DNA of 64,000 nucleotides from an uncultured Alphaproteobacteria bacterium (GCA_963782885.1 CAWALL010000037.1:4745-68744); one strand, 5' to 3'. Shown: positions 1 through 64,000, numbered from the stretch's first letter. The notes: generated by a model not told the origin, from the letters alone. Program-made: numbers and translations.

Positions 1-827
1 ACCGGAGCTCCTGGGTCAAGGACGCGGGCTTCGAAAAGTTCCCGGACAACACCGACGACTTCCTGAAACTGAGCAAAGAACTCAATAAGATGGGGCACCC
101 GGGCGGCTTCGCGCTCGGCCACGCCAGCGGCGACGGCAACGCCTGGGTGCACTGGCTGGTCTGGGCCTTCGGGGGCAAGCTGCTCACCGAGGACAACCAG
201 GTCGCGATCAACAGTCCCGAGACCAAGATGGCGCTCGAATACGTCCGCGAGCTCTATCCGAGCTTCGTCCAGGGGACCGCGTCCTGGAACGACAGCAGCA
301 ACAACAAGGCGTTCCTGGCCGGCGACATCAGCTACACGAACAACGGCATCTCGATCTACGCGGCGGCCAATGCCCAGAACATGGCCGAGATCGCCGAGGA
401 CATGGACCACGCCTACTGGCCGGTCGGCCCGGTCGGCAAGCCGACCGAGATGCAGGTCGGGTTCCCGTGGATGGCGTTCGCCTATACCGACTACCCAGAG
501 GCCTGCAAGGCGTTCATGACCTTCATGATGGAGGCGCCGCAGTACAACGCTTGGCTGGAACAGTCGGTTGGCTATTTCACCCAGACGTTGCACGGCTACG
601 ACGACAATCCGGTCTGGGACGAGGATCCGAAGCGCAAGGTGTTCGCCGAGGCGACCGAGCGTGCCCGCAGCATCGCCTACGCCGGCGACCTCGGCTATGC
701 CGCGGCGCAGGTGCTGGCCGATTTTGTGATTCTCGACATGGTCGCCTCGGCCGCCACCGGCGCGGCGAGCCCGGAGGACGCCATGGCCGAAGCGGAAAAG
801 CGCGCCAACCGCTACTATCGGGTCTGA
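1..827 (+). CDS. ABC transporter extracellular solute-binding protein (sugar type), 5' end outside window
   Basis: Frame open from position 3 to TGA at 825-827. The translated tail resembles family-1 solute-binding proteins. Two MalF/MalG-type permease genes follow directly. Confidence 0.8.
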   Translation, partial: RSSWVKDAGFEKFPDNTDDFLKLSKELNKMGHPGGFALGHASGDGNAWVHWLVWAFGGKLLTEDNQVAINSPETKMALEYVRELYPSFVQGTASWNDSSNNKAFLAGDISYTNNGISIYAAANAQNMAEIAEDMDHAYWPVGPVGKPTEMQVGFPWMAFAYTDYPEACKAFMTFMMEAPQYNAWLEQSVGYFTQTLHGYDDNPVWDEDPKRKVFAEATERARSIAYAGDLGYAAAQVLADFVILDMVASAATGAASPEDAMAEAEKRANRYYRV

Positions 828-832
828 TCAGC

Positions 833-868
833 GGCCGGGGGCGGCGGGCCGCCCCGCCGCCCCCGGCC
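833..868 (+). promoter_or_regulatory. GC-rich intercistronic stem-loop between SBP and permease genes
   Basis: ggccgggggcggcggg (833-848), loop ccgc, cccgccgcccccggcc (853-868). This is a perfect 16-bp inverted repeat with no T-tract, lying 6 nt after the SBP stop codon. Confidence 0.55.
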
Positions 869-905
869 TGCCTGGCTTGCTGGCTGCAGAGGAAGGATCG
901 GCACC

Positions 906-1859
906 GTGGCGACGATCGCTCGACCTGGCACCTACGAAGCCGCCCCGCCCTGGTGGTCCTGGACCCGGCTCAAGCACAATCGCAACTGGGTCGGCTTCTG
1001 GTTCATGGTGCCGGCGGCCGCGTTCCTGATTCTGTTCCTGACTTATCCGCTCGGCCTCGGGATCTGGCTGAGCTTCACCGACACCAAGATCGGGCGCCCC
1101 GGTGTCTTCATCGGCCTCGAGAACTTCGCGTGGCTGTGGGACGATCCGGTGTTCTGGCTCGCGGTCTTCAACACCTTCCTCTATACGATCGTCGCCAGCG
1201 TGGCCAAATTCGGGCTCGGCCTCTACCTCGCGATCCTGCTTAACCACTCGATCCCGTTCAAGGCCTTCATCCGGGCGATCGTGCTGTTGCCGTTCATCGT
1301 GCCGACGGTGCTCTCGGCGATCGCCTTCTGGTGGATCTACGACAGCCAGTTCTCGATCATCAGCTGGTCGCTCGAGCGGCTGGGCCTGATCGACCAGTAC
1401 ATCAACTTCCTCGGCGACCCGAACAACGCCCGCGCCTCGGTGATCGTCGCCAACGTCTGGCGCGGCATCCCGTTCGTCGCGATCACCCTGCTCGCCGGGC
1501 TGCAGACCATCTCGCCGACCCTGTACGAGGCCGCGATCATCGATGGCGCCAACCGCCGGCAGATGTTCCTGCACGTCACCTTCCCGCTGCTGACCCCGAT
1601 CATCGCCGTGGTCATGACTTTCTCGGTGCTGTTCACCTTCACCGACTTCCAGCTGATCTACGCGATGACCCGGGGCGGCCCGCTCAACGCCACCCACCTG
1701 ATGGCGACGCTCAGCTTCCAGCGCGCGATCCTCGGCGGCTCGCTCGGCGAGGGCGCTGCGATCTCGACCGCGATGATCCCCTTCCTGCTGGGTGCGATCA
1801 TGTTCAGCTGGTTCGGCCTGCAGCGGCGCAAATGGCAGCAAGGCGGAATTGACGACTGA
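906..1859 (+). CDS. ABC transporter permease (MalF/UgpA-like)
   Basis: 317-aa hydrophobic ORF with GTG start. EAA loop YEAAIIDGANRRQMFLHVTFPLL. Position matches an SBP-permease-permease operon. Confidence 0.9.
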   Translation: MATIARPGTYEAAPPWWSWTRLKHNRNWVGFWFMVPAAAFLILFLTYPLGLGIWLSFTDTKIGRPGVFIGLENFAWLWDDPVFWLAVFNTFLYTIVASVAKFGLGLYLAILLNHSIPFKAFIRAIVLLPFIVPTVLSAIAFWWIYDSQFSIISWSLERLGLIDQYINFLGDPNNARASVIVANVWRGIPFVAITLLAGLQTISPTLYEAAIIDGANRRQMFLHVTFPLLTPIIAVVMTFSVLFTFTDFQLIYAMTRGGPLNATHLMATLSFQRAILGGSLGEGAAISTAMIPFLLGAIMFSWFGLQRRKWQQGGIDD

Positions 1860-1891
1860 TCAAGGTAGAGAGCGACCAGGAGCAACCGGTC

Positions 1892-2839
1892 ATGGCCGAA
1901 CAGCTGACCCGCCTGCGCGCCGACGAGGTCACGGCTAAGAAAGCCGGCCTGCTCCAGGGCTGGCGGGACCGCCGCCGGGACGAGCGCCAGGGCATGGATT
2001 ACCTCGAGCGCTTGCACACCAAGCTGATCACGGTGTATCTGCCGCTCATCCTGTTCCTGATCGTCCTGTTGTTCCCCTTCTACTGGATGGCGCTGACCAG
2101 CATCAAACCGAACAACGAGCTGATCGACATGCAGACCCACAATCCCTGGTGGGTCGTCAACCCGACGCTCGAGCATTTCCACAAGCTCCTGTTCGAGACC
2201 GACTATCCGCGCTGGATGTGGAACACCATGTACGTCTCGGTCAGCGCGACCGCGCTGTCGCTGATCGCGAGCGTGATGGCCGCCTACGCGATCGTGCGCG
2301 TGCGCTACCGGGGCTCGAGCACGATCGGCGGCATGATCTTCCTCGCCTATCTGGTGCCGCCCTCGATCCTGTTCATCCCGCTCGCGATCATCGTCTTCCA
2401 GTATGGCCTGTTCGACAGCCCGCTCGCCCTGATCCTGACCTATCCGACCATCCTGATCCCGTTCTCGACCTGGCTGCTCATGGGCTATTTCAAATCGATC
2501 CCGTACGAGCTCGAGGAATGCGCCCTGATCGACGGCGCCGGCCGCGTCCAGATCCTGACCAAGATCATCCTGCCGCTGGCGATCCCGGGCCTGATCTCCG
2601 CCGGGATCTTCGCCTTCACGCTGTGTTGGAACGAGTTCATCTACGCGCTGACGTTCATCTCGTCGTCCGAGAACAAGACCGTGCCGGTCGCGGTGCTCTC
2701 GGAACTGGTCGAGGGCGACGTCTACCATTGGGGCGCCCTGATGGCCGGCGCGCTGCTCGGCTCGGTGCCGGTCGCGATCGTCTACTCGTTCTTCGTCGAG
2801 CACTACGTCTCCTCGATGACCGGCGCGGTCAAGGAGTGA
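1892..2839 (+). CDS. ABC transporter permease (MalG/UgpE-like)
   Basis: 315-aa ORF with multiple TM segments. EAA loop ECALIDGAGRVQILTKIILPLAIPG. The true start could be the internal ATG (MDYLERL...). Confidence 0.9.
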   Translation: MAEQLTRLRADEVTAKKAGLLQGWRDRRRDERQGMDYLERLHTKLITVYLPLILFLIVLLFPFYWMALTSIKPNNELIDMQTHNPWWVVNPTLEHFHKLLFETDYPRWMWNTMYVSVSATALSLIASVMAAYAIVRVRYRGSSTIGGMIFLAYLVPPSILFIPLAIIVFQYGLFDSPLALILTYPTILIPFSTWLLMGYFKSIPYELEECALIDGAGRVQILTKIILPLAIPGLISAGIFAFTLCWNEFIYALTFISSSENKTVPVAVLSELVEGDVYHWGALMAGALLGSVPVAIVYSFFVEHYVSSMTGAVKE

Positions 2840-2871
2840 CATGGCCCGCGAGGGCGCCCTCGACCTTCCAA

Positions 2872-3873
2872 TCAGCGGGCGGCGCGGCGGCGGATGCGGA
2901 ATGAGGCATACAGGTTTTCGAACAGGGCGCCGCCCTGGTCGAGACGGTCCTCATCCTTGGGATGGGCGCGGGCGATGCCGGTGATCAGGCTCGCGATGCC
3001 GGGCGCCTCGTCGCGGCCGAACTTCGCGTCCTTGAGATCGATGTCGTGCACGATCTCGGCGATCGCGCGCAGGGCGGGATCATCCAGCCCGGCCTGCTCC
3101 AGCAGGACCTCAAAGGTGCATCGATCACCCTGGTGGGTGAACTCGGCCTCGAACATGTCGAAGCGGAGCTCCCTAAATTCCGGCTGGTAGCCCTTGGCCG
3201 GGACGAACTTGAATTGGGCTTGCGGATCGATGAAGCGGCGGATCAGCCAGGCCGAGGCGATCCGGTCGACGAACACGCCCTCTCGCGTCACCCAGGTCCG
3301 TCCGCGGCTATTCTGCAAGGCCGGCACGTCGCTGGCTGGCGCTTCGAGCACCTCTTCCTCGGCCGGCTCGGCGACCCGATCCGCAAGCTCGGCGAGCAGC
3401 GCCTCCACGGACGTCCGCCGATCGGCACCAAAAAAATCGATCGCCACGACCTGCGCGAGCCGGTTCTTGAGCCGCCCGAGCTGCGCTTTCGCTTCGGCTC
3501 GCTTGTCCGGCGGCGGCGCGTCGTCGAGCCCCGCGGCGATCGATCGCGCCTCTTTGGCGATCGCGTCGTAATCCTCGCCGCGAGCACGATTGAACAGCGC
3601 GCGCACCTCCTGATCAGAGTGGCCGGCGATCAGCTTGGCCTCGCACACCACGGCTTCGCCTCCGCCTTCGCTGATCTCACGGAGCAGCCACTCGAAGTCC
3701 TCCTGCGTCTGCTCGTCGCAGGGCAGCGCATAGACTGCGTTCTTCACTGCCACGGCACCAATGGCCTGCAACCGGCGCCAGACCTTCACCCGGAAATAAG
3801 CAGGCTTGGCCGGCAGCTGGTGGATCAGCAGCAGCCAGCGGCTTCCGGCGGAAGCGTCGGCCTGAGCGCTCAC
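2872..3873 (-). CDS. chrB: ChrB-domain chromate resistance/regulatory protein
   Basis: 333-aa ORF. N-terminal WLLLIHQLPAKPAYFRVKVWRRLQAIGAVAVKNAVYALP and C-terminal WVTREGVFVDRIASAWLIRRFIDP...FTHQGDRCTFEVLLE are characteristic ChrB N- and C-domain sequences. Confidence 0.8.
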   Translation of the reverse strand: MSAQADASAGSRWLLLIHQLPAKPAYFRVKVWRRLQAIGAVAVKNAVYALPCDEQTQEDFEWLLREISEGGGEAVVCEAKLIAGHSDQEVRALFNRARGEDYDAIAKEARSIAAGLDDAPPPDKRAEAKAQLGRLKNRLAQVVAIDFFGADRRTSVEALLAELADRVAEPAEEEVLEAPASDVPALQNSRGRTWVTREGVFVDRIASAWLIRRFIDPQAQFKFVPAKGYQPEFRELRFDMFEAEFTHQGDRCTFEVLLEQAGLDDPALRAIAEIVHDIDLKDAKFGRDEAPGIASLITGIARAHPKDEDRLDQGGALFENLYASFRIRRRAAR

Positions 3874-4013
3874 AGACGTATCTGTATCATGAATTCGTGA
3901 TTATGCAACGCTTGTATCATCTGAAACCCTCGCTATGGTGTCGGCGTTCATAAAGGCATCGGGCCCACCCGAGGTGACCAACCCGCTACGGTCACCTCAC
4001 CTGCTTCCCGTGT

Positions 4014-4469
4014 ATGACGCATGCCGACGAGAAATCGGACCAAGCCGCGCTCGCCGGCGCGCTCAAGGGAACGAAAGTGACGCTGGAGGAGGGGCTGAAG
4101 GCGAGCGCGCGCGACGGGACCCCGATCTCGGCCAAGTTCGAGGTTGCCGAGGACGGGAAGCTCCAGCTTTCGGTCTATACGGAGAAGAGCGGCGGGTTCT
4201 CCGAAGTCGTCGTGGACCCGACGACCGGCGCGATCGCCGGGGCCGAGAAGATTACGGACCCCGGAGATCTCGAAGCTGCCACGAAGCAGAAGGCGGTCAT
4301 GGGCAAGACGACCGTCTCGCTGCTCGCCGCCACCGAGAAGGCGATCAAAGCCCACCCCGGCTATCGCGCCGTCAGCAGCTTTCCCGAGATGGCGGCCGGT
4401 CACCCGACCGCGGAGGTGACCCTGCTGCATGGCCAGACCTTCAAGAAAGTAGCGGAAAAGCTGGGCTAA
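4014..4469 (+). CDS. PepSY-like domain protein (two repeats), no signal peptide detected
   Basis: 151-aa ORF with high GC3. Two halves each resemble PepSY folds (KVTLEEGLKASARDG...FEVAEDGKLQLSVY and VSLLAATEKAIKAHPGYRAVS...AEVTLLHG). An in-frame TGA 13 codons upstream excludes a longer N-terminus. Confidence 0.6.
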   Translation: MTHADEKSDQAALAGALKGTKVTLEEGLKASARDGTPISAKFEVAEDGKLQLSVYTEKSGGFSEVVVDPTTGAIAGAEKITDPGDLEAATKQKAVMGKTTVSLLAATEKAIKAHPGYRAVSSFPEMAAGHPTAEVTLLHGQTFKKVAEKLG

Positions 4470-4539
4470 GGCGCGCCAAGACCCGCCGCTACACAGACCG
4501 CAAAAACTCGCAGCACCCAAGCAGACGAGGAGGCAGTTC

Positions 4540-5430
4540 TTGATGCGCGTAGCGATCTCACTGACGACGATCTCTCTCGTCATGGGCCTGTGCGGGCCCT
4601 GTCTCGCCGCCCAGGCCGACTGGCAGGCAGTAGAGAAAGCGATCGGCGTGGCCGGCTCGATGCAGCCCGGCGATGTCTACAAGATCAGCCTGCCGCGCAG
4701 CGATCTTAAGGTCACGGCCGACGGGGTGGCGGTGAAGCCCGCGCTGGCGCTGGGCTCGTGGCTCGCCTTCAAGCAGGTCGAGAACAAGACCATGGTGGTG
4801 GGCGATCTCGTGCTGACCGACGCCGAGGTCAACCCGGTCATGACCAAGCTCGAGGAGGGCGGCATCCAGATCACCGCCCTGCATCACCATCTCGACAATC
4901 TGAAGCCAGACGTCATGTTCATGCACGTCGGTGGCGAAGGCGACGCAGCCGGCCTTGCCGAGGCGTTACGCGCCGGGCTGGCGCTTAGCAAGACGCCGCT
5001 CGGCGGATCGCCGGGCAAACCGGCTGCCGAGAAGTTGGCTCTCGATTCCGCCGGGCTCGACAAGATCATGGGTTACCAGGGCAAGGCCGGTGGCGGTGTC
5101 TACCATTTCACCATTCCGCGCTCCGAAGAGGTCACGGAGGCAGGGATGGCGATCCCGCCGGCCATGGGCACCGCCACTGCCATCAACTTCCAGCCGACCG
5201 GCGACGGCAAGGCGGCGATCACCGGCGACTTCGTGATGACCGCCAACGAGGTGAACCCGGTGATCCGTGCCCTGCGGGAGCACAGCATCAAGGTCGAAGC
5301 CCTGCACAACCACATGCTCTCCGAGGAACCGCGCCTGTTCTTCATGCATTTCTGGGCCAATGCCGACGCGCAGACCCTCGCGCGCGGTCTGCGCGCCGCG
5401 CTCGACCAGATGAACGTCGCGAGGAGCTGA
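4540..5430 (+). CDS. DUF1259 (LppY/LpqO-like) secreted protein
   Basis: 296 aa with an N-terminal signal peptide (ISLTTISLVMGLCGPCLAAQA). Internal duplication carries the DUF1259 hallmark motifs (EVNPVMTKLEEGGIQITALHHHL...MFMH and EVNPVIRALREHSIKVEALHNHM...FFMH). GAGGAGG RBS upstream. Start is TTG 4540 or ATG 4543. Confidence 0.8.
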   Translation: MMRVAISLTTISLVMGLCGPCLAAQADWQAVEKAIGVAGSMQPGDVYKISLPRSDLKVTADGVAVKPALALGSWLAFKQVENKTMVVGDLVLTDAEVNPVMTKLEEGGIQITALHHHLDNLKPDVMFMHVGGEGDAAGLAEALRAGLALSKTPLGGSPGKPAAEKLALDSAGLDKIMGYQGKAGGGVYHFTIPRSEEVTEAGMAIPPAMGTATAINFQPTGDGKAAITGDFVMTANEVNPVIRALREHSIKVEALHNHMLSEEPRLFFMHFWANADAQTLARGLRAALDQMNVARS

Positions 5431-5433
5431 TCC

Positions 5434-6110
5434 GTGCGACAGTATCGCGGTGACATGCCGGGGCGCTCCGCGTCCAGCAGACCGACGGACGGCGCGACGC
5501 AGGCGGTGAAGGCGGGCGGCTTGCCACGCTGTCGCGAGCTGCTCGCCGTGACCTTCACGCTCGCGGGGCTCTTCGCCTGGGGCCTGCCTGCCGCGGCGGG
5601 CCCGGCGCAGCCGCTCGTGCTGGAGCAGAAGATCCCGCTTGGCGAGGTTCGCGGGCGGATCGACCACCTCGCGATCGATCTCGCCCGGCAACGGCTGTTC
5701 GTGGCCGAGCTCGGCAACAACAGCCTGGGCGTCGTGGATCTTGCTGCCGGCAAAGTCCTGCGCGGGATCGGCGGGCTCGAAGAGCCGCAGGGTGTTGTCT
5801 ATGACCCCGCCTCCGACACGGTCTTTGTGGCCGATGCCGGCGATGGCTTGGTTCATCGCTTCAAGGGGCCCGAGCTCGCCCCGCTCAACTCCATCGAGCT
5901 CGGCGACGATGCCGACAATGTCCGCCTCGCGCCCGGGGACGGACAGGTGGTGGTCGGCTACGGCGAGGGCGGCCTTGCCTTGATCTCGGCCGCATCCGGC
6001 AAGATCGACGGGAAGATCCCTCTGCCCGGGCATCCCGAGGCCTTCGCGCTCGAGCGCAATGGGCCGCGGATCTTCGTCAATGTGCCGGACGCGCGCCAGA
6101 TCGTCGACGA
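5434..6110 (+). pseudogene. YncE-like beta-propeller repeat protein, 3'-truncated
   Basis: Signal-peptide-like N-terminus, then beta-propeller repeats (LFVAELGNNSLGVVDLAAGKVL, VVYDPASDTVFVADAGDGLVHRF, VVVGYGEGGLALISAASGKI, RIFVNVPDARQIV). Recognisable sequence stops near 6110. The ORF then runs on to 6459 as Arg-rich nonsense, antisense to the next gene. Confidence 0.5.
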
Positions 6111-6187
6111 TCAGAACGACGATCGCCTTCTCGCTCGAGATTCTGCGAACGCGCTCCATTGCCTAGTGTCGGCCTGCGGTTCCCAGT

Positions 6188-7384
6188 TCAATCGCCGCCG
6201 CGGGAGGGATTGGCGGGCGCAGGCATGGCCGCGTAGGAGTAGGAGCGGCCCTTCCAGACCACCCGGCCCGTCCTCCGCCGTCGCACGCTGTCGAAGGCGA
6301 TCACGGCGCCCGCCGTGTACCCGAGCGGAAACAGCAGCCCGTACCAGAGCGGGATGCGGAAGTGGGCTGCGCCTGCAACATGGAAGGCGAGGGCGATCGC
6401 CGAGGCGCCGACGGCGAGCGCGAGGGCGATGCGGTCGAGGGGATCGGCGGCGCCGGTGAGCAGGCTCGCAACCGGGATCAGGATCAGGCCCCAGGCCAAG
6501 GTCAGACCGAGCCCCGCGGTCGCGATCGTCGCCCTGCGCCCGCCTAGAAGATCAATCAGGTTCTTGGCGATGCCGGCGCGAAGGGAGTGCCAACCCGAAT
6601 ACATCCGGGTTTCGAGCAGTCCGTCGCCGTCCCACATCGCGACCCTGCCTCCCGCCCGCTTGACCGTGCGGGCGAGTTCGGTGTCTTCGCTGATCGCGCT
6701 CGCGACCGCGCTGTGGCCCGCGACCGCCTCGTACGCGGTCCGCCGCACCAGCATGAACATGCCGGTCGCGGCGACCTCGTCGACGTCTGGCTGCTCGGTC
6801 TTCCTGAGGTCCTGGACGAACGACAGCAGGTAGAAGCCGCAGGGCATGATCAGACGTTCGGCGAAGGTCACCAGAATCTGAGCCGGCGCGAGCGACAGAA
6901 GGTCGAGCCGTTCCGTCTCCGCGGCGGCGACCGCGCGCCGCAGCAGGTCCTCACGAACGGTGACGTCGGCATCGAGGAAGCAGAGCCACTCGGGGTCGCC
7001 GCGCAGGCTGCGCGCGCCCACCCAACATGCATGGCCCTTGCCGGTCCAGCCGCTCGGAAGCGGCGGCACGCGAACCACAGACAGCCGGCGGTCGCGCTCG
7101 GCCGTCGCGCGTGCGATCGCGCCGGTGGCGTCTTCGGATTCGTCGTCGACCAAGCTGACCTGGAGCCGGTCGCTCGGATAGCGCTGGTGCAGCACGCCAT
7201 CGAGGCACGCGGCAACCTTCGCCTGCTCGTTCCTTGCCGGAATGATGATCGCGACCTCGGGCGCTCGTGGCAAGGCGACTTCGGAGCGAGAGTCAAGGCG
7301 GCGGACCACGCGGGCCTGCCGCACCGCGCGCACCATGAGGACGAACACGGCAAGAAACAGAGCCAGCGAAAGTATGGGTACCAT
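6188..7384 (-). CDS. Family 2 glycosyltransferase, membrane-anchored
   Basis: Start placed at internal ATG 7384 (MVPILSLALFLAVFVLMV TM helix). GT-A motifs: IIIPARNE, LVDDESED, SGWTGKGHAC, FLDADV, ISEDTELA. C-terminal TM helices. Confidence 0.8.
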   Translation of the reverse strand: MVPILSLALFLAVFVLMVRAVRQARVVRRLDSRSEVALPRAPEVAIIIPARNEQAKVAACLDGVLHQRYPSDRLQVSLVDDESEDATGAIARATAERDRRLSVVRVPPLPSGWTGKGHACWVGARSLRGDPEWLCFLDADVTVREDLLRRAVAAAETERLDLLSLAPAQILVTFAERLIMPCGFYLLSFVQDLRKTEQPDVDEVAATGMFMLVRRTAYEAVAGHSAVASAISEDTELARTVKRAGGRVAMWDGDGLLETRMYSGWHSLRAGIAKNLIDLLGGRRATIATAGLGLTLAWGLILIPVASLLTGAADPLDRIALALAVGASAIALAFHVAGAAHFRIPLWYGLLFPLGYTAGAVIAFDSVRRRRTGRVVWKGRSYSYAAMPAPANPSRGGD

Positions 7385-7587
7385 TCGCACTCGCCATCCG
7401 CGCTCGTTCCGGCACCTTGGTCGCGTAGTTAACCGCCGGGTCCGCCGCAGGTTCCGCTGCCGTTGCGGCTGCCGATCGTCGCCATGCGCAGTGCTCGGGC
7501 GGTCCGGCAGAAGCACGTTGCGGCGACGGAACTTTCGCGCGACGGCGATGGTTAGGTTGTCGGGCTGTTTCGGATTGGGAGAGAACG

Positions 7588-7809
7588 ATGTGCTGGCGGT
7601 CTGCCTCTGAATATCACCTCTATGCGGGCGTCAGTTCCAAGCCCGTGCGCACCATCTCGAAGCCCGCGCGTTCCCTGGTGGAGGTGCTGCGCGATCTGTT
7701 CCGGCCGCGCCGGTCGCGGGTGGTGCCGGCCCAGGTGGTGCCGTTCCCGGCCGGTCGCGTGGCCGGCACCGGGAAAGCGGTCGATCGCAAAGGCCCGGAG
7801 GCGGCCTGA
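7588..7809 (+). CDS. Hypothetical small protein (73 aa or shorter)
   Basis: Only support is strong third-position G/C bias in this frame, inside an otherwise empty ~540-bp gap. No recognisable domain. Confidence 0.3.
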   Translation: MCWRSASEYHLYAGVSSKPVRTISKPARSLVEVLRDLFRPRRSRVVPAQVVPFPAGRVAGTGKAVDRKGPEAA

Positions 7810-7923
7810 ACCGCGCTTCAGCCCGGCTCGGCAGCAACGACGAAAGATTGTTCTCGCGGGCGCACCTGCGCCGCTGGGATCATAGCCTGACCGGAGCGCG
7901 GCGCCCTCCCGCGCCGTCGGTCA

Positions 7924-8751
7924 TCAGAGAGCGGGCGCGGTCAGGGCGTCGGCTCCGACCTGCCGGCGCAGCCAGTCGAGCCATAGCTCCATACCCTGAC
8001 CGCTGGTCGCCGAGAGCTGCAGGGACGCGATCCGGGGATTGACCCGGCGGGCGTACGCGAGACAGCGCACGGGGTCGAAGTCGACGTAGGACAGCAGGTC
8101 GATCTTGTTCAGAACCATCAGCCCCGCGGTCTTGAACATGTGCGGGTACTTCAGCGGCTTGTCCTCGCCTTCGGTCACCGACAGGATCACGACCCTGGCG
8201 CGCTCGCCGAGATCGAACAGAGCGGGGCAGACCAGGTTGCCGACGTTCTCGATCATGACCACCGAGTTCAGGGGCGGTTCCAACTGCTTCAGCGCGCTGG
8301 CCAGCATCTCGGCATCCAGATGACAGCCGGTGCCGGTGTTGACCTGGACGACCCGGCAGCCGGTCGCGCGGATGCGCTCGGCATCGACCAGGGTCTCCTG
8401 ATCGCCCTCGATCACGCTGATCGGTAGGTCGGGGCCGAGCGCGCGGATCGTGCGCTCGAGCAGCGTCGTCTTGCCTGCGCCCGGTGAGCTCATCAGGTTC
8501 AGCGCCAGAATCCCCCGGCCCTCGAGCCAGCCGCGGTTGCGCTCGGCCAGTCGGTCGTTCTTGGCCAGCACCGCCTGCTCGAGCGCCACCGTGGTGCCGT
8601 GATGATGAGGATGCGCGTGCGCTTGATCGTGCGCATCATGGTGATGGTCGTGGTGGTGATGCTCATGGGCGCCGATCGCCCGGCGCTCGCCGTCGGCCAG
8701 ATCGGTCAGGGTCGGATGGGCGTGATCTGAGCAGCCGCAGGTCGTGCACAT
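7924..8751 (-). CDS. hypB: Hydrogenase nickel incorporation GTPase HypB
   Basis: Start MCTTCGC. His-rich tract HEHHHHDHHHDAHDQAHAHPHHHG. P-loop SSPGAGKTT. ENVGNLVCP and NKIDL motifs. Its ATG overlaps the hypA stop codon (TGATG). Confidence 0.95.
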   Translation of the reverse strand: MCTTCGCSDHAHPTLTDLADGERRAIGAHEHHHHDHHHDAHDQAHAHPHHHGTTVALEQAVLAKNDRLAERNRGWLEGRGILALNLMSSPGAGKTTLLERTIRALGPDLPISVIEGDQETLVDAERIRATGCRVVQVNTGTGCHLDAEMLASALKQLEPPLNSVVMIENVGNLVCPALFDLGERARVVILSVTEGEDKPLKYPHMFKTAGLMVLNKIDLLSYVDFDPVRCLAYARRVNPRIASLQLSATSGQGMELWLDWLRRQVGADALTAPAL

Positions 8752-9080
8752 CACAACAGCTCCATCTCTTTGATCCTGAGCTCCTCGCCGGCGAGCCACT
8801 GGAGGTCGTGCGAACCGCAGCCGCATGCGGAAAAAAGATCGCTCAGCTCCAGCTCAGCGCCGCACGCGTGGCAGCGGGCGCGGCCGCCAATATCGAGGAT
8901 CTCGAGCTCGGCGCCGGCCAGCGGCGTGCCTTCGGTACAGAGCTCGAAGCAGAAGCGCAGCGCGTCCGGCATCACGCAGGTGAGCCGGCCGATCTCCAAC
9001 GTCACGCGGCCGACCCGGGCATCCCCCGCCCGTGCCGAGCATGCCTCGACGATGCTGCTTGCGAGGCTGAACTCATGCAT
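8751..9080 (-). CDS. hypA: Hydrogenase maturation nickel metallochaperone HypA
   Basis: 109 aa. MHEFSLA N-terminus and zinc site CHACG...CGCGS. Confidence 0.95.
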   Translation of the reverse strand: MHEFSLASSIVEACSARAGDARVGRVTLEIGRLTCVMPDALRFCFELCTEGTPLAGAELEILDIGGRARCHACGAELELSDLFSACGCGSHDLQWLAGEELRIKEMELL

Positions 9081-9110
9081 GGGCCGCTCGGGAGGCTGTC
9101 GGCGGGGTCA

Positions 9111-10202
9111 TCAGCAGATCCTCGGCAGCTGCTCGCCGACCAGCATGTCGACGATCCGCTGGCCGCCGAAGACCGTGTCCAGCAGCACGGTGCCTTTGGG
9201 TGCGTCCTGGACCTCGCCGACCACGGCCGCAGCCCGGCCGAAGGGATGTCCGCGCATCGCCGCGAGCGCGGCTTCGGCGGCGCCGGGCGGCACCACCGCG
9301 ACGAGCTTGCCCTCGTTGGCGAGGTAGAGCGGGTCCAGGCCCAGGATCTCGCACATGCCCTTGACCTCCTCCCGGATCGGCAGCGCCCGCTCGTCGATCC
9401 GCATGCCGACGTCCGCAGCTTGTGCGAACTCGTTGACCACGGTCGCGAGCCCGCCGCGGGTCGCATCGCGCAGGCAGCGGACCTCGGGGCAGGCATCCAG
9501 CAGCGCGTCGATCAGCCCGTTGAGCGGCTGGCAGTCGCTCTCGATTTCAGCTTCGAGCGCAAGGTCGCCGCGGGCGTTCAGCACGGCCGCCCCGTGATCG
9601 CCGAGGAAGCCGTTGACCAGGATGACGTCGCCCGGCCGCGCGGTCGCGGGATCGAGATCGAGCCCGGCGCGGATCACGCCGAGGCCGGTCGTGTTGATGA
9701 ACAGCTTGTCGGCGGCGCCGCGCTCGACGACCTTGGTGTCGCCGGCGATCACCCGGACGCCGGCAGCCTCGGCGGCAGCGCGCATCGAGGCGACCACGCG
9801 CCGAAGCGTCGCCACGTCCAGCCCCTCTTCCAGGATCACGGCGCAGCTCAGGAAGAGCGGCCGCGCGCCGCCGACCGCGAGGTCGTTGACCGTGCCGTTG
9901 ACCGCGAGCATGCCGATGTCGGCGCCCGGAAAGAACAGGGGATCGACGACGAAGGAATCGGTCGTGAACGCCAGGCGATCGCCAACAGTCAGGAGTTCGG
10001 CGAGCGGCAGCCGCGCCTGATCGTCCAAAGCCGCGAGGATCTGGTTGTCGAAGCTGCCGACGAAGACGTCGTCGATCAGATCGCGCATCGCCTTGCCGCC
10101 GCCGCCGTGGGCGAGCGTGATCCGGGTATCGCGCAGCTTGCCGCTCCGCCGGTGGATGCCGCCGCCGCTGTCCGCCGAGACCGGCAGGGCGCGGACGCTC
10201 AT
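9111..10202 (-). CDS. hypE: Hydrogenase expression/formation protein HypE
   Basis: Start at internal ATG 10202 (MSVRAL...), which overlaps the hypD stop (ATGA). AIR-synthase-like fold motifs (LAHGGGG, TTDSFVV, NDLAV) and the C-terminal PRIC. Confidence 0.95.
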   Translation of the reverse strand: MSVRALPVSADSGGGIHRRSGKLRDTRITLAHGGGGKAMRDLIDDVFVGSFDNQILAALDDQARLPLAELLTVGDRLAFTTDSFVVDPLFFPGADIGMLAVNGTVNDLAVGGARPLFLSCAVILEEGLDVATLRRVVASMRAAAEAAGVRVIAGDTKVVERGAADKLFINTTGLGVIRAGLDLDPATARPGDVILVNGFLGDHGAAVLNARGDLALEAEIESDCQPLNGLIDALLDACPEVRCLRDATRGGLATVVNEFAQAADVGMRIDERALPIREEVKGMCEILGLDPLYLANEGKLVAVVPPGAAEAALAAMRGHPFGRAAAVVGEVQDAPKGTVLLDTVFGGQRIVDMLVGEQLPRIC

Positions 10203-11365
10203 CCGGCCGCGCTCGCGCGCGTCGGCCCGGAGCGCGCGCGCAGCCGCTCCGCGAGCTGCACGCCGCCGTAGTTGTAATAGGCGGCGCAGGCGCCTTCCGA
10301 CGATACCATGAGCGCCCCGAGCGGCGTCTCGGGCGTGCAGGCGCTGCCGAACACCTTGCACTGCCAGGGCTTGATCACGCCCTTGAGGACCTCGCCGCAC
10401 TGGCAGGATTTCGGATCGGCGATCTTGAGGTTCGGCACCGAGAACTTGCGCTCGGCATCGAAGGCGGCGTAGGCCTCGCGGATCCGCACCCCCGAATGGT
10501 CGATCGAGCCGAGCCCCCGCCACTCGAAGAACTCGCGCAGCTCGAAGACCTTCTGGACCGCCTCGAGCGCCGGGATGTTGCCCTGCTCGGGCACGACTCG
10601 CTGGTACTGGTTCTCGACCTCGCACCGCCCCTCGGCGATCTGCTTCAGGAGCATCCAGACCGACTGCAGTATGTCGAGCGGCTCGAAGCCCGCGACCACC
10701 AGAGGCTTCTTGTAATGCCCCGAGATGAACTCGTAGGGCGCGGTTCCGATCACGATGCTGACGTGGCCCGGCCCGACGAAGCCGTCGAGCGTGAGCTCGG
10801 GCGAGTCAAGGATCGCCTTGATCGTCGGGATGATCGTGATGTGATTGCAGAACAAGGAAAAATTCCGAACGCCCGTGCGCGCGGCCTCGAGCACGGTGAT
10901 CGCGGTGCTCGGCATGGTCGTCTCGAAGCCCAGTCCGAAAAAGACGACCTCCTTGTCCGGATGGCGCCTGGCGATCGCGAGCGCGTCGAGCGGCGAATAG
11001 ACCATGCGCACGTCGGCGCCGTCGGCCTTCGCCTGGAGCAGGCTTTTTTTTGAACCAGGGATGCGCATGGCGTCGCCGAAGGTCGTGAAGATTACGCTCG
11101 GGTGTTCGGCCAGCGCCACGCAGTCGTCGACCCGGCCCATCGGCAGCACGCAGACCGGACAGCCCGGCCCGTGCACGAACTCGATCTCGGCCGGCAGCAT
11201 GGTCTCCAGGCCGTACTTGAAGATCGAATGGGTGTGGCCGCCGCAGACCTCCATCAGCTGCAGAGGCCGCTGGCGGCAGGTCTCGATCCGGCCGACCAGG
11301 GCCTCGATCCGCCGGAGCAGCTTGCGTGCCTTCTCCGGGTCGCGGAATTCGTCGACGTACTTCAT
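10199..11365 (-). CDS. hypD: Hydrogenase formation protein HypD
   Basis: 388 aa. Motifs CGGHTHS, GPGCPVC, GFETT, PGHVS and the C-terminal CxxC cluster. Confidence 0.95.
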   Translation of the reverse strand: MKYVDEFRDPEKARKLLRRIEALVGRIETCRQRPLQLMEVCGGHTHSIFKYGLETMLPAEIEFVHGPGCPVCVLPMGRVDDCVALAEHPSVIFTTFGDAMRIPGSKKSLLQAKADGADVRMVYSPLDALAIARRHPDKEVVFFGLGFETTMPSTAITVLEAARTGVRNFSLFCNHITIIPTIKAILDSPELTLDGFVGPGHVSIVIGTAPYEFISGHYKKPLVVAGFEPLDILQSVWMLLKQIAEGRCEVENQYQRVVPEQGNIPALEAVQKVFELREFFEWRGLGSIDHSGVRIREAYAAFDAERKFSVPNLKIADPKSCQCGEVLKGVIKPWQCKVFGSACTPETPLGALMVSSEGACAAYYNYGGVQLAERLRARSGPTRASAAG

Positions 11366-12054
11366 GCCGGTTGCTCCCTGCCGAGGTTACCCCGGTCGTC
11401 CGCGAGCAGCGTGTGCACCAGATCCCAGATGATGTGATAGGTAACGACGTGCACCTCCTGGACGCGGTGGATGCTGTCGGTGCGCACCACGAGACAGTGA
11501 TCGAGGTCGGGGCTCGCCGCCATCTTGCCGCCATCGCCGCCGGCGAGCCCGATGGTCGTGAGCCCCATCGCCTTGGCCCGTGCGTAGGCTGCGAGCAGGT
11601 TCGCGGAGTTTCCGCTCGTGGAAAAACCGATCAGGCCGTCGCCCTCGCGGGCGTGCGCGATCACCTGGCGGACGAAGATGTGCTCGAAGCTGACGTCGTT
11701 GCCGACCGCGGTCAGCATCGCGACGTCGGAGGTAAGGTTGATCGCGGCGAGCGCCGGCCGGCCGGCCGTGATCGGGTGCAGGAACTCGACCGCGAAATGC
11801 GCGGCATCGCAGCTCGAGCCGCCGTTGCCCATCGCGAACATGCGGCCGTTGCATCGGTAGACCTCGGCGATCGCGCGCGCGGCGTCGACTAATACTTGCG
11901 CGTTCTGTTCGAAAAACGCCCGCTTGACCTCGACGCTGTGGCCGGCTTTCTGGCGCACGGATTCGAGCAGCGCCGCGCCCTCTTTGGCCGGGTCCTTGTG
12001 GCCGCCGTGGAGAAAGGGGTAGAGCTGGCGCAGCTCGTCGCGTGGCTCGGCCAT
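11362..12054 (-). CDS. SIS-domain (GmhA / phosphoheptose-isomerase-like) protein embedded in hyp operon
   Basis: Start at internal ATG 12054 (MAEPRDEL...). SIS motifs GNGGSSCDAAHF and FSTSGNSANL. Its stop overlaps the hypD ATG (ATGA), and its start lies 2 nt after the hypC stop. Confidence 0.85.
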   Translation of the reverse strand: MAEPRDELRQLYPFLHGGHKDPAKEGAALLESVRQKAGHSVEVKRAFFEQNAQVLVDAARAIAEVYRCNGRMFAMGNGGSSCDAAHFAVEFLHPITAGRPALAAINLTSDVAMLTAVGNDVSFEHIFVRQVIAHAREGDGLIGFSTSGNSANLLAAYARAKAMGLTTIGLAGGDGGKMAASPDLDHCLVVRTDSIHRVQEVHVVTYHIIWDLVHTLLADDRGNLGREQPA

Positions 12055-12056
12055 GA

Positions 12057-12335
12057 TCAGGCGTCCTGGGCCTGCATGGCTTCCAGCTCCTGCTGCATCT
12101 CGCCGAGCTCGGCCAGCACCGCCAGCGTCTTTGCGGCCTCCTCCTCGTCGATCCGGCTCATCGCAAAGCCGACGTGGACCAGCACCCAGTCGCCGACGCA
12201 GGCCTCGATCGGGTGCTGGTCGTCGATCACGCAGTGCAGGTTGATCTCGCGCCGGACGCCGGAGACGCTGACGATGCCGCGGCTGTTCTCGGGATCGCTG
12301 ATCGCGACGATCTGGCCCGGGATTCCTAGACACAT
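12057..12335 (-). CDS. hypC: Hydrogenase assembly chaperone HypC/HupF
   Basis: 92 aa starting MCLGIPGQI (conserved N-terminal Cys). Its start overlaps the hypF 3' end by 10 nt. Confidence 0.95.
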   Translation of the reverse strand: MCLGIPGQIVAISDPENSRGIVSVSGVRREINLHCVIDDQHPIEACVGDWVLVHVGFAMSRIDEEEAAKTLAVLAELGEMQQELEAMQAQDA

Positions 12336-14731
12336 GTCAGCGCCTCCCGATCGGTTCGTGGCATCTGCGCCCGCGCCGCGGCGACCGCCGCCTGACCCAG
12401 CGAAAGACCGCCGTCGCCCGCCGGCACCAGGCGGTGGCTGAGCACGGTCAGGCCGCGCGCCCGCAACCCTTCGCTGACCCGCTCGAGCAGCAGCCGGTTC
12501 TGGAACACGCCGCCGGACAGCGCCACGGGCTGGGCAGGCCCATCGCTCAGAGCCCCTACCAAGTCCAAGATTGTATCTGCCAGCCCCAGATGGAAGCGCG
12601 CGGCCATCACCGGGACCGGCGTGCCCCGTGCGAGGTCGGCGAGCAGCGCCTGCCACATCGGCGCAGGATTGAGAACGCTCTGCCCGACCGCGCGCTCGAT
12701 TGCCAACAGGTAGCCACTGCCCGCGGCGTCCAGCGCCGCGGGATCGATGCAAGCCTCGAGCTCGAGCGCGGCTTGGCCCTCGTAGCTCGCCTGCCCGCGG
12801 CAGATGCCGAGCGCCGCGGCGACCGCGTCGAACAGCCGGCCGCAGGAGCTGGAGAGCGGGCAGTTCAGGCCCTTGGCCAGCATCGCATCGAGGGTGGCGA
12901 GCGGCCGAGCCCGCAGCCAGGCAGCGAGCTCCAGGCGGCCGTGCTCACGAACGAAGCGCTCCCAGCCGAACGCTTGTCGAAGATGAGCATAGGTGCTGCG
13001 CCAGGGTTCACGGATCGCCTGGGCGCCGCCCAGCATCGGCACCGGCCGGAAATGTCCGACGCGCCTGAAGCCGCAATACTCAGCCCGGAGAAACTCGCCG
13101 CCCCAGATCGTGCCGTCCTCGCCATAGCCCAGGCCATCCAGGGCGACGCCCAGCACCGCTCGGGCGCCGAGCGGCACGTCGTTCTCCGCGAGGCAGGCGG
13201 CGATGTGGGCGTGGTGGTGCTGGACGTCGACGAGCTCGAGCCCGGCCGCCTCGGCGATCTGACGGCCGAGCTTGCTCGAGAGATAGTCCGGGTGCCGGTC
13301 GACCACGACGAGCTCCGGTTCGTGCTCGAGGAGCCCGCGGTAGAGGGCGAGGCTGGCGCGATAATCGGCGAAAGTCGCGGCGTCCTCGAGATCGCCCATG
13401 TGCTGGGACAGGGTCGCGCGGCCATCCTGGACGAGGCAGAAGGTGTTCTTGAGCTCGCCGCCCATCGCGAGCAGCGGGGGTGCGCCAGCGAAGCCCTCGG
13501 GCAGCGCGAGCGGCGCCGGCGCATAGCCGCGGGCGCGCCGCAGCAGGCGCGGCCCGCGGTCCATGACTCGGACCAGCGAATCGTCCAGGCGGTTGACGAT
13601 CGCGCGATCGTGCATCAGCCAGTGGTCGGCGATGCCGGACAGCCTGGCGCGCGCAACCTCGTTGTCGGTGCACTGAGGTTCTTCGGAACGATTGCCGCTG
13701 GTCAGCACGATCGGCCGGTCGAGGCCCTCCAGCAGCAGGTAGTGGAGCGGCGTGTAGGGCAGCATGAAACCCAGCGTGCGCTGACCGGGGGCCACGTCCG
13801 GGGCAACCAGCTCCGGTCCGCACGCGTCGAGGACCACGATCGGCGCCGCGGCGCTCTTGAGGAGCGCTCGCTCCTCCGGGCTGACGCGGCAGTAGCGCTC
13901 GATCACCTCCAGCTCGCGCGCCATCAGCGCGACCGGCTTGTCGTAGCGGCGCTTGCGCGCCCGCAGGCGGGCGATGGCCTCGGCGTCGGTCGCATCGGCC
14001 GCGAGGTGGAAGCCGCCGACGCCCTTGATCGCGACGATCTCGCCCGCCTCGAGCAACGCGCGGGCCGCCCCGATGGGGTCGGCACTGGACGCGGCCGCAC
14101 CCTCCAGCCAGAGCTGCGGCCCGCAGACCGGACAGGCGTTGGGCTGGGCGTGGAAGCGGCGATCGCCCGGGTCGTCGTATTCGGCCTGACAGACCCGGCA
14201 CATCCCGAACTCGGCCATGCTGGTGCGCGCCCGGTCGTAGGGGATGGCGCGGACGATCGAGAGCCGCGGGCCGCAATGGGTGCAGTTGGTGAAGGCATAG
14301 CGATGGCGCCGGTCCTCCCGGTCACGTACTTCCGCAAGACAGGCGGGACAGGTCGCGGCATCTGGCACAACCCCGGTCCGGACTGGGCCGGCGTGGCTCG
14401 GCAGAATTCGAAATCCCGCCGGCGACGCCTCGTCGATGGCCAGGATTTCCAGGGCGTCAATGCGGGCGAGCGGCGGCGCCTCGGCCCCCAGGCGCCGGAC
14501 GAACCGCCGGCGCGCGGCGGCAGGACCCCAGATCCGGATCAGCACGCCCTCGGCGTCGTTCCGGACCTCGCCGGCGAGGCCGCAGTCCCTGGCCAGGCGC
14601 CAGGCGTGCGGCCGGAAACCCACGCCCTGAACCAGCCCGCGAACGCGGATCGCCTCGCCCGGCCGCTCGATCGGCTGCGGGGCGCCTGTCGGCTGGCGCG
14701 CTTCGAGGGCGATCGCCAAGATCGGCCTCAA
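12326..14731 (-). CDS. hypF: Carbamoyltransferase HypF
   Basis: Acylphosphatase domain (RVRGLVQGVGFRP). Two zinc-finger pairs (CPACLAEV...CTHCGPR and CRVCQAEY...CPVCGP). YrdC-like and Kae1-like domains. Start proposed at TTG 14731 because it overlaps the stop of the preceding small ORF (TTGA). The upstream in-frame ORF extension is Arg-rich and implausible. Confidence 0.9.
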   Translation of the reverse strand: MRPILAIALEARQPTGAPQPIERPGEAIRVRGLVQGVGFRPHAWRLARDCGLAGEVRNDAEGVLIRIWGPAAARRRFVRRLGAEAPPLARIDALEILAIDEASPAGFRILPSHAGPVRTGVVPDAATCPACLAEVRDREDRRHRYAFTNCTHCGPRLSIVRAIPYDRARTSMAEFGMCRVCQAEYDDPGDRRFHAQPNACPVCGPQLWLEGAAASSADPIGAARALLEAGEIVAIKGVGGFHLAADATDAEAIARLRARKRRYDKPVALMARELEVIERYCRVSPEERALLKSAAAPIVVLDACGPELVAPDVAPGQRTLGFMLPYTPLHYLLLEGLDRPIVLTSGNRSEEPQCTDNEVARARLSGIADHWLMHDRAIVNRLDDSLVRVMDRGPRLLRRARGYAPAPLALPEGFAGAPPLLAMGGELKNTFCLVQDGRATLSQHMGDLEDAATFADYRASLALYRGLLEHEPELVVVDRHPDYLSSKLGRQIAEAAGLELVDVQHHHAHIAACLAENDVPLGARAVLGVALDGLGYGEDGTIWGGEFLRAEYCGFRRVGHFRPVPMLGGAQAIREPWRSTYAHLRQAFGWERFVREHGRLELAAWLRARPLATLDAMLAKGLNCPLSSSCGRLFDAVAAALGICRGQASYEGQAALELEACIDPAALDAAGSGYLLAIERAVGQSVLNPAPMWQALLADLARGTPVPVMAARFHLGLADTILDLVGALSDGPAQPVALSGGVFQNRLLLERVSEGLRARGLTVLSHRLVPAGDGGLSLGQAAVAAARAQMPRTDREALTCV

Positions 14732-14850
14732 TGCTGCTTGCGTTCGCGGCCCGCGGACATCTTGCGGTAGTGACGTTTGATGTCCTTCGCGTTGGCCCCG
14801 ACGCCGAAGGCCGCCGCCACGATCACGATGATCCCGATGATCCATCCCAT
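14728..14850 (-). CDS. 40-aa single-pass membrane protein, translationally coupled between hydrogenase protease and hypF
   Basis: MGWIIGIIVIVAAAFGVGANAKDIKRHYRKMSAGRERKQH: one TM helix plus a basic tail. High GC3. Its ATG overlaps the protease stop (TAATG) and its TGA overlaps the proposed hypF TTG. Confidence 0.55.
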   Translation of the reverse strand: MGWIIGIIVIVAAAFGVGANAKDIKRHYRKMSAGRERKQH

Positions 14851-15395
14851 TATCTCGTACCTCCCGCGAGCTGGCCGCTCGCACCCGGTCGGATCGCGGC
14901 GGCGGTTCCGGCCGGACTGGCCAGCAGGTCCGCGACCACGCCCTCGATGATCCCGAGCGCCTCGTCCACGGCCGCCGTCACCGGCGCGCTCAGGCCCATC
15001 CCGCCCTCGAACTCGTCGCCGAGCGTCTGCGGCTCGCAACCGACCAGCACGATCCGCCGGCAGCGCCCGTCCATCGCGCTCACCATACGCAAAACCGTGG
15101 CGGGGTCGAGGTCATGAGGCGCCAGCATCAACTCCTCCGCCGCCGCCTCTCCGGGCTCCGGTTCGATGAGATAGATGCTGCCGGGCACGGCACCCTGACA
15201 TGTGGTGTCCACCAGCACCGCGGCATCGTAGCGATCCAGCAGGGCGTAGGTGAGGTCGATGCCGCGGATGCCGAAATCCATCAGGTCGACGCCGGGCGGC
15301 GGCTCGCGCCCGGCGAACCGGCGTGCGACCTCGACGCCAAAGGCGTCGTCGCCTTTGAAGATATTGCCGAGGCAGGCGATCAGGAGCGCGCTCAT
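14850..15395 (-). CDS. Hydrogenase maturation endopeptidase (HyaD/HupD/HoxM family)
   Basis: 181 aa. GNIFKGDDAFG motif, with later conserved Asp/His positions (LVD, PHDLD). Its ATG overlaps the stop of the upstream reading frame (ATGA). Confidence 0.9.
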   Translation of the reverse strand: MSALLIACLGNIFKGDDAFGVEVARRFAGREPPPGVDLMDFGIRGIDLTYALLDRYDAAVLVDTTCQGAVPGSIYLIEPEPGEAAAEELMLAPHDLDPATVLRMVSAMDGRCRRIVLVGCEPQTLGDEFEGGMGLSAPVTAAVDEALGIIEGVVADLLASPAGTAAAIRPGASGQLAGGTR

Positions 15396-16182
15396 GATGC
15401 CGTCTCCGGCTCGCCGAGGACCTCGATTTCCTCGGGCGAGAAGAAAAAGCGGTGGCCGGGCATGCGCGTGAGCCCGAGTTCGCGGCCCGGATCGTCGTCG
15501 ACCGCGACCGCGACATGCAGCCGGTCCCCGAAATCGCGCTCGATCGCCTCTTCTCCATGATGTCGGCGCCGCCCTGCGGGTGCAGGCGGACGCGAGCGCC
15601 GACCTGGAGCGCGAGGCCGCGGTCGCGGACGCAGGCGAGCCTTGGTCCGTCGGGGTTGCGAAGCGTGCCGTGCATCGCCTGCCACTGGTCCGGCGTCAGC
15701 GCTTCGGTGCGCTCCAGCAGCGCCCGGGCGCGCGCGTCGACCGCCGCCATCTCGCGTTTTTCCGCGTCCGCCAGCGCGAGGATGCGCAGGCTCAGGATCT
15801 CGTCGATCTCGGTGCCATCGTACAGATCGCCCGGGCTCTCCGGCGCCACCTGCGGGTAGTCGTAGAGGATGATCGACGAGGACAGCAACGTGTCGCAGGC
15901 GTCCGGTTCACCCACCAGCACCGACCAGGTGCCGTGGTTGTTGCAGGCCGCGGCCGCCGCCGCGAGCGCAGCCGGCGGATCGAGCAGGGAGACGAACGCG
16001 CCATCGGTACCGAGGATCGTGTGGGTCAAGGCGAGCGCATGGAGCTGTGCGTCGCCGCGTTCGAGCGCCTCGGCGACCGGCGTCGTGTTGACGATGCCAA
16101 CGCTCAGTCGCAGCACCTCCTCGGTGATGCGCTCGGCCGACAGGCTGATCTCGCCGGTGACGGCCATGCTCGTGCGCAACAA
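15392..16182 (-). pseudogene. Hydrogenase-cluster-associated conserved hypothetical gene, frameshifted
   Basis: N-terminal frame (16182 downwards) gives ...SSSIILYDYPQVAPESPGDLYDGTEIDEILSLRILALADAEKRE...VRLHPQGGADIM. The plausible C-terminus EEAIERDFGDRLHVAVAVDDDPGRELGLTRMPGHRFFFSPEEIEVL is in another frame. That frame ends with an ATGA overlap onto the protease gene. The frames switch near 15550-15562. The upstream in-frame sequence DRGVFNFSGGRQLTPIR has no start codon. Confidence 0.6.
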
Positions 16183-16220
16183 CAGGCCAGAGATGCGATC
16201 ATCGGAGGCTCGAATTGGCG

Positions 16221-16520
16221 TCAGCTGGCGGCCACCGCTGAAATTGAAGACGCCGCGATCGGGCGCTGCCAGCAGCGCCCGATCGCGGGAACGCTCGCCT
16301 CGACCTCGCGCTCGACCGCCTCCTGCCAGGTCAGGTGCTGCTCGCCGCCGACCTCGAGCGCCTCGACCTCGGTGAACGGCGGCTCGCCATCATCGAGCCG
16401 GGTCGCGGAGCCGCCGCGCACCAGGCATTGGGTCTGCATCCGACAGGCATCGCCGGTCGCGCCCGAATCGGTATAGCGCTCGACGTCGGCACCCGCCACC
16501 TCGAAGTCGAGTTCAGGCAT
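16221..16520 (-). other. Coding-like fragment of uncertain identity (99-aa ORF) between response-regulator stub and hydrogenase-associated gene
   Basis: Very strong GC3 periodicity through most of the ORF (MPELDFEVAGADVERY...PPFTEVEALEV...). Periodicity decays in the last codons, where the next gene's frame takes over. It may be the 5' part of the downstream broken gene or the middle of a broken receiver domain. Confidence 0.3.
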
Positions 16521-16730
16521 GGCCGCAGCCCTGCAGGCTGTCGGGCTCGGTTCGGAGCCAGGCGAAGAAGTCGCCGATCGCCTGCCAGGCCTCCGTGCCG
16601 CCGGACAGCCCGCGCCAGTGGCGCCGGATCAGGCCGACCAGCGCAGGCCGGCGCCGCGCAGCGTGCGCACGAGCGCCTCGAGAAAGCTCGGCTCGTCGTC
16701 GATCACGAAGGCGGCCGGGTCGGAGGACAT
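16513..16730 (-). pseudogene. Response regulator receiver domain stub (frameshifted/truncated)
   Basis: ATG 16730 gives MSSDPAAFVIDDEPSFLEALVRTLRGAGLR and then a stop at 16629. A second frame continues with good GC3 (...GLSGGTEAWQAIGDFFAWLRTEPDSLQGCGHA) to 16513. No complete receiver or output domain is present. Confidence 0.5.
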
Positions 16731-17950
16731 GGCGCCCCATCGCCTATGGCTGGCAGGGTGAAGTGCAGGACGGCGCCCATCGCCGGGCCGGGCTCGGCCC
16801 AGAGCTTGCCGCCATGGGCCTCGATGATCGCGTGGCTGATCGAAAGCCCCATGCCCATGCCGTCGTGCTTGGTCGTGTAGAACGGCTGGAAGGCCCGCGC
16901 CGCACACTTGCGGTCCATGCCCGGTCCGGTGTCCGCGACGCTCAGCTGTACGCGTCGGGTCCGCAGCGGCTGCGCCCGGATCGTGATCCGCCGGATGGCG
17001 CAGTCCGCGCTGCGCATCGCCTCGATCCCGTTCGCGATCAGGTTGATCAGCACCTGCCTCGATGTGGACCGCCTCGACCAGGACGGCGGGCAGGTCCGGT
17101 CCGCACTCGGCCTCGATCCGGACGTCACGGTCACGGGCTTCGGCCTCCATCAGTCGCATGGCATCGGCGATCAGGCCTGGCAGCTCGACGGCGACCGTGG
17201 GCGTGCCTTCCTTGCGCAGGAAGCTCCTGAGGTGACGCGTCATTTCGCCGGCGCAGGCCGCTGCGGCCGAGGCTTGGGACAGGGCCTCGGCCAAGCTCTT
17301 CTGGTCGCCGGAGCCGGTGCGGAGCATGCGCAGCGCCGCATCGCAGTTGAGGACGATCGTGCCGAGCGGCTGGTTCAGGTCGTGGGCCAAGCAGGAGGCC
17401 AGGGCGCCGACCGTACCAAGTCGGGCCGCGTGCGTCAGCCGGCTCTGCAGCAGCCGGGCCTGGCGCTCGGCGCATCTGTGCGCCGAGACCATCGCGCTGC
17501 GGCAGGCCGGGGTGCCCTCAGCACCGGCGACCCGGACGCTGCCCAAACGGACGTGCACCGGCCAGCCGCTCCGGGTCCGGACCCGCAGCTCCTGGCTGAG
17601 GCGGCCGTCGCCCTCCTGCAGTTCGCCCAGGTGGCGGGCGAACAGGTCCCGGTCGTCGCGCACGACCCAGCGGCCGAATGGGCCGCCGATCAGCCGCTCC
17701 CGCGGCCAGTCCAGCATCGCGGCGCCGGTCCGGTTGATGTCGCCGATGCTGCCTCAAGCATCCAACAGAAGATCGCCGACGGCGCTAGATCGTAGAGGTC
17801 GCGGTAGTACGCCAACGCCTGCTTACGCGCCTGCTCTGGCGCGACGGTCCTCGAGGTCCGCTCGCAGGCGTGATCCGGCGAGTTCTGACCACGGTCCGGG
17901 CGCCCCAGGCCCTCGCCGCCGCATTCTTTCCACGGCAGGACTCGTCGCAT
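16703..17950 (-). pseudogene. PAS-domain sensor histidine kinase, multiply disrupted
   Basis: Four pieces, in order. (1) PAS start YRDLYDLAPSAIF, then a frame change near 17768-17775. (2) LLDA, an in-frame TGA (17754-17756), then GSIGDINRTGAAMLDWPRERLIG. (3) H-box SCLAHDLNQPLG. (4) A 1-nt insertion near 17057 separates ...LVEAVHIE from QVLINLIANGIEAM...DTGPGM...GMGMGLSIS (N, G1 and G2 boxes). Confidence 0.75.
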
Positions 17951-18349
17951 CGCCTCCCCGGGCAGCTCCCGCAGCAGCGGAAAACGTCAGTCCGGCACGC
18001 TTCGCTCCCAGGGTGCCGGTCATACCGGATCACCTCCGCGTGAGGTCGCTGTGCTGCCCGGGGGGCCGTGACGCGATTGCCGCCGCCGCGCGTCGATCTA
18101 GGTTGCGATTATCGGCCGATGACGTCGAATCGCCGCCCCGGAACTGCTTGCTGCGCCGCCGCGTTGAGTGACCTCACCTAGGCAGGCCCCAGCGATGACG
18201 TCTCGGGTGCGGTTTTTCCCGATCGTGGTGGGCACCGGTCGCGACGGACCATTGCCCACTCGGAGGAGCGGGCCTGTGACCCTCAACCGGCTCTGCAGTA
18301 CCGCCGCCCGCCGTGCTCGCCGGCCCGTCGGCGCCCGATCGAGCGATCG

Positions 18350-19369
18350 ATGACCACGCTCGTCACCGGTGCGACCGGGTTCATCGGATCGGCGGTCGCT
18401 CGCGTGCTGATTGCGCGCGGGCACGAAGTCCGCGCTTTGGTGCGTCCGGGCAGCAACCGGTCCAACCTGGAGTGCCTGCCGCTCGAAGTCATCGAAGGCG
18501 ATCTGCGCGATTCCACCTCGCTCCGCACCGCCATGACGGGCTGCCGGGCGGTGTTTCACGTCGCCGCCGACTATCGCCTGTGGGTCCCGGATCCCGCGTC
18601 GCTGTATGCAACCAACGTCGCGGGTACTGAGACGCTGCTGCGGGTGGCGGAGGCCCAGGGCGTCGAGCGCTTCGTCTATACCAGCAGCGTCGGCGCCCTG
18701 GGCCTCGATCCGACCGGCCGGGCGGCCGACGAGGACACGCCGGTCCGGATGTCCGAGATCATCGGCCATTATCATCGGTCCAAGCTCCTCGGCGAGAACC
18801 TGGTCCGGCAATTCGCCGCGCGTCTGCCGGTGGTGATCGTCAACCCGTCGTTTCCGGTCGGGCCGCGCGACATCAAGCCGACGCCGACCGGCCTCACGAT
18901 CCTCAAGGCCGCCGCCGGCCGGATGCCCGCCTATCTCGATACTGGTATCAATCTCGTCCACGTGGACGACGTGGCGGAGGGCCATTACCTGGCCTTCGAG
19001 AATGGCCGTGTGGGCAGGAGCTACATCCTGGGCGGCTGGGACCTGACGCTACGGGAGCTGCTGCTGCTGGTGGCGCAGGTCTGCGGGCGCACGTCGCGGC
19101 TGATGCGGCTGCCCCACGGGGCGGCCATGGCCATGGCATACGCCTTCGAGGGCTTCGCGCGCCTGAGTGGACGGGCACCGCTCGCGACCCGCGACGAGGT
19201 TCAACTCGCGCGCCGGCCCATGTACTTCTCCTCAGGGCGCGCGGAGCGAGAACTGGGCTACCGTGCCCGGCCGGCCGAGCACGCGGTCCGCGACAGCGTC
19301 GCCTGGTTCGAGGCAAACGGCTATCTGAAGCGCGGGCGCTACCAGCCGTCTGCCCTCGGACGCGCCTGA
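18350..19369 (+). CDS. hpnA: Hopanoid-associated sugar epimerase HpnA (NAD-dependent epimerase/dehydratase)
   Basis: 339 aa. Rossmann motif TGATGFIGSAV. HVAADYRLW and YxxxK (YHRSK). Directly precedes hpnI-hpnJ-hpnK. Confidence 0.8.
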   Translation: MTTLVTGATGFIGSAVARVLIARGHEVRALVRPGSNRSNLECLPLEVIEGDLRDSTSLRTAMTGCRAVFHVAADYRLWVPDPASLYATNVAGTETLLRVAEAQGVERFVYTSSVGALGLDPTGRAADEDTPVRMSEIIGHYHRSKLLGENLVRQFAARLPVVIVNPSFPVGPRDIKPTPTGLTILKAAAGRMPAYLDTGINLVHVDDVAEGHYLAFENGRVGRSYILGGWDLTLRELLLLVAQVCGRTSRLMRLPHGAAMAMAYAFEGFARLSGRAPLATRDEVQLARRPMYFSSGRAERELGYRARPAEHAVRDSVAWFEANGYLKRGRYQPSALGRA

Positions 19370-19393
19370 GAGCGCGATGCGGGCGCGGCGGCG

Positions 19394-20548
19394 ATGATTG
19401 GAGCGGCGCTGCTGGGGTATGGATTGGAGGCCGCTGCGCTCAGCTACGTCGGGGTCGCCGACTGGCGCCTGCGCCGGTTCGCGCGCGCGACGCCGCCGCG
19501 CCGGGACTTCGCGCCCGCCGTCAGCCTCCTGAAGCCGTTGTGCGGGCTCGAGCCGGAGCTGTACGAGAACCTGCGCTCCTATTTCGAACTCGACTATCCG
19601 ACGGTCCAGATCGTGTTCGGCGTGCAGGATCCTGGCGATCCGGCGCGGCAGGTGGCCGAGCGGCTCAGGACAGAATTCCCGCAGTCCGAGGTCGCGATCG
19701 TGGTCGACCGTCGCCAGCACGGCAGCAATCCGAAATTGAGCAACCTCATCAACATGATGGCGGCGGCGCGCCACGACATTCTGGTGCTTTCCGACAGCGA
19801 CATCAAAGTCCCGCCCGACTACCTCGCGCGCGTGGTGGCGCCGCTTGAGGACCCGGGCATCGGCGCCGTGACCTGCGCCTATACGGCGCATCCCGCCACG
19901 CCGACCCTGGCCGCGCGGATGGCGTGCCTGCAGATCAACGACTGGTTCTTCCCGTCCGTCCTGGTGGCAAGCGCACTCGAGGAAGTGGACTTCTGCATGG
20001 GCTCGACGATCGCGCTCCGGCGCGACGCGCTCCGTGCGATTGGCGGCTTCCGCGCGCTACGCGACGTGCTCGCCGATGACTACGAGATTGGCCGCCGGCT
20101 GGTCGATCGCGGCTACCGCGTGGCGCTCTCGGACTGCGTGGTCGAGACCGTGGCGAGCGAACTCGACCCGAGGGCGCTCGTCCTCCACGAACTGCGCTGG
20201 GCGCGCACCATCCGGACCGTGCGACCGTTCGGATTCGCTGGCATGTGCATCACCAATACCGTCTCGATCTGCCTGCTGGCGGCACTGTCCCTGATCGGGG
20301 TCGGCATGATCGTGCCGATTGCCATGGTCGCGGCTGGTCTGCTCGCGCGCCTGATCCTACATTTTCGCATCACCTCGCGCTTCGCCGCTCCGCGGGGGGC
20401 GAGCTGGCTGCTGCCCTTTCGCGATGTCCTTTCGTTCGGCATCTGGGCTGCGAGCTTCATCGGTCGCCGGGTGACCTGGCGCGGCCAGCGTTTCTCGGTG
20501 CGCCAGGATGGCAGCCTCGTCGGAACCAAGAGCATGAAACCGTCATGA
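19394..20548 (+). CDS. hpnI: Bacteriohopanetetrol glucosamine biosynthesis glycosyltransferase HpnI (GT21-like)
   Basis: 384 aa. SLLKPLCGLEP, FGVQDPGDPA, NPKLSNL, LSDSDI motifs of the ceramide-glucosyltransferase-like family. The stop overlaps the hpnJ ATG (ATGA). Confidence 0.85.
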   Translation: MIGAALLGYGLEAAALSYVGVADWRLRRFARATPPRRDFAPAVSLLKPLCGLEPELYENLRSYFELDYPTVQIVFGVQDPGDPARQVAERLRTEFPQSEVAIVVDRRQHGSNPKLSNLINMMAAARHDILVLSDSDIKVPPDYLARVVAPLEDPGIGAVTCAYTAHPATPTLAARMACLQINDWFFPSVLVASALEEVDFCMGSTIALRRDALRAIGGFRALRDVLADDYEIGRRLVDRGYRVALSDCVVETVASELDPRALVLHELRWARTIRTVRPFGFAGMCITNTVSICLLAALSLIGVGMIVPIAMVAAGLLARLILHFRITSRFAAPRGASWLLPFRDVLSFGIWAASFIGRRVTWRGQRFSVRQDGSLVGTKSMKPS

Positions 20549-21966
20549 GAACGCTGTTTTTGAATCCGCCCTCGTTCGCAGGTTTCGACGGCGGCGCCGG
20601 GTCGCGCTATCAGGCAAAGCGCGAGATCAGGTCGTTCTGGTATCCGACCTGGCTCGCGCAGCCGGCGGCGCTGGTGCCGGACAGCCGGCTGGTCGATGCC
20701 CCCGCGCGCGGCCTTGCGCTCGATGAGGTCCGGCCGCTGGCGCGCGACTATGAGCTCGCGGTGCTGCACACCAGCACCCCGTCCTTCGCCGGCGACGTCA
20801 AGGTCGCCGAAGCCCTCAAGGCCGAGAACCCAAAGCTCGTGCTCGGCCTGGTCGGCGCTCATGTCGCGACATCGCCCGCCACCTCGCTGCTGGCGTCCGA
20901 GGCCATCGACTTCGTCGCCGGCAACGAGTTCGACTTCACGATCAAGGAGATCGCCGAGGGCGCGCCCCTGCCGGCGGTCGCCGGCATCACCTACCGCCAG
21001 GCCGGCCGCGCCGTGCACAACCCGCCGCGCGCCCTCCTGCACGACATGGATCAGCTGCCGTTCGTCACCCCGGTCTACAAGCGCGATCTCGTGCCCGAGG
21101 ACTACTTCATCGGCTACCTGCTGCACCCCTACATGTCGCTGTACACGGGCCGCGGCTGCAAGTCGCGCTGCACCTTCTGCCTCTGGCCGCAGACAATCGG
21201 CGGCCACGTCTATCGCACCCGCAGCGCCGCCAACGTGATCGAGGAGATCGCGCTCGCCAAGGAATTGTTCCCGCAAGTCCGCGAGTTCTTCTTCGATGAT
21301 GATACCTTCACCGACGACCGCCCGCGCGCCGAGGAGATCGCCCGCGGGCTCGGCCGGCTCGGCGTCACCTGGTCGTGCAACGCCAAGGCCAATGTGCCTT
21401 TCGACACCCTCGAGGTCCTGCGGGACAACGGTCTCCGCCTGCTGCTGGTCGGCTACGAGTCCGGCAACCAGCAGATCCTTCACAACATCAAGAAAGGCAT
21501 GCGGATCGACTTCGCCCGCCGGTTCACCGCGGACTGCCATCGGCTCGGCATCACGATCCATGGGACCTTCATCGTCGGGCTGCCGGGCGAGACCGCCGAG
21601 ACGATCGAAGAAACCATCCGCTTCGCCACCGAGATCAACCCGCATACCATCCAGGTCTCGCTCGCTGCTCCTTATCCTGGCACCTTTCTCTACAATCAGG
21701 CGCTCGAGAACGGCTGGCTGGTCGATGACGGCGCCAGCCTGGTGCAGGGCGAGGGCTTCCAGATCTCTTCCTTGTCCTATCCGCATCTGTCGCAGCGCGA
21801 GATGTTTGAGGCGCTCGCCGATTTTTACAAGCGCTTCTACTTCCGGCCGCGCAAGATTGCCGACATCACGTTCGAGATGTTCCGCAGCTGGGAGATGGCC
21901 AAGCGCCGGCTGCGCGAGGGCGTCGAATTCATGCATTTCCTCCGGGCGCGGGAGTCCGGGCACTGA
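20545..21966 (+). CDS. hpnJ: Hopanoid biosynthesis-associated radical SAM protein HpnJ
   Basis: Start at ATG 20545 (MRTLFLNPPSFAGFDGGAGSRYQ). B12-binding-like N-domain. Radical SAM cluster GCKSRCTFCLWP. Confidence 0.9.
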   Translation: MRTLFLNPPSFAGFDGGAGSRYQAKREIRSFWYPTWLAQPAALVPDSRLVDAPARGLALDEVRPLARDYELAVLHTSTPSFAGDVKVAEALKAENPKLVLGLVGAHVATSPATSLLASEAIDFVAGNEFDFTIKEIAEGAPLPAVAGITYRQAGRAVHNPPRALLHDMDQLPFVTPVYKRDLVPEDYFIGYLLHPYMSLYTGRGCKSRCTFCLWPQTIGGHVYRTRSAANVIEEIALAKELFPQVREFFFDDDTFTDDRPRAEEIARGLGRLGVTWSCNAKANVPFDTLEVLRDNGLRLLLVGYESGNQQILHNIKKGMRIDFARRFTADCHRLGITIHGTFIVGLPGETAETIEETIRFATEINPHTIQVSLAAPYPGTFLYNQALENGWLVDDGASLVQGEGFQISSLSYPHLSQREMFEALADFYKRFYFRPRKIADITFEMFRSWEMAKRRLREGVEFMHFLRARESGH

Positions 21967-22829
21967 AGCGCCTGATCGTCACGGGCGACGATTTCGGGGC
22001 GGCGGTTGCGGTCAACGAGGCGATCGAGCGGGCGTGCCGCGACGGCATCCTGAACACCGCGAGCCTGATGGTCGGTGCTCCGGCCGCAGCCGACGCCGTG
22101 GCGCGCGCACATCGCCTGCCGTCGCTCCAGGTCGGGCTGCACGTGGTGCTCGTGCGCGGCCGGCCGGTGCTTGCGCCTGAGCGCATCCCCGCGCTGGTCC
22201 GATCCGACGGCAGCTTCCCGGACCGGCTGGCCAGCGCCGGTGTTCGCTACTTCTTCTCGGCCGCGGCCCGGCAGCAACTCGCCGCTGAGATCCGGGCGCA
22301 GTTCGAGCGCTTCCGCGCCACCGGCCTCGCGCTCGATCACGCCAACGCGCACAACCACCTGCAACTGCATCCGACGGTTCTCGACCTGATCCTGACGATC
22401 GGCCGGGAGTTCGGGCTGCGGGCGATCCGGCTCCCTTGCGAGCCGTTCGGTGCTTCCTGGCGCGCCGGCCGGACCCGCTGGGGGCGTCGCCTGGCGAGCG
22501 ATTTCCTGCTGCGGCCGATGATCGCGCGTTCTCGTCGACGGCTCGCGCGCGCTGCGATCGCGGCCAACGACTACCTGTTCGGAATGAACGATGCCGGAGC
22601 GATGGATCGCGCGCGGCTCGTCGGCATTCTGGCCAACCTGCCGGACGGCGTCTCGGAACTCTGTTGCCATCCGGCAACCGGCCCCTGGCCGGATATGGAA
22701 GCCGCGGCGCGTCACTTTCGGGTCGCGGACGAGCTCGCGGCGTTGACCGACGCCGCGGTCGCGGCCGCTCTGTCCGAAGGCGGCATCGAACGGACCGTCT
22801 TCAGCGACCTGTGCCGCGCCCGGGAATGA
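21963..22829 (+). CDS. hpnK: Hopanoid biosynthesis-associated YdjC-family deacetylase HpnK
   Basis: The conserved YdjC N-terminus (L)KRLIVTGDDFGAAVAVNEAI lies upstream of the first ATG (22068). The only start-like codon is CTG 21963, which overlaps the hpnJ stop. HANAHNHLQLHP motif present. Confidence 0.75.
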   Translation: MKRLIVTGDDFGAAVAVNEAIERACRDGILNTASLMVGAPAAADAVARAHRLPSLQVGLHVVLVRGRPVLAPERIPALVRSDGSFPDRLASAGVRYFFSAAARQQLAAEIRAQFERFRATGLALDHANAHNHLQLHPTVLDLILTIGREFGLRAIRLPCEPFGASWRAGRTRWGRRLASDFLLRPMIARSRRRLARAAIAANDYLFGMNDAGAMDRARLVGILANLPDGVSELCCHPATGPWPDMEAAARHFRVADELAALTDAAVAAALSEGGIERTVFSDLCRARE

Positions 22830-23120
22830 GGCGTCCGGCGCTCAGGATCGCCGTCGGTGTGACAGCTGATCGAGGGCCGGCGCCCGTTCGATCCGGCCGG
22901 CGGTTCCGGTCGGCGCCCCTGAGCCAAGCGGGCAGAGCGGGGCGCTGCCTCCGTTGGTCCACCCCGCGGCCGCCGGCGCGGAATCCGCTGGGCCCGCACA
23001 GACCCCGTCTTCGACAGCCTGAGGTCCGCCTGGTCCGGAGCAGCCGCGCAACTTTTGCGCCATCTCTGTCGTTATCTCGCTGCCGCACGATGCGGCGGAC
23101 GAGGTGCGGAGCATCCCCGG

Positions 23121-24266
23121 ATGGCCGAGGCAAGCCAGTTCCTGGTGACCGACCGGGAGAAGGACCGGGTCGTGGTGCAGGTCCGCGGCGCGTGGACGAT
23201 CGACCATGCCGAGGCGCTGGCGGCGGCAGTGGACGGGCTCGAGGTTGGTGCCGGCGGGGCGGGGCGGGTCGACGCCCAGGACCTCGAGGACCTCGACACC
23301 CTCGGCGCCTGGTTGCTGGCGGGGGTCTGCGAGCAACTGCGGAGCGACGGCGACGGGCCGGCGGTCGCTGGCACCGACGAGCGGCAGCAGGCGCTGCTCG
23401 AGGAGGTGCAGGACAAGCGCGCGGCCCTCGTAAAGACGAAGCCGGAGCGGCGCGGACTCACCGATGCGGTCGGCGACAGCGTTGCGGCGCTTGGGCGGCA
23501 CATCGTGGTCGGGCTCGCCGAGGCCCGCGACTTCGTAGCTTTCGTCGGCGCGACGCTGGTCTGTGTCGTGCAGATTGCGCTCCGGCGCCAGCGCTTCAGC
23601 TTCGCCTCGCTGGCTCATCAAATGGAGCAGGTCTGGATCAACGCGCTCCCGATCGTGGGCCTGCTCGGGTTCCTGTCCGGCGTCGTGATCGTCTACCAGG
23701 GCACGACCCAGCTGCAGCGCTTCGGCGCCTCGACCCTCGCGATCAACCTGGTCGGGATCGTGGTCCTGCGCGAGATCGGGGTGCTGCTCGCGGCGCTCCT
23801 GGTCGGTGGACGCTCGGGCAGTTCGTTCGCTGCCCAGATCGGGGCGATGAAGGCGCAGCGGGAAGTCGACGCGATGCTGGCGAGCGGGATCGACCCGACC
23901 GCAGCGCTGGTCGTGCCGCGGATCGCGGCCTTGCTGATCACGTTCCCGCTGCTCGGGTTCTTCAGCACGATCATGGCGCTGGTCGGCGGTGGCCTGATGG
24001 CCTGGTTCGAGCTCGGCCTGGGGCCGTTCGCCTTCATGGCGCGCCTGCTCGAGGCGGTCACCCTTTCGACCTTCTTGGTCGGCATGATCAAGACCCCGGT
24101 GTTCGCCTTGATCATCGCGCTGATCGGCTGCTTCCAGGGCCTGCGGGTCGAGGGCACGGCGGCGGAGGTGGGGCGGTTGACCACGCGCTCCGTGGTGCAG
24201 ACGATCTTCCTGATCATCGCGACGGATGCGCTGTTTACGATCTTTTTCCGGTTCGTGAACGTCTGA
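23121..24266 (+). CDS. MlaE-family ABC permease with N-terminal STAS-like domain
   Basis: Start at ATG 23121 (MAEASQF...). About 100 aa of STAS-like sequence precede a typical MlaE core (GPRSL-equivalent LPIVGLLGFLSGVVIVYQ...REIGVLLAALLVGGRSGSSFAAQIGAMK). Confidence 0.85.
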   Translation: MAEASQFLVTDREKDRVVVQVRGAWTIDHAEALAAAVDGLEVGAGGAGRVDAQDLEDLDTLGAWLLAGVCEQLRSDGDGPAVAGTDERQQALLEEVQDKRAALVKTKPERRGLTDAVGDSVAALGRHIVVGLAEARDFVAFVGATLVCVVQIALRRQRFSFASLAHQMEQVWINALPIVGLLGFLSGVVIVYQGTTQLQRFGASTLAINLVGIVVLREIGVLLAALLVGGRSGSSFAAQIGAMKAQREVDAMLASGIDPTAALVVPRIAALLITFPLLGFFSTIMALVGGGLMAWFELGLGPFAFMARLLEAVTLSTFLVGMIKTPVFALIIALIGCFQGLRVEGTAAEVGRLTTRSVVQTIFLIIATDALFTIFFRFVNV

Positions 24267-24267
24267 G

Positions 24268-25074
24268 ATGGCGGGCGCGGGGGAGAACATCGTCGAGGTG
24301 CGGGGCCTGCGGGTCGGGTTCAACGACCATGTCGTGCTCGCGGGCCTCGAGCTCGAGGTGCACCGGGGCGAGGTTCTGGGGATCGTCGGCGGCTCGGGCT
24401 CAGGCAAATCGGTGCTGCTACAGACGATCCTCGGACTGCTGCGCCCGCGGGCCGGCAGCGTCCGGGTGTTCGGCCGGGCGCTGACCGAACTCGGGCCGCT
24501 CGAGCGTCGGGCGCTGCAGCGCCGCTGGGGGGTCCTGTTCCAGGACGCGGCGCTGTTCTCGTCGCTGACGCTGGCCGACAACGTCCGGCGGGTGATCAGC
24601 GAGCACGCCAGCGTGCCCGAGCCACTCCTCGAGCAGCTGGTGCGGCTCAAGATCAGCATGGTCGGGCTGGAGCCCACGACCCTTGGGCAATACCCGGCCG
24701 AGCTGTCGGGTGGCATGCGCAAGCAGGCGGGCCTGGCGCGCGCGCTGGCGCTCGACCCCGAGATCCTGTTCCTCGACGAGCCGACCGCGGGGCTCGACCC
24801 GCTGGCGGCGACCGCGTTCGAGGACCTGATCAAGGAGCTACGCCGGACGCTGAAGTTCACGGTCGTTCTGGTGACGCACGATCTGGACACGCTGTATGCG
24901 ATCTGCGACCGGGTGGCGGTGCTGGTCGATGGGCAGATTGCGGCCAGCGGGTCGATTGCCGAGGTCTCGAGGGAACGCCAGCCCTGGATCAGGGATTTCT
25001 TTCATGGACCGCGCGGGCGCGCGGCCGGCGGCCGATCGGATGCGGGCCGGGCCGCCCGGGCGGCGGGCAGCTAG
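24268..25074 (+). CDS. MlaF-like ABC transporter ATP-binding protein
   Basis: Walker A GGSGSGKS, signature LSGGMRKQ, Walker B ILFLDEPTAGLD. Starts 1 nt after the permease stop. Confidence 0.9.
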   Translation: MAGAGENIVEVRGLRVGFNDHVVLAGLELEVHRGEVLGIVGGSGSGKSVLLQTILGLLRPRAGSVRVFGRALTELGPLERRALQRRWGVLFQDAALFSSLTLADNVRRVISEHASVPEPLLEQLVRLKISMVGLEPTTLGQYPAELSGGMRKQAGLARALALDPEILFLDEPTAGLDPLAATAFEDLIKELRRTLKFTVVLVTHDLDTLYAICDRVAVLVDGQIAASGSIAEVSRERQPWIRDFFHGPRGRAAGGRSDAGRAARAAGS

Positions 25075-25095
25075 CCGGCGGGAGCCGAACCGGGC

Positions 25096-26100
25096 ATGGA
25101 GAGCCGGGCCAGTTATCTGTTGATCGGCAGCGTCGCGATCGGGTTCGTGGTCGCGCTGTTCGGCTTCGTGATCTGGCTCGAGCAGTGGGGGTTCGGCGCG
25201 CCGCAGCAGCGCTATCGGGTGGTGTTCGGCGGCGAGGCGACCCCGGCCGGGCTCGACCGGGGCGGCGAGGTGCTGTTCAACGGCATCGGGGTCGGCAGCA
25301 TCCAGTCGATCAAGCTCGACCCGGACAATGCGCGCCAGGCGCTGGTCGTGATCTCGATCGACGCCGACACGCCGGTGCGGGCCGATTCGGTCGCGCGCGA
25401 GGGCAACCAGGGGTTCACCGGCCGCAGCTATCTCTCGATCTCCGACGGCAGCCCGGACGCGCCGCTGCTCAAGCCCGAGGGCGACCAGCTGCCGACCATC
25501 CAGGCCAGGCCCGGGGGCTTGTCGGCGATCATGCAGAAGGCGCCCGAGATCGCCGATAAGGTGCTCGAGGTCGCCAACCAGGCCTCGGGGCTGCTCGGCG
25601 GCGGCGGTGGCGGCGGCCCGGACCAGGATGTCGGGGCGATCCTGAAGAACCTGCGCCAGCTGACCGACACGCTCGCCGGCCGCGATCAGAAGATCGGCCG
25701 CATGATCGACGACCTGGCCCAGGCCTCGGCCCGGGTCGACCGCGCCGCCGGGCAGGCCCAGACCATGCTCGAGGCCGGCAGCCAGACCGCGCAGGCGGCG
25801 CAGGCGACCGTGGGCGACCTCCACAAGCTGGTCACGAGCGACGTCCGGCCGGCGCTGGCTCAGGCCCGGCAGGCGGCGCAGAAGACCGCCGCGGCCGCGG
25901 CCAGCGTCGACCAGCTGGTCGGCCAGACGAGCCCGCCGGTCGAGCGGTTCGCCACCGACGGCCTGACCGAGGTCCGGCACTTCGTCAGCGAGGCGCGCCA
26001 GCTGGTCCAGGAACTGCGCGACGTCGCCGACCAGCTGCGGGCGAACCCGAGCGAGTTCCTGCTCGGCCGCAATCGGGGCGGCTTCCAGCCGGAGCGATGA
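25096..26100 (+). CDS. MlaD/MCE-domain protein
   Basis: N-terminal TM helix, then an MCE domain (YRVVFGGEATPAGLDRGGEVLFNGIGVGSIQSIKLD). Long coiled/low-complexity C-terminal region. Confidence 0.85.
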   Translation: MESRASYLLIGSVAIGFVVALFGFVIWLEQWGFGAPQQRYRVVFGGEATPAGLDRGGEVLFNGIGVGSIQSIKLDPDNARQALVVISIDADTPVRADSVAREGNQGFTGRSYLSISDGSPDAPLLKPEGDQLPTIQARPGGLSAIMQKAPEIADKVLEVANQASGLLGGGGGGGPDQDVGAILKNLRQLTDTLAGRDQKIGRMIDDLAQASARVDRAAGQAQTMLEAGSQTAQAAQATVGDLHKLVTSDVRPALAQARQAAQKTAAAAASVDQLVGQTSPPVERFATDGLTEVRHFVSEARQLVQELRDVADQLRANPSEFLLGRNRGGFQPER

Positions 26101-26726
26101 TCATGGCCCGCCGCCAGCTGCCGATCGTGCTCGCGCTGCTCGGCGCGGTGAGCGGCTGCACGAGCCTGCTGCCGAGCCCGCCGGCGCCCAGGCAGCTCTA
26201 CAGCCTGACCGCGCCGTCCGCGTTCCCGGGGCTCGGCTCGGCCAAGCAGCCCTGGACGCTGGTGGTCGACGACCCGGGTGCTGCGAGCGGGCTCGACAGC
26301 GACCGGATCGCGGTCCGCGAGACCCCGCTCCGGCTGCGCTACTACGCCGACGCCCGCTGGGTCGAGCCGGCGCCGGAGATGGTGCGCAAGCTGATCATCA
26401 GCGCGTTCGACAACGCGGGCCGGCTCCAGGGCGTCGGCCCGAGCAGCGTCAGCCTCAACCCCAAATACCGCCTGAGCACGCGCCTGGCCCAGTTCGAGGC
26501 GCTTTACCCGGACCGCGCCAAAGCGCCCGAGGTCCAGGTCAAGCTCGATGCGACCCTGACCCGGGAGCTCAGCCAGAACGTGGTCGCCTCGCAGACCTTC
26601 GCCGCCACCCGCCAGGCCGCCAGCGCCGCGGTCCCCGACGTCGTCGACGCCTACAACCGCGCCCTCGACGCCGTCCTCAAAGACCTCATCCCATGGACCC
26701 TCCATACCCCAACTACAACCTCCTGA
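26097..26726 (+). CDS. ABC-type transport auxiliary lipoprotein (DUF330/YmbA-like)
   Basis: Lipobox LLGAVSGC. ATG overlaps the MlaD stop (ATGA). This is the usual fourth gene of MCE-type operons. Confidence 0.75.
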   Translation: MIMARRQLPIVLALLGAVSGCTSLLPSPPAPRQLYSLTAPSAFPGLGSAKQPWTLVVDDPGAASGLDSDRIAVRETPLRLRYYADARWVEPAPEMVRKLIISAFDNAGRLQGVGPSSVSLNPKYRLSTRLAQFEALYPDRAKAPEVQVKLDATLTRELSQNVVASQTFAATRQAASAAVPDVVDAYNRALDAVLKDLIPWTLHTPTTTS

Positions 26727-26887
26727 GCGGACCGCACCCCCGGGCCGACCCACCCAGGCCCCTGCGACTACCAGGCCTGCGACTACGAGGCCGTCCTCGC
26801 GGCGGATCGATGCGGCACTCGATTCAGCAGATCAAGCGCATGATCCGCGCATCGACGGACCGATTTCAGCAGATGGCGCGGCCGCCT

Positions 26888-28033
26888 TCAGGTGTAGGGA
26901 TCGGCAGCATCGCGCAGACCATCGCCGAAGAAGTTGAAGGCAAGCACGACCAGGATGACCGGGACCACGGGCAGCATCAACCAAGGATAGAGCGCCACCA
27001 CGTTGATGTTCTGCGCCTCGGTCAGGAGCACGCCCCAGCTCGTGATCGGCGGGCGGAGGCCGAGGCCGAGGAAGGAGAGCGCGGTCTCGCCGAGAATCAT
27101 GGCCGGGATCGACAGCGTCGCCGAGGCGATCAGGTGGCTCATGAACGACGGCACCAGATGGCGGAGCACGATCCGGCGCGGGCGCGCGCCCATCAGCAGC
27201 GCCGCGATCGCGAAGTCCTCCTCGCGCAGCGCCAGGATCTTGGAGCGGACCGCGCGCGCGAGGCCGGTCCAGTCGATCAGCCCGAGGATGATCGTGATCC
27301 CGAAGTAGACCCAGAGCGGATCCCAGGTGATCGGCAGTGCGGCCGACAACGCCATCCACAGCGGCAGCTCGGGAAAGCACCGGATCACCTCGATCAGCCG
27401 TTGCACGAGGCTGTCGACCCAGCCGCCATAGTAGCCGGAAAGGCCCCCCAGGATGATACCCAAAGTGAAGCTGACGGAGATGCCGAGCAGGCCCACGGTG
27501 AGCGAGATCCGGGCGCCGTAGACGATCCGCGAGAACATGTCGCGGCCGAGCCGGTCGGTGCCGAGCAGGAACAGCGTGCCGCCCTCCATCGGGCAGACAA
27601 AATGGAAGCTCATCGGGATCTCACCCCAGAACTGATAGGACTCGCCGGCGCAGAAGAAGCGTAAGCGCTCAACCTTATCCATATCCGGCGTATATTCTCG
27701 CTTAAGATTTTCCATATTAAGCTTGAAAGTGAATCCATAGACATAGGGGCCGACAAGATTACCATCATGCCAAAGGTGAACCGGTTGAGGCGGAAAATGG
27801 ATGTAATCGGGATGGCGGGTATGCAGGTCGTAGGGTGCTATCCACTCGGAGATGAAGATCGAGCCGTACATGATGGCGAGCAGCCAGGCGGAGATTACGG
27901 CCAGCCGGTGGCGGCGAAACTTCCACCACATGAGCTGCCACTGGGACGCGGTGTAGAAGCGCTCCTGCTCCTCGGTCAGGCGCTCGGACTCGGCGGGGTC
28001 GAACGGCTCCGGGTTGACGTAATGGTGGCTCAT
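26888..28033 (-). CDS. Peptide/opine-type ABC transporter permease (DppC/YejE-like, long N-terminal extension)
   Basis: 381 aa with a BPD_transp_1 core (LGTDRLGRDMFSRIVYGARISL...AALLMGARPRRIVLRHLVP). Its start overlaps the stop of the upstream permease (ATGA). Confidence 0.85.
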   Translation of the reverse strand: MSHHYVNPEPFDPAESERLTEEQERFYTASQWQLMWWKFRRHRLAVISAWLLAIMYGSIFISEWIAPYDLHTRHPDYIHFPPQPVHLWHDGNLVGPYVYGFTFKLNMENLKREYTPDMDKVERLRFFCAGESYQFWGEIPMSFHFVCPMEGGTLFLLGTDRLGRDMFSRIVYGARISLTVGLLGISVSFTLGIILGGLSGYYGGWVDSLVQRLIEVIRCFPELPLWMALSAALPITWDPLWVYFGITIILGLIDWTGLARAVRSKILALREEDFAIAALLMGARPRRIVLRHLVPSFMSHLIASATLSIPAMILGETALSFLGLGLRPPITSWGVLLTEAQNINVVALYPWLMLPVVPVILVVLAFNFFGDGLRDAADPYT

Positions 28034-29070
28034 CGGCTCTGGCCGCCTTCAAAGCGGATGCGCGGATCGAGCACCGCGAGCGCCAAGTCGGAGACCAGGA
28101 TGCCGACCACGGTCAAAAGCGCCAGCAGCATCAGGAACGAGCCGGCGAGGTACATGTCCTGGGTCTGCAGCGCGCGCAGCAGCATCGGGCCGGTGGTCGG
28201 CAGCGAGAGCACGATCGAAACCACCGCGGCGCCCGAGATCACCGAGGGCAGAAGGGTGCCGATGTCGGCGATGAACGGATTGAGCGACATGCGCAGCGGA
28301 TATTTGCAGAGCGCCCGGAACGGCGGCAGGCCCTTGGCCTTGGCGGTGACCACGTAAGGCTTCTGCAGCTCGTCGAGCAGGTTGGCGCGCAATCGGCGGA
28401 TCATGCCGGCGGTGCCCGAGGTGCCGATCACGATCACCGGGACCCAAAGATGCGCGAGCACCGAGGCGAACTTGGCCCAGCTCATCGGCTGATCGAGATA
28501 CTCCGGCGCCATCAGACCGCCGATCGAGGTGCCGAACACCACGTTGGCGAAGTACAGCAGGACCAGGGCCAGCAGGAAGTTCGGGGTCGCGAGGCCGAGG
28601 AAGCCGATGAAGGTCAGCACGTGGTCGCTCGTGCTGTACTTGTGGGTCGCGGAGTAGACCCCGATCGGGAACGACATCACCCAGGTGAACAGGATCGTCG
28701 TGAACGAGACGATGAACGACAGTAACAGCCGGTCGCCGACCACGGCGCTGACCGGCAGGTCGTACTCGAACGAATAGCCGAAGTCGCCACGGAACAGGCC
28801 GCCCAGCCAGACCAGATACTGTTGCCACCAGGGTCGGTCGAGGCCGTAGATCTGGCGCAGGTACTCGATCTTCTCGCCCTGAATGCGCTCGCCCTGGGCC
28901 TGCAGCTCGGCGATATAGCTCGACAAATAGTCGCCGGGCGGCAGCTGGATGATCACGAACGTGATCAGGCTGATCGCGAGCAGCGTCGGCACCATGATCA
29001 GGAGACGATGGACCACATAGCGCAGCACGCCCCGCGCCTCCCCGTTCTGCCTCGCTATCCCTTGCGTCAT
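28030..29070 (-). CDS. Peptide/opine-type ABC transporter permease (DppB/YejB-like)
   Basis: Start placed at internal ATG 29070 (MTQGIARQ...). Typical N-terminus LRYVVHRLLIMVPTLLAISLITFVIIQLPPGD and the loop VVTAKAKGL. Confidence 0.85.
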   Translation of the reverse strand: MTQGIARQNGEARGVLRYVVHRLLIMVPTLLAISLITFVIIQLPPGDYLSSYIAELQAQGERIQGEKIEYLRQIYGLDRPWWQQYLVWLGGLFRGDFGYSFEYDLPVSAVVGDRLLLSFIVSFTTILFTWVMSFPIGVYSATHKYSTSDHVLTFIGFLGLATPNFLLALVLLYFANVVFGTSIGGLMAPEYLDQPMSWAKFASVLAHLWVPVIVIGTSGTAGMIRRLRANLLDELQKPYVVTAKAKGLPPFRALCKYPLRMSLNPFIADIGTLLPSVISGAAVVSIVLSLPTTGPMLLRALQTQDMYLAGSFLMLLALLTVVGILVSDLALAVLDPRIRFEGGQSR

Positions 29071-29167
29071 GCCGCCGCCGCGAGTGCTCGGCTTCGGCCG
29101 GCCTGACCAGACAGACCGTAGAAGCGTTCTCCGGCACAATGCAAGAGGGCGATTGGCGGCGGGCTCG

Positions 29168-30235
29168 CTACGGGCCGGGCCGGTCCTCGGCGGCCGCCCG
29201 GGCCGAAAGGCAGATCCCGAGCGCCGCGCGCCGGCAAAGCGCCACCGCTGGCCGACCGGTGGTCTTACAGCCGATCTCGGCCTCGAGCAGGCGGCCGAGG
29301 GCGGCGGCGGCCCGGGCCGCCGGCCAGCGCCGCAGCTCCGCCCGGACGCTGGGCTTGCGCCGGAAGTGGATCGGCGGCCGCGCCCGCTCGATCACCTGCT
29401 CGAGCGGCTCGCCCGCCTCGATCTGGAGCGCCAGCGCGTGCAGGCGGGTGACGTGATTGGCGAGGGCGCGCAGCAGGCGCACCGGGGACTCGCCTTCGCC
29501 GAGCAGACGGTCCAGACAGCGTTCGAGCTGGCTCGCCTCGCCGAGCGTGGCGGCATGGACCAGATCGTCGAGCTCCAACGCCGCGCTGTCGCCGACCATC
29601 AGCGCGGCCGCCTCCAGGGTCACCCGGCGGGCGGCCCGCGCGGGCTCCTCGGCGCCGGGCGCGAGGTAGAGCGCAAGCTTGGCGAGCTCGCTCCGCGTGA
29701 TGCCGCGATCAGCGCCCAGATGTTCGATCAGCCAGGCGCGGGCGTCGGGCTCGACCTGCAGCTCGTGCTCAATCAGAAGCTGGTCGATCAGAGCGCCCAG
29801 ATCGCGCCCTTCGTCGCGGTAGCAGGCGATCGCGGCAGCATTCGAAGCGCCTTCGATCAGGCGGCGCAGCGACGAACCGGACCCGAGCTCGCCGGCGTCG
29901 ATTACGACCAGCGCATCCAGGGTCCCGAGCCCGAGCAGGGCGCGGCAGGCCGCGGTCACCTGATCGCCCGCCTGGCGCAACCGGACCACCCGCCGGCCGC
30001 CCACCAGGCAGAGCGCCCGCGCCTCGTCGAGCAGCCGGCCGGGATCGGCCCGGACGACATCGGCGCCGAGCTCGGTCAGGCGAAACGGATCCTTGGGATC
30101 GTCGAGGACGGCGGCGAGCAGCCGCTCGACCCGCTCACGGACCAGGCCCTGGTCGGGCCCGTACACCAGCACCACCGGCTGGCCCTGCGAGGGCTGGCGA
30201 AGGAAACGCTCGAGCGGCTGGCCGCCTAGCTTCAC
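29168..30235 (-). CDS. holA: DNA polymerase III subunit delta
   Basis: GTG 30235 overlaps the lptE stop (GTGA). 355 aa beginning VKLGGQPLERFLRQPSQGQPVVLVYGPDQGLVRE, typical of HolA. Conserved leuS-lptE-holA order. Confidence 0.85.
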   Translation of the reverse strand: MKLGGQPLERFLRQPSQGQPVVLVYGPDQGLVRERVERLLAAVLDDPKDPFRLTELGADVVRADPGRLLDEARALCLVGGRRVVRLRQAGDQVTAACRALLGLGTLDALVVIDAGELGSGSSLRRLIEGASNAAAIACYRDEGRDLGALIDQLLIEHELQVEPDARAWLIEHLGADRGITRSELAKLALYLAPGAEEPARAARRVTLEAAALMVGDSAALELDDLVHAATLGEASQLERCLDRLLGEGESPVRLLRALANHVTRLHALALQIEAGEPLEQVIERARPPIHFRRKPSVRAELRRWPAARAAAALGRLLEAEIGCKTTGRPAVALCRRAALGICLSARAAAEDRPGP

Positions 30236-30750
30236 GTCGCCTCCGCCTGACGGACGAAGTGGATGGCGAGCTGGGTCTGGATGTCGTTGCCGACTTCGCG
30301 GGCGGCATTCTGCTCGGCGGCGAGCTCGGCGGCGAGCTCGGCGTAGGGATCCCGGATCGCGTTGTAGCTCGCGACCCGGCGCACGACCGAGTTGTAGACC
30401 ACCTGCTGGGTGGCCATGTCGATCAGACGAAAGCGCGCGGTCAGGGTCAGATTGAAGCGCGTGGCCGTGTTGTCGAGCTGGATCCCGAGGGCGGTGTTGC
30501 GGCGCTGCAGGTTGATCTGCAGCAGATAGCGGTTCGCGACCTCGGCGCCGCTCGGGTTGAGCTGGTCCAGCAGATTGTCGCGCACGAGATAGCCGACGCG
30601 GTCGCGCGGGGCCTTGACCTCGATCGCGGCCAGTTCGTTCTGCACGTCGGTGTTCTTGACCTGCCTGAGCATCGGCCGGAAGCCGCAGCCCCCGAGCGCG
30701 GCACCGAGTGCGGCGCCAAGCGCGAGGAGGACGCCCCGGCGGCTCGCCAT
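30232..30750 (-). CDS. lptE: LPS-assembly lipoprotein LptE
   Basis: 172 aa with lipobox ALGGCGF. Located immediately after leuS, as in most proteobacteria. Confidence 0.8.
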   Translation of the reverse strand: MASRRGVLLALGAALGAALGGCGFRPMLRQVKNTDVQNELAAIEVKAPRDRVGYLVRDNLLDQLNPSGAEVANRYLLQINLQRRNTALGIQLDNTATRFNLTLTARFRLIDMATQQVVYNSVVRRVASYNAIRDPYAELAAELAAEQNAAREVGNDIQTQLAIHFVRQAEAT

Positions 30751-30756
30751 GTTGGC

Positions 30757-33432
30757 TCAGACGACCAGATTGACGATCTTGTCGGGCACGACGATCACCC
30801 GCCGTGGCGCCTTGCCGCCGAGGCCGCGGACCACGTTGGGCTCGGCCAGCGCCGCCGCCTCGGCGGCCTGGCGGTCGCTGCCGGAAGGGAGCGCGATGGT
30901 CGCCCGGAGCTTGCCGTTGACCTGGACTGCGATCGTGACCCGGTCCTCGACCAGCCAGTCCCGGTTCGCCTCGGGCCAGGCGGTATCGGCCAGCGGCACC
31001 TCGTGGCCGAGGCGTTGCCAGAGCTCTTCGGCCAAGTGCGGGACCATCGGCCCGAGCAGCTGCACCAAGGTCTCGAGCCCCGCGCGCATCAGCGCCGGCG
31101 CGGCCGGATCCTCCGGATCGAACCCCTCGAGCCGGTTGGAGAGCTCGCGAATCAGGGCGACCGCCTTGTTGAAGTGAAAGCGGTCGAGCTCGTCGGTCAC
31201 CGCCTGGATGGTCCGGTGGAGCGCGCGCATGAGCTCGGTCGCGGGCGGCGAGAGCGGCTCCGGCGCGCGGGCCCCGCCCGGCGCGAGCTGTCCCAGCCGG
31301 TCCTCGATCAGGCGCCAGAGGCGGTTGAGATAGCGCCAGGCGCCGTCGATCCCGGCCTCGGTCCACTCCAGATCGCGCTCGGGCGGGCTGTCGGACAGCA
31401 TGAAGAGGCGCGCGGTATCGGCGCCATAGGCCTCGATAGTCGCGGTCGGATCGATCGTGTTGCGGCGCGACTTGCTCATCTTCTCGGAGCGGCCGACCAC
31501 GACTTCGCCGGAGATCTTCGCCGTATCCTGTGGCTCGCTCGCCGAAAGGTCCGCCGTGACGACAGCAGGACCCGCGGCGGTGAACTGATCCGGTGCCTGG
31601 ACGGTGCTAAGATGGCCTTTGATAACCCAACGGCCTGGCTCGATTTCCTCGACCTCGCTCGGCTCTAGCCAGCGGCCGCGGGCATCGCGGAAGGTCCGAT
31701 GGGTGACCATGCCCTGGGTGAACAGGCCGGCGAACGGCTCGTGGAACGACAGATAGCCGCAGCGCTTCAGGGCGCGGGTAAAGAAGCGTGAGTACAGCAG
31801 GTGCAGGACCGCGTGCTCGACGCCGCCGATGTACTGGTCGACCGGCATCCAGCGCTCGACCTCCTGTCGTTCGAAGGCGGTCGCGGCCTGCGGCGAGCAG
31901 AACCGGAGAAAATACCAGGAGCTTTCGACGAAGGTGTCGAACGTGTCGGTCTCGCGCTCGGCCGGCCGGCCGCAGCTCGGGCAGATCACGTGCTTCCAGG
32001 TCGGATGGCGCGCGAGCGGATTGCCCGGCTGCTTGAGCTCGACGTCCTCAGGCAAGGTCACCGGCAGCTGGTCGCACGGTACCGGCACGAGCCCACAGGC
32101 GTCGCAGTGGATGACCGGGATCGGACAACCCCAGTAGCGCTGGCGCGAGACGCCCCAGTCGCGCAGCCGGAAGGTGACCTCGCCGCGACCCAGGCCATGC
32201 GCCTCGATGTGCTCGATCACCCGCCGCTTGGCGCTCGCGACGTCGAGCCCATTCAGGAACTCCGAATTGATCAGGCGCCCGTCGCCGACGTAGGCCTCGG
32301 CGCCGATCGCGAAGGTCTGCGGGTCCACGCCCGGCGGCAGGACCACCGGCAGCACGGGACGGCCGTACTTGCGCGCGAACTCGAGGTCGCGCTGGTCGTG
32401 CGCGGGGCAGCCGAAGATCGCCCCGGTGCCGTACTCCATGAGCACGAAGTTGGCGACGTAGACCGGCAGCTCCTGGCTCGGGGCCAAGGGATTGCGGCAG
32501 CGCAGGCCAGTGTCGTAGCCCTGCTTCTCGGCCTGCTCGATCACCTCCTCGCTGGTGCCGAGGTGGGCGCATTCGGCGATGAAGGCAGCTAGACCCGGGT
32601 CGCGGCCGGCAAGCTCGACGCTCAGCGGGTGATCGGGTGCCAGCGCCATGAAGCTGGCGCCGAACAGCGTGTCCGGGCGGGTGGTGAAGACCTCGAGTTC
32701 ATCGTCCTGTCCGATGATCGGGAACTGGACCCGGGCACCCTCGGAGCGGCCGATCCATTTCTGCTGCATCAGCCGGACCTTGTCCGGCCAGCGCTCCAGC
32801 CGGTCGAGCGCCTCGAGCAACTCCTGGCTGTAGTCGGTGATCTTGAGGAACCATTGCGCGAGCTTGCGTCGCTCGACCGGCGCGCCCGAGCGCCAGCCGC
32901 GACCGTCAATCACCTGCTCGTTGGCGAGGACGGTCTGGTCGACCGGGTCCCAGTTGACCCAGGACTCCTTGCGCTCGACCAGCCCGGCCGCGAGGAAGTC
33001 GAGGAACATCGCCTGCTCGTGGCGATAGTAGTCGGGATCGCAGGTGGCGATCTCGCGTGACCAGTCGAGCGACAGGCCCATAGATTTGAGCTGCGCCCGC
33101 ATTTCCGCGATGTTGGCCCAGGTCCACCTAGCCGGGTGCACGCCCTTGGCGATCGCCGCGTTCTCGGCCGGCATGCCGAAGGCGTCCCAGCCCATCGGAT
33201 GGAGCACATCGTACCCCTGGGCCCGCTTCCAGCGGGCCACCACGTCGCCCAGCGTGTAATTGCGCACGTGGCCCATGTGGATGCGGCCCGACGGATAGGG
33301 AAACATCTCGAGCACATAGTATTTCGGGCGCTCGGAGGCCGAGGGGGTCCGGAACGTCGCGCGCTCGTCCCAGATCCGCTGCCACTTCGCCTCGGTGTCC
33401 TTGAACGGATAGCGCACCATCGAGCCGATCAC
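30757..33432 (-). CDS. leuS: Leucine--tRNA ligase
   Basis: HIGH-type motif [13 protein letters not shown] and KMSKS motif EKMSKSRRN. 891-aa ORF. The true start may be ATG 33420 (MVRYPF...). Confidence 0.97.
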
Positions 33433-33542
33433 CTCCGCTGGCCGAACCGCGGTGGTTTAGAAGAGCTGGCGGGGATTGCCTAGCAGAAAGCCGCCCGTCC
33501 GGGTCCCGTCGCTCCCGGGCAACCCGGATCAGGCGGCGAGGG

Positions 33543-34169
33543 CTAGCCTTCGGCGGTCCCGAGCGCGGCAATCCGCAGTTCGCGCGCCCGGGTCAGGATG
33601 CTGTTCTCGATGCCGGTCTTGGTCTCGGGATCGACCGCGGCGTCGGTCCAGCTGCCGCCGCCGTCGCTGGTCTGCCGGAACACCGCGACCTTGACGGCAT
33701 CCGCACGCAGCACGCGATCGAGAATATAGACGGTGAGCTTGAAGCGCTCGGTGGGGGTCTCCGGCGGCGCGTACCAGTCGGTAATGATCACGCCGCCGAA
33801 CGGATCGGCCTGGACGAGAGGCATGAAATCGATGGTCTCAAGCGACGCCCGCCAGAGATAGGCGTTGACGCCGATGCCCCCGCCAACGCCGCCGCCGCCG
33901 CCGTTGGCGTCCGGCTTGCGGTCGCCGCCGAACAGCGTGAAACCGTCGGCGCCGTGCACGGTGCCGTATTCGGCGCGGATGCGCTCCTGCGACGTGGTCG
34001 GCACCGCCGGGGTGGCGGGCCCCACGTCGGTACTGGTGCAGCCGACCACCGCGAGCGCCGCCAGACCACAGCCCAGCCACGAGACGCCGCACAACAGCGA
34101 TCGCCGCGGCCTCTCCGACCTGGCTGCGCCCGGCAGATCCAGCCTCCCCGGAGCCCGAGCCCGCAGCAT
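33543..34169 (-). CDS. DUF3576-domain lipoprotein
   Basis: Lipobox AVVGC and a Gly-rich linker. Conserved core NAYLWRASLETIDFMPLVQADPFGGVIITDWY...RFKLTVYI. Its ATG overlaps the stop of the upstream beta-barrel gene (TGATG). Confidence 0.75.
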   Translation of the reverse strand: MLRARAPGRLDLPGAARSERPRRSLLCGVSWLGCGLAALAVVGCTSTDVGPATPAVPTTSQERIRAEYGTVHGADGFTLFGGDRKPDANGGGGGVGGGIGVNAYLWRASLETIDFMPLVQADPFGGVIITDWYAPPETPTERFKLTVYILDRVLRADAVKVAVFRQTSDGGGSWTDAAVDPETKTGIENSILTRARELRIAALGTAEG

Positions 34170-34921
34170 CAGAAGTTGAGCCGGAGGCTGACCCGCCCCG
34201 CCGTGGCCGCATCGCCCTTCTTATCGTCGGCGTAGGCGACGTCGCCCTGCACGACCAGCCCCGGCGTCAAGGTCAGTCGGCTGCCGACCGTGAACACGCT
34301 GGTATCGACCGGGCTCTCCTCGCGGTCGACGACGCTGTAGCTCAGGTGGGTGTCGAGCGGCCCCAGACCGTAGGTCACGCCCGCGGTCATCCGGGAACCG
34401 TCCAGGCCCAAACCCATCAGCGCCGCATCCTGACCGTAGGTAGCATCGAACCGCAGGCTCGAGACCGCGAGCTCGCCGCCGACGACCAGCCCAGACTCGC
34501 CCGTGTCGGAGGTCGCCGAAGGATTGACCACGCCGGCGCCGGCCGCCAGATCGACCGCCCAGCCCGCGATCTCGGTGCCGCTCAGGCCGAGCAGCAAGCT
34601 GTGCATCTCGTTCGAGGCCGGCGCCGCCTCAGGGGTGGCGCTGCGCTGGTAGCCCGGCAGACGCTCGGCCCCGCTCAGGCCCAGGCCGCCAAACCGAGGG
34701 GTGAATGCGGTGAGCGCTGAACTGTCGCCTGACTCCAGGCGGATGGCGTAGCGGCCGTCCGTGGCGAGAGGCCCGACCAGGTCACGATGGACTGCCGACA
34801 AGGCCTGGTCCTGATAACCGCCCACACTAACATCGGACGCCGCCTCGACGGACCCGCCCCACATCGCCAGCGTCAAGCCGGCCATCACTACCGTTCCGCC
34901 GGTCCGAACCGCCTGCCACAT
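34169..34921 (-). CDS. Outer-membrane beta-barrel (porin-like) protein
   Basis: 250 aa with a signal peptide, alternating beta-strand pattern, and C-terminal ...RVSLRLNF ending in an aromatic residue. Confidence 0.55.
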   Translation of the reverse strand: MWQAVRTGGTVVMAGLTLAMWGGSVEAASDVSVGGYQDQALSAVHRDLVGPLATDGRYAIRLESGDSSALTAFTPRFGGLGLSGAERLPGYQRSATPEAAPASNEMHSLLLGLSGTEIAGWAVDLAAGAGVVNPSATSDTGESGLVVGGELAVSSLRFDATYGQDAALMGLGLDGSRMTAGVTYGLGPLDTHLSYSVVDREESPVDTSVFTVGSRLTLTPGLVVQGDVAYADDKKGDAATAGRVSLRLNF

Positions 34922-35057
34922 CCTCGCTTGCCGCTGTCCGTCGAAGGCGCTCTGCTCAGTTCTTCAACACATATTGCGCCGCCGCTGCGGCATTTTCAAG
35001 CACCAAGAGATGAATAAGTCGAGACCGGACCCAATGTGGCCGGTAGCTTGGCAACGA

Positions 35058-35092
35058 CGAAAAGGGGTGGCAGAGCCGTGCCCGCCACCCCT
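35058..35092 (-). terminator. Rho-independent terminator downstream of porin gene
   Basis: On the minus strand: GGGGTGGC (35091-35084), a 12-nt loop, GCCACCCC (35071-35064), then TTTT (35063-35060). Lies about 40 nt after the porin stop. Confidence 0.7.
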
Positions 35093-35129
35093 CGTCGAAA
35101 CCCGCCGCGGGTGCGCGGCCGGGGTGCGC

Positions 35130-36239
35130 TCAGTAGTCCATCTGGATGCTGACCACGCCCGCCCAGGTACCGCCGCTATTCGTGCCGTCGTCGTGCTTGA
35201 AGGGATCTTCGTCGTTGTAGGAGGCGTCGCCCTTGAGGGTCACCCCCGGCATCAGACCGACATCGCCGCTGAGGAAGTAGACGTTCTGCGTGCCGCCCTC
35301 GTCCGGGTTCCAGTTGACGTAGCCGACGCTGGCGCTGGCGATGCCGAATTTGTACTTCAGGCCAGCGTCGAGGAAGGTGCCTTCGTTGAAGGAGAAGTTA
35401 TGGCCGGCCGTCGCACCGAACGAGAGGCCGCCCAGCCCGATCAGGCCGCCCACCTCCGCGTCCTTCTGGTCGTTATTGGTGAAGCCGCCGGGGTCCTGCG
35501 GGTCGGCGATCAGGCCGTTGTTGTGGGTGAAGGCACCGGTCGTGCTCAGGGTCAGGTCGAAGCCGCCGAACGCGCCGACCCAGTTGGCGCCGGCGCCGAA
35601 CCCATAGCCGGCCGTGCCCGAGTTGAAGAATGGCGCGCACCTCGCATTGGTGCTCTGTGCCGAGCAGTTGATGCCGCCGTTGTCGCTCTGGTTCGGGACG
35701 ACGTCGAAGCCCAGCTGGAAACCGCCGACGCGCGGCGTGTAGTAGATGGCCTTGGCGGAGTCGCCGTTCGAGATGTGGTACACCGACGCCAGATTGGTGG
35801 TGTCGCCGTCGAGACCGCCCGTGCCGGACTGCGCGTCCTCGGCACCGACGAACATCACGTCCTCGGCGCCATCCTGGCGGCCGAGCTCGATCCGGCCGAA
35901 GCCACCCGAGAAGAACAGGTTGGCCTCGTCGGCCTCGGTCTGGCTGTGGTCAGCAGTTTCGATACTGTAGAGTTCGATCTCGACGTAGGAGCCGTAGGTG
36001 ACGCCGCTATCGGTGACGCCGGTCGCCTCGATATGGACCTCGGTGTCCATAAACCCGGTATAGCCCGAGTCGGGCACCCCGTTGACGTTCGTCTCGTCGG
36101 TCGCGGCCTTCACCCCGACCTCGGTGTAGCCGCCGAGCGTAACCTTGATCGGGCTTTGGGCCTCGGCCGGGGCCACGCTGGCAAACAGGAGGCCGGCGCC
36201 CACGAGCGCGGTGCTGCCCAACAACAGCCTTTGATTCAT
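35130..36239 (-). CDS. Porin (alphaproteobacterial general porin family)
   Basis: Start at ATG 36239 (MNQRLLLGSTALVGAGLLFASVAPAEA signal peptide). Gly/aromatic-rich beta-strand pattern. C-terminal ...VVSIQMDY. Confidence 0.8.
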   Translation of the reverse strand: MNQRLLLGSTALVGAGLLFASVAPAEAQSPIKVTLGGYTEVGVKAATDETNVNGVPDSGYTGFMDTEVHIEATGVTDSGVTYGSYVEIELYSIETADHSQTEADEANLFFSGGFGRIELGRQDGAEDVMFVGAEDAQSGTGGLDGDTTNLASVYHISNGDSAKAIYYTPRVGGFQLGFDVVPNQSDNGGINCSAQSTNARCAPFFNSGTAGYGFGAGANWVGAFGGFDLTLSTTGAFTHNNGLIADPQDPGGFTNNDQKDAEVGGLIGLGGLSFGATAGHNFSFNEGTFLDAGLKYKFGIASASVGYVNWNPDEGGTQNVYFLSGDVGLMPGVTLKGDASYNDEDPFKHDDGTNSGGTWAGVVSIQMDY

Positions 36240-36475
36240 GATCCCGTTCTCCACTCGCACCCGCAAGGGCGTGTGTTTTCTACTTCAGGGTGAGCGCTTC
36301 GCCCGCTGGACACCTGATAAGGCGAACCCTCAACTCTCTCTGTTAACCACTTGAGCGGCCGGTCATCAACCGCGAATGATGCCCCAGCGCCACAATAACA
36401 CCGCAATGTGGCTGAAAAGCCACGGCCACCTTTCGCAGCCCGCGCGACCTCACGTGACAATGGAGGTCACAGCTC

Positions 36476-37690
36476 TCAGACCGGCTCGATCAGCCGCATC
36501 GCGCGGAGATCGCGCAAGCATTGGCTGAGCGCGGCCGGCGGGCGCTCGGGAAAGGCCGCAGCCAGATCGGCGGCTGAGAATTCGGACCGCTTGAGCACCC
36601 AGCCGACCGGGCCGCTGACCTCCGCCGGCACCTCGGTCGCGGCGCGTGAGCCCTCGGTGACCAGACCGAAGCGCCCACCCTGCTGGACCAGGCGGATGCC
36701 CCGGGCGTAAACCCGATAGCGGTCGTCGGCGCCGGCGTGCAGCAGGTCCGGTAGCGTGTAGCTGTGACGCGGATAGTGAAACATCCGCTGCTGCGCCCTG
36801 ATCTGCCTTGCAGTTTCGGGTTCGGCCAGGACCTTGGCGATACTGTCGGCCAACATCCGGAGATGCGCAGCCAGCTCGCCCTCGGCATCGGGTCGCTCGG
36901 GCCGTGGCAGATTGGCGCGGAACTCCGGCAGATCGACCGCCCGCTCGAACAGCAGGCTCATCACGTCCATGCCGATCGGGTAGGTGACCCCGAACGCGAT
37001 GTGGACCGCGCCGCCTTCATCCGCCAGGGCATCGTGATACTGGCCGCGCGGCAGATAAAGAAGGTCGCCCGGCTCCATGTGGACGTCCATGAGCTTGCGG
37101 CCCTTGGTCTGCTCGAGGTGCTCACGCGACAGACTCTTGAACTTCGCATGGGCGATCGGGTCGGCCAGCCGGCCCTCGTAGACGTGCCAGGTCTTGGTGC
37201 CTTCGACATGCACCGCGTAGACGTCGTGGGTGTCGAAATGCGCCGAGAAACCCTGCCGGCGCCGTGACGACAGATAGAGGTTGCCCTGCACCTTGCCGCC
37301 GAGCGCCTGCTCGATGACCTGCGAGAAGGCGGTCAGGTTCGTGCTGAGATGGTCGATGTCGTTGGCGACCAGGGTGGCGCCGCGCTTGAGAAAGTTCTGG
37401 ACCTGGTCGGGATCGGGCCGCAGCACCTGACCGCCATCGCGACCGACCGCTGAGGCGCAGTAGCGGGGGGGCAAGATGGGTTCCTTGTCGAGCACCAGCT
37501 GGAGCGAGGCCTGCGACCAGATCGTCGCCATGCCGAGCAGCTCGTTGAGCTTGGCCCAGGTCATGACCGCCGCGAACTTGTCGGCCGTGCCCTTCAGGTG
37601 CAGCGGGCGCTGACCTTCGTACTCGGCAAAAAACCGATCGGCGCCGATCGGCGCCATGATCTCGTCGAAGCTGAACGGCGGCGTCAGCAT
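36476..37690 (-). CDS. Cupin-4 / JmjC-domain protein (RoxA/YcfD-like oxygenase fold)
   Basis: About 404 aa. Fe-binding pattern FSAHFDTHDVYAVHVEGTKTW...GDLLYLPRGQYHDA...VHIAFG. Confidence 0.7.
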   Translation of the reverse strand: MLTPPFSFDEIMAPIGADRFFAEYEGQRPLHLKGTADKFAAVMTWAKLNELLGMATIWSQASLQLVLDKEPILPPRYCASAVGRDGGQVLRPDPDQVQNFLKRGATLVANDIDHLSTNLTAFSQVIEQALGGKVQGNLYLSSRRRQGFSAHFDTHDVYAVHVEGTKTWHVYEGRLADPIAHAKFKSLSREHLEQTKGRKLMDVHMEPGDLLYLPRGQYHDALADEGGAVHIAFGVTYPIGMDVMSLLFERAVDLPEFRANLPRPERPDAEGELAAHLRMLADSIAKVLAEPETARQIRAQQRMFHYPRHSYTLPDLLHAGADDRYRVYARGIRLVQQGGRFGLVTEGSRAATEVPAEVSGPVGWVLKRSEFSAADLAAAFPERPPAALSQCLRDLRAMRLIEPV

Positions 37691-37772
37691 GCGGCCGGTC
37701 CCTCCTGCAGGCACGTTGAGCCCGAGCGGCGCGTTGGCTAGGCTGGCCGGAGCACGAGCCCGAGGAGCTTAC

Positions 37773-38483
37773 ATGACCGGCGCCGCCGAGCAAGCCATCG
37801 CCGCACCCGCAGTGGCGGACCATCTGCGCGCGATTCGGGAGCGGATCGCGGCCGCGGCGCGCGCGGTCGGCCGCGCGGACTCAGAGGTGACCCTGGTCGC
37901 GGTCAGCAAAGCGCAGCCCGAGGAGCGGGTGCTGGCGGCGCTCGCCGCCGGGCAGCGGGTGTTCGGCGAGAACTACCTGCAGGAGGCGAAGGCGCGCTGG
38001 CCGGCTCTGCGCGCGCGCCATCCCGACCTGCAGCTGCACATGATCGGGGGGGTCCAGAGCAACAAGGCCAAGGACGTGGTCGCCCTGTTCGACGTGCTCG
38101 AGACGGTCGACCGGCCGAAGCTCGCCCGCGTGCTCGCCGAGGAGATGGCGCGCCAGGGCCGCCGGCCGGTCTGCTTCGTCCAGGTCAACACCGGCGAGGA
38201 GCCGCAGAAGGCCGGCGTCTGGCCGGGCGCCGCCGACGCTTTCATCGCGGAATGCCGGGACGAGCTCGATCTGCCGGTCGAAGGCCTGATGGCGATCCCG
38301 CCCGAGGCCGAGGAGCCGGCGCCGCATTTCGCCCTGCTCGCCAAGATCGCCGCCCGCAATGGCCTCGCCAAGCTCAGCATGGGCATGAGCGCGGACTTCG
38401 AGGTCGCGGTCCAGTTCGGCGCGACCCACGTCCGGGTCGGCAGCGCGGTCTTCGGCGCCCGGCCGCCGCGCCGCCAGACCTGA
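37773..38483 (+). CDS. yggS: YggS-family pyridoxal phosphate homeostasis protein
   Basis: Start at ATG 37773. PLP-lysine context [37 protein letters not shown] motifs. Confidence 0.9.
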
Positions 38484-38512
38484 CCCGGCACGAGGCGCAC
38501 CCAGCCGGGCGA

Positions 38513-38722
38513 TCAGTCGACCGCGAGCATCACGTTCGAGGCCTTGATCACGGCGTAGGCCTGCTGACCGGCCCGCAGCCCGAGTTCGTCGACCGCCTGG
38601 TTGGTGATCGAGGCGGTGATCACCTTGCCCTCGCCGACGTCGAGCCTGACGTGCGCCGTGGTCTGCCCCTTCTCGACCTCGACGACCTTACCCTTGAGCA
38701 CGTTGCGTGCGCTGAGCTTCAT
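38513..38722 (-). CDS. mop: Molybdopterin/molybdate-binding TOBE-domain protein (Mop)
   Basis: 69 aa: [58 protein letters not shown] 6 nt upstream. Confidence 0.85.
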   Translation of the reverse strand: MKLSARNVLKGKVVEVEKGQTTAHVRLDVGEGKVITASITNQAVDELGLRAGQQAYAVIKASNVMLAVD

Positions 38723-39917
38723 GAGCTGTCCTCCAGTTTGCGCCAAGGCGATCTCGCTGCCTGGCCGCCGCCGCCAGCGGTGAAACGTTGCCCGGAGCCG
38801 GCGCCAGCCGGCCCTCGGGGATCAGGGCAATGCTCTTGACCTGAGCGTGGACCAGGTCGCCCGGCCGCAGCTCCAGGGTCACCCAGGACTTGCGCGTGAC
38901 CCGGGCGAGCAGCGCCGCCCCCCGGCCGGCTGCACCGAGCCGGACCACGACGTTCATCTGCGCCCCGTCCTGGGCCGCGACATCGGCGATCCGCGCGGGC
39001 AGAACGTTGAGGATGGTGCTGGCCGTGGCCGGCTCGCGGGCGAGGCTCACGTCCGAGGCTTGCACGCGCAGGCGCCGCACCGCTGCGGGCGCGCCGTAGC
39101 CGCCGGGCACGACGACCATGCCGCCGTCGACCGCGAGCGTGGTCAGGCCGTATTCCGGGTCGTAGGCCGTGACCGTCGCGTTGAGCGCGACCGACGCCTC
39201 CGGCAAACGCGCGATCGGCAGCGCCGGATCGGCCTGCAGGTCCTGGAGCGGCCCCGATGCGACCGACCGGCCGGCCTCCAGCATCACCAGGTGATCGGCC
39301 AGGCGCTCGACCTCGGCGATGTCGTGGCTGACGTAGAGGATCGGGATCGAAAGCGCGGCATGCAGCGCCTCGAGATACGGCAGGATCTCGTCCTTGCTGA
39401 CGCGGTCGAGCCCGGCGAGCGGCTCGTCCATCAAGAGGAGCCTCGGCTGGGAGAGCAGGGCGCGGCCGATCGCGACCCGCTGGCGCTCACCGCCCGAGAG
39501 GCGAAGCGGCGCCCGCTCGAGCAGCGGCTCGATCCCGAGCAGCACCACGACCTCGTCGAACCGCGTCGCCTCCGTCGTGCCGCTTCGCAACGCCCGCCGA
39601 TGGCCATAGAGGAGATTGCGCCGGACCGAGAGATGCGCGAACAGGCTCGCCTCCTGGAAGACGTAGCCAACCGCCCGCCCCCACGGCGGCCGGAAGGCGC
39701 TGCCCGCCTGCCAGATCTCGCCGCCGATCGACAGACAGCCGTCGGCCAGCCTCTGCAGCCCGGCGACACAGCGCAGCACCGTGGTCTTGCCGCTGCCGGA
39801 TGGCCCGAACAGAGCGGTTACGCCCTGCATCGGCGCCTCGAACGCGACATCGAGCGCGAAGGCGCCGAGCGTGCCGCGAAAGCGTGCGGTGATCGCAGCC
39901 CCGTCGCCGCTGGTCAT
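38688..39917 (-). CDS. modC: Molybdate ABC transporter ATP-binding protein ModC
   Basis: Walker [10 protein letters not shown], signature LSGGERQRV, Walker B LLLMDEPL, and a C-terminal TOBE domain. An unusual ~40-aa tail overlaps the mop start. Confidence 0.9.
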
Positions 39918-40597
39918 GCCTGCAGCCGGCCGACGCGCTTCTCGAGCAGCGTCATCGTCAGGATGATGGCGAACGAGAAGACCAGCATGCCACCCGCCAG
40001 CAGGCTGGCTTCGGCCCAGCGCAGGGTCTCGACGTAGTCGTAAATCGCGACCGAAAGGACCTTAGTCTCGCCGGGGATGTTGCCGCCGATCATCAGCACG
40101 ACGCCGAACTCGCCGACCGTGTGGGCGAAGCCCAGGACCGCACCGGTCAAAAAGCCCGGGCGCGCGAGCGGCACGGCGACCGTCCAGAAGGCGTCCCGGG
40201 GCGAGGCGCGGAGCGTCGCCGCGACCTCGAGCGGGCGGTCGCCGAAGGCCTCGAAAGCGTTCCGGATCGGCTGCACGACGAACGGCATCGAGTAAATCAC
40301 CGAGCCGATCACCAGGCCCTCGAAGGTGAAGGCGAGCGAGCGGGCGCCGAACAGCGAGGCGATCCAGCCGCCAGGGCCGTTCGGCCCGAGCGCCAGGAGC
40401 AGGTAGAAGCCGAGCACGGTCGGCGGCAGCACGAGCGGCAGGGCGACCACGGTCGCCACCGCCTCCTTCCAGCGCGCCCGCGAGCGCGCGAGCCACCAGG
40501 CGATCGGCGTGCCGACGACCAGCAGCACGATGGTTGTGATGCTGGCGAGCTCGATGGTCAGGCGGACCGGCTGCCAGACGTCCTCGGCGTCGAGCAT
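39914..40597 (-). CDS. modB: Molybdate ABC transporter permease ModB
   Basis: Start at internal ATG 40597 ([14 protein letters not shown]...). 227 aa. [15 protein letters not shown] and EAA-type loop [20 protein letters not shown]. Confidence 0.9.
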
Positions 40598-40605
40598 GGC
40601 GCCGC

Positions 40606-41361
40606 TCAGCTGACGCCGGTGCCGTAGCCGTAGCGCTGCATGATGCGGGCGGCCTCCGGGCCTTTCAGGAAAGCGACGAACGCCTTCGCCGTGTCGCTGT
40701 CGGCCCCGTTGACGAGCAGCACCGCGTCCTGGCGGATCGTGTCGTAGAGGTCGCCTGGCACGATCCAGCGCGAGCCTTCGGCCCTGTTGGCGACCTGGGA
40801 GAGCGCGACGAAGCCGAGCTCGGCGTTGCCGGTCTCGACGAATTGGTAGGTCTGGGCGATGTTGTTGCCCTGCACGATCTTGGGCTCGAGTTGCTCGTAG
40901 ACCTTGAGCGCCCGCATCGCCTGGACCGCGGCGGTACCGTAGGGCGCCACGGCCGGGTTGGCGATCGCGATTCTGTCGAACTTGCCGTTCTTCAGGGTCG
41001 CAGCACCCTGCACGAGCTTCGGGTCCTGGCTCCAGAGCACGATCTTGCCGGTAGCGTAGGTGAAAGCGCTGTCTGGGACCGCGAGCCCGGCCGCGATCGC
41101 CTTCTTCGGCCGCTCGTCGTCGGCGGCGAGAAACACCTCGAAGGGCGCGCCCTGGCTGATCTGGGTGTAGAGCTGGCCGGTCGAGCCGAAGCTCAGGACG
41201 GCCTCGTCGCCGGTCTTCGCCTTGAAGGCCTGGGCGATCTCCTTGGCCGCGTCGGTGAAGTTGGCCGCGACCGCGACGTTGGTCTGCCCGGCCTGCGCCG
41301 GCAGGACCGCCCCGAGCGCCAGCGTGCCGGCCAAGATATGAAGGAGAAGCCTGGACGGCAC
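40606..41361 (-). CDS. modA: Molybdate ABC transporter substrate-binding protein ModA
   Basis: GTG start with AAGGGAGGA RBS and a signal peptide. AANFTDA...[11 protein letters not shown]...ANPAVAPYG motifs. Confidence 0.9.
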
Positions 41362-41405
41362 TGGGTTTCCTCCCTTGATCGTCGGCAGTGGCGCGCGAGG
41401 GCCAT

Positions 41406-41490
41406 CTCGAGGCCGATGCCCGCCCGCTCGCCGCGGTCCCGTGCACGGCCCGCGATGCCTGCTCGGCTGAGAACTCCGATCGGCCTCGAG
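41406..41490 (-). promoter_or_regulatory. Structured modA leader closed by a 12-bp perfect inverted repeat
   Basis: ctcgaggccgat (41406-41417) pairs with atcggcctcgag (41479-41490), enclosing 61 nt of GC-rich sequence. Lies between the Mo-box and the modA RBS. Confidence 0.4.
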
Positions 41491-41498
41491 GTGGCCTT

Positions 41499-41522
41499 CG
41501 TGATATACATTTAAATATAGCG
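41499..41522. promoter_or_regulatory. ModE-type Mo-box operator
   Basis: The minus strand reads CGCTATAT-TTAAATG-TATATCACG (TATAT-N7-TATAT with flanking CG). This matches the E. coli-type ModE operator pattern. It sits in the only AT-rich patch upstream of modABC. Confidence 0.6.
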
Positions 41523-41528
41523 TGCGCG

Positions 41529-42544
41529 CTAGAGGCTTTCGGCCGGGGTCGCGCTCGCAGGCTCGAAGCCGAGGCCGCGCAAGGCTGCGCGGCCGGTCTC
41601 GCTGGTCAGCAGCGCGCGCAGGCGTTGGACCGGCGGCCGATCGCGACGCGCCCGCGGGACGACCAGATCGTAGTGCTCCATGACCAGCGGCAGGAAGCCC
41701 AGGTCATAGAGCTCGGCGACCGTGCCGATCGCGACGCCCCAGTCGGCGCGCCCCTGAGCGACCGCGGCGGCGACAGCGTTGTGCGATCTCGGCTGGGCGA
41801 AATAACCGGCCGGCCGGGCGCCCGCGAGCAGGCGGTCGATCAGGATCCGGGTTCCGCTGCCGGCGTTGCGGTTGACCATGACGCAGCCTGCGTCGGCGGT
41901 CGCCCGGGCCAGCGAAGCCGCGGCGTCGGCTTCGGGAAAGCGCGGGTCGCCCTTGCGAAAGACGATGCCCTGCATGCGTCGCCAGCCAGGCACGAGCTCG
42001 AGCGCGTGGGGGGCCGTCTGACCACGGACACGCGGCGCACGCCGGCGGCGCTCAAGAGGCCGATCGTCGCGGGCCGCAGGGGCGGGCGTCGCTGCTCGAC
42101 CGGCCAGAGCGGCTCGCCGGCGCGCAGCTCGCTTCCCGCCAGCATGACGTCATCACCCTCTATGACCGGAGTCAGAACCCCGATCCGGGCATCGCCTTCC
42201 GGCTCCACAGCATCGTCCGGCAGGACCGCATCGGTCCCGGGCGGCAAGGGCCGTCCCGCCTCGACGCGGACCACCGTGCCAGCCGGCAACGGCCGACCGC
42301 GCGGCTCTGCGACCTGGCAGACAAGCGGATTGTAGGGCCCAGCGCCGATCGTATCCTCGGCACGTACGGCGTAGCCGTCCGCGAGCGCGCAAGCGGTCCC
42401 CGGCAGGTCGGCCCGGGCCAAAGGCGCGCTCGCGGGCACCCGGCCGGCGGCCGCCGCGAGCTCCACCTCCTCGGCCTCAAGCTGCGGCGCGTTCAGGTCG
42501 ATCCAGCGCCAGGCTGCCTCGAGGGCGACGGGATCAGCCATCAT
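41529..42544 (-). pseudogene. MoeA / PBP-domain (COG1910-like) fusion gene with large internal deletion
   Basis: MoeA N-terminal domains (ADGYAVRAED...AGTVVRVEAGRPLPPGTDAVLP...LRPATIGLLSAAGVRRVSVVRRP) stop near 42010. A different frame then resumes with only the C-terminal half of a molybdate-binding PBP domain (HALELVPGWRRMQGIVFRKGDP...VNRNAGSGTRILID...SHNAVAAAVAQGRADWGVAI). The MoCF-binding domain is missing. Confidence 0.65.
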
Positions 42545-42726
42545 GGCGTGTTCCGGGCCGATCTGAGGGGCGCTGCTCCGGCCGCGCTGATCGTGCACGT
42601 TGCCGGCGTCGAGGTAGCGGCGGGCCGGTGTCCATGCCACATTACGTGGCATCGGGGCCAAATGCGCGCAACCGACAAGGCGGCTTCCAGCCCGCAGGTC
42701 CGGTCACCTTAGGAGGAGGCAGCGCG

Positions 42727-43416
42727 ATGCCGGTCCGCCTGCTCGCGGGTTCCAGCGGCTTCGCCTACAAGCCCTGGAAGGGGCCGTTCTATCCGGCCGA
42801 CCTGCCGGATGCCGAGATGCTCGCCTTCTATGCCGCGCGCCTGCCGACGGTCGAGATCAACAATACCTTCTATCGCCTGCCCAAGGCCGACGTGCTGGCG
42901 GGATGGGCCGAGCAGACGCCGGCGGGCTTCCGTTTCGTCCTCAAGGCCTCGCGCCGGATCACCCACATCCAGCGCCTGAAAGAGGTCGGCGAGCTGGTCG
43001 ATTATCTGTTCCGGACCGCCGCCACCCTCGGCGACCGGCTCGGGCCGCTTCTGTTCCAGCTGCCGCCGCACATGAAGAAGGACCTCAACCGGCTGCGCGT
43101 TTTTCTCGAACTCGTACCGCCGGGGAGGCGAGTGGCGCTCGAATTCCGCCACGCCAGCTGGTTCGAGGATGATGTCTTTGAGCTCCTACGCGCCCACGGC
43201 GCGGCGCTCTGTTTCGCCGAGACCGGCAGCGGGGACGAGGAGGGCAAGAGCCTCGCCGTGCCGCTGGTCGCGACCGCAGCCTGGGGCTATCTGCGCCTTC
43301 GACGCGAGGACTACAGCGATGCCGACCTCGAGAGCTGGGCCGCGCGGATCAATGCTCAGCCCTGGTCCGAGGCCTTTGTCTTCTTCAAGCACGAGGACAC
43401 GGCCGCGGCGCCTTAG
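42727..43416 (+). CDS. DUF72 (UPF0759) family protein
   Basis: Start at ATG 42727. GSSGFAYKPWKGPFYP...VEINNTFYRLP...FRFVLKASRRITH...LLFQLPP family pattern. Confidence 0.85.
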   Translation: MPVRLLAGSSGFAYKPWKGPFYPADLPDAEMLAFYAARLPTVEINNTFYRLPKADVLAGWAEQTPAGFRFVLKASRRITHIQRLKEVGELVDYLFRTAATLGDRLGPLLFQLPPHMKKDLNRLRVFLELVPPGRRVALEFRHASWFEDDVFELLRAHGAALCFAETGSGDEEGKSLAVPLVATAAWGYLRLRREDYSDADLESWAARINAQPWSEAFVFFKHEDTAAAP

Positions 43417-43861
43417 ACCGCCCAGAGTTTGATCGAGTTCGCCGGGCATACTACGGGCCAGAGGCCTCAGAGCGATGGTTAATGGGCCTCGAGATCAGGG
43501 CATGGCGCCGGAATTCACGCAGCACTAGATCGAGAGCAGGCCCTCGACTACCAAAGCGCGGGCCTGCTCGGTCCCAAGCTGTACGGGGCGGGGGCGCCTG
43601 CCCAGATAGCGAGCAATCGAAGTATGAATAAGTGGGTCGTGGATCGCCTGATCCGAGATCGCCGGTGCGGAGGCTCCTTGCCCGCAACGGGAAAACGCGA
43701 CATGTCGTCTGGGTGCTCTTGAGCCATGACTCACTTGATAGTAGACCCGATGGGGTGGAGTGCGCTACCTTTAGTGGAGCACTGTCGCCATCCCGCTCGA
43801 TGAGGCATTCTCTGCCAAGGCCTGCGGCGATTGCGGTTGACCACCCCGAGGGCCCTTGAAA

Positions 43862-44668
43862 ATGACACGCCACCTTCTCCCGACACGCCTCCTGCCGCTC
43901 ATCCTTTTGTTTTTATCGACGACCGGGTGCACAAATCCGTATACAGAATTCTATACAGATCTGTCGGGTGGCGTCGATGTAAAGAGCGTCCCGTTTGTTG
44001 AACCACCTAATGGCGAACCCGAGCTAGTTTCTGGTACGAATAACGATGATGAATTCAACCGGCTTATATCAAACGGGTGGGTGGCAATTGGTTATTCTAG
44101 CTTTAACGCCGGCCATGTTGATCCATCAATGGCACGGACGCATGCGAAACAGATAGGCGCACAGATGGTGGTCATTTCTGGTTCTTATCAAGGGACAACT
44201 TCGGGAATTGTGCCGCTTATGCTACCAAACGCGACGACAACATACAACAGTGGGACAGTCAGCGGCTATGGCGGATCAGCTATGTATAGCGGAACAAGCA
44301 CAACTTATGGAAACGCTACTTCCTATATTCCGTATTCAGTGGATCGCTATCAGTATACGGCAACATATTGGGTTAAAAGAAAAGCTGGAGGGTGGGGAAT
44401 CTTCTGCAAGGATTTGACGACAGACCAGCGCCGAGAGTTAGGCACAAACAAGGGGGCGTCGGTTGCGAACGTAGCCAACAACGGATCAGCGTACGATGCT
44501 GACATCCTTCCAGGTGATGTAATTCTCATGATAAATGGCAACGAGTTACGAGGTTGCATGGATTACCAATCAATTTCATCCTCTTTGATAGGAAAACATG
44601 TAGACGTAATCTTGGTGCGAGATGGCGAGCGAATGAAAATTGACTTTTTGGTGCGTCCGTACGCCTAG
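43862..44668 (+). CDS. Lipoprotein with C-terminal PDZ domain, encoded in a low-GC islet
   Basis: ATG 43862 and lipobox LFLSTTGC. Ser/Thr/Gly/Tyr-rich middle region. C-terminal PDZ-like GASVANVANNGSAYDADILPGDVILMINGNEL...VDVILVRDGE. A/T-ending codons contrast sharply with all neighbouring genes. Confidence 0.7.
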   Translation: MTRHLLPTRLLPLILLFLSTTGCTNPYTEFYTDLSGGVDVKSVPFVEPPNGEPELVSGTNNDDEFNRLISNGWVAIGYSSFNAGHVDPSMARTHAKQIGAQMVVISGSYQGTTSGIVPLMLPNATTTYNSGTVSGYGGSAMYSGTSTTYGNATSYIPYSVDRYQYTATYWVKRKAGGWGIFCKDLTTDQRRELGTNKGASVANVANNGSAYDADILPGDVILMINGNELRGCMDYQSISSSLIGKHVDVILVRDGERMKIDFLVRPYA

Positions 44669-44796
44669 AACTTAGACGTGCATTCGCGCCAGCAAATGAG
44701 TTGTGCCGCGGAGAGCTCCTCTTTGCGCCAAGCGGTCTCTGGCGCGGGCCGCGCCGTTGACTGCCGGTCGTCTGAGGGCGCTGGTCGCGACCTGAC

Positions 44797-45209
44797 TCAG
44801 GCGTCGATGCCGGCCATCTGGCAGATCAGGCGCCAGGCGTCCGCGTCGACGGCGCTGACCGAGAGCCGCGACTGGCGGACCAGGGCCAGGTGCTGGAGGC
44901 GGGGCTCGGCCTTGATCTGCTGGAGCTGACCTCTCGCTCGACCGGCTTGACCGGCTTGACGTCGACCAGCACGAACCTCTTCTTCGGGTCGGTCGGGTCC
45001 TCGTAGGCTTCGCGCGCGATCTCCATGACGCCGACCACCGCCGGGTCCTGCATCGAGCGGTAGAAGAAGGCGCGATCGCCCTCCTGCATCGAGCGCATGT
45101 TGCGCGCCGCCTGATGGTTGTGAACGCCATCCCAGGTCGCGATCCCGTCCTCGACCAGCTGCGGCCAGCTGTAATCGTGAGGTTCGGTCTTCATCAGCCA
45201 GTAGGCCAT
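44797..45209 (-). pseudogene. EVE-domain protein, single-nucleotide frameshift
   Basis: MAYWLMKTEPHDYSWPQLVEDGIATWDGVHNHQAARNMRSMQEGDRAFFYRS...VDVKPVKPVEREV is in one frame. The expected C-terminus LQQIKAEPRLQHLALVRQSRLSVSAVDADAWRLICQMAGIDA is in another. They switch at about 44925, where agc-tccag is seen and agc ctc cag is expected. Confidence 0.75.
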
Positions 45210-45226
45210 CGGCCCGCACCTTCCGC

Positions 45227-45514
45227 TCAGCCGACCCAGCTGCCGAGCGCCGGCCGCCACGGCCTGACCTCGACCCGCTCGAACACGCCCTCGCGCTGGA
45301 ACGGATCGCCCGCGACGAAGGCGTCAGCGGCGGACTGATCGTCGGCCTCGATGATCAGCATGCTGCCGACCGGCTGGCCGCCCGGATCGAGGAAGGCGCC
45401 ACCTGCCCGGATTTGTTCCGACTTTCCCTTGAGGTACTCGAGGTGCGCGGCCCGGCTCTTGGCCCGGAGCTCGCCGGCGCCCGGCCGGTCGAACGCGCTG
45501 ACGACGAACAGCAT
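45227..45514 (-). CDS. YciI-family protein
   Basis: ATG 45514 is preceded by a GGGAGG RBS. 95 aa: MLFVVSAFDRPGAGELRAKSRAAHLEYL...DPFQREGVFERVEVRPW. Confidence 0.8.
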   Translation of the reverse strand: MLFVVSAFDRPGAGELRAKSRAAHLEYLKGKSEQIRAGGAFLDPGGQPVGSMLIIEADDQSAADAFVAGDPFQREGVFERVEVRPWRPALGSWVG

Positions 45515-45582
45515 GGTCTTGCCTCCCGGGACGTTTTTCATCCGCGCCTGGAAGCTAAGCGAAGCCGGCGGCCAGGGAAAGC

Positions 45583-47298
45583 TCAGGCGGCGATCAGCTC
45601 GAAGCGGTCGACGTCGACCAGACCCTTATCGGTGAGCTTGAGGTGGGGGATCACCGGCAGCGGCAGGAACGCGAGCTGCAAAAACGGCTCGCGGAGCGCG
45701 CAGCCCAGGGCGCGGCTGGCGCTGCGCAGAACCCGGAGCCCGGCCTGGACTTCCTCGAACGGACGATCGCTCATCAGGCCGGCGATCGGCAGCGCGAGCT
45801 CGGCCCGGACCATCCCCTCGCTGACGGCAACCGCCCCGCCCTGCAGCTCGATCAGCCGGTTGACCGCAACCGCCATGTCCGCGTCCTGGTCGCCGACCAC
45901 GATGAGGTTGTGGCTGTCGTGGCCGATGCTCGAGGCGAGCGCGCCGCGCATGGCGCCGAAACCCTTGACGAAGCCGCGCCCGACGTTGCCGTTCTTGCCG
46001 TGACGCTCGAGCACGGCGAGCTTCAGGACGCCCGCGTCCGGGTCCGCCAGGCGGAGCCCATCCCGCCAGGGCAGGCTCATGGTCAGATGCTCGGTCAAGA
46101 GCGAATTCTCGAGGGCGCCGATCACCGGGCCCGACGGTCCGGCGGCCCGGACCTGGAAAATGTCCGGGGTGACCGGCGCCCGCCTGATCGAGCCGTAGCC
46201 GACCGGCGCCGGGTGCGCGCGCTCCGCGAAGGATGCCCCGTCGATCGGAACGCCGCCACAGATCACGCGCGCCACGGCACAGCTCTCCAGGTCGTCGAGC
46301 AGAACGATGTCGGCGCGCCGCCCGGGCGCGATCTGGCCGCGATCGAACAGGCCGAACGCGCGCGCGGCCGCGAAGCTCGCCGCGCGGTAGGCTGCGACCG
46401 GCGGCGCGCCGGATCGGATCGCCTTCCGGATCGCGAAGTCGATGTGGCCCTCTTCGGCGATCTCGAGCGGGTTGCGATCATCGGTGCAGAAGGCGAAGGC
46501 GGGCCAGGTCTGGTCGGTTAAGAGTGGTGCCAGCGCTGCCACGTCCTTGGCGATGCTGCCCTCGCGCGCCAGCACCTGCATGCCTTTCTGTAATTTCTCG
46601 CGGCCCTCCTCGTAGCTGGTGCTCTCGTGGTCGGTGCGGATCGCTGCGGCGAGATAGGCGTTGAGCGCATAGCCGCGCACGAGCGGTGCATGGCCGTCGA
46701 CGTGCCGGTCGGCGAACGCGACGAGCTTGTCGAGGACGCCCTCGTCCTTGGCCAGCACGCCCGGGAAGTTCATCATCTCGGCGAGCCCGAGCACTGCCGG
46801 ATGGTCGCGCACGGCCATCAGGTCGGCCGCGGTCAACCTCGCGCCTGAGGTCTCGAGCTCGGTCGCCGGCACGCACGAGCTGAGCTGGACCTTGAGCGTC
46901 ATGCGGAGCGTCCGCGCGGCCTCGAAGAAGTAGCGGATGCCGGCGAGCCCGAGCACGTTCGCGATCTCGTGCGGATCGCAGATTGCGGTGGTGGTGCCGC
47001 GCGGCAGCACGCTGCGCTCGAACTCCGCGGGCACAACCAGGCTGCTCTCGACGTGGACGTGGGTGTCGATGAAGCCGGGGCAGGCGATCCGGCCCTTGGC
47101 GTCGATCTCGCGGGCGCCCCGGTAGTCGTCGTGGGTGCCGACAATCCAGTCACCGCAGATCGCGACGTCGCCGTCCTCCAGAGTCCCGGTCGCGACGTTC
47201 AGGATGCGGGCCCCCTTGATCACCAGGTCGGCGGGCTCGCGTCCCTGCGCCTGATCGATCCGGCGAGCAAGCTCGGTCCTGGTCGGCACCATGCGCAC
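45583..47298 (-). CDS. ade: Adenine deaminase
   Basis: 571 aa. Amidohydrolase metal site GFIDTHVHVESS. TTAICDPHEIANV and the typical Ade C-terminal domain. Start is GTG 47298 or ATG 47292. Confidence 0.9.
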   Translation of the reverse strand: MRMVPTRTELARRIDQAQGREPADLVIKGARILNVATGTLEDGDVAICGDWIVGTHDDYRGAREIDAKGRIACPGFIDTHVHVESSLVVPAEFERSVLPRGTTTAICDPHEIANVLGLAGIRYFFEAARTLRMTLKVQLSSCVPATELETSGARLTAADLMAVRDHPAVLGLAEMMNFPGVLAKDEGVLDKLVAFADRHVDGHAPLVRGYALNAYLAAAIRTDHESTSYEEGREKLQKGMQVLAREGSIAKDVAALAPLLTDQTWPAFAFCTDDRNPLEIAEEGHIDFAIRKAIRSGAPPVAAYRAASFAAARAFGLFDRGQIAPGRRADIVLLDDLESCAVARVICGGVPIDGASFAERAHPAPVGYGSIRRAPVTPDIFQVRAAGPSGPVIGALENSLLTEHLTMSLPWRDGLRLADPDAGVLKLAVLERHGKNGNVGRGFVKGFGAMRGALASSIGHDSHNLIVVGDQDADMAVAVNRLIELQGGAVAVSEGMVRAELALPIAGLMSDRPFEEVQAGLRVLRSASRALGCALREPFLQLAFLPLPVIPHLKLTDKGLVDVDRFELIAA

Positions 47299-47405
47299 GT
47301 CTCCGATCCCGTGGTCGAGCGGCCCATCCTAACTGGTCGGGGTTGCGAAGACCAAGCCGGCAGGCAGGCTTGCGCGGCCGCAGGGCGCTTTCTATGGTGG
47401 CCGGC

Positions 47406-47494
47406 GCACGAGGGGAGCCGGAGACGGCTGAGAGGTCCGCGTGACGGACGACCCTTGGAACCTGATCCGATTAGCAGCGGCGTAGGGATCGTGC
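47406..47494 (+). promoter_or_regulatory. TPP (THI-box) riboswitch
   Basis: P1 gcacg...cgtgc. Conserved core: gaggggagcc, ggctgagag, acccttggaacctgatccgattagcagcggcgtaggga. Lies immediately upstream of the ABC transporter start at 47498. Confidence 0.85.
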
Positions 47495-47497
47495 AGC

Positions 47498-48250
47498 TTG
47501 GCCAGAGCGCCTCGAACCACCTTCGATGTCAGCGTCAAAGGGGCCTCGCTCCGTTACGCCGGGGCGAGCCTGTTCCATGGGCTCGACTTCACGCTGCCGG
47601 CCGGGCAGTGGACCTGCCTGCTCGGGCCGAGCGGGGTCGGCAAGAGCAGCCTTCTGCGCCTGATCGCAGGCCTGGTGGTCGCCGATCACGGGGAGGTCGT
47701 CTGCAGCGACCGGCTGCCGCTCGGCCCCCGGCTCGCCTGGATGGGCCAGCAGGACGATCTCCTGCCCTGGCTCACGGTGCAGGCTAACGCCACGCTCGGC
47801 GCGCGCCTGCGCGGCGAGCCCATGGATCTCACCCGCGCCGAAGCGCTGCTGGCCCGGGTCGGGCTGATGCCTCAGCGCGACCAGCGGCCGGCCACGCTCT
47901 CGGGCGGTCAGCGCCAGCGGGCGGCGCTCGCCCGCACGCTGATCGAGGACCGGCCGGTCGTGCTGATGGACGAGCCGTTCTCCGCGCTCGACGCGATCAC
48001 GCGCGCGCGGCTGCAGGTGCTGGCGGCGCAGCTGCTGGCCGGGCGCACCGTGCTGCTGGTGACCCACGACCCGCTGGAGGCGCTTCGGCTCGGTCATCGG
48101 ATCCACGTCATGGCCGGCGAGCCGGCGCGCATCGAGCCGCCGATCCTGCCGGCCGGCACGCCGCCCCGCGACCTGCACGATCCCGACCTGCTGGCCCGCC
48201 AGGGCGAGCTTCTGGCCGGTCTCGCCGATGCCCAAGAAGCCGCCGCTTGA
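47498..48250 (+). CDS. thiZ: NitT/TauT-family ABC ATP-binding protein (ThiZ-like, HMP/thiamine-precursor uptake)
   Basis: TTG start. Walker A GPSGVGKSS, signature LSGGQRQR, Walker B VLMDEPFSALD. Sits downstream of the TPP riboswitch. Confidence 0.8.
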   Translation: MARAPRTTFDVSVKGASLRYAGASLFHGLDFTLPAGQWTCLLGPSGVGKSSLLRLIAGLVVADHGEVVCSDRLPLGPRLAWMGQQDDLLPWLTVQANATLGARLRGEPMDLTRAEALLARVGLMPQRDQRPATLSGGQRQRAALARTLIEDRPVVLMDEPFSALDAITRARLQVLAAQLLAGRTVLLVTHDPLEALRLGHRIHVMAGEPARIEPPILPAGTPPRDLHDPDLLARQGELLAGLADAQEAAA

Positions 48251-49005
48251 GCAACCCGCGACCGCTCCTGGTGCTCGCCGGCCTCCTGCTGCTCTGGCAG
48301 GGGCTGGTCTGGGCCACGGGCGTGCCGCGTTATCTGCTGCCGCCGCCCTGGCTGGTCGGCAAGGCATTGCTGAGCGAGGCGCCGCTGCTCGCCCACCACG
48401 GTGCGATCACGCTCCTCGAGATCCTGCTCGGGCTCGCGGGCGGGGTCCTGATCGGAAGCGCGAGCGCGCTCGCGATGGCGCTGCTGCCGCCGCTCCAGCC
48501 CTGGCTCCTGCCGCTCCTGGTGCTCGGCCAGACGATCCCGGTGTTCGCGCTCGCCCCCCTGCTCGTCCTCTGGTTCGGCTATGGCCTCGCGAGCAAGGTC
48601 GCGATGGCGATCCTGATTATCTACTTCCCGGTCGCGGCCGCGCTGTTCGATGGCCTGCGCCGGACCGAGCCCGGCTGGCTCGACCTCGCCCGGACCATGG
48701 GCGCGACCCGCTGGCGTACACTTTTGCGGGTGCGCTTGCCGGCGGCGCTGCCGGCGTTCGGCTCGGGCCTCCGGGTCGCGACCGCGGTCGCGCCGATCGG
48801 GGCCGTGGTCGGCGAATGGGTCGGCTCTTCAGCCGGGCTCGGTTATCTGATGCTGCACGCCAACGCGCGCCTGCAGATCGAGGTCATGTTCGCGGCCCTG
48901 ATCGTGCTGATGGCGATGGCGCTCGTTCTCTATGTCCTGGTCGACCGGCTGCTGGTCCGCCTGATGCCCTGGGCGCCGGAGACGCTGGCCCGCACCGCCA
49001 CCTAG
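48247..49005 (+). CDS. thiX: ABC transporter permease (ThiX-like)
   Basis: 252 aa with 6 TM segments. Loop ...LARTMGATRWRTLLRVRLPAALP. Its start overlaps the ATPase stop. Confidence 0.8.
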   Translation: MSNPRPLLVLAGLLLLWQGLVWATGVPRYLLPPPWLVGKALLSEAPLLAHHGAITLLEILLGLAGGVLIGSASALAMALLPPLQPWLLPLLVLGQTIPVFALAPLLVLWFGYGLASKVAMAILIIYFPVAAALFDGLRRTEPGWLDLARTMGATRWRTLLRVRLPAALPAFGSGLRVATAVAPIGAVVGEWVGSSAGLGYLMLHANARLQIEVMFAALIVLMAMALVLYVLVDRLLVRLMPWAPETLARTAT

Positions 49006-49015
49006 GAGGACGCGC

Positions 49016-49954
49016 ATGCGTCTCGTGATCTCAGCCCTCTTGCTCGGGCTCTGCCTGCCGGGGCCGGCGCGGGCCGCCGATCATCTCACGCTGCTGCTCG
49101 ACTGGTTCGTCAACCCGGACCACGGCCCAATCCTGGTCGCCCAGCAGAAGGGCTACTTCGCGGCCGAGAACCTCGACGTCGACATCGTGGCGCCGTCCGA
49201 CCCTAACGATCCGCCCAAGCTGGTCGCCGCCGGCCAGGCCGACATCGGGGTCAGCTACCAGCCGCAGCTGCACATCCAGGTCGACCAGGGCCTGCCGCTG
49301 GTCCGGATCGGGACCCTGGTCGCGACCCCGCTCAATTCGCTCTTGGTGCTGAAGGACGGCCCGATCCACGCGATCGAGGACCTGAAGGGCCGCAAGGTGG
49401 GGTTCTCGGTCGGCGGCTTCGAGGACACGCTGCTGCAGGCGATGCTGGCCAGGCACGGGCTGGGGCTCGACGACGTCGAGCTGGTCAACGTCAACTTCGC
49501 GCTCGCGCCAGCCCTGCTCTCGGGCCAGGTTGACGGCGTGATCGGCGCTTACCGCAATTTCGAGATGAACCAGCTGGCGCTCGAGGGCAAGCCGGGGCGC
49601 GCCTTTTTTCCCGAAGAAGAAGGCGTGCCGGCCTATGACGAGCTGATCTTCATCGCCAATCGCGCGAAGCTCGACGACCCGCGGCTCGGCCGCTTCCTGG
49701 ATGCGGTCGAGCACGGTGTGCAATACCTGGTCAACCACCCGGACGAGAGCTTCAAGCTGTTCATCAAGGGCCGCCCGGAGCTCGACGACGAGCTCAACCG
49801 GCGCGCCTGGACAGACACCGTGGCCCGCTTCGCGCTCCGTCCTGCAGCGCTCGACCACGCGCGCTACGCCCGCTTCGCGGCCTTTCTTGCGCACGAGGGT
49901 CTGATCAAGCCGCCGCCGCCGGTTGATAGCTACGCGGTCGAGCTTGCCCGGTAA
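49016..49954 (+). CDS. thiY: NMT1/THI5-like ABC substrate-binding protein (ThiY-like)
   Basis: Signal peptide. LLLDWFVNPDHGPILVAQQKGYF...GVSYQP pattern typical of NMT1/THI5-like binding proteins. Confidence 0.8.
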   Translation: MRLVISALLLGLCLPGPARAADHLTLLLDWFVNPDHGPILVAQQKGYFAAENLDVDIVAPSDPNDPPKLVAAGQADIGVSYQPQLHIQVDQGLPLVRIGTLVATPLNSLLVLKDGPIHAIEDLKGRKVGFSVGGFEDTLLQAMLARHGLGLDDVELVNVNFALAPALLSGQVDGVIGAYRNFEMNQLALEGKPGRAFFPEEEGVPAYDELIFIANRAKLDDPRLGRFLDAVEHGVQYLVNHPDESFKLFIKGRPELDDELNRRAWTDTVARFALRPAALDHARYARFAAFLAHEGLIKPPPPVDSYAVELAR

Positions 49955-50260
49955 CAGCGGGGCGTCGCCGCCGCGATGGTGGCGGCCGCTGGCGGCTCTA
50001 CTCAGGCTCAACTTGAGCCGGGCTCAGTCCGGCCGCGACGCTGATCCGGGCGGTGAACCGGACCGCCAGGATCGTCCCGCAATTCATGCCTCCAATCCTT
50101 GCTTCTCAAATTTTCAGTTCTGCACCTTGAGCCGCGGCCGCAACGATCCACCGCAGGGGCAATCCGGGAGAGATGGCTGCGTGAGAGGGGGTGCCGCGCC
50201 GGGGCGAGCGAGCGCTGGGTGAGCACTCCGGCCTTCGAGACGGGTTCGCCGGCGCCGACC

Positions 50261-51031
50261 TCAAAAGCGGTCCTTGCGCTGGCGGATCTCGGCGAACACC
50301 TCGGCATCGCTGGCGTCGGACAGGCCGAGCCGGCGGCGTATCGCCGCATCATCCGGCCGGAGGAAGGGGTTGGCCGCACGCTCGGCGCCGAGCCTGGTCG
50401 GTACGGTCGGCTGGCCGGCCGCGCGCTGGCGATCGGCTTCCGCGGTGCGCGCCTTCAGCGCCGGATTGTCCGGATCAACCGTGAGCGCGAAGCGCGCGTT
50501 CGCCTGGGTGTATTCGTGGGCGCAGTAGACCAGGGCGTCATCGGGCAGGCGCGCGAACTTCGAGAGGGACTCCCACATCTGCTCGAACCTGCCTTCGATG
50601 ACCCGCCCACAGCCGAGCGAGAACAAGGTGTCGGCGCAGAACAACGCCTTGGCATTCGCGAACCAGTAGCTGATGTGGCCAGACGTGTGGCCCGGGGTTT
50701 CGAGGATCTCGGCCTCGGCCTCGCCGAGCCGGAAACGGTCCCCCTCGACCAGACCGAGGTCGATCCCGGGAATCCGGCCGGCATCCTTCTTCGGGCCGGC
50801 GATCTTGCAGCCGGTCGCCGCCTTGATTTCCAGATTGCCGCCGGTGTGGTCGCCATGATGATGGGTGATCAGGATCCAGTCCAGCGTCCAGCCCCGGCGT
50901 TGCAGCCGCTCGAGCACGGGCGCTGCCACCCCCGGGTCGACGACGCCGGTGACGCCCGCCTGCGGCTCATGGATCAGATAGACATAGTTGTCGCTGAGGA
51001 TCGGAATCTGCTCAATTCTGAGTTGCGTCAT
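50261..51031 (-). CDS. gloB: Hydroxyacylglutathione hydrolase (glyoxalase II)
   Basis: 256 aa. Metallo-beta-lactamase motif ITHHHGDHTGG. C-terminal FLR...substrate-binding region. Confidence 0.9.
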   Translation of the reverse strand: MTQLRIEQIPILSDNYVYLIHEPQAGVTGVVDPGVAAPVLERLQRRGWTLDWILITHHHGDHTGGNLEIKAATGCKIAGPKKDAGRIPGIDLGLVEGDRFRLGEAEAEILETPGHTSGHISYWFANAKALFCADTLFSLGCGRVIEGRFEQMWESLSKFARLPDDALVYCAHEYTQANARFALTVDPDNPALKARTAEADRQRAAGQPTVPTRLGAERAANPFLRPDDAAIRRRLGLSDASDAEVFAEIRQRKDRF

Positions 51032-51174
51032 CGTCGCGTTCCTCCCACCATTCGCGCCCAGGTCGGTTCACAAACGCCGACTAAGTCCCTATCTTTGTAG
51101 GACACCCCGGGCTGTGTTGGTGGCTTTGCGCCACGCCGGGCCCAAGCGGATCGCCCCATCGGATCGCCGAGAGC

Positions 51175-51963
51175 ATGCGCCCGGAGATCATCGACCTGCA
51201 AGCGTTTTACGGCTCCCGCCAGGGCCAGCTCGTGCGCCGTCTGGTCGGACGCCAGATCCGCGCGATCTGGCCCGACCTGACCGGCATGCGCCTGCTTGGG
51301 ATCGGGTATGCGGTGCCGTTTCTCGCCCCTCTCAGCGAGGCGGCGGAGCGGGTGTGCGTCGTGATGCCGCCGGCGCAGGGCGTGGTGCGCTGGCCGCCGG
51401 ACCGGCCCAATCAGGTGGTGCTCGCCGCCGATCACGAGCTGCCGCTCGCGGACCGCAGCGTCGATCGCGTGCTCCTGGTTCATTGCCTCGAGGCCGCAGA
51501 GCAGTCGCAGCGGTTGCTGCGCGAGATCTGGCGCGTGCTCGCCGACGGCGGCCAGGCGCTGATTGTGGTGCCCAACCGGCGCGGCCTCTGGTGCCTGAGC
51601 GACAGTACGCCCTTCGGCTATGGCCGGCCCTACAGCACGGCCCAGCTCAAGCAGGCGCTGTGCGGCACCCTGTTCACGCCCAGGCGCGTCCGGCGTGCCC
51701 TGTTCGTGCCGCCGAACCGCTCGCGCCTGGTCCTGCGCACCGCGATGGTCTGGGAGCGGATGGGGCTGCGCTGGGCCAAGACCTTTGCCGGCGTGCTGCT
51801 GATGGCCGCCGAGAAGCAGATCTACGCGGTGCCGGCGGAGCCGGTCCTCAAGCGCGCCCGCGTGCCCGCCTATGTCCCGGTGCCGCGGCCTCTCGCGGCG
51901 GCCGAACGGATCTCAGGAACGGCGCGCGCGACGGCCGAGCGCCCGCAGGCTCCGGTCGGCTGA
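51175..51963 (+). CDS. Class I SAM-dependent methyltransferase
   Basis: 262 aa. Motif I-like LLGIGYAVPFL and later DRVLLVHCLE...ALIVVPNRRG. Divergent from gloB, as in many alphaproteobacteria. Confidence 0.7.
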   Translation: MRPEIIDLQAFYGSRQGQLVRRLVGRQIRAIWPDLTGMRLLGIGYAVPFLAPLSEAAERVCVVMPPAQGVVRWPPDRPNQVVLAADHELPLADRSVDRVLLVHCLEAAEQSQRLLREIWRVLADGGQALIVVPNRRGLWCLSDSTPFGYGRPYSTAQLKQALCGTLFTPRRVRRALFVPPNRSRLVLRTAMVWERMGLRWAKTFAGVLLMAAEKQIYAVPAEPVLKRARVPAYVPVPRPLAAAERISGTARATAERPQAPVG

Positions 51964-52618
51964 GCACGAACAGCGCCTGCTCGCTGAACAGGTTGTCGAG
52001 CCAGCGGCTGCTCGCCAGCCGGCTGGGGCGGCCGTCGGCGGCCAAGCAGCTGCGCTGCTCGATCCTAAAACCCAGCTCGGCGCACAGGCGCTCGAAATCG
52101 GCGAGCGTGCAGGGATGGATGTTGGCGGTACTGTACCAGGGGTCCGGCAGGCAGGGGGCCATCGGCATCCGGCCGTGCCGCAGCAGATACCAACGCGCGC
52201 GCCAGTGGGCGTAGTTGGTGAACGACACGATCCCGTGGCGGCCGATGCGCAGCATGTTCTCCAACACCTGGCGAGGATGGCGCATCGCCTGGATCGTCTG
52301 CGACAGGATCACGTAGTCGAACGAGCCGTCAGGGTAGATCGCGAGATCGGTATCGCCGTCGCCCTGAACCACGGCCAGCCCCTGGCTAACGCATTCGTGC
52401 ACACCGGTCTGGCTGAGCTCGATGCCGCGCGCGTCGACCTGCTTGGCGCGCGCGAGATAGGCGAGCAGCGCGCCGTCGGCGCAGCCGACGTCGAGCACCC
52501 GCGTATGCGGCTCGATCAGCTCGGCGATCAGGCGCAGGTCCTGCCGCAGCCCGTTGCGAGCGGACCCGTTGCCGACCGCTGCCCCGGGTGCGACCCGCGC
52601 CTCGTTTAGGGCGACCAT
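51848..52618 (-). CDS. metW: Methionine biosynthesis protein MetW
   Basis: ATG 52618 lies 1 nt after the metX stop. RVLDVGCADGALLAYL...VVQGDGDTDL...FDYVILSQTIQAM...GIVSFTNYAHW pattern. About 40 extra C-terminal residues overlap the convergent methyltransferase gene. Confidence 0.85.
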   Translation of the reverse strand: MVALNEARVAPGAAVGNGSARNGLRQDLRLIAELIEPHTRVLDVGCADGALLAYLARAKQVDARGIELSQTGVHECVSQGLAVVQGDGDTDLAIYPDGSFDYVILSQTIQAMRHPRQVLENMLRIGRHGIVSFTNYAHWRARWYLLRHGRMPMAPCLPDPWYSTANIHPCTLADFERLCAELGFRIEQRSCLAADGRPSRLASSRWLDNLFSEQALFVLSRPEPAGARPSRAPFLRSVRPPREAAAPGHRRARGRA

Positions 52619-52619
52619 G

Positions 52620-53831
52620 TCAGCGCAGGCCGCATTGCGCCGCGGCGCCATCGAGGAACCCGGAGAGCACCCGGTGGAACTCGGGCTCGTCGAGCAGGAA
52701 GGCATCGTGGCCGCGGTCGGTCTCGATTTCGCAGAATGACACGTTGGCCGCGACCGCGGTCAGCGCGCGCACCAGCTCCCGGCTCTCCGGCGTCGGGAAC
52801 AGCCAGTCGGAGCTGAACGAGATCACGCAGAAGCGGGTCGCGCACCCCCGGAAGGCGTTGGCCAGGACGCCGTCGTAGGACGCCGCGAGGTCGAAGTAGT
52901 CCATCGCCCGCGTGATGTAGAGATAGGAGTTGGCATCGAAGCGGTCGACGAACGTGATGCCCTGGTGCCGGAGATAGCTCTCGACCTGGAAGTCGGCCTC
53001 GAAGCCGTAGCTGATCCCGGTCCGGTCCTGGAGCTGGCGGCCGAACTTGCGGTGCAGCGCCGCCTCGCTGAGATAGGTGATGTGAGCGGCCATGCGCGCC
53101 ACCGACAGGCCGCGGGTCGGGCGCCTTCCGGTGCGCAGATAGTTGCCGCCGTCCCAGTCGGGATCGGCCATGATCGCTTGGCGCCCGACCTCGTGGAAGG
53201 CGATATTCTGCGCCGAATGGCGCGCCGCGGACGCGATCGGCACCGCACTGAACACCCGCTTGGGGTAGCGCGCGGCCCAATCGAGCACCTGCATGCCGCC
53301 CATCGAGCCGCCGAGCACGCAGAATAGGCGCTCGATGCCGAGCTGGTCGATCAGCCGCGCCTGGACCCGGACCATGTCGCCGATCGTGATCACGGGAAAG
53401 CTCAGGCCATAAGGCCGGCCGGTCGCCGGATCGACCTCGACCGGGCCGCTCGTGCCCATACAGCCGCCGAGCACGTTGGCGCAGATCACGAAGTAGCGCT
53501 CGGTGTCGAGCGGCCGGCCGGGCCCGATCAGCAGCTGCCACCAGCCGTCCTTGCCGGTGACCGGGTGCGGCTCGGCCGCGAACTGATCGCCGGTCAGCGC
53601 ATGGCAGACCAGAATCGCGTTGGTCCGGGTGGCATTCAGGCGGCCGTAGGTCTGATAGGCGACCGTGATCGGGCCGAGCGTCACCCCCGATTCGAGCCGC
53701 AACGGCTCGCTCGTCGCCAGCTGCACGCGAAACCCGGGCAGGCGGCCCGTGTTCAATTCGAGGACCGAAAGCGGCTGCACCATCGGCGGCAGTTCATCGG
53801 CTGGGGTCGGAGCAGATCCAGAGCGATCCAT
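52620..53831 (-). CDS. metX: Homoserine O-acetyltransferase MetX
   Basis: Alpha/beta hydrolase with nucleophile elbow GGSMGGM. Also [12 protein letters not shown] and DWLFP. Followed by metW. Confidence 0.92.
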
Positions 53832-53908
53832 GAGAGCATAGTTGGCGGGCGCAGGGCGGCAAAGTCAATGCGGCTTTACTTCCCAGCCGGCGGCGGACTA
53901 GTCTCCGC

Positions 53909-54796
53909 TTGGAAATGGGCGCAAGTCTCTGGGGTCCGATGGCAGCACTGGCTCCTCCACTGGACGACCTTCGGGCCGAAGTCGACCGGATCGACCAGGC
54001 GGTCCTGGAACTATTGATCGAGCGGACCGACGTGGTGCGCGAGATCGGCAAGATCAAGGCGGACCGTCTGAACGGGCGGCTCGCGGCCCGGCCGGCGCGC
54101 GAGGCGGTGATCCTGCGCCGCCTGGTGACGCTGGCCGGCGATCGCTTTCCGCGCGCGGTGCTGGTGCGGATGTGGCGCGAACTGCTGGCGGCGACCACCC
54201 GCCTGCAGACGCCGATGTCGGTTTCGGTCTTCGGCGCGCAGCAGGGCGTCGCCATCTGGGATCTGGCGCGCGACCACTTCGGCTCGGTGACGCCGATGGT
54301 CCGGGTCGAGAGCGCGACCCAGGCGCTGCGCTCGGTCAGCGACGGCAGCGCCACGATCGCGGTCCTGCCGCTGCCGAGCGACGACGACCCCTGGTGGCGG
54401 GCGCTGGTCTCCGACCATCACGACCGCCTGCGGGCGTTCGCGCGCCTACCGTTCGTCGCGCGGGGCACCGGCGAGGGTGAGGAGGTGCACGCTCTGGCGC
54501 TCGCCCGGCTCGAGCCGGAGCCGAGCGGCGACGACCTTGCGCTGCTCGCGATCGAGGCCGAATCCGGCGTCTCGCGCGGCCGGCTCAGGGATCTGCTGCT
54601 GGCGGCCGGCCTGAACCCGGCCTGGCTCGCGGCCTGGCGCTGCGCCGAGCCGCCCCAGACGGTGCATCTGGTCGAGGTCGACAGCTTCATCGAGGAGGGC
54701 GACGAGCGGATCGCCCGGGTCCTGAGCGCGGCGCGCGCCGAGGTCTTGCGGATCGTATCGGTCGGCGGCTACCCTCGGCCGCTGCCACCAGCTTGA
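53909..54796 (+). CDS. Chorismate mutase family protein with C-terminal uncharacterised domain
   Basis: CM type 2 helix LDDLRAEVDRIDQAVLELLIERTDVVREIGKIK. The real start is probably ATG 53939 (MAALAPP...). Precedes hisC-tyrC. Confidence 0.75.
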   Translation: MEMGASLWGPMAALAPPLDDLRAEVDRIDQAVLELLIERTDVVREIGKIKADRLNGRLAARPAREAVILRRLVTLAGDRFPRAVLVRMWRELLAATTRLQTPMSVSVFGAQQGVAIWDLARDHFGSVTPMVRVESATQALRSVSDGSATIAVLPLPSDDDPWWRALVSDHHDRLRAFARLPFVARGTGEGEEVHALALARLEPEPSGDDLALLAIEAESGVSRGRLRDLLLAAGLNPAWLAAWRCAEPPQTVHLVEVDSFIEEGDERIARVLSAARAEVLRIVSVGGYPRPLPPA

Positions 54797-54852
54797 GCGC
54801 CGCGCCCGCCGCGGCGCGGAGCTCTTCCAACCGTCAGCGCGGAACCCGAGAG

Positions 54853-55941
54853 ATGGCGAGCCTCCGGCCACGCCCCGGCATCCTGGAGATCGAGCCCTAC
54901 GTCGGCGGCCGGTCCGAGATCGCGGGCGCGTCCCGAGTGATCAAGCTGTCGGCAAACGAGTCGGCGATCGGGCCCTCTCCGAGGGCGATCGAGGCCTATC
55001 GGGCGGTCGCTGCGGACATCCACCGCTATCCGGATGGCGATGCGTCGGCGCTACGCGCCGCGATCGGCGAGCGTTTCCAGCTGGATCCGGCGCACATCCT
55101 GTGCGGCGCCGGCTCGGACGAGCTGATCCAGCTGCTGATGCGCGCCTATGCCGGGCCGGGCGACGAGGTGCTGTACAGCGCGCACGGCTTTCTGATGTAC
55201 AAGCTCAGCGCGCTCGGTGTCGGCGCGGTGCCGGTTGCAGCGCCCGAGCGCCGGCTCACGACCGACGTCGACGCACTGCTCGAACGGCTGAACAGCCGCA
55301 CGCGCATGGTCTTCATCGCCAATCCGAACAATCCGACCGGCAGCTATCTTTCGGCCGAAGAGCTCGAGCGCGTGCACGCCGGCCTGCCCGAGGACGTGCT
55401 GCTGGTGATCGATGCGGCTTACGCCGAATACGTCCGCCGCAACGACTACACGGCCGGAATCGAGCTGGTCGATCGCGCCGCCAACGTGGTCATGACCCGC
55501 ACTTTCTCGAAGCTGTTCGGCCTCGCGGCACTCCGACTCGGCTGGCTGTACGGCCCGGCGCACGTAATCGACGTCCTGCAGCGCCTGCGGGGGCCGTTCA
55601 ACGTCGCGACGCCGGCGCAGGTCGCGGGCGTCGCCGCGCTCGAGGACCGGGACCATCAGGAGCGCTCGCGCGCCCACAACGACCGCTGGCTGCCCTGGCT
55701 CACCGAAGCGCTGGCCGGGCTCGGGCTGAAGGTCCACCCGAGCATCGCCAACTTCGTCCTGGTCGAGTTCGCGCCCGAGGGGCCCGGGAGCGCTGCCGCG
55801 GCCAGCGCCTGGCTCGAGCGCCACGGCATCATCGCGCGTCCGATGAGCGCCTATGGCCTGCCGCACTGCCTGCGGATCTCGATCGGGCTCGAAGCTGAGA
55901 ACCGGGCTGTGGCCCAGGCTTTGCGCGAGTTCGTGACGTGA
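54853..55941 (+). CDS. hisC: Histidinol-phosphate aminotransferase
   Basis: ATG 54853 (MASLRPRPGILEIEPYVGG). LSANES, ANPNNPTG, and the PLP lysine in RTFSKLFGLAALRLG. Confidence 0.9.
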   Translation: MASLRPRPGILEIEPYVGGRSEIAGASRVIKLSANESAIGPSPRAIEAYRAVAADIHRYPDGDASALRAAIGERFQLDPAHILCGAGSDELIQLLMRAYAGPGDEVLYSAHGFLMYKLSALGVGAVPVAAPERRLTTDVDALLERLNSRTRMVFIANPNNPTGSYLSAEELERVHAGLPEDVLLVIDAAYAEYVRRNDYTAGIELVDRAANVVMTRTFSKLFGLAALRLGWLYGPAHVIDVLQRLRGPFNVATPAQVAGVAALEDRDHQERSRAHNDRWLPWLTEALAGLGLKVHPSIANFVLVEFAPEGPGSAAAASAWLERHGIIARPMSAYGLPHCLRISIGLEAENRAVAQALREFVT

Positions 55942-56894
55942 CCGGAGCCGGCAAGCCGCCCCGGTTCGAACGGGTCGCGCTGATCGGCATCGGCCTGATC
56001 AACGGCTCGCTCGCCCTCAACCTGCGCGACGCCGGCATTGCCGGCGAGATCGTCGCATGCGCGCGCAGCGAGGAAACGCTGGAGAAAGCCCGGGCGCTCG
56101 GTCTCGCCGACCGCACCACGACCGTGCCGAAAGATGCGGTCGCGGGCTGCGACTTCGTGGTGATCGGGACGCCGCCCGGCGCCGCGGGGCCGGTCGCCGA
56201 GGCGATGGCGCCCGGCCTGGCGCCGGGCGCCATCGTCAGCGACGTGAGCTCGCTCAAGGCCGAGGTGATCCGCGCCGTGGTTCCGCATCTACGCGAGCCC
56301 GAGTGCTTCGTCGGCGCCCATCCGGTCGCCGGCACCGAGCATTCCGGTCCCGAGGCCGCCTTCCTTGCCCTGTTTCGCAATCGCCACTGCATCCTGACCC
56401 CGATCGAGGACACCGATCCCGAGGCGGTCCGGATGGTCGCCGGCGTCTGGCGCGCCGCCGGCTGCATGATCGAGACCATGACGCCCGAGCACCACGACCG
56501 GGTCTTAGCGATCACCTCGCACCTGCCGCATCTGATCGCCTATACGATCGTCGGCACGGTCGCCGATCTCGAGGACCATCTGCAGACCGAGGTGCTGCGC
56601 TACGCCGCCGGTGGTTTCACCGATTTCACCCGGATCGCGGCCTCGGACCCCGTAATGTGGCGGGACGTGTTCCTGAACAACCGCGAGGCGGTGCTCGAGA
56701 TGCTAGGTCGCTTCACCGAGGATCTCGCGGCACTGCAGCGGGCGATCCGCTGGGGCGAGGGCGACAAGCTGTTCGACCTGTTCACGCGTACCCGCGCGAT
56801 CCGCCGCGGCGTGATCGCCGCCGGTCAGGCCTACGACCGCCAGGTGTTGCGTCAGGGAAGCTCGGATGACCCGGATCAACGCCGAAATTCGTAG
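55938..56894 (+). CDS. tyrC: Prephenate/arogenate (cyclohexadienyl) dehydrogenase
   Basis: GTG overlaps the hisC stop (GTGA). Rossmann LIGIGLINGS, then GAHPVAGTEHSG and HDRVLAITSHLPH. Confidence 0.85.
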   Translation: MTGAGKPPRFERVALIGIGLINGSLALNLRDAGIAGEIVACARSEETLEKARALGLADRTTTVPKDAVAGCDFVVIGTPPGAAGPVAEAMAPGLAPGAIVSDVSSLKAEVIRAVVPHLREPECFVGAHPVAGTEHSGPEAAFLALFRNRHCILTPIEDTDPEAVRMVAGVWRAAGCMIETMTPEHHDRVLAITSHLPHLIAYTIVGTVADLEDHLQTEVLRYAAGGFTDFTRIAASDPVMWRDVFLNNREAVLEMLGRFTEDLAALQRAIRWGEGDKLFDLFTRTRAIRRGVIAAGQAYDRQVLRQGSSDDPDQRRNS

Positions 56895-57495
56895 CTATTT
56901 CGCGACCCCGGTGGTGGTCGCGACACTCCCGGACGCCGAGGCGCTCAATCGCGAGCTCAGGCGGATCATCCTCGAGCGCGAGCAGCAGGAGGAGAGCGTC
57001 CAGCACAGCAACCTCGGCGGCTGGCAGTCGAGCTGGGACTTCGAGGGCTGGGGCGGGGCCCCGGCCAGGCGGCTGCTCGAGGGCGCGCGCGAGCTCGCGA
57101 CCCGGATGACTTCCGACCGGGCCGGCCGGCCGGTGCGGATCGACTGGAAGAGCAACGCCTGGGCCAACGTCAACCGCAAGGGCCACGGCAACGAGTTCCA
57201 CACCCACCCCGGCGCCTACTGGTCGGGCACCTACTACGTCGACGACGGCGGGATCGGCGACGATCACGAGCTGGACGGCGCCTTCGAGATGCAGGATCCG
57301 CGCGGCGTCGCGCCGGCGATGTACGCGCCGCGCCTGGGCTTTGCCGTGCCCGGCGGTCAGTCGGCCGGCGCCAGCGAGCTGATCTTCCCCAAGAGCGGTC
57401 AGCTGATCCTGTTCCCGTCCTGGCTTCAGCATGCGGTCCGGCCCTACCTCGGCGACCGGATGCGGATTTCGGTGGCCTTCAATTTCAGCCTCTGA
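56866..57495 (+). CDS. TIGR02466-like putative 2OG-Fe(II) oxygenase-fold protein
   Basis: 209 aa. GGWQS...[27 protein letters not shown]...[14 protein letters not shown]...RISVAFN pattern. Confidence 0.7.
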
Positions 57496-58022
57496 GCGCC
57501 TGGCTGCGGCCGACGCCCGGGTCTGGGTGTTCGCCTACGGCTCGCTAATGTGGCGGCCCGGTTTCGAGCACGAGCAGGTGCTGGACGCCTGGCTGCACGG
57601 CTACCACCGCAGCCTCTGTGTCTATTCGTGGGTCCACCGCGGCACGCGCGAGCGACCGGGCCTGGTCCTGGGCTTGGACCGGGGCGGCTCCTGCCGCGGC
57701 CGTGCGCTCGCGGTCGCCCAGGAGCGGGAGGAGCGACGTGCTGCGCTATCTGGACGCCCGCGAGCTGGTGACCAACGTCTATCGGCGCAGGCTCCTCTAT
57801 GTGACCACGGCCGCCGGCCGTCTGCCGGCCTGGGGCTACGTCGTGCGCCGCGGGCACGAGCAATACGCCGGCAAGCTCGATACGGCGCGGGCGCTCGAGC
57901 TGGTCCGGCACGGCCACGGTCAGTCCGGCGCCTGTCGCGACTATCTGGTCAGCACGGTCACCCACCTCGAGGAGCTCGGCATCCTCGACGGGCCGCTGCA
58001 TGCGCTCACCAAGGAACTCTGA
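57431..58022 (+). pseudogene. chaC: ChaC-family gamma-glutamylcyclotransferase, frameshifted
   Basis: [15 protein letters not shown]...[45 protein letters not shown] is in one frame. [21 protein letters not shown]...YAGKLD...[20 protein letters not shown] is in another. They switch at about 57734. The true start is uncertain. Confidence 0.7.
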
Positions 58023-58027
58023 GGATT

Positions 58028-58333
58028 CTAAGGCTCCCCCGTGACCTCGACGTAGAGCGCCTGGGCCTCGCTCGCGGGGCCGCGGCGGGTGCCCAGCGCC
58101 AGCACCCGGACCACCCGCACCGCGCGGCCCTGGGGGAAGGTCAGGACGTCGCCCGGTCGCACCCGGTAGTGGGGCTTCGCGACCAGCATCGAGTTGATCC
58201 GGATCTTGCGCCGGCCGGCGAGTTCGGCCGCCAGCGCCCGGGTCTTGAAAAAGCGCGCCTGCCAGAGCCACTTGTCGAGCCGGAGCCCATCCTCCGCCGC
58301 GGGGTCGGCGACCGGCGAAACGGGCCCGCTCAT
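58028..58333 (-). CDS. RNA-binding S4 domain protein (Hsp15/HslR-like)
   Basis: 101 aa. [32 protein letters not shown]. Its start overlaps the helicase 3' end. Confidence 0.85.
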
Positions 58334-60822
58334 CCGCTCAGGCGAAGCCCGCGCAACGCTGCGAACGGAGAGCCGCCGGAGCCGGTCTGCCCCCGGCGGC
58401 GGGCATGCCGGGGCGGCTGCCCGCGCCGGCGGACATAGCGCTCGTCCTCCTGCCGGCCGTAGCCCAGAGCCTCGATCACCGGCGCCAGATCGGCGCGCTC
58501 GAGCGTAGTCAACGCCAAAAGCTCCGGCTCGATCGCGAACGGACCCTGGCGGACGAGCGCGCGCAGCCGTGCGGCCAGCCGCTCGAGCACGTCGACCCGG
58601 AGGCAGACGGGACCGAAGGCCTCGAAGCCGATCGCCTCGGCGAAGCCCTGCGGCAGGTCCGATCCTGGCAGGGTCGGGCACCCGGAGGCCGGTGGTGCGA
58701 GGCCGAGTGCCCGGTGGTGCACCGACCAGAGCCGGGCGCGAAGCTCGACCGCAGCGGGCTTGAGCATCGCCGGCAGATAGACGTGGCGGGTGCCGAAGCG
58801 CACGCCGAGACGGGTCAGATGCGCCCGGTCGGCCGCGCCGAGCCCGTTCAGGACCGGGCGCGCAGCGGCGGTCCGGACGTTGCCCAAGCCCTCGACCAGC
58901 AGGAAGGCGAGGCCGCGTCCGGGGCCGTCGAGCCCGGCCGCCTGCAGGCGCCGGAGCGGCCGCATCCGCGTCCGCAAATGGGCGTCGAGCCATTGGGCGA
59001 GGCGTTGGCGGACGGCGGCGCGCGCGGCGCTGCTCAAGCTGTCCGCGGCCAGCACCTCGAGCCGGGGCGCGAGCGCCGTGGCGCCCGGCAGCAGCCGGCC
59101 CACCGGCGCGGCATTGCGCGCGCCGCCGTAGCGCCAGGTGATCGAGCCACGCTCGGCGAGCGCAAAGGCGTCGTCCGCGGCCCCGATCAGCGCCTTCGCC
59201 CGCCGCTTCAGCTCGGGCACGAGGACGCGCCGGGCGGCGCTGCTGAGCGCCCGCCGCTCGGCATCGGCAGCACCCGGCTCGAGCACGTACGCGAGACCCT
59301 CGAGGCGACCGACCGCTTGGCCGTCGACCAGGATCGCGCCGTCGTCCTCGACCGCGGCCAGTTCCTCGCCGTTGTGCAGACCCTTGAGCAGCATCTGGGT
59401 CCGCCGGTCGACGAACCGTTGGGTCAGGCGATCGTGCAGGGCGTCGCTCAAGCCGTCCTCGACGGCGCGCGTCCGCTCCTGCCAGTGCACCGCGTCGCGC
59501 AGCCAGTCGGCGTGATGGGCGACGTAGGTCCAGGTCCGGATGTGGGCGAGGCGCGCGATCAGGGCGTCGATGTCGCCGTCGGTCCGCTCCAGGCGCGCGA
59601 CCTGATCGGCGACCCAATCGGTCGGCAAGCGGCCCTGGTCCGCCAGATGGCCGAACACGGTCGCCAGCAGATGCAGGTGGGCCTCGGTCAGCGTCTTGCG
59701 GAAATCCGGGATCTGGCAGACCGCCCAGAGCAGGCGGACGCCGGCGGGCGTGGGCGCGCGCTCGCGCACTTCGGCACGCCGGCTCAGGACCTTGAGGCTG
59801 ACGTGGTCGAGCGCGTTGCCGGTCCGCAGCAGACAGGGCGCAGGTGGCGGCGCATCGAGCGAGGCGAGCAGACCGTCGAGCGAGCCGAGGTCGAGCGCCG
59901 TACTCCGCCAGCGTAGCTGCCGGAGTGCCGGGAAATCGTGCCCCTCGACCGCCTCGATGGTCCTGGGATCGAGGCCGCCGACGTCCAGCGTGGTGCCGAA
60001 GGTGCCATCCTGCATGTGGCGCCCGGCGCGGCCGGCGATCTGGGCGATCTCGGGCGCGTACAGCGGCCGCCGCTCCTGGCCGTCGAATTTGATCAGGCTC
60101 GCGAGCGCGACGTGGCCGACGTCCATGTTGAGGCCCATGCCGATCGCATCGGTCGCGATCAGATAGTCGACCTCACCCGCCTGGTAGAGGGCGACCTGGG
60201 CGTTGCGGGTGCGCGGGCTGAGCGCGCCAAGCACGACCGCGGCCCCGCCCCGCTGCCGGCGGACCAGCTCGGCGAGCGCGTAGACGTCCTCGGCGGTGAA
60301 CGCCACCACCGCGCTCCGGCGCGGCAGCCGGGTAACCTTGGCGGGCGGCGCGTAGGTCAGGGAGGAAAACCGCGGCCGCGTGATCACCTCGGCCTCGGGG
60401 ATCAGCTGCTTCAGGAGCGGCCGGATCGTGTCGGCGCCAAGGAACATGGTTTCGTCCCGGCCGCGCGCGCGCAACAGCCGGTCGGTGAACACGTGGCCGC
60501 GCTCGGGGTCGGCACAGAGCTGGATCTCATCGACCGCGAGGAAGCTGGGCTCGAGGTCCTCGGGCATCGCCTCGACGGTCGCGACGAAATAGCGGGCGGA
60601 AGGGGGCTGGATCCGCTCTTCGCCGGTGATCAGCGCGGTCGCGGCAGCCCCTTTATCGGCGACGATCCGGTCGTAGATCTCGCGCGCCAGCAGGCGCAGC
60701 GGACAGCCGATCAGGCCGCTTCGATGGGCCAACATCCGCTCGACCGCGAAATGGGTCTTGCCGGTGTTGGTCGGCCCGAGCACGGCGAGCACGCGCGAGG
60801 ATTCGGACGGCAGCAGCGCCAT
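58330..60822 (-). CDS. Suv3-like helicase-related protein
   Basis: 830 aa. Walker [13 protein letters not shown] box (AVDEIQL), TDAIGMGLN, and QIAGRAGR motif VI. Long C-terminal extension. Confidence 0.85.
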
Positions 60823-60904
60823 GCTTCAACTATGCGAACGCCGGATGGCCTTGACAAGGGGCGCGATCGGCGTTCGCCACCTGGGTATGCTGTCCAGGCT
60901 TTGA

Positions 60905-63235
60905 CTAGCGGGGCGCCTGGGCGACGCGCGCTGCGGAACCCTGGTCGTTGTCTGCGGTGAGCGGCGTCGTGTTGGGGCAGCCCCAGCGATCCTGCTCGTC
61001 ATCGACCGGCTGACCCCGAAGCAGCTTCAGGACGGCCTGCAGGTTGGCCCGGTTGCGGGCGGAAATCCCATCGTCGGCGCCAGCGCCCGCGAGCCCGAGC
61101 TGCCGCCGCATCTCGGCGCGCGCGAGCTTGGAGAGCGCCCAGCCGAGTGGCAGGGGGGCTCTCTGCGCGGCCGCCGGTCCGACCTGATCGGGCTTGCGGC
61201 AGAGCCGGAAATGGACGTGCCACTGCGGACCGACCCGAGCTTCCAAATCCTCGCGCGCCTGAAAGCCGCGCCCCGAGCGGACGTGCAGCAGCGTCTTGAC
61301 CGGCGCCACGACCTGGTTCAGCACCTTACGCCGCTCCTCGAGGTCGGTGGCGTCGGTCACCTCGGGATCGTTGCTGATGTGGATGACCACCGGCCGTATC
61401 TCCGGGCGGCTTTGGTCATCCTCCCGCAGCCTGTCGTTCTCGGTGCGGACCAGGCGCAGGATCTCGGCCGCGGTCACCGCGCCCGAATTCTCGAAATAGC
61501 CGCCGTCGACCAGCCGCAACCAGCGCTCCGGATGGTCGCGCCAGCGCACGGTGCCGGCCGGGCTCACGTACGTGAAGCGGGCGCTGTCGTGCACGGCCGT
61601 GCTGAGCGGGATCGTCCGGCCCACGACCTCGCGGCCGTCGAGCGCCTCGCTGAAGGTCGGCTCCTCGATTCGGATCGGGGCGGCGATCAGCCGCTGGCCG
61701 GTCTCGACCACCGTGCTGTTCAGGAACAGCAGCGGTACGCCGGTGACGCCGCTCGTCCAGAGGGCATCGTAGCGCCTGCTCAGCCACTCGTTCTGCTCAC
61801 AGCCATCCCATGCCGCCTCGAAGGCGTGCTCGATCGCGACCGCGCGGTCGTTGAGGAAGGCGTAGGGCACGAACTGCTGGAACAGGTCCGGGAACAGCAT
61901 GACCGCGACGGTCGGTGACAGGAAGTCGTGGTCGAGCACGCCCTCCGCGCGCAGACGCACGCTGCTGCGCTCGCCGCCGCCGTCGACCGGACAGTCCCCG
62001 GTCGCGTTCGGCGCGACGCCGCGGTTCGCGACCAGGGCGGCAAAGGTCGCAGCGCCAAGCGAGCCGCCGGAGACGCCGCTGATCGCGAACACGTGGCGGG
62101 CGAAGTCAAGACCGGCGGCGGCCGCCTCGTCCTGGAGTTCGCCGAGCACGAGCGCCGTCCAGTATGCAGCACGGATGCCGCCGCCTTCGGCCGCGACGAT
62201 GATCACCTGGATTTTGCCGTCGGCGGCCGGCTGCAGGCCTTCCAGCCAGGCGCGGAAGGCGACCCCCGGATCAGGCGCGGGCGCGACCGCAGCCACCGGC
62301 GCTGCGGCCGCCGCCTCGAGCGGCGCATGCGTGTCCTCGGGCGGCGGATAGGAGTCGCTACCGGCGCTCAGCCGGACGTAGTGGTTGTCCGCGACCCAGC
62401 TCGAGATTGCGGCCCAGACCAGAACCAGCGTCACCACCGGCAGGCGCGCGCGGTTGCCGCCGTAAACCAGCAGCGTGCCGAGCGGGATCAGGCCGAGCAT
62501 GGCGGCTAGACCGACCGCCGCGGTCCCGATCTTGTGCGCCAGCCATACCGCCTGGTACGCGAATACGATCATCAGCGCGAAGCCAGCGGCGCCCGCCAGC
62601 GCCAGCGGCAGCCAGGCCTGCCAGTGCAGCTCGCGCAGCGAGCGCAGGCCTTCGGGCCGAGGCCCATAGAGCCTGAACCAATCCCGGCGTTTGGCGGCGA
62701 GATACACGAACACGGCTGCGAGCACCAGGAACAGGAGCGCCAGTCCGAACAGCCACAGCGCCGGGCCGGCGAACAGGCTGTCGTAGCTCGAGCCGGCGGT
62801 GACGAGCGCAATCGCCACCAGGACTAGCGCCGATGCGCCGATCGCCCGCGGCAGGTGCTCCTTGACTCTCGGGCACACAGTCGGCGCGGAGGCGGGGTTG
62901 TGGAACCGGAAATAGAACATGACGCGCGCCGACCACCAGGCGACACCGGCGCTCGCGACCGTCGTGGCGATCAGCCAGACGATCCGCCGGTCCGGATCCT
63001 CGCCGAGCGCGCGGACGACGTCCTGGGCCTGATCGTTCAGGACCAGCACCAAACCGCCGATCACGCCCAAAAGCAGACTGAAGCGCACCAGGAGGAGCAC
63101 CTGATAGAGCGTGCACAGCTCTCTCCACGTGTGCGCAGCCCACCCGACGAAATGGTGTCGGCGTAGGCCAAGCTCGTCGGCGCGGGCCGGCTTTGCGCCG
63201 GCTGCGTGCTGGGAAGCGAAATGCCCGGTCGCCAT
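60905..63235 (-). CDS. Patatin-like phospholipase with polytopic N-terminal membrane domain
   Basis: ATG 63235 is preceded by GGAGG (the ORF opens at 63265). The first ~330 aa hold about 7-8 hydrophobic segments. Then the oxyanion motif AEGGGIRAAY, the lipase serine GVSGGS, and the catalytic Asp in VDGGYFENSG. Confidence 0.8.
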   Translation of the reverse strand: MATGHFASQHAAGAKPARADELGLRRHHFVGWAAHTWRELCTLYQVLLLVRFSLLLGVIGGLVLVLNDQAQDVVRALGEDPDRRIVWLIATTVASAGVAWWSARVMFYFRFHNPASAPTVCPRVKEHLPRAIGASALVLVAIALVTAGSSYDSLFAGPALWLFGLALLFLVLAAVFVYLAAKRRDWFRLYGPRPEGLRSLRELHWQAWLPLALAGAAGFALMIVFAYQAVWLAHKIGTAAVGLAAMLGLIPLGTLLVYGGNRARLPVVTLVLVWAAISSWVADNHYVRLSAGSDSYPPPEDTHAPLEAAAAAPVAAVAPAPDPGVAFRAWLEGLQPAADGKIQVIIVAAEGGGIRAAYWTALVLGELQDEAAAAGLDFARHVFAISGVSGGSLGAATFAALVANRGVAPNATGDCPVDGGGERSSVRLRAEGVLDHDFLSPTVAVMLFPDLFQQFVPYAFLNDRAVAIEHAFEAAWDGCEQNEWLSRRYDALWTSGVTGVPLLFLNSTVVETGQRLIAAPIRIEEPTFSEALDGREVVGRTIPLSTAVHDSARFTYVSPAGTVRWRDHPERWLRLVDGGYFENSGAVTAAEILRLVRTENDRLREDDQSRPEIRPVVIHISNDPEVTDATDLEERRKVLNQVVAPVKTLLHVRSGRGFQAREDLEARVGPQWHVHFRLCRKPDQVGPAAAQRAPLPLGWALSKLARAEMRRQLGLAGAGADDGISARNRANLQAVLKLLRGQPVDDEQDRWGCPNTTPLTADNDQGSAARVAQAPR

Positions 63236-63406
63236 ATTCGAATGCCTCCATGCATAATAATCCAACCGTAAGGCGATGCAGAGTAGCGCCCGACCGGGAC
63301 GCCGTCCAGAACCGCGTAATGCCTTGATGAAGGCAGCCGGTCGAGACCGGCTGATTGCGCAGCAGCTGGCCGGCAGCTCGCCTGCGGGCCGCCGGCTCGA
63401 TCACGC

Positions 63407-63838
63407 CTACAGGCGGAGCAGGGCGAGGCCGGTCTCGGGGTCCGAGCGGCGCTGGAGATGGGCCGGCAATTCGGTGACGATCACTTCGAGCGTGGGCCGG
63501 ACGTGGCCTTCCAGCAGGTGGCCGCCGTGCGCCGTGCCGTCGGCCTTGCCGACCACGATGTGCGGGTGCAGCTTGGGCTCGCCGTTCTTGAGCGCGACAT
63601 TGCCGGTCAGCGCCAGCACCTCGACCTGCTCGTCGATCGGAATCCGCCGGTAGTCCTTGTTCTGCCAGTCGAAGTAGCCGAGCACGACATCGCTCAGCGC
63701 CCCGAGGCCGGTAAACTCGGCGGCCGAGAGGTCTTCCGCCTTGGCGAAGGCCAAAAGGTTCTCGAGCACCTCGTCGCCCTTGTCGAAGACCACGGCGAAG
63801 GTGCGCTGCGGGGCATCATTGATGAGCTTGGTCTTCAT
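63407..63838 (-). CDS. PPC (DUF296) domain DNA-binding protein
   Basis: ATG 63838 with AGAGGAG RBS. FAVVFDKGDEVLENLLAFAK...ALTGNVAL...PKLHPHIVVGKADGTAHGGHLLEGHVRPTLEV. Confidence 0.8.
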   Translation of the reverse strand: MKTKLINDAPQRTFAVVFDKGDEVLENLLAFAKAEDLSAAEFTGLGALSDVVLGYFDWQNKDYRRIPIDEQVEVLALTGNVALKNGEPKLHPHIVVGKADGTAHGGHLLEGHVRPTLEVIVTELPAHLQRRSDPETGLALLRL

Positions 63839-63873
63839 GGCGGTCTCCTCTGCGCGCGGGTCTCGGAGCGTCG

Positions 63874-64000
63874 TCAATCGTGGGCGTAGGCGATCGTGCT
63901 GACGAGCGCGAGCTCGGACTGGCGGGAGTCCAGCCGGGTGTGCTGGACAACGATCGGCACGTCGGAATCGATCACGCTGGCGTAGTCGGTATCCCTCGGA
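63874..64000 (-). CDS. Sensory-rhodopsin-transducer (ASRT) family protein, 3' end only
   Basis: The last 41 codons translate to PRDTDYASVIDSDVPIVVQHTRLDSRQSELALVSTIAYAHD. This closely matches the conserved C-terminus of ASRT-family proteins as I recall it (Anabaena ASRT ...DTDFASVIQSNVPIVVQHTRLDSRQAENALLSTIAYA). Confidence 0.8.
   Translation of the reverse strand, partial: PRDTDYASVIDSDVPIVVQHTRLDSRQSELALVSTIAYAHD

Follow-up and report, generated by a model that had tools for sequence, protein, structure and literature searches.

Remains of a group 1h/5 [NiFe]-hydrogenase island in alphaproteobacterial DNA: deleted structural genes beside an intact hyp maturation module

In Mycobacterium smegmatis, Streptomyces and soil Acidobacteria, the Hhy (group 1h/5, high-affinity) [NiFe]-hydrogenase loci combine hhyS and hhyL with genes for a putative Fe-S protein and a HupD endopeptidase, with conserved hypotheticals and with hypABCDEF plus a gmhA-like gene (PMC5900883). 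The locus described here, which lies in a 64-kb stretch of DNA (hereafter, the window), matches this gene inventory but, unlike those loci, keeps only the maturation half. The core block recurred in our survey of related loci, in which, of 55 species-representative loci with sufficient DNA upstream, 52 carried HhyS and HhyL. The order hhyS-hhyL was the same among the loci listed, except for rearranged cases such as L064, and the order of the hyp genes differed between phyla. The 1h/5 cluster of R. eutropha presumably follows the same logic, with structural genes, conserved hypotheticals, an endopeptidase and its own hypF-hypB set. The large subunit encoded by L001, the closest relative of the window that we found (~82% nucleotide identity), matched the actinobacterial-type HofG of R. 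eutropha (Cupriavidus necator H16; PDB 5AA5) over its full length with 1209.7 bits, whereas no other solved hydrogenase exceeded 160 bits. Together with the survey, this similarity bears out the group 1h/5 assignment of the original prediction. In contrast to the H16 HofK/HofG cluster, the window has no hofK or hofG equivalents and its conserved hypotheticals are pseudogenes, and the ancestral cluster of its clade includes an upstream FixL/FixJ-like two-component pair. Compared with the canonical HypABCDEF systems (E. coli, Thermococcus), all six proteins are present with their recognised motifs conserved, but the window additionally has a SIS gene between hypC and hypD as well as a DUF6893-like micro-ORF, and the module is now on its own, without a client gene in cis.

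The minus strand of the window carries, between positions 7924 and 15395, an endopeptidase gene, a 40-aa ORF, hypF, hypC, a gmhA-like SIS gene, hypD, hypE, hypA and hypB, all intact and tightly coupled. These are the nine genes originally predicted, in the predicted order, and eight of them have family matches over curated cut-offs; reading the sequence likewise recovered the proposed junctions (TAATG, TTGA, a 10-nt overlap, ATGA, ATGA and TGATG), with gaps of 2 nt between hypC and the SIS gene and 30 nt between hypE and hypA. All six HypABCDEF proteins exceeded the curated Pfam cut-offs with full-length family matches. Their translations keep the catalytic and metal-binding motifs of these families, i.e., Cys2 of HypC, CGxHxH (here CGGHTH), GPGCPVC, GFETT and a C-terminal cysteine cluster in HypD, a C-terminal PRIC in HypE, HHHAH and zinc fingers in HypF, and MHE at the start and a CxxC...CxC zinc site in HypA. 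In HypB, the N-terminal MCTTCGC (CxxCGC), a His-rich stretch, the P-loop GAGKT, CH and NKID were read from the translation. The full clusters L001 and L164 align collinearly with the whole set (81-82% nucleotide identity over 8.5 kb), and amino acid identity to the L001 orthologues was 92% for HypD and 74% for HypB. A 797-aa protein in the public collection (P0001, encoded on a contig of 88,423 bp) is 100% identical to the window HypF, whose start is probably the TTG that overlaps the stop of the 40-aa ORF. Pfam and NCBIfam scans of this 40-aa ORF gave no match, and its counterparts by position in L162, L164 and L166 belong to PF21833 (DUF6893). The SIS protein scored 153.9 bits against TIGR00441, under the cut-off of 209; its gene, which is typical of group 1h hyp clusters, adjoins hypC or hypD in most surveyed loci that have those genes.

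The endopeptidase contains GDDAFG, VLVD and APHD, in which residues at the HybD metal-ligand positions appear to be kept, judging by eye rather than from an alignment with HybD. No substrate for this enzyme is encoded nearby any more, and without HhyL it should be useless, yet it is intact, a counterpoint to the retention discussed below. Its orthologue is truncated or absent in three related loci (L160, L163 and L165).

Table 1. Features of the hydrogenase locus, in window coordinates
Feature	Position	Strand	Evidence and state
hypB, nickel GTPase	7924..8751	-	PF02492 (cobW) 78.6 bits; intact
hypA, nickel/zinc metallochaperone	8751..9080	-	PF01155 106 bits, full length; intact
hypE	9111..10202	-	AIRS 81 bits and AIRS_C 103 bits; intact
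hypD	10199..11365	-	PF01924 523.3 bits; intact
SIS-domain (gmhA-like) gene	11362..12054	-	PF13580 70.7 bits; intact
hypC	12057..12335	-	PF01455 92.8 bits, MCLGIPG N-terminus; intact
hypF, carbamoyltransferase	12326..14722 (alternative ATG at 14845)	-	all five HypF domains; intact
40-aa hydrophobic ORF, between endopeptidase and hypF	14728..14850	-	position
Hhy-specific maturation endopeptidase (HupD/HycI family)	14850..15395	-	PF01750 49.6 bits; TIGR00072 105 bits (cut-off 47); ORF intact
CH440 (~440-aa conserved hypothetical) pseudogene	15392..16475	-	first 43 codons missing
DUF6084 remnant, codons 1-16 only	16473..16520	-	tblastn, residues 1-16 of 215
DUF5947 remnant, last 43 codons (residues 170-212)	16516..16644	-	tblastn 88% identity, E 3e-22
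4.65-kb deletion junction	16644..16645		L001 coordinates 4069-8719; blastn against L001 and L164
Truncated FixJ-like response regulator	16629..16730	-	~30 native codons and an out-of-frame tail; tblastn residues 4-30 of 207
PAS histidine kinase pseudogene	16745..17981	-	DNA alignments with L001, L164 and L162; tblastn

The original prediction that [NiFe]-hydrogenase subunit genes are missing from their expected position holds, and motif, tblastn and Pfam searches gave none across the whole 64 kb. Neither the large-subunit motifs CGxCxxxH and DPCxxCxxH nor the signatures L1 (TSRICGICGDNH-type) and L2 (SFDPCLPCGVH-type) occur in the six frames of the 64 kb, and both L1 and L2 are present in the L001 large subunit. 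Pfam scans of ~50 long ORFs of the window returned no hydrogenase subunit and no PF01058 or PF14720, and tblastn of L001 HhyS against the window gave no match. No second hydrogenase was seen within the 64-kb window either, which is a further counterpoint to retention.

The structural genes were deleted at this locus, as the original prediction had offered as one possibility. L001 shows the full group 1h order (kinase, response regulator, hhyS, hhyL, orf192, DUF5947, DUF6084, 440-aa protein, endopeptidase and hyp genes), a layout shared by L164 and L166. In blastn, L001 aligned on both flanks of the junction in the window and carried an extra 4.65 kb between them, in which Pfam recognised the NiFe small and large subunits, orf192 and DUF5947, so that hhyS and hhyL of L001 lie exactly at the junction. 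Lost with them were the regulator from ~codon 31 and DUF5947 codons 1-169. A three-way alignment revealed microhomology of 3 nt or less at this point, and both subunits and their neighbours were lost by illegitimate recombination. The window locus is thus the remains of a group 1h/5 island with the ancestral order PAS kinase, FixJ-like regulator, hhyS, hhyL, orf192, DUF5947, DUF6084, 440-aa protein, endopeptidase, DUF6893, hypF, hypC, SIS, hypD, hypE, hypA and hypB.

Besides the 4.65-kb deletion, the region from 15.4 to 18.0 kb has suffered seven lesions, namely three deletions (~0.73 kb, 75 nt and 28 nt), three frameshifts of 1 nt each and a premature stop codon. Relative to the intact orthologues, half of all lesions (4/8) are deletions of 28 nt or more. 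According to the indel map and protein alignment, CH440 has lost 75 nt in frame at 16394, 1 nt near 16278 and 28 nt at 15552/15553, and tblastn with L001 CH440 matched the window in three pieces and two reading frames. The junction alignment showed that ~0.73 kb is missing after the DUF6084 remnant. In the PAS kinase, 1 nt is missing at 17781/17780, the frame is closed by a TGA at 17756-17754 and one additional G is present at 17058, and the NCBIfam kinase matches of the window are split across two frames. The L001 orthologue of the regulator scored 216 bits against NF006900 (FixJ), under the cut-off of 255. Since roughly one frameshifting difference well within a gene was seen in 9.2 kb of the window's backbone, its indel error rate looks low and the 1-nt lesions are probably real. 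Together, the seven smaller lesions put the rest of the Hhy-specific regulatory and accessory genes out of function.

These remnants revise two parts of the original prediction. The conserved hypotheticals, thought to be intact, proved to be broken remnants of three Hhy accessory genes (15392-16644), and tblastn resolved the ORF at its right-hand end (16221-16520) into a chimera of 16 DUF6084 codons fused to an internal part of CH440. The accessory block (DUF5947, DUF6084, CH440 and endopeptidase) is still recognisable in the right order, with only the endopeptidase intact and the other three reduced to fragments or pseudogenes. The two-component fragments are indeed broken, but they are not unrelated debris; the pair belongs to the ancestral cluster, and it had been missed that the hypotheticals and the pair are pseudogenes with eight lesions. 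In having deletions of various sizes, frameshifts and a premature stop only in genes that have lost their function, as well as a junction with minimal microhomology, the locus resembles ordinary bacterial pseudogene decay by deletion bias. Unlike such decay, however, the process here has in none of the lineages examined reached the hyp module, and in L163 it ends exactly at the start of hypF.

Four other loci of the same clade have also lost hhySL, each by a different breakpoint. In L162, kinase residue 274 is joined to DUF6084 residue 50; endopeptidase residues 92-152 are all that is kept in L160 and residues 6-74 are kept in L165; and in L163, hypF directly follows an unrelated gene. In three of these four relatives, hypF to hypB are all intact; in L163, hypA and hypB are each split, which we attribute to sequencing error. 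Because the related loci were found by a full-length HypF search, the intactness of hypF is partly a product of that search. With the window, five of the eight related loci are in the orphan state. In a tree of the seven concatenated Hyp proteins, the full clusters L001 and L164 sit among the orphan modules, which implies at least three independent losses.

Terminal-branch omega for the hyp genes was 0.15-0.24 in orphan lineages compared with 0.21-0.23 in full clusters, and the window value of 0.153 (CI 0.12-0.18) was no higher than in full clusters. Relative-rate tests were not significant (108 vs 96 and 116 vs 101). Judged by these ratios, hypF-hypB in L160, L162, L163 and L165 are under purifying selection, like the full clusters. 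The 7.5 kb that span the endopeptidase through hypB are free of lesions, and all eight lesions of the window sit in the Hhy-specific part; this placement has a chance probability of 0.26^8 = 2e-5 for present lengths or 0.52^8 = 5e-3 for ancestral lengths.

The two possibilities of the original prediction, deletion of the structural genes and service of the module to a hydrogenase encoded elsewhere, are not mutually exclusive, and the clade-wide evidence suggests that both are true, i.e., that the structural genes were lost and the hyp module was kept by selection. Our preferred explanation, which we regard as reasonably probable, is that the Hhy subunits were deleted and hypF-hypB kept by selection, most likely for another [NiFe]-hydrogenase outside the window.

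The main alternative is that the whole Hhy system, including hyp, has been functionless since a recent deletion in a genome with no other [NiFe]-hydrogenase, with too little time for decay. No raised dN/dS, as a sign of a relic, was detected for the window hyp genes, and the CH440 remnant was not detectably relaxed either: its dN/dS of 0.32 is the same as for intact pairs, with a ratio of changes at positions 1+2 to position 3 of 0.44 compared with 0.25-0.51. The absence of a measurable non-synonymous excess in this remnant indicates that inactivation was recent, and recency alone could account for the intact hyp ORFs. The same reading accommodates the endopeptidase, specific to the lost enzyme and also still intact, the 64 kb with no other hydrogenase gene, and the close relatives of HhyL, a search of which found full clusters only and no hhySL partner locus lacking hyp genes. 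However, it leaves the clustering of the eight lesions outside the hyp DNA to chance, and a short-lived neutral state should be rare rather than present, via different breakpoints, in five of eight loci. The seven intact hyp genes of three of four relatives, with their low omega, also argue against it, as does L165, where the endopeptidase remnant is visibly decayed (start codon lost, stops gained, a 16-nt deletion and 15% unique changes) but the adjoining hyp genes are not and stay constrained, with 2.6%, 1.7% and 7.7% at codon positions 1, 2 and 3. We consider such a pure relic possible but rather unlikely.

Far less likely is that the Hyp machinery is kept for a non-canonical client, e.g., by supplying another protein with nickel or Fe(CN)2CO, in clade genomes with no hydrogenase. 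The evidence for hyp retention applies here too, and no hydrogenase partner was found within 10 kb on either side (less at contig ends) of the five orphan loci; the visible DNA, however, is only ~20 kb per locus, and to our knowledge HypCDEF has no client other than hydrogenase. Many bacteria have hyp operons that are separate from the structural genes. A phylum-wide survey of cyanobacteria found hyp genes always together with a hydrogenase (PMC5186783), which also speaks against a client of another kind.

That assembly dropped or collapsed structural genes which the organism does have is scarcely credible, even though the source is probably a metagenome-assembled contig of 88 kb and related nanopore MAG loci (L001, L163 and L166) have frameshift errors. 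The two sides of the junction fall within different genes and share no repeat on which an assembly could collapse, separate deletions occur nearby, comparable deletions with other breakpoints appear in four other assemblies from different samples (JGI and ENA records), and frameshifting differences in the window backbone are as infrequent as noted above.

Under the preferred explanation of loss followed by selective retention, the seven cofactor-assembly genes from hypF to hypB would not be a passive relic but would still be held by selection, and the Fe(CN)2CO-Ni cofactor made by the retained Hyp set would most likely go to another [NiFe]-hydrogenase whose genes lie outside the window. The intact endopeptidase and the 40-aa ORF would now be dispensable and might be expected to decay next, as in the sister lineages. 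The case is one of gene loss within an already known system.

Analysis of the window (G+C, ~69%) revealed nine minus-strand ORFs running from 15395 down to 7924, in the order of the original prediction: endopeptidase, 40-aa ORF, hypF, hypC, a gmhA-like SIS gene, hypD, hypE, hypA, and hypB. Eight of the nine exceeded curated Pfam cut-offs over full domain lengths, the exception being the 40-aa ORF, and the junctions (TAATG, TTGA, a 10-nt overlap, ATGA, ATGA, and TGATG) were identical to those predicted. The position of the 40-aa ORF between endopeptidase and hypF is conserved in the clade, with its counterparts at three relatives' loci (L162, L164, and L166) matching PF21833 (DUF6893). Reading what we take to be the defining motifs of the Hyp families off the window translations, we found MCLGIPG in HypC; CGGHTH, GPGCPVC, and GFETT in HypD; PRIC at the C-terminal end of HypE; HHHAH in HypF; CTTCGC, GAGKT, CH, and NKID in HypB; and MHE together with the zinc cysteines in HypA. 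No [NiFe] large-subunit signature was found in six frames across the 64 kb, and Pfam revealed no hydrogenase subunit among the window's other long ORFs, which include transporters and porins, LeuRS, hopanoid genes, and genes of amino-acid biosynthesis. A scan of 7.4-18.4 kb revealed no promoter-like site and terminator-like sites at chance level.

Queried with the least damaged part of the conserved hypothetical upstream (~440 aa; CH440), species-representative genomes yielded 79 loci, the nearest of which, L001, comes from a MAG of an uncultured alphaproteobacterium. Nucleotide identity between L001 and the window was 81.7% from hypB to window 16394, 86% over 16475-16645, and 73.6% over 16644-17823, and between the latter two blocks L001 carries an extra 4.65 kb whose counterpart is absent from the window. 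Pfam searches of the L001 ORFs gave the order PAS histidine kinase, LuxR/FixJ-type response regulator, NiFe small subunit (HhyS), NiFe large subunit (HhyL), a 192-aa ORF (orf192), DUF5947, DUF6084, CH440 (no family), endopeptidase, and hyp genes. The L001 large subunit contains both TSRICGICGDNH and SFDPCLPCGVH and matched the R. eutropha actinobacterial-type HofG (5aa5) over its full length with 1209.7 bits, versus ≤160 bits for all other solved hydrogenases; judged by its sequence, the cluster is group 1h/5. A tblastn survey of all 79 loci found both HhyS and HhyL in 52 of the 55 whose sequence extends 5.5 kb or more upstream of CH440, and the listed loci follow the order HhyS, HhyL, orf192, DUF5947, DUF6084, CH440, endopeptidase, apart from rearranged exceptions such as L064. 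The 1h/5 layout described in the original prediction was therefore correct, and it agrees with published 1h/5 loci, gmhA-like gene included (PMC5900883).

Two surveyed loci, L065 8393-11400 (Actinomycetes MAG; CH440, DUF5947, DUF6084, and endopeptidase) and L025 ~6100-7400 (Acidobacteriota MAG; CH440), have no HhyS/HhyL in the 6-9 kb upstream and may represent further independent losses. Pfam and NCBIfam gave no match for orf192, the CH440 remnant of the window, or the chimeric ORF described below, and a metagenome scan with the CH440 fragment returned nothing above 55% identity. A HhyL homologue search for a structural-gene (hhySL) locus without hyp genes yielded two close matches, both full clusters, and was uninformative since HhyL is conserved at 83-87% identity across phyla. 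In each of the three full clusters of the clade, the genes immediately upstream of hhyS encode a PAS histidine kinase and a response regulator of FixJ-like (LuxR) type, and most loci of other phyla lack the pair, response-regulator matches there being weak (26-30%). This FixL/FixJ-like pair may be a regulator dedicated to group 1h high-affinity hydrogenase.

Remnants were mapped by tblastn, with L001 proteins as queries, and alignments gave a total of eight lesions upstream of the hyp module (see the table below). Only 2-3 nt are common to both sides of the largest deletion, which makes it a product of illegitimate recombination and not of repeat collapse. The predicted 99-aa ORF proved to be a chimera joining the start of DUF6084 to an internal part of CH440. 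L001, a long-read MAG, itself has frameshifts of one base in both hypF and the SIS gene. As an error control, we compared a 9.2-kb backbone of the window with the collinear JGI metagenome contig L160 (88% nucleotide identity), which revealed approximately one frameshifting difference deep within a gene (ChaC), one near a gene start, and one in intergenic DNA. Given this low rate, the three 1-nt lesions, which lie within 2.6 kb of relic DNA, are unlikely to be nanopore errors and are probably genuine; there is no doubt about the four larger deletions. Synteny with L001, the 4.65-kb deletion, and the remnants demonstrate that the window lineage has lost the group 1h structural genes, along with most of the accessory and regulatory genes dedicated to them, through deletion or inactivation. 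The first of the two alternatives originally proposed, deletion of the structural genes, is thereby demonstrated.

Features of the window and their positions
Feature	Position	Strand	Details
Endopeptidase, HycI/HupD family	14850-15395	-	Pfam; NCBIfam hydrogenase maturation protease superfamily
40-aa hydrophobic ORF	14728-14850	-	No Pfam/NCBIfam match
hypF	12326-14722	-	Pfam; TTG start overlapping preceding stop; alternative ATG 14845
hypC	12057-12335	-	Pfam
SIS protein, gmhA-like	11362-12054	-	Pfam; NCBIfam gmhA match sub-threshold
hypD	10199-11365	-	Pfam
hypE	9111-10202	-	Pfam
hypA	8751-9080	-	Pfam
hypB	7924-8751	-	Pfam
CH440 piece 3	15550-15395		Residues 388-439
CH440 piece 2	16278-15553		Residues 135-377
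CH440 piece 1	16475-16260		Residues 44-140, without 25 residues
Chimeric 99-aa ORF	16221-16520		DUF6084 start plus internal CH440
DUF6084 remnant	16520-16473		Residues 1-16
DUF5947 remnant	16644-16516		Residues 170-212
Response regulator remnant	16721-16641		Residues 4-30
Kinase remnant	17981-17058, 17056-16745		Two frames
Kinase/regulator pair, remnants	16629-17981		Counterparts in L001 2670-4606, L164 1029-2881, L166 5313-7072
Lesion 1	16644/16645		4.65-kb deletion
Lesion 2	near 16470		~0.73-kb deletion
Lesion 3	16394		75-nt in-frame deletion
Lesion 4	near 16278		1-nt deletion
Lesion 5	15552/15553		28-nt deletion
Lesion 6	17781/17780		1-nt deletion, kinase
Lesion 7	17756-17754		In-frame TGA, kinase
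Lesion 8	17058		Extra G, kinase
HpnB-like glycosyltransferase	6188-7516		Below cut-off
HpnA, HpnI, HpnJ	18350-21966		All over NCBIfam cut-offs
Porin ORF (Porin_4)	34169-34963	-	Profile positions 115-309 only
Porin ORF (Porin_4)	35130-36284	-	
TPP riboswitch	47401-47506	+	RF00059, 60.2 bits (gathering score 54.3)
ABC ATPase	47486-48250		Downstream of riboswitch
NMT1/THI5-like binding protein	48965-49954		Downstream of riboswitch
Backbone block	51607-60861		Collinear with L160 1-9241
ChaC-like ORF	57549-58022		Net +1 indel versus L160 at ~57711
831-aa ORF	58330-60825	-	Suv3-like helicase
831-aa ORF	60905-63400	-	No Pfam/NCBIfam match

The island (7924-17981) is flanked by an HpnB-like glycosyltransferase gene and hpnA-hpnI-hpnJ, the hpnA call of the original prediction being upheld (TIGR03466, 452.9 bits versus a cut-off of 367.65), and it may be an insertion among hopanoid genes; synteny with every relative stops at its borders. 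The L160 hyp module adjoins a Suv3-like helicase gene whose orthologue in the window lies 43 kb from the module, which is inverted, indicating that the module has relocated within the clade. The shared backbone block encodes MetW, a MetX-like hydrolase, chorismate mutase, an aminotransferase, prephenate dehydrogenase, a 2OG oxygenase, ChaC (whose indel may either shift the frame or be compensated nearby), an S4 protein, and the helicase. The helicase ORF and its 831-aa neighbour were considered as duplicates and rejected (BLASTP E = 0.28). Elsewhere in the window, the TPP riboswitch with its ABC ATPase and NMT1/THI5-like genes resembles a standard operon for the uptake of thiamine precursors, and the shorter of two neighbouring porin ORFs may be truncated.

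A HypF protein search returned P0001, the protein of the window itself (100% identity), and a few relatives at 75-82%; matches past these fell to 71% and then ≤68%, the named ones being gammaproteobacterial. We retrieved the loci of the 75-82% relatives (among them L160, JGI 3300056996 Ga0568866_0001759; L162, 3300081965 Ga0673031_0006635; L163, ERZ25039549 contig_63264; and L165, 3300056996 Ga0568866_0003758) and mapped their remnants. Upstream of hypF, L001, L164, and L166 carry kinase, regulator, hhyS, hhyL, accessory genes, and endopeptidase, and the others lack hhySL. Specifically, L162 has kinase residue 274 fused to DUF6084 residue 50 and retains CH440 residues 1-420 in a single frame plus the endopeptidase; L160 and L161 retain only endopeptidase residues 92-152 and L165 only residues 6-74; and in L163 an unrelated gene is followed immediately by hypF. 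With the window included, there are five distinct breakpoint patterns, in all of which hhyS and hhyL are gone and in none of which hypF-hypB is entered, although the deletion ends at the hypF start or within ~20 codons of it in L163 and L165. L160, L162, and L165 each have the seven hyp genes at full length, a count in which intact hypF is partly built in (the loci were found via full-length HypF) and the integrity of hypC-hypB is not. Both hypA and hypB are split in L163, which we attribute to errors by analogy with L001 and L166, related MAG loci in which frameshifts occur.

Neighbour joining over 2089 positions of the concatenated Hyp proteins gave the topology ((window, L160), (L165, (L164, (L001, (L162, L163))))), with bootstrap values of 86-100%. 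Because the full clusters branch from within the orphan modules, hhySL must have been lost independently three times or more; for the window and L160, the constraint on CH440 of the window until recently would favour independent over ancestrally shared losses. Terminal-branch omega (parsimony ancestral codons, Nei-Gojobori counting) was 0.153 (CI: 0.12-0.18) for the window, 0.174 for L160, 0.166 for both L162 and L163, and 0.239 for L165, all orphan modules, and 0.213 and 0.233 for the full clusters L001 and L164; every pairwise value in the clade comparison fell within 0.19-0.25. The endopeptidase remnant of L165 has lost its start codon, carries a 16-nt deletion and in-frame stops, and shows 22 unique changes among 147 sites invariant in five intact orthologues (15%), and unique changes in the L165 hyp genes amount to 2.6%, 1.7%, and 7.7% at first, second, and third codon positions. 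These patterns indicate that, in L165 at least, the hyp genes were constrained during decay of the neighbouring endopeptidase.

In the window itself, relative-rate tests against L001 with two outgroups (108 versus 96 and 116 versus 101 unique changes) revealed no acceleration of the Hyp proteins, with pairwise dN/dS of 0.15-0.38. The CH440 remnant has a dN/dS of 0.32, equal to intact pairs, and this lack of measurable relaxation implies that its inactivation was recent (roughly ~1% neutral divergence). Substitution rates of the window lineage alone cannot separate a relic from a retained module, and where the lesions lie says more: the Hhy-specific part contains all eight, and the 7.5 kb between endopeptidase and hypB, both included, contains none, a placement with a random chance of 0.26^8 = 2e-5 (present lengths) or 0.52^8 = 5e-3 (ancestral lengths). 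The intact endopeptidase and 40-aa ORF, a combined target of 0.67 kb already gone in L160, L163, and L165, are best read as yet to decay. We lean toward the hypF-hypB module being still selected in the window lineage; that it is purely a recent relic, as the recent loss of CH440 would allow, is unlikely, if worth serious consideration, in view of where the lesions fall.

The retained module would most likely mature a [NiFe]-hydrogenase encoded elsewhere, since we know of no Hyp client besides [NiFe]-hydrogenases and since hyp genes and hydrogenases co-occur in cyanobacteria; comparative evidence favours the second alternative originally proposed. A survey of hyp genes across the cyanobacterial phylum found them invariably accompanied by a hydrogenase (PMC5186783). 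Recurrent sparing of the module could also reflect a non-hydrogenase role, with a clade of soil Alphaproteobacteria repeatedly losing its sole [NiFe]-hydrogenase and keeping a selected HypFC-SIS-DEAB; we regard this as very improbable, given the lack of a known alternative client, and, if true, the Fe(CN)2CO/Ni cofactor pathway would have a client or role beyond canonical hydrogenase. An assembly artefact, for which frameshifts in related MAGs might speak, is hardly credible beside the larger deletions and the clean backbone.

The locus represents gene loss in a well-known system and not a new kind of system; what is worth noting is its bearing on annotation practice and the way in which loss combined with retention recurs. 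The capacity for H2 oxidation is often inferred from marker genes in genome and metagenome surveys. A complete 1h-type hyp operon, dedicated endopeptidase included, can persist where the enzyme has been deleted, and the number of atmospheric-H2 oxidisers would be inflated if hyp genes were counted. Different deletions removed hhySL on at least three occasions within a single clade of Alphaproteobacteria, each time sparing a maturation module under purifying selection, which predicts that such organisms have a second hydrogenase borrowing the 1h-type hyp set or another use for the Hyp machinery.
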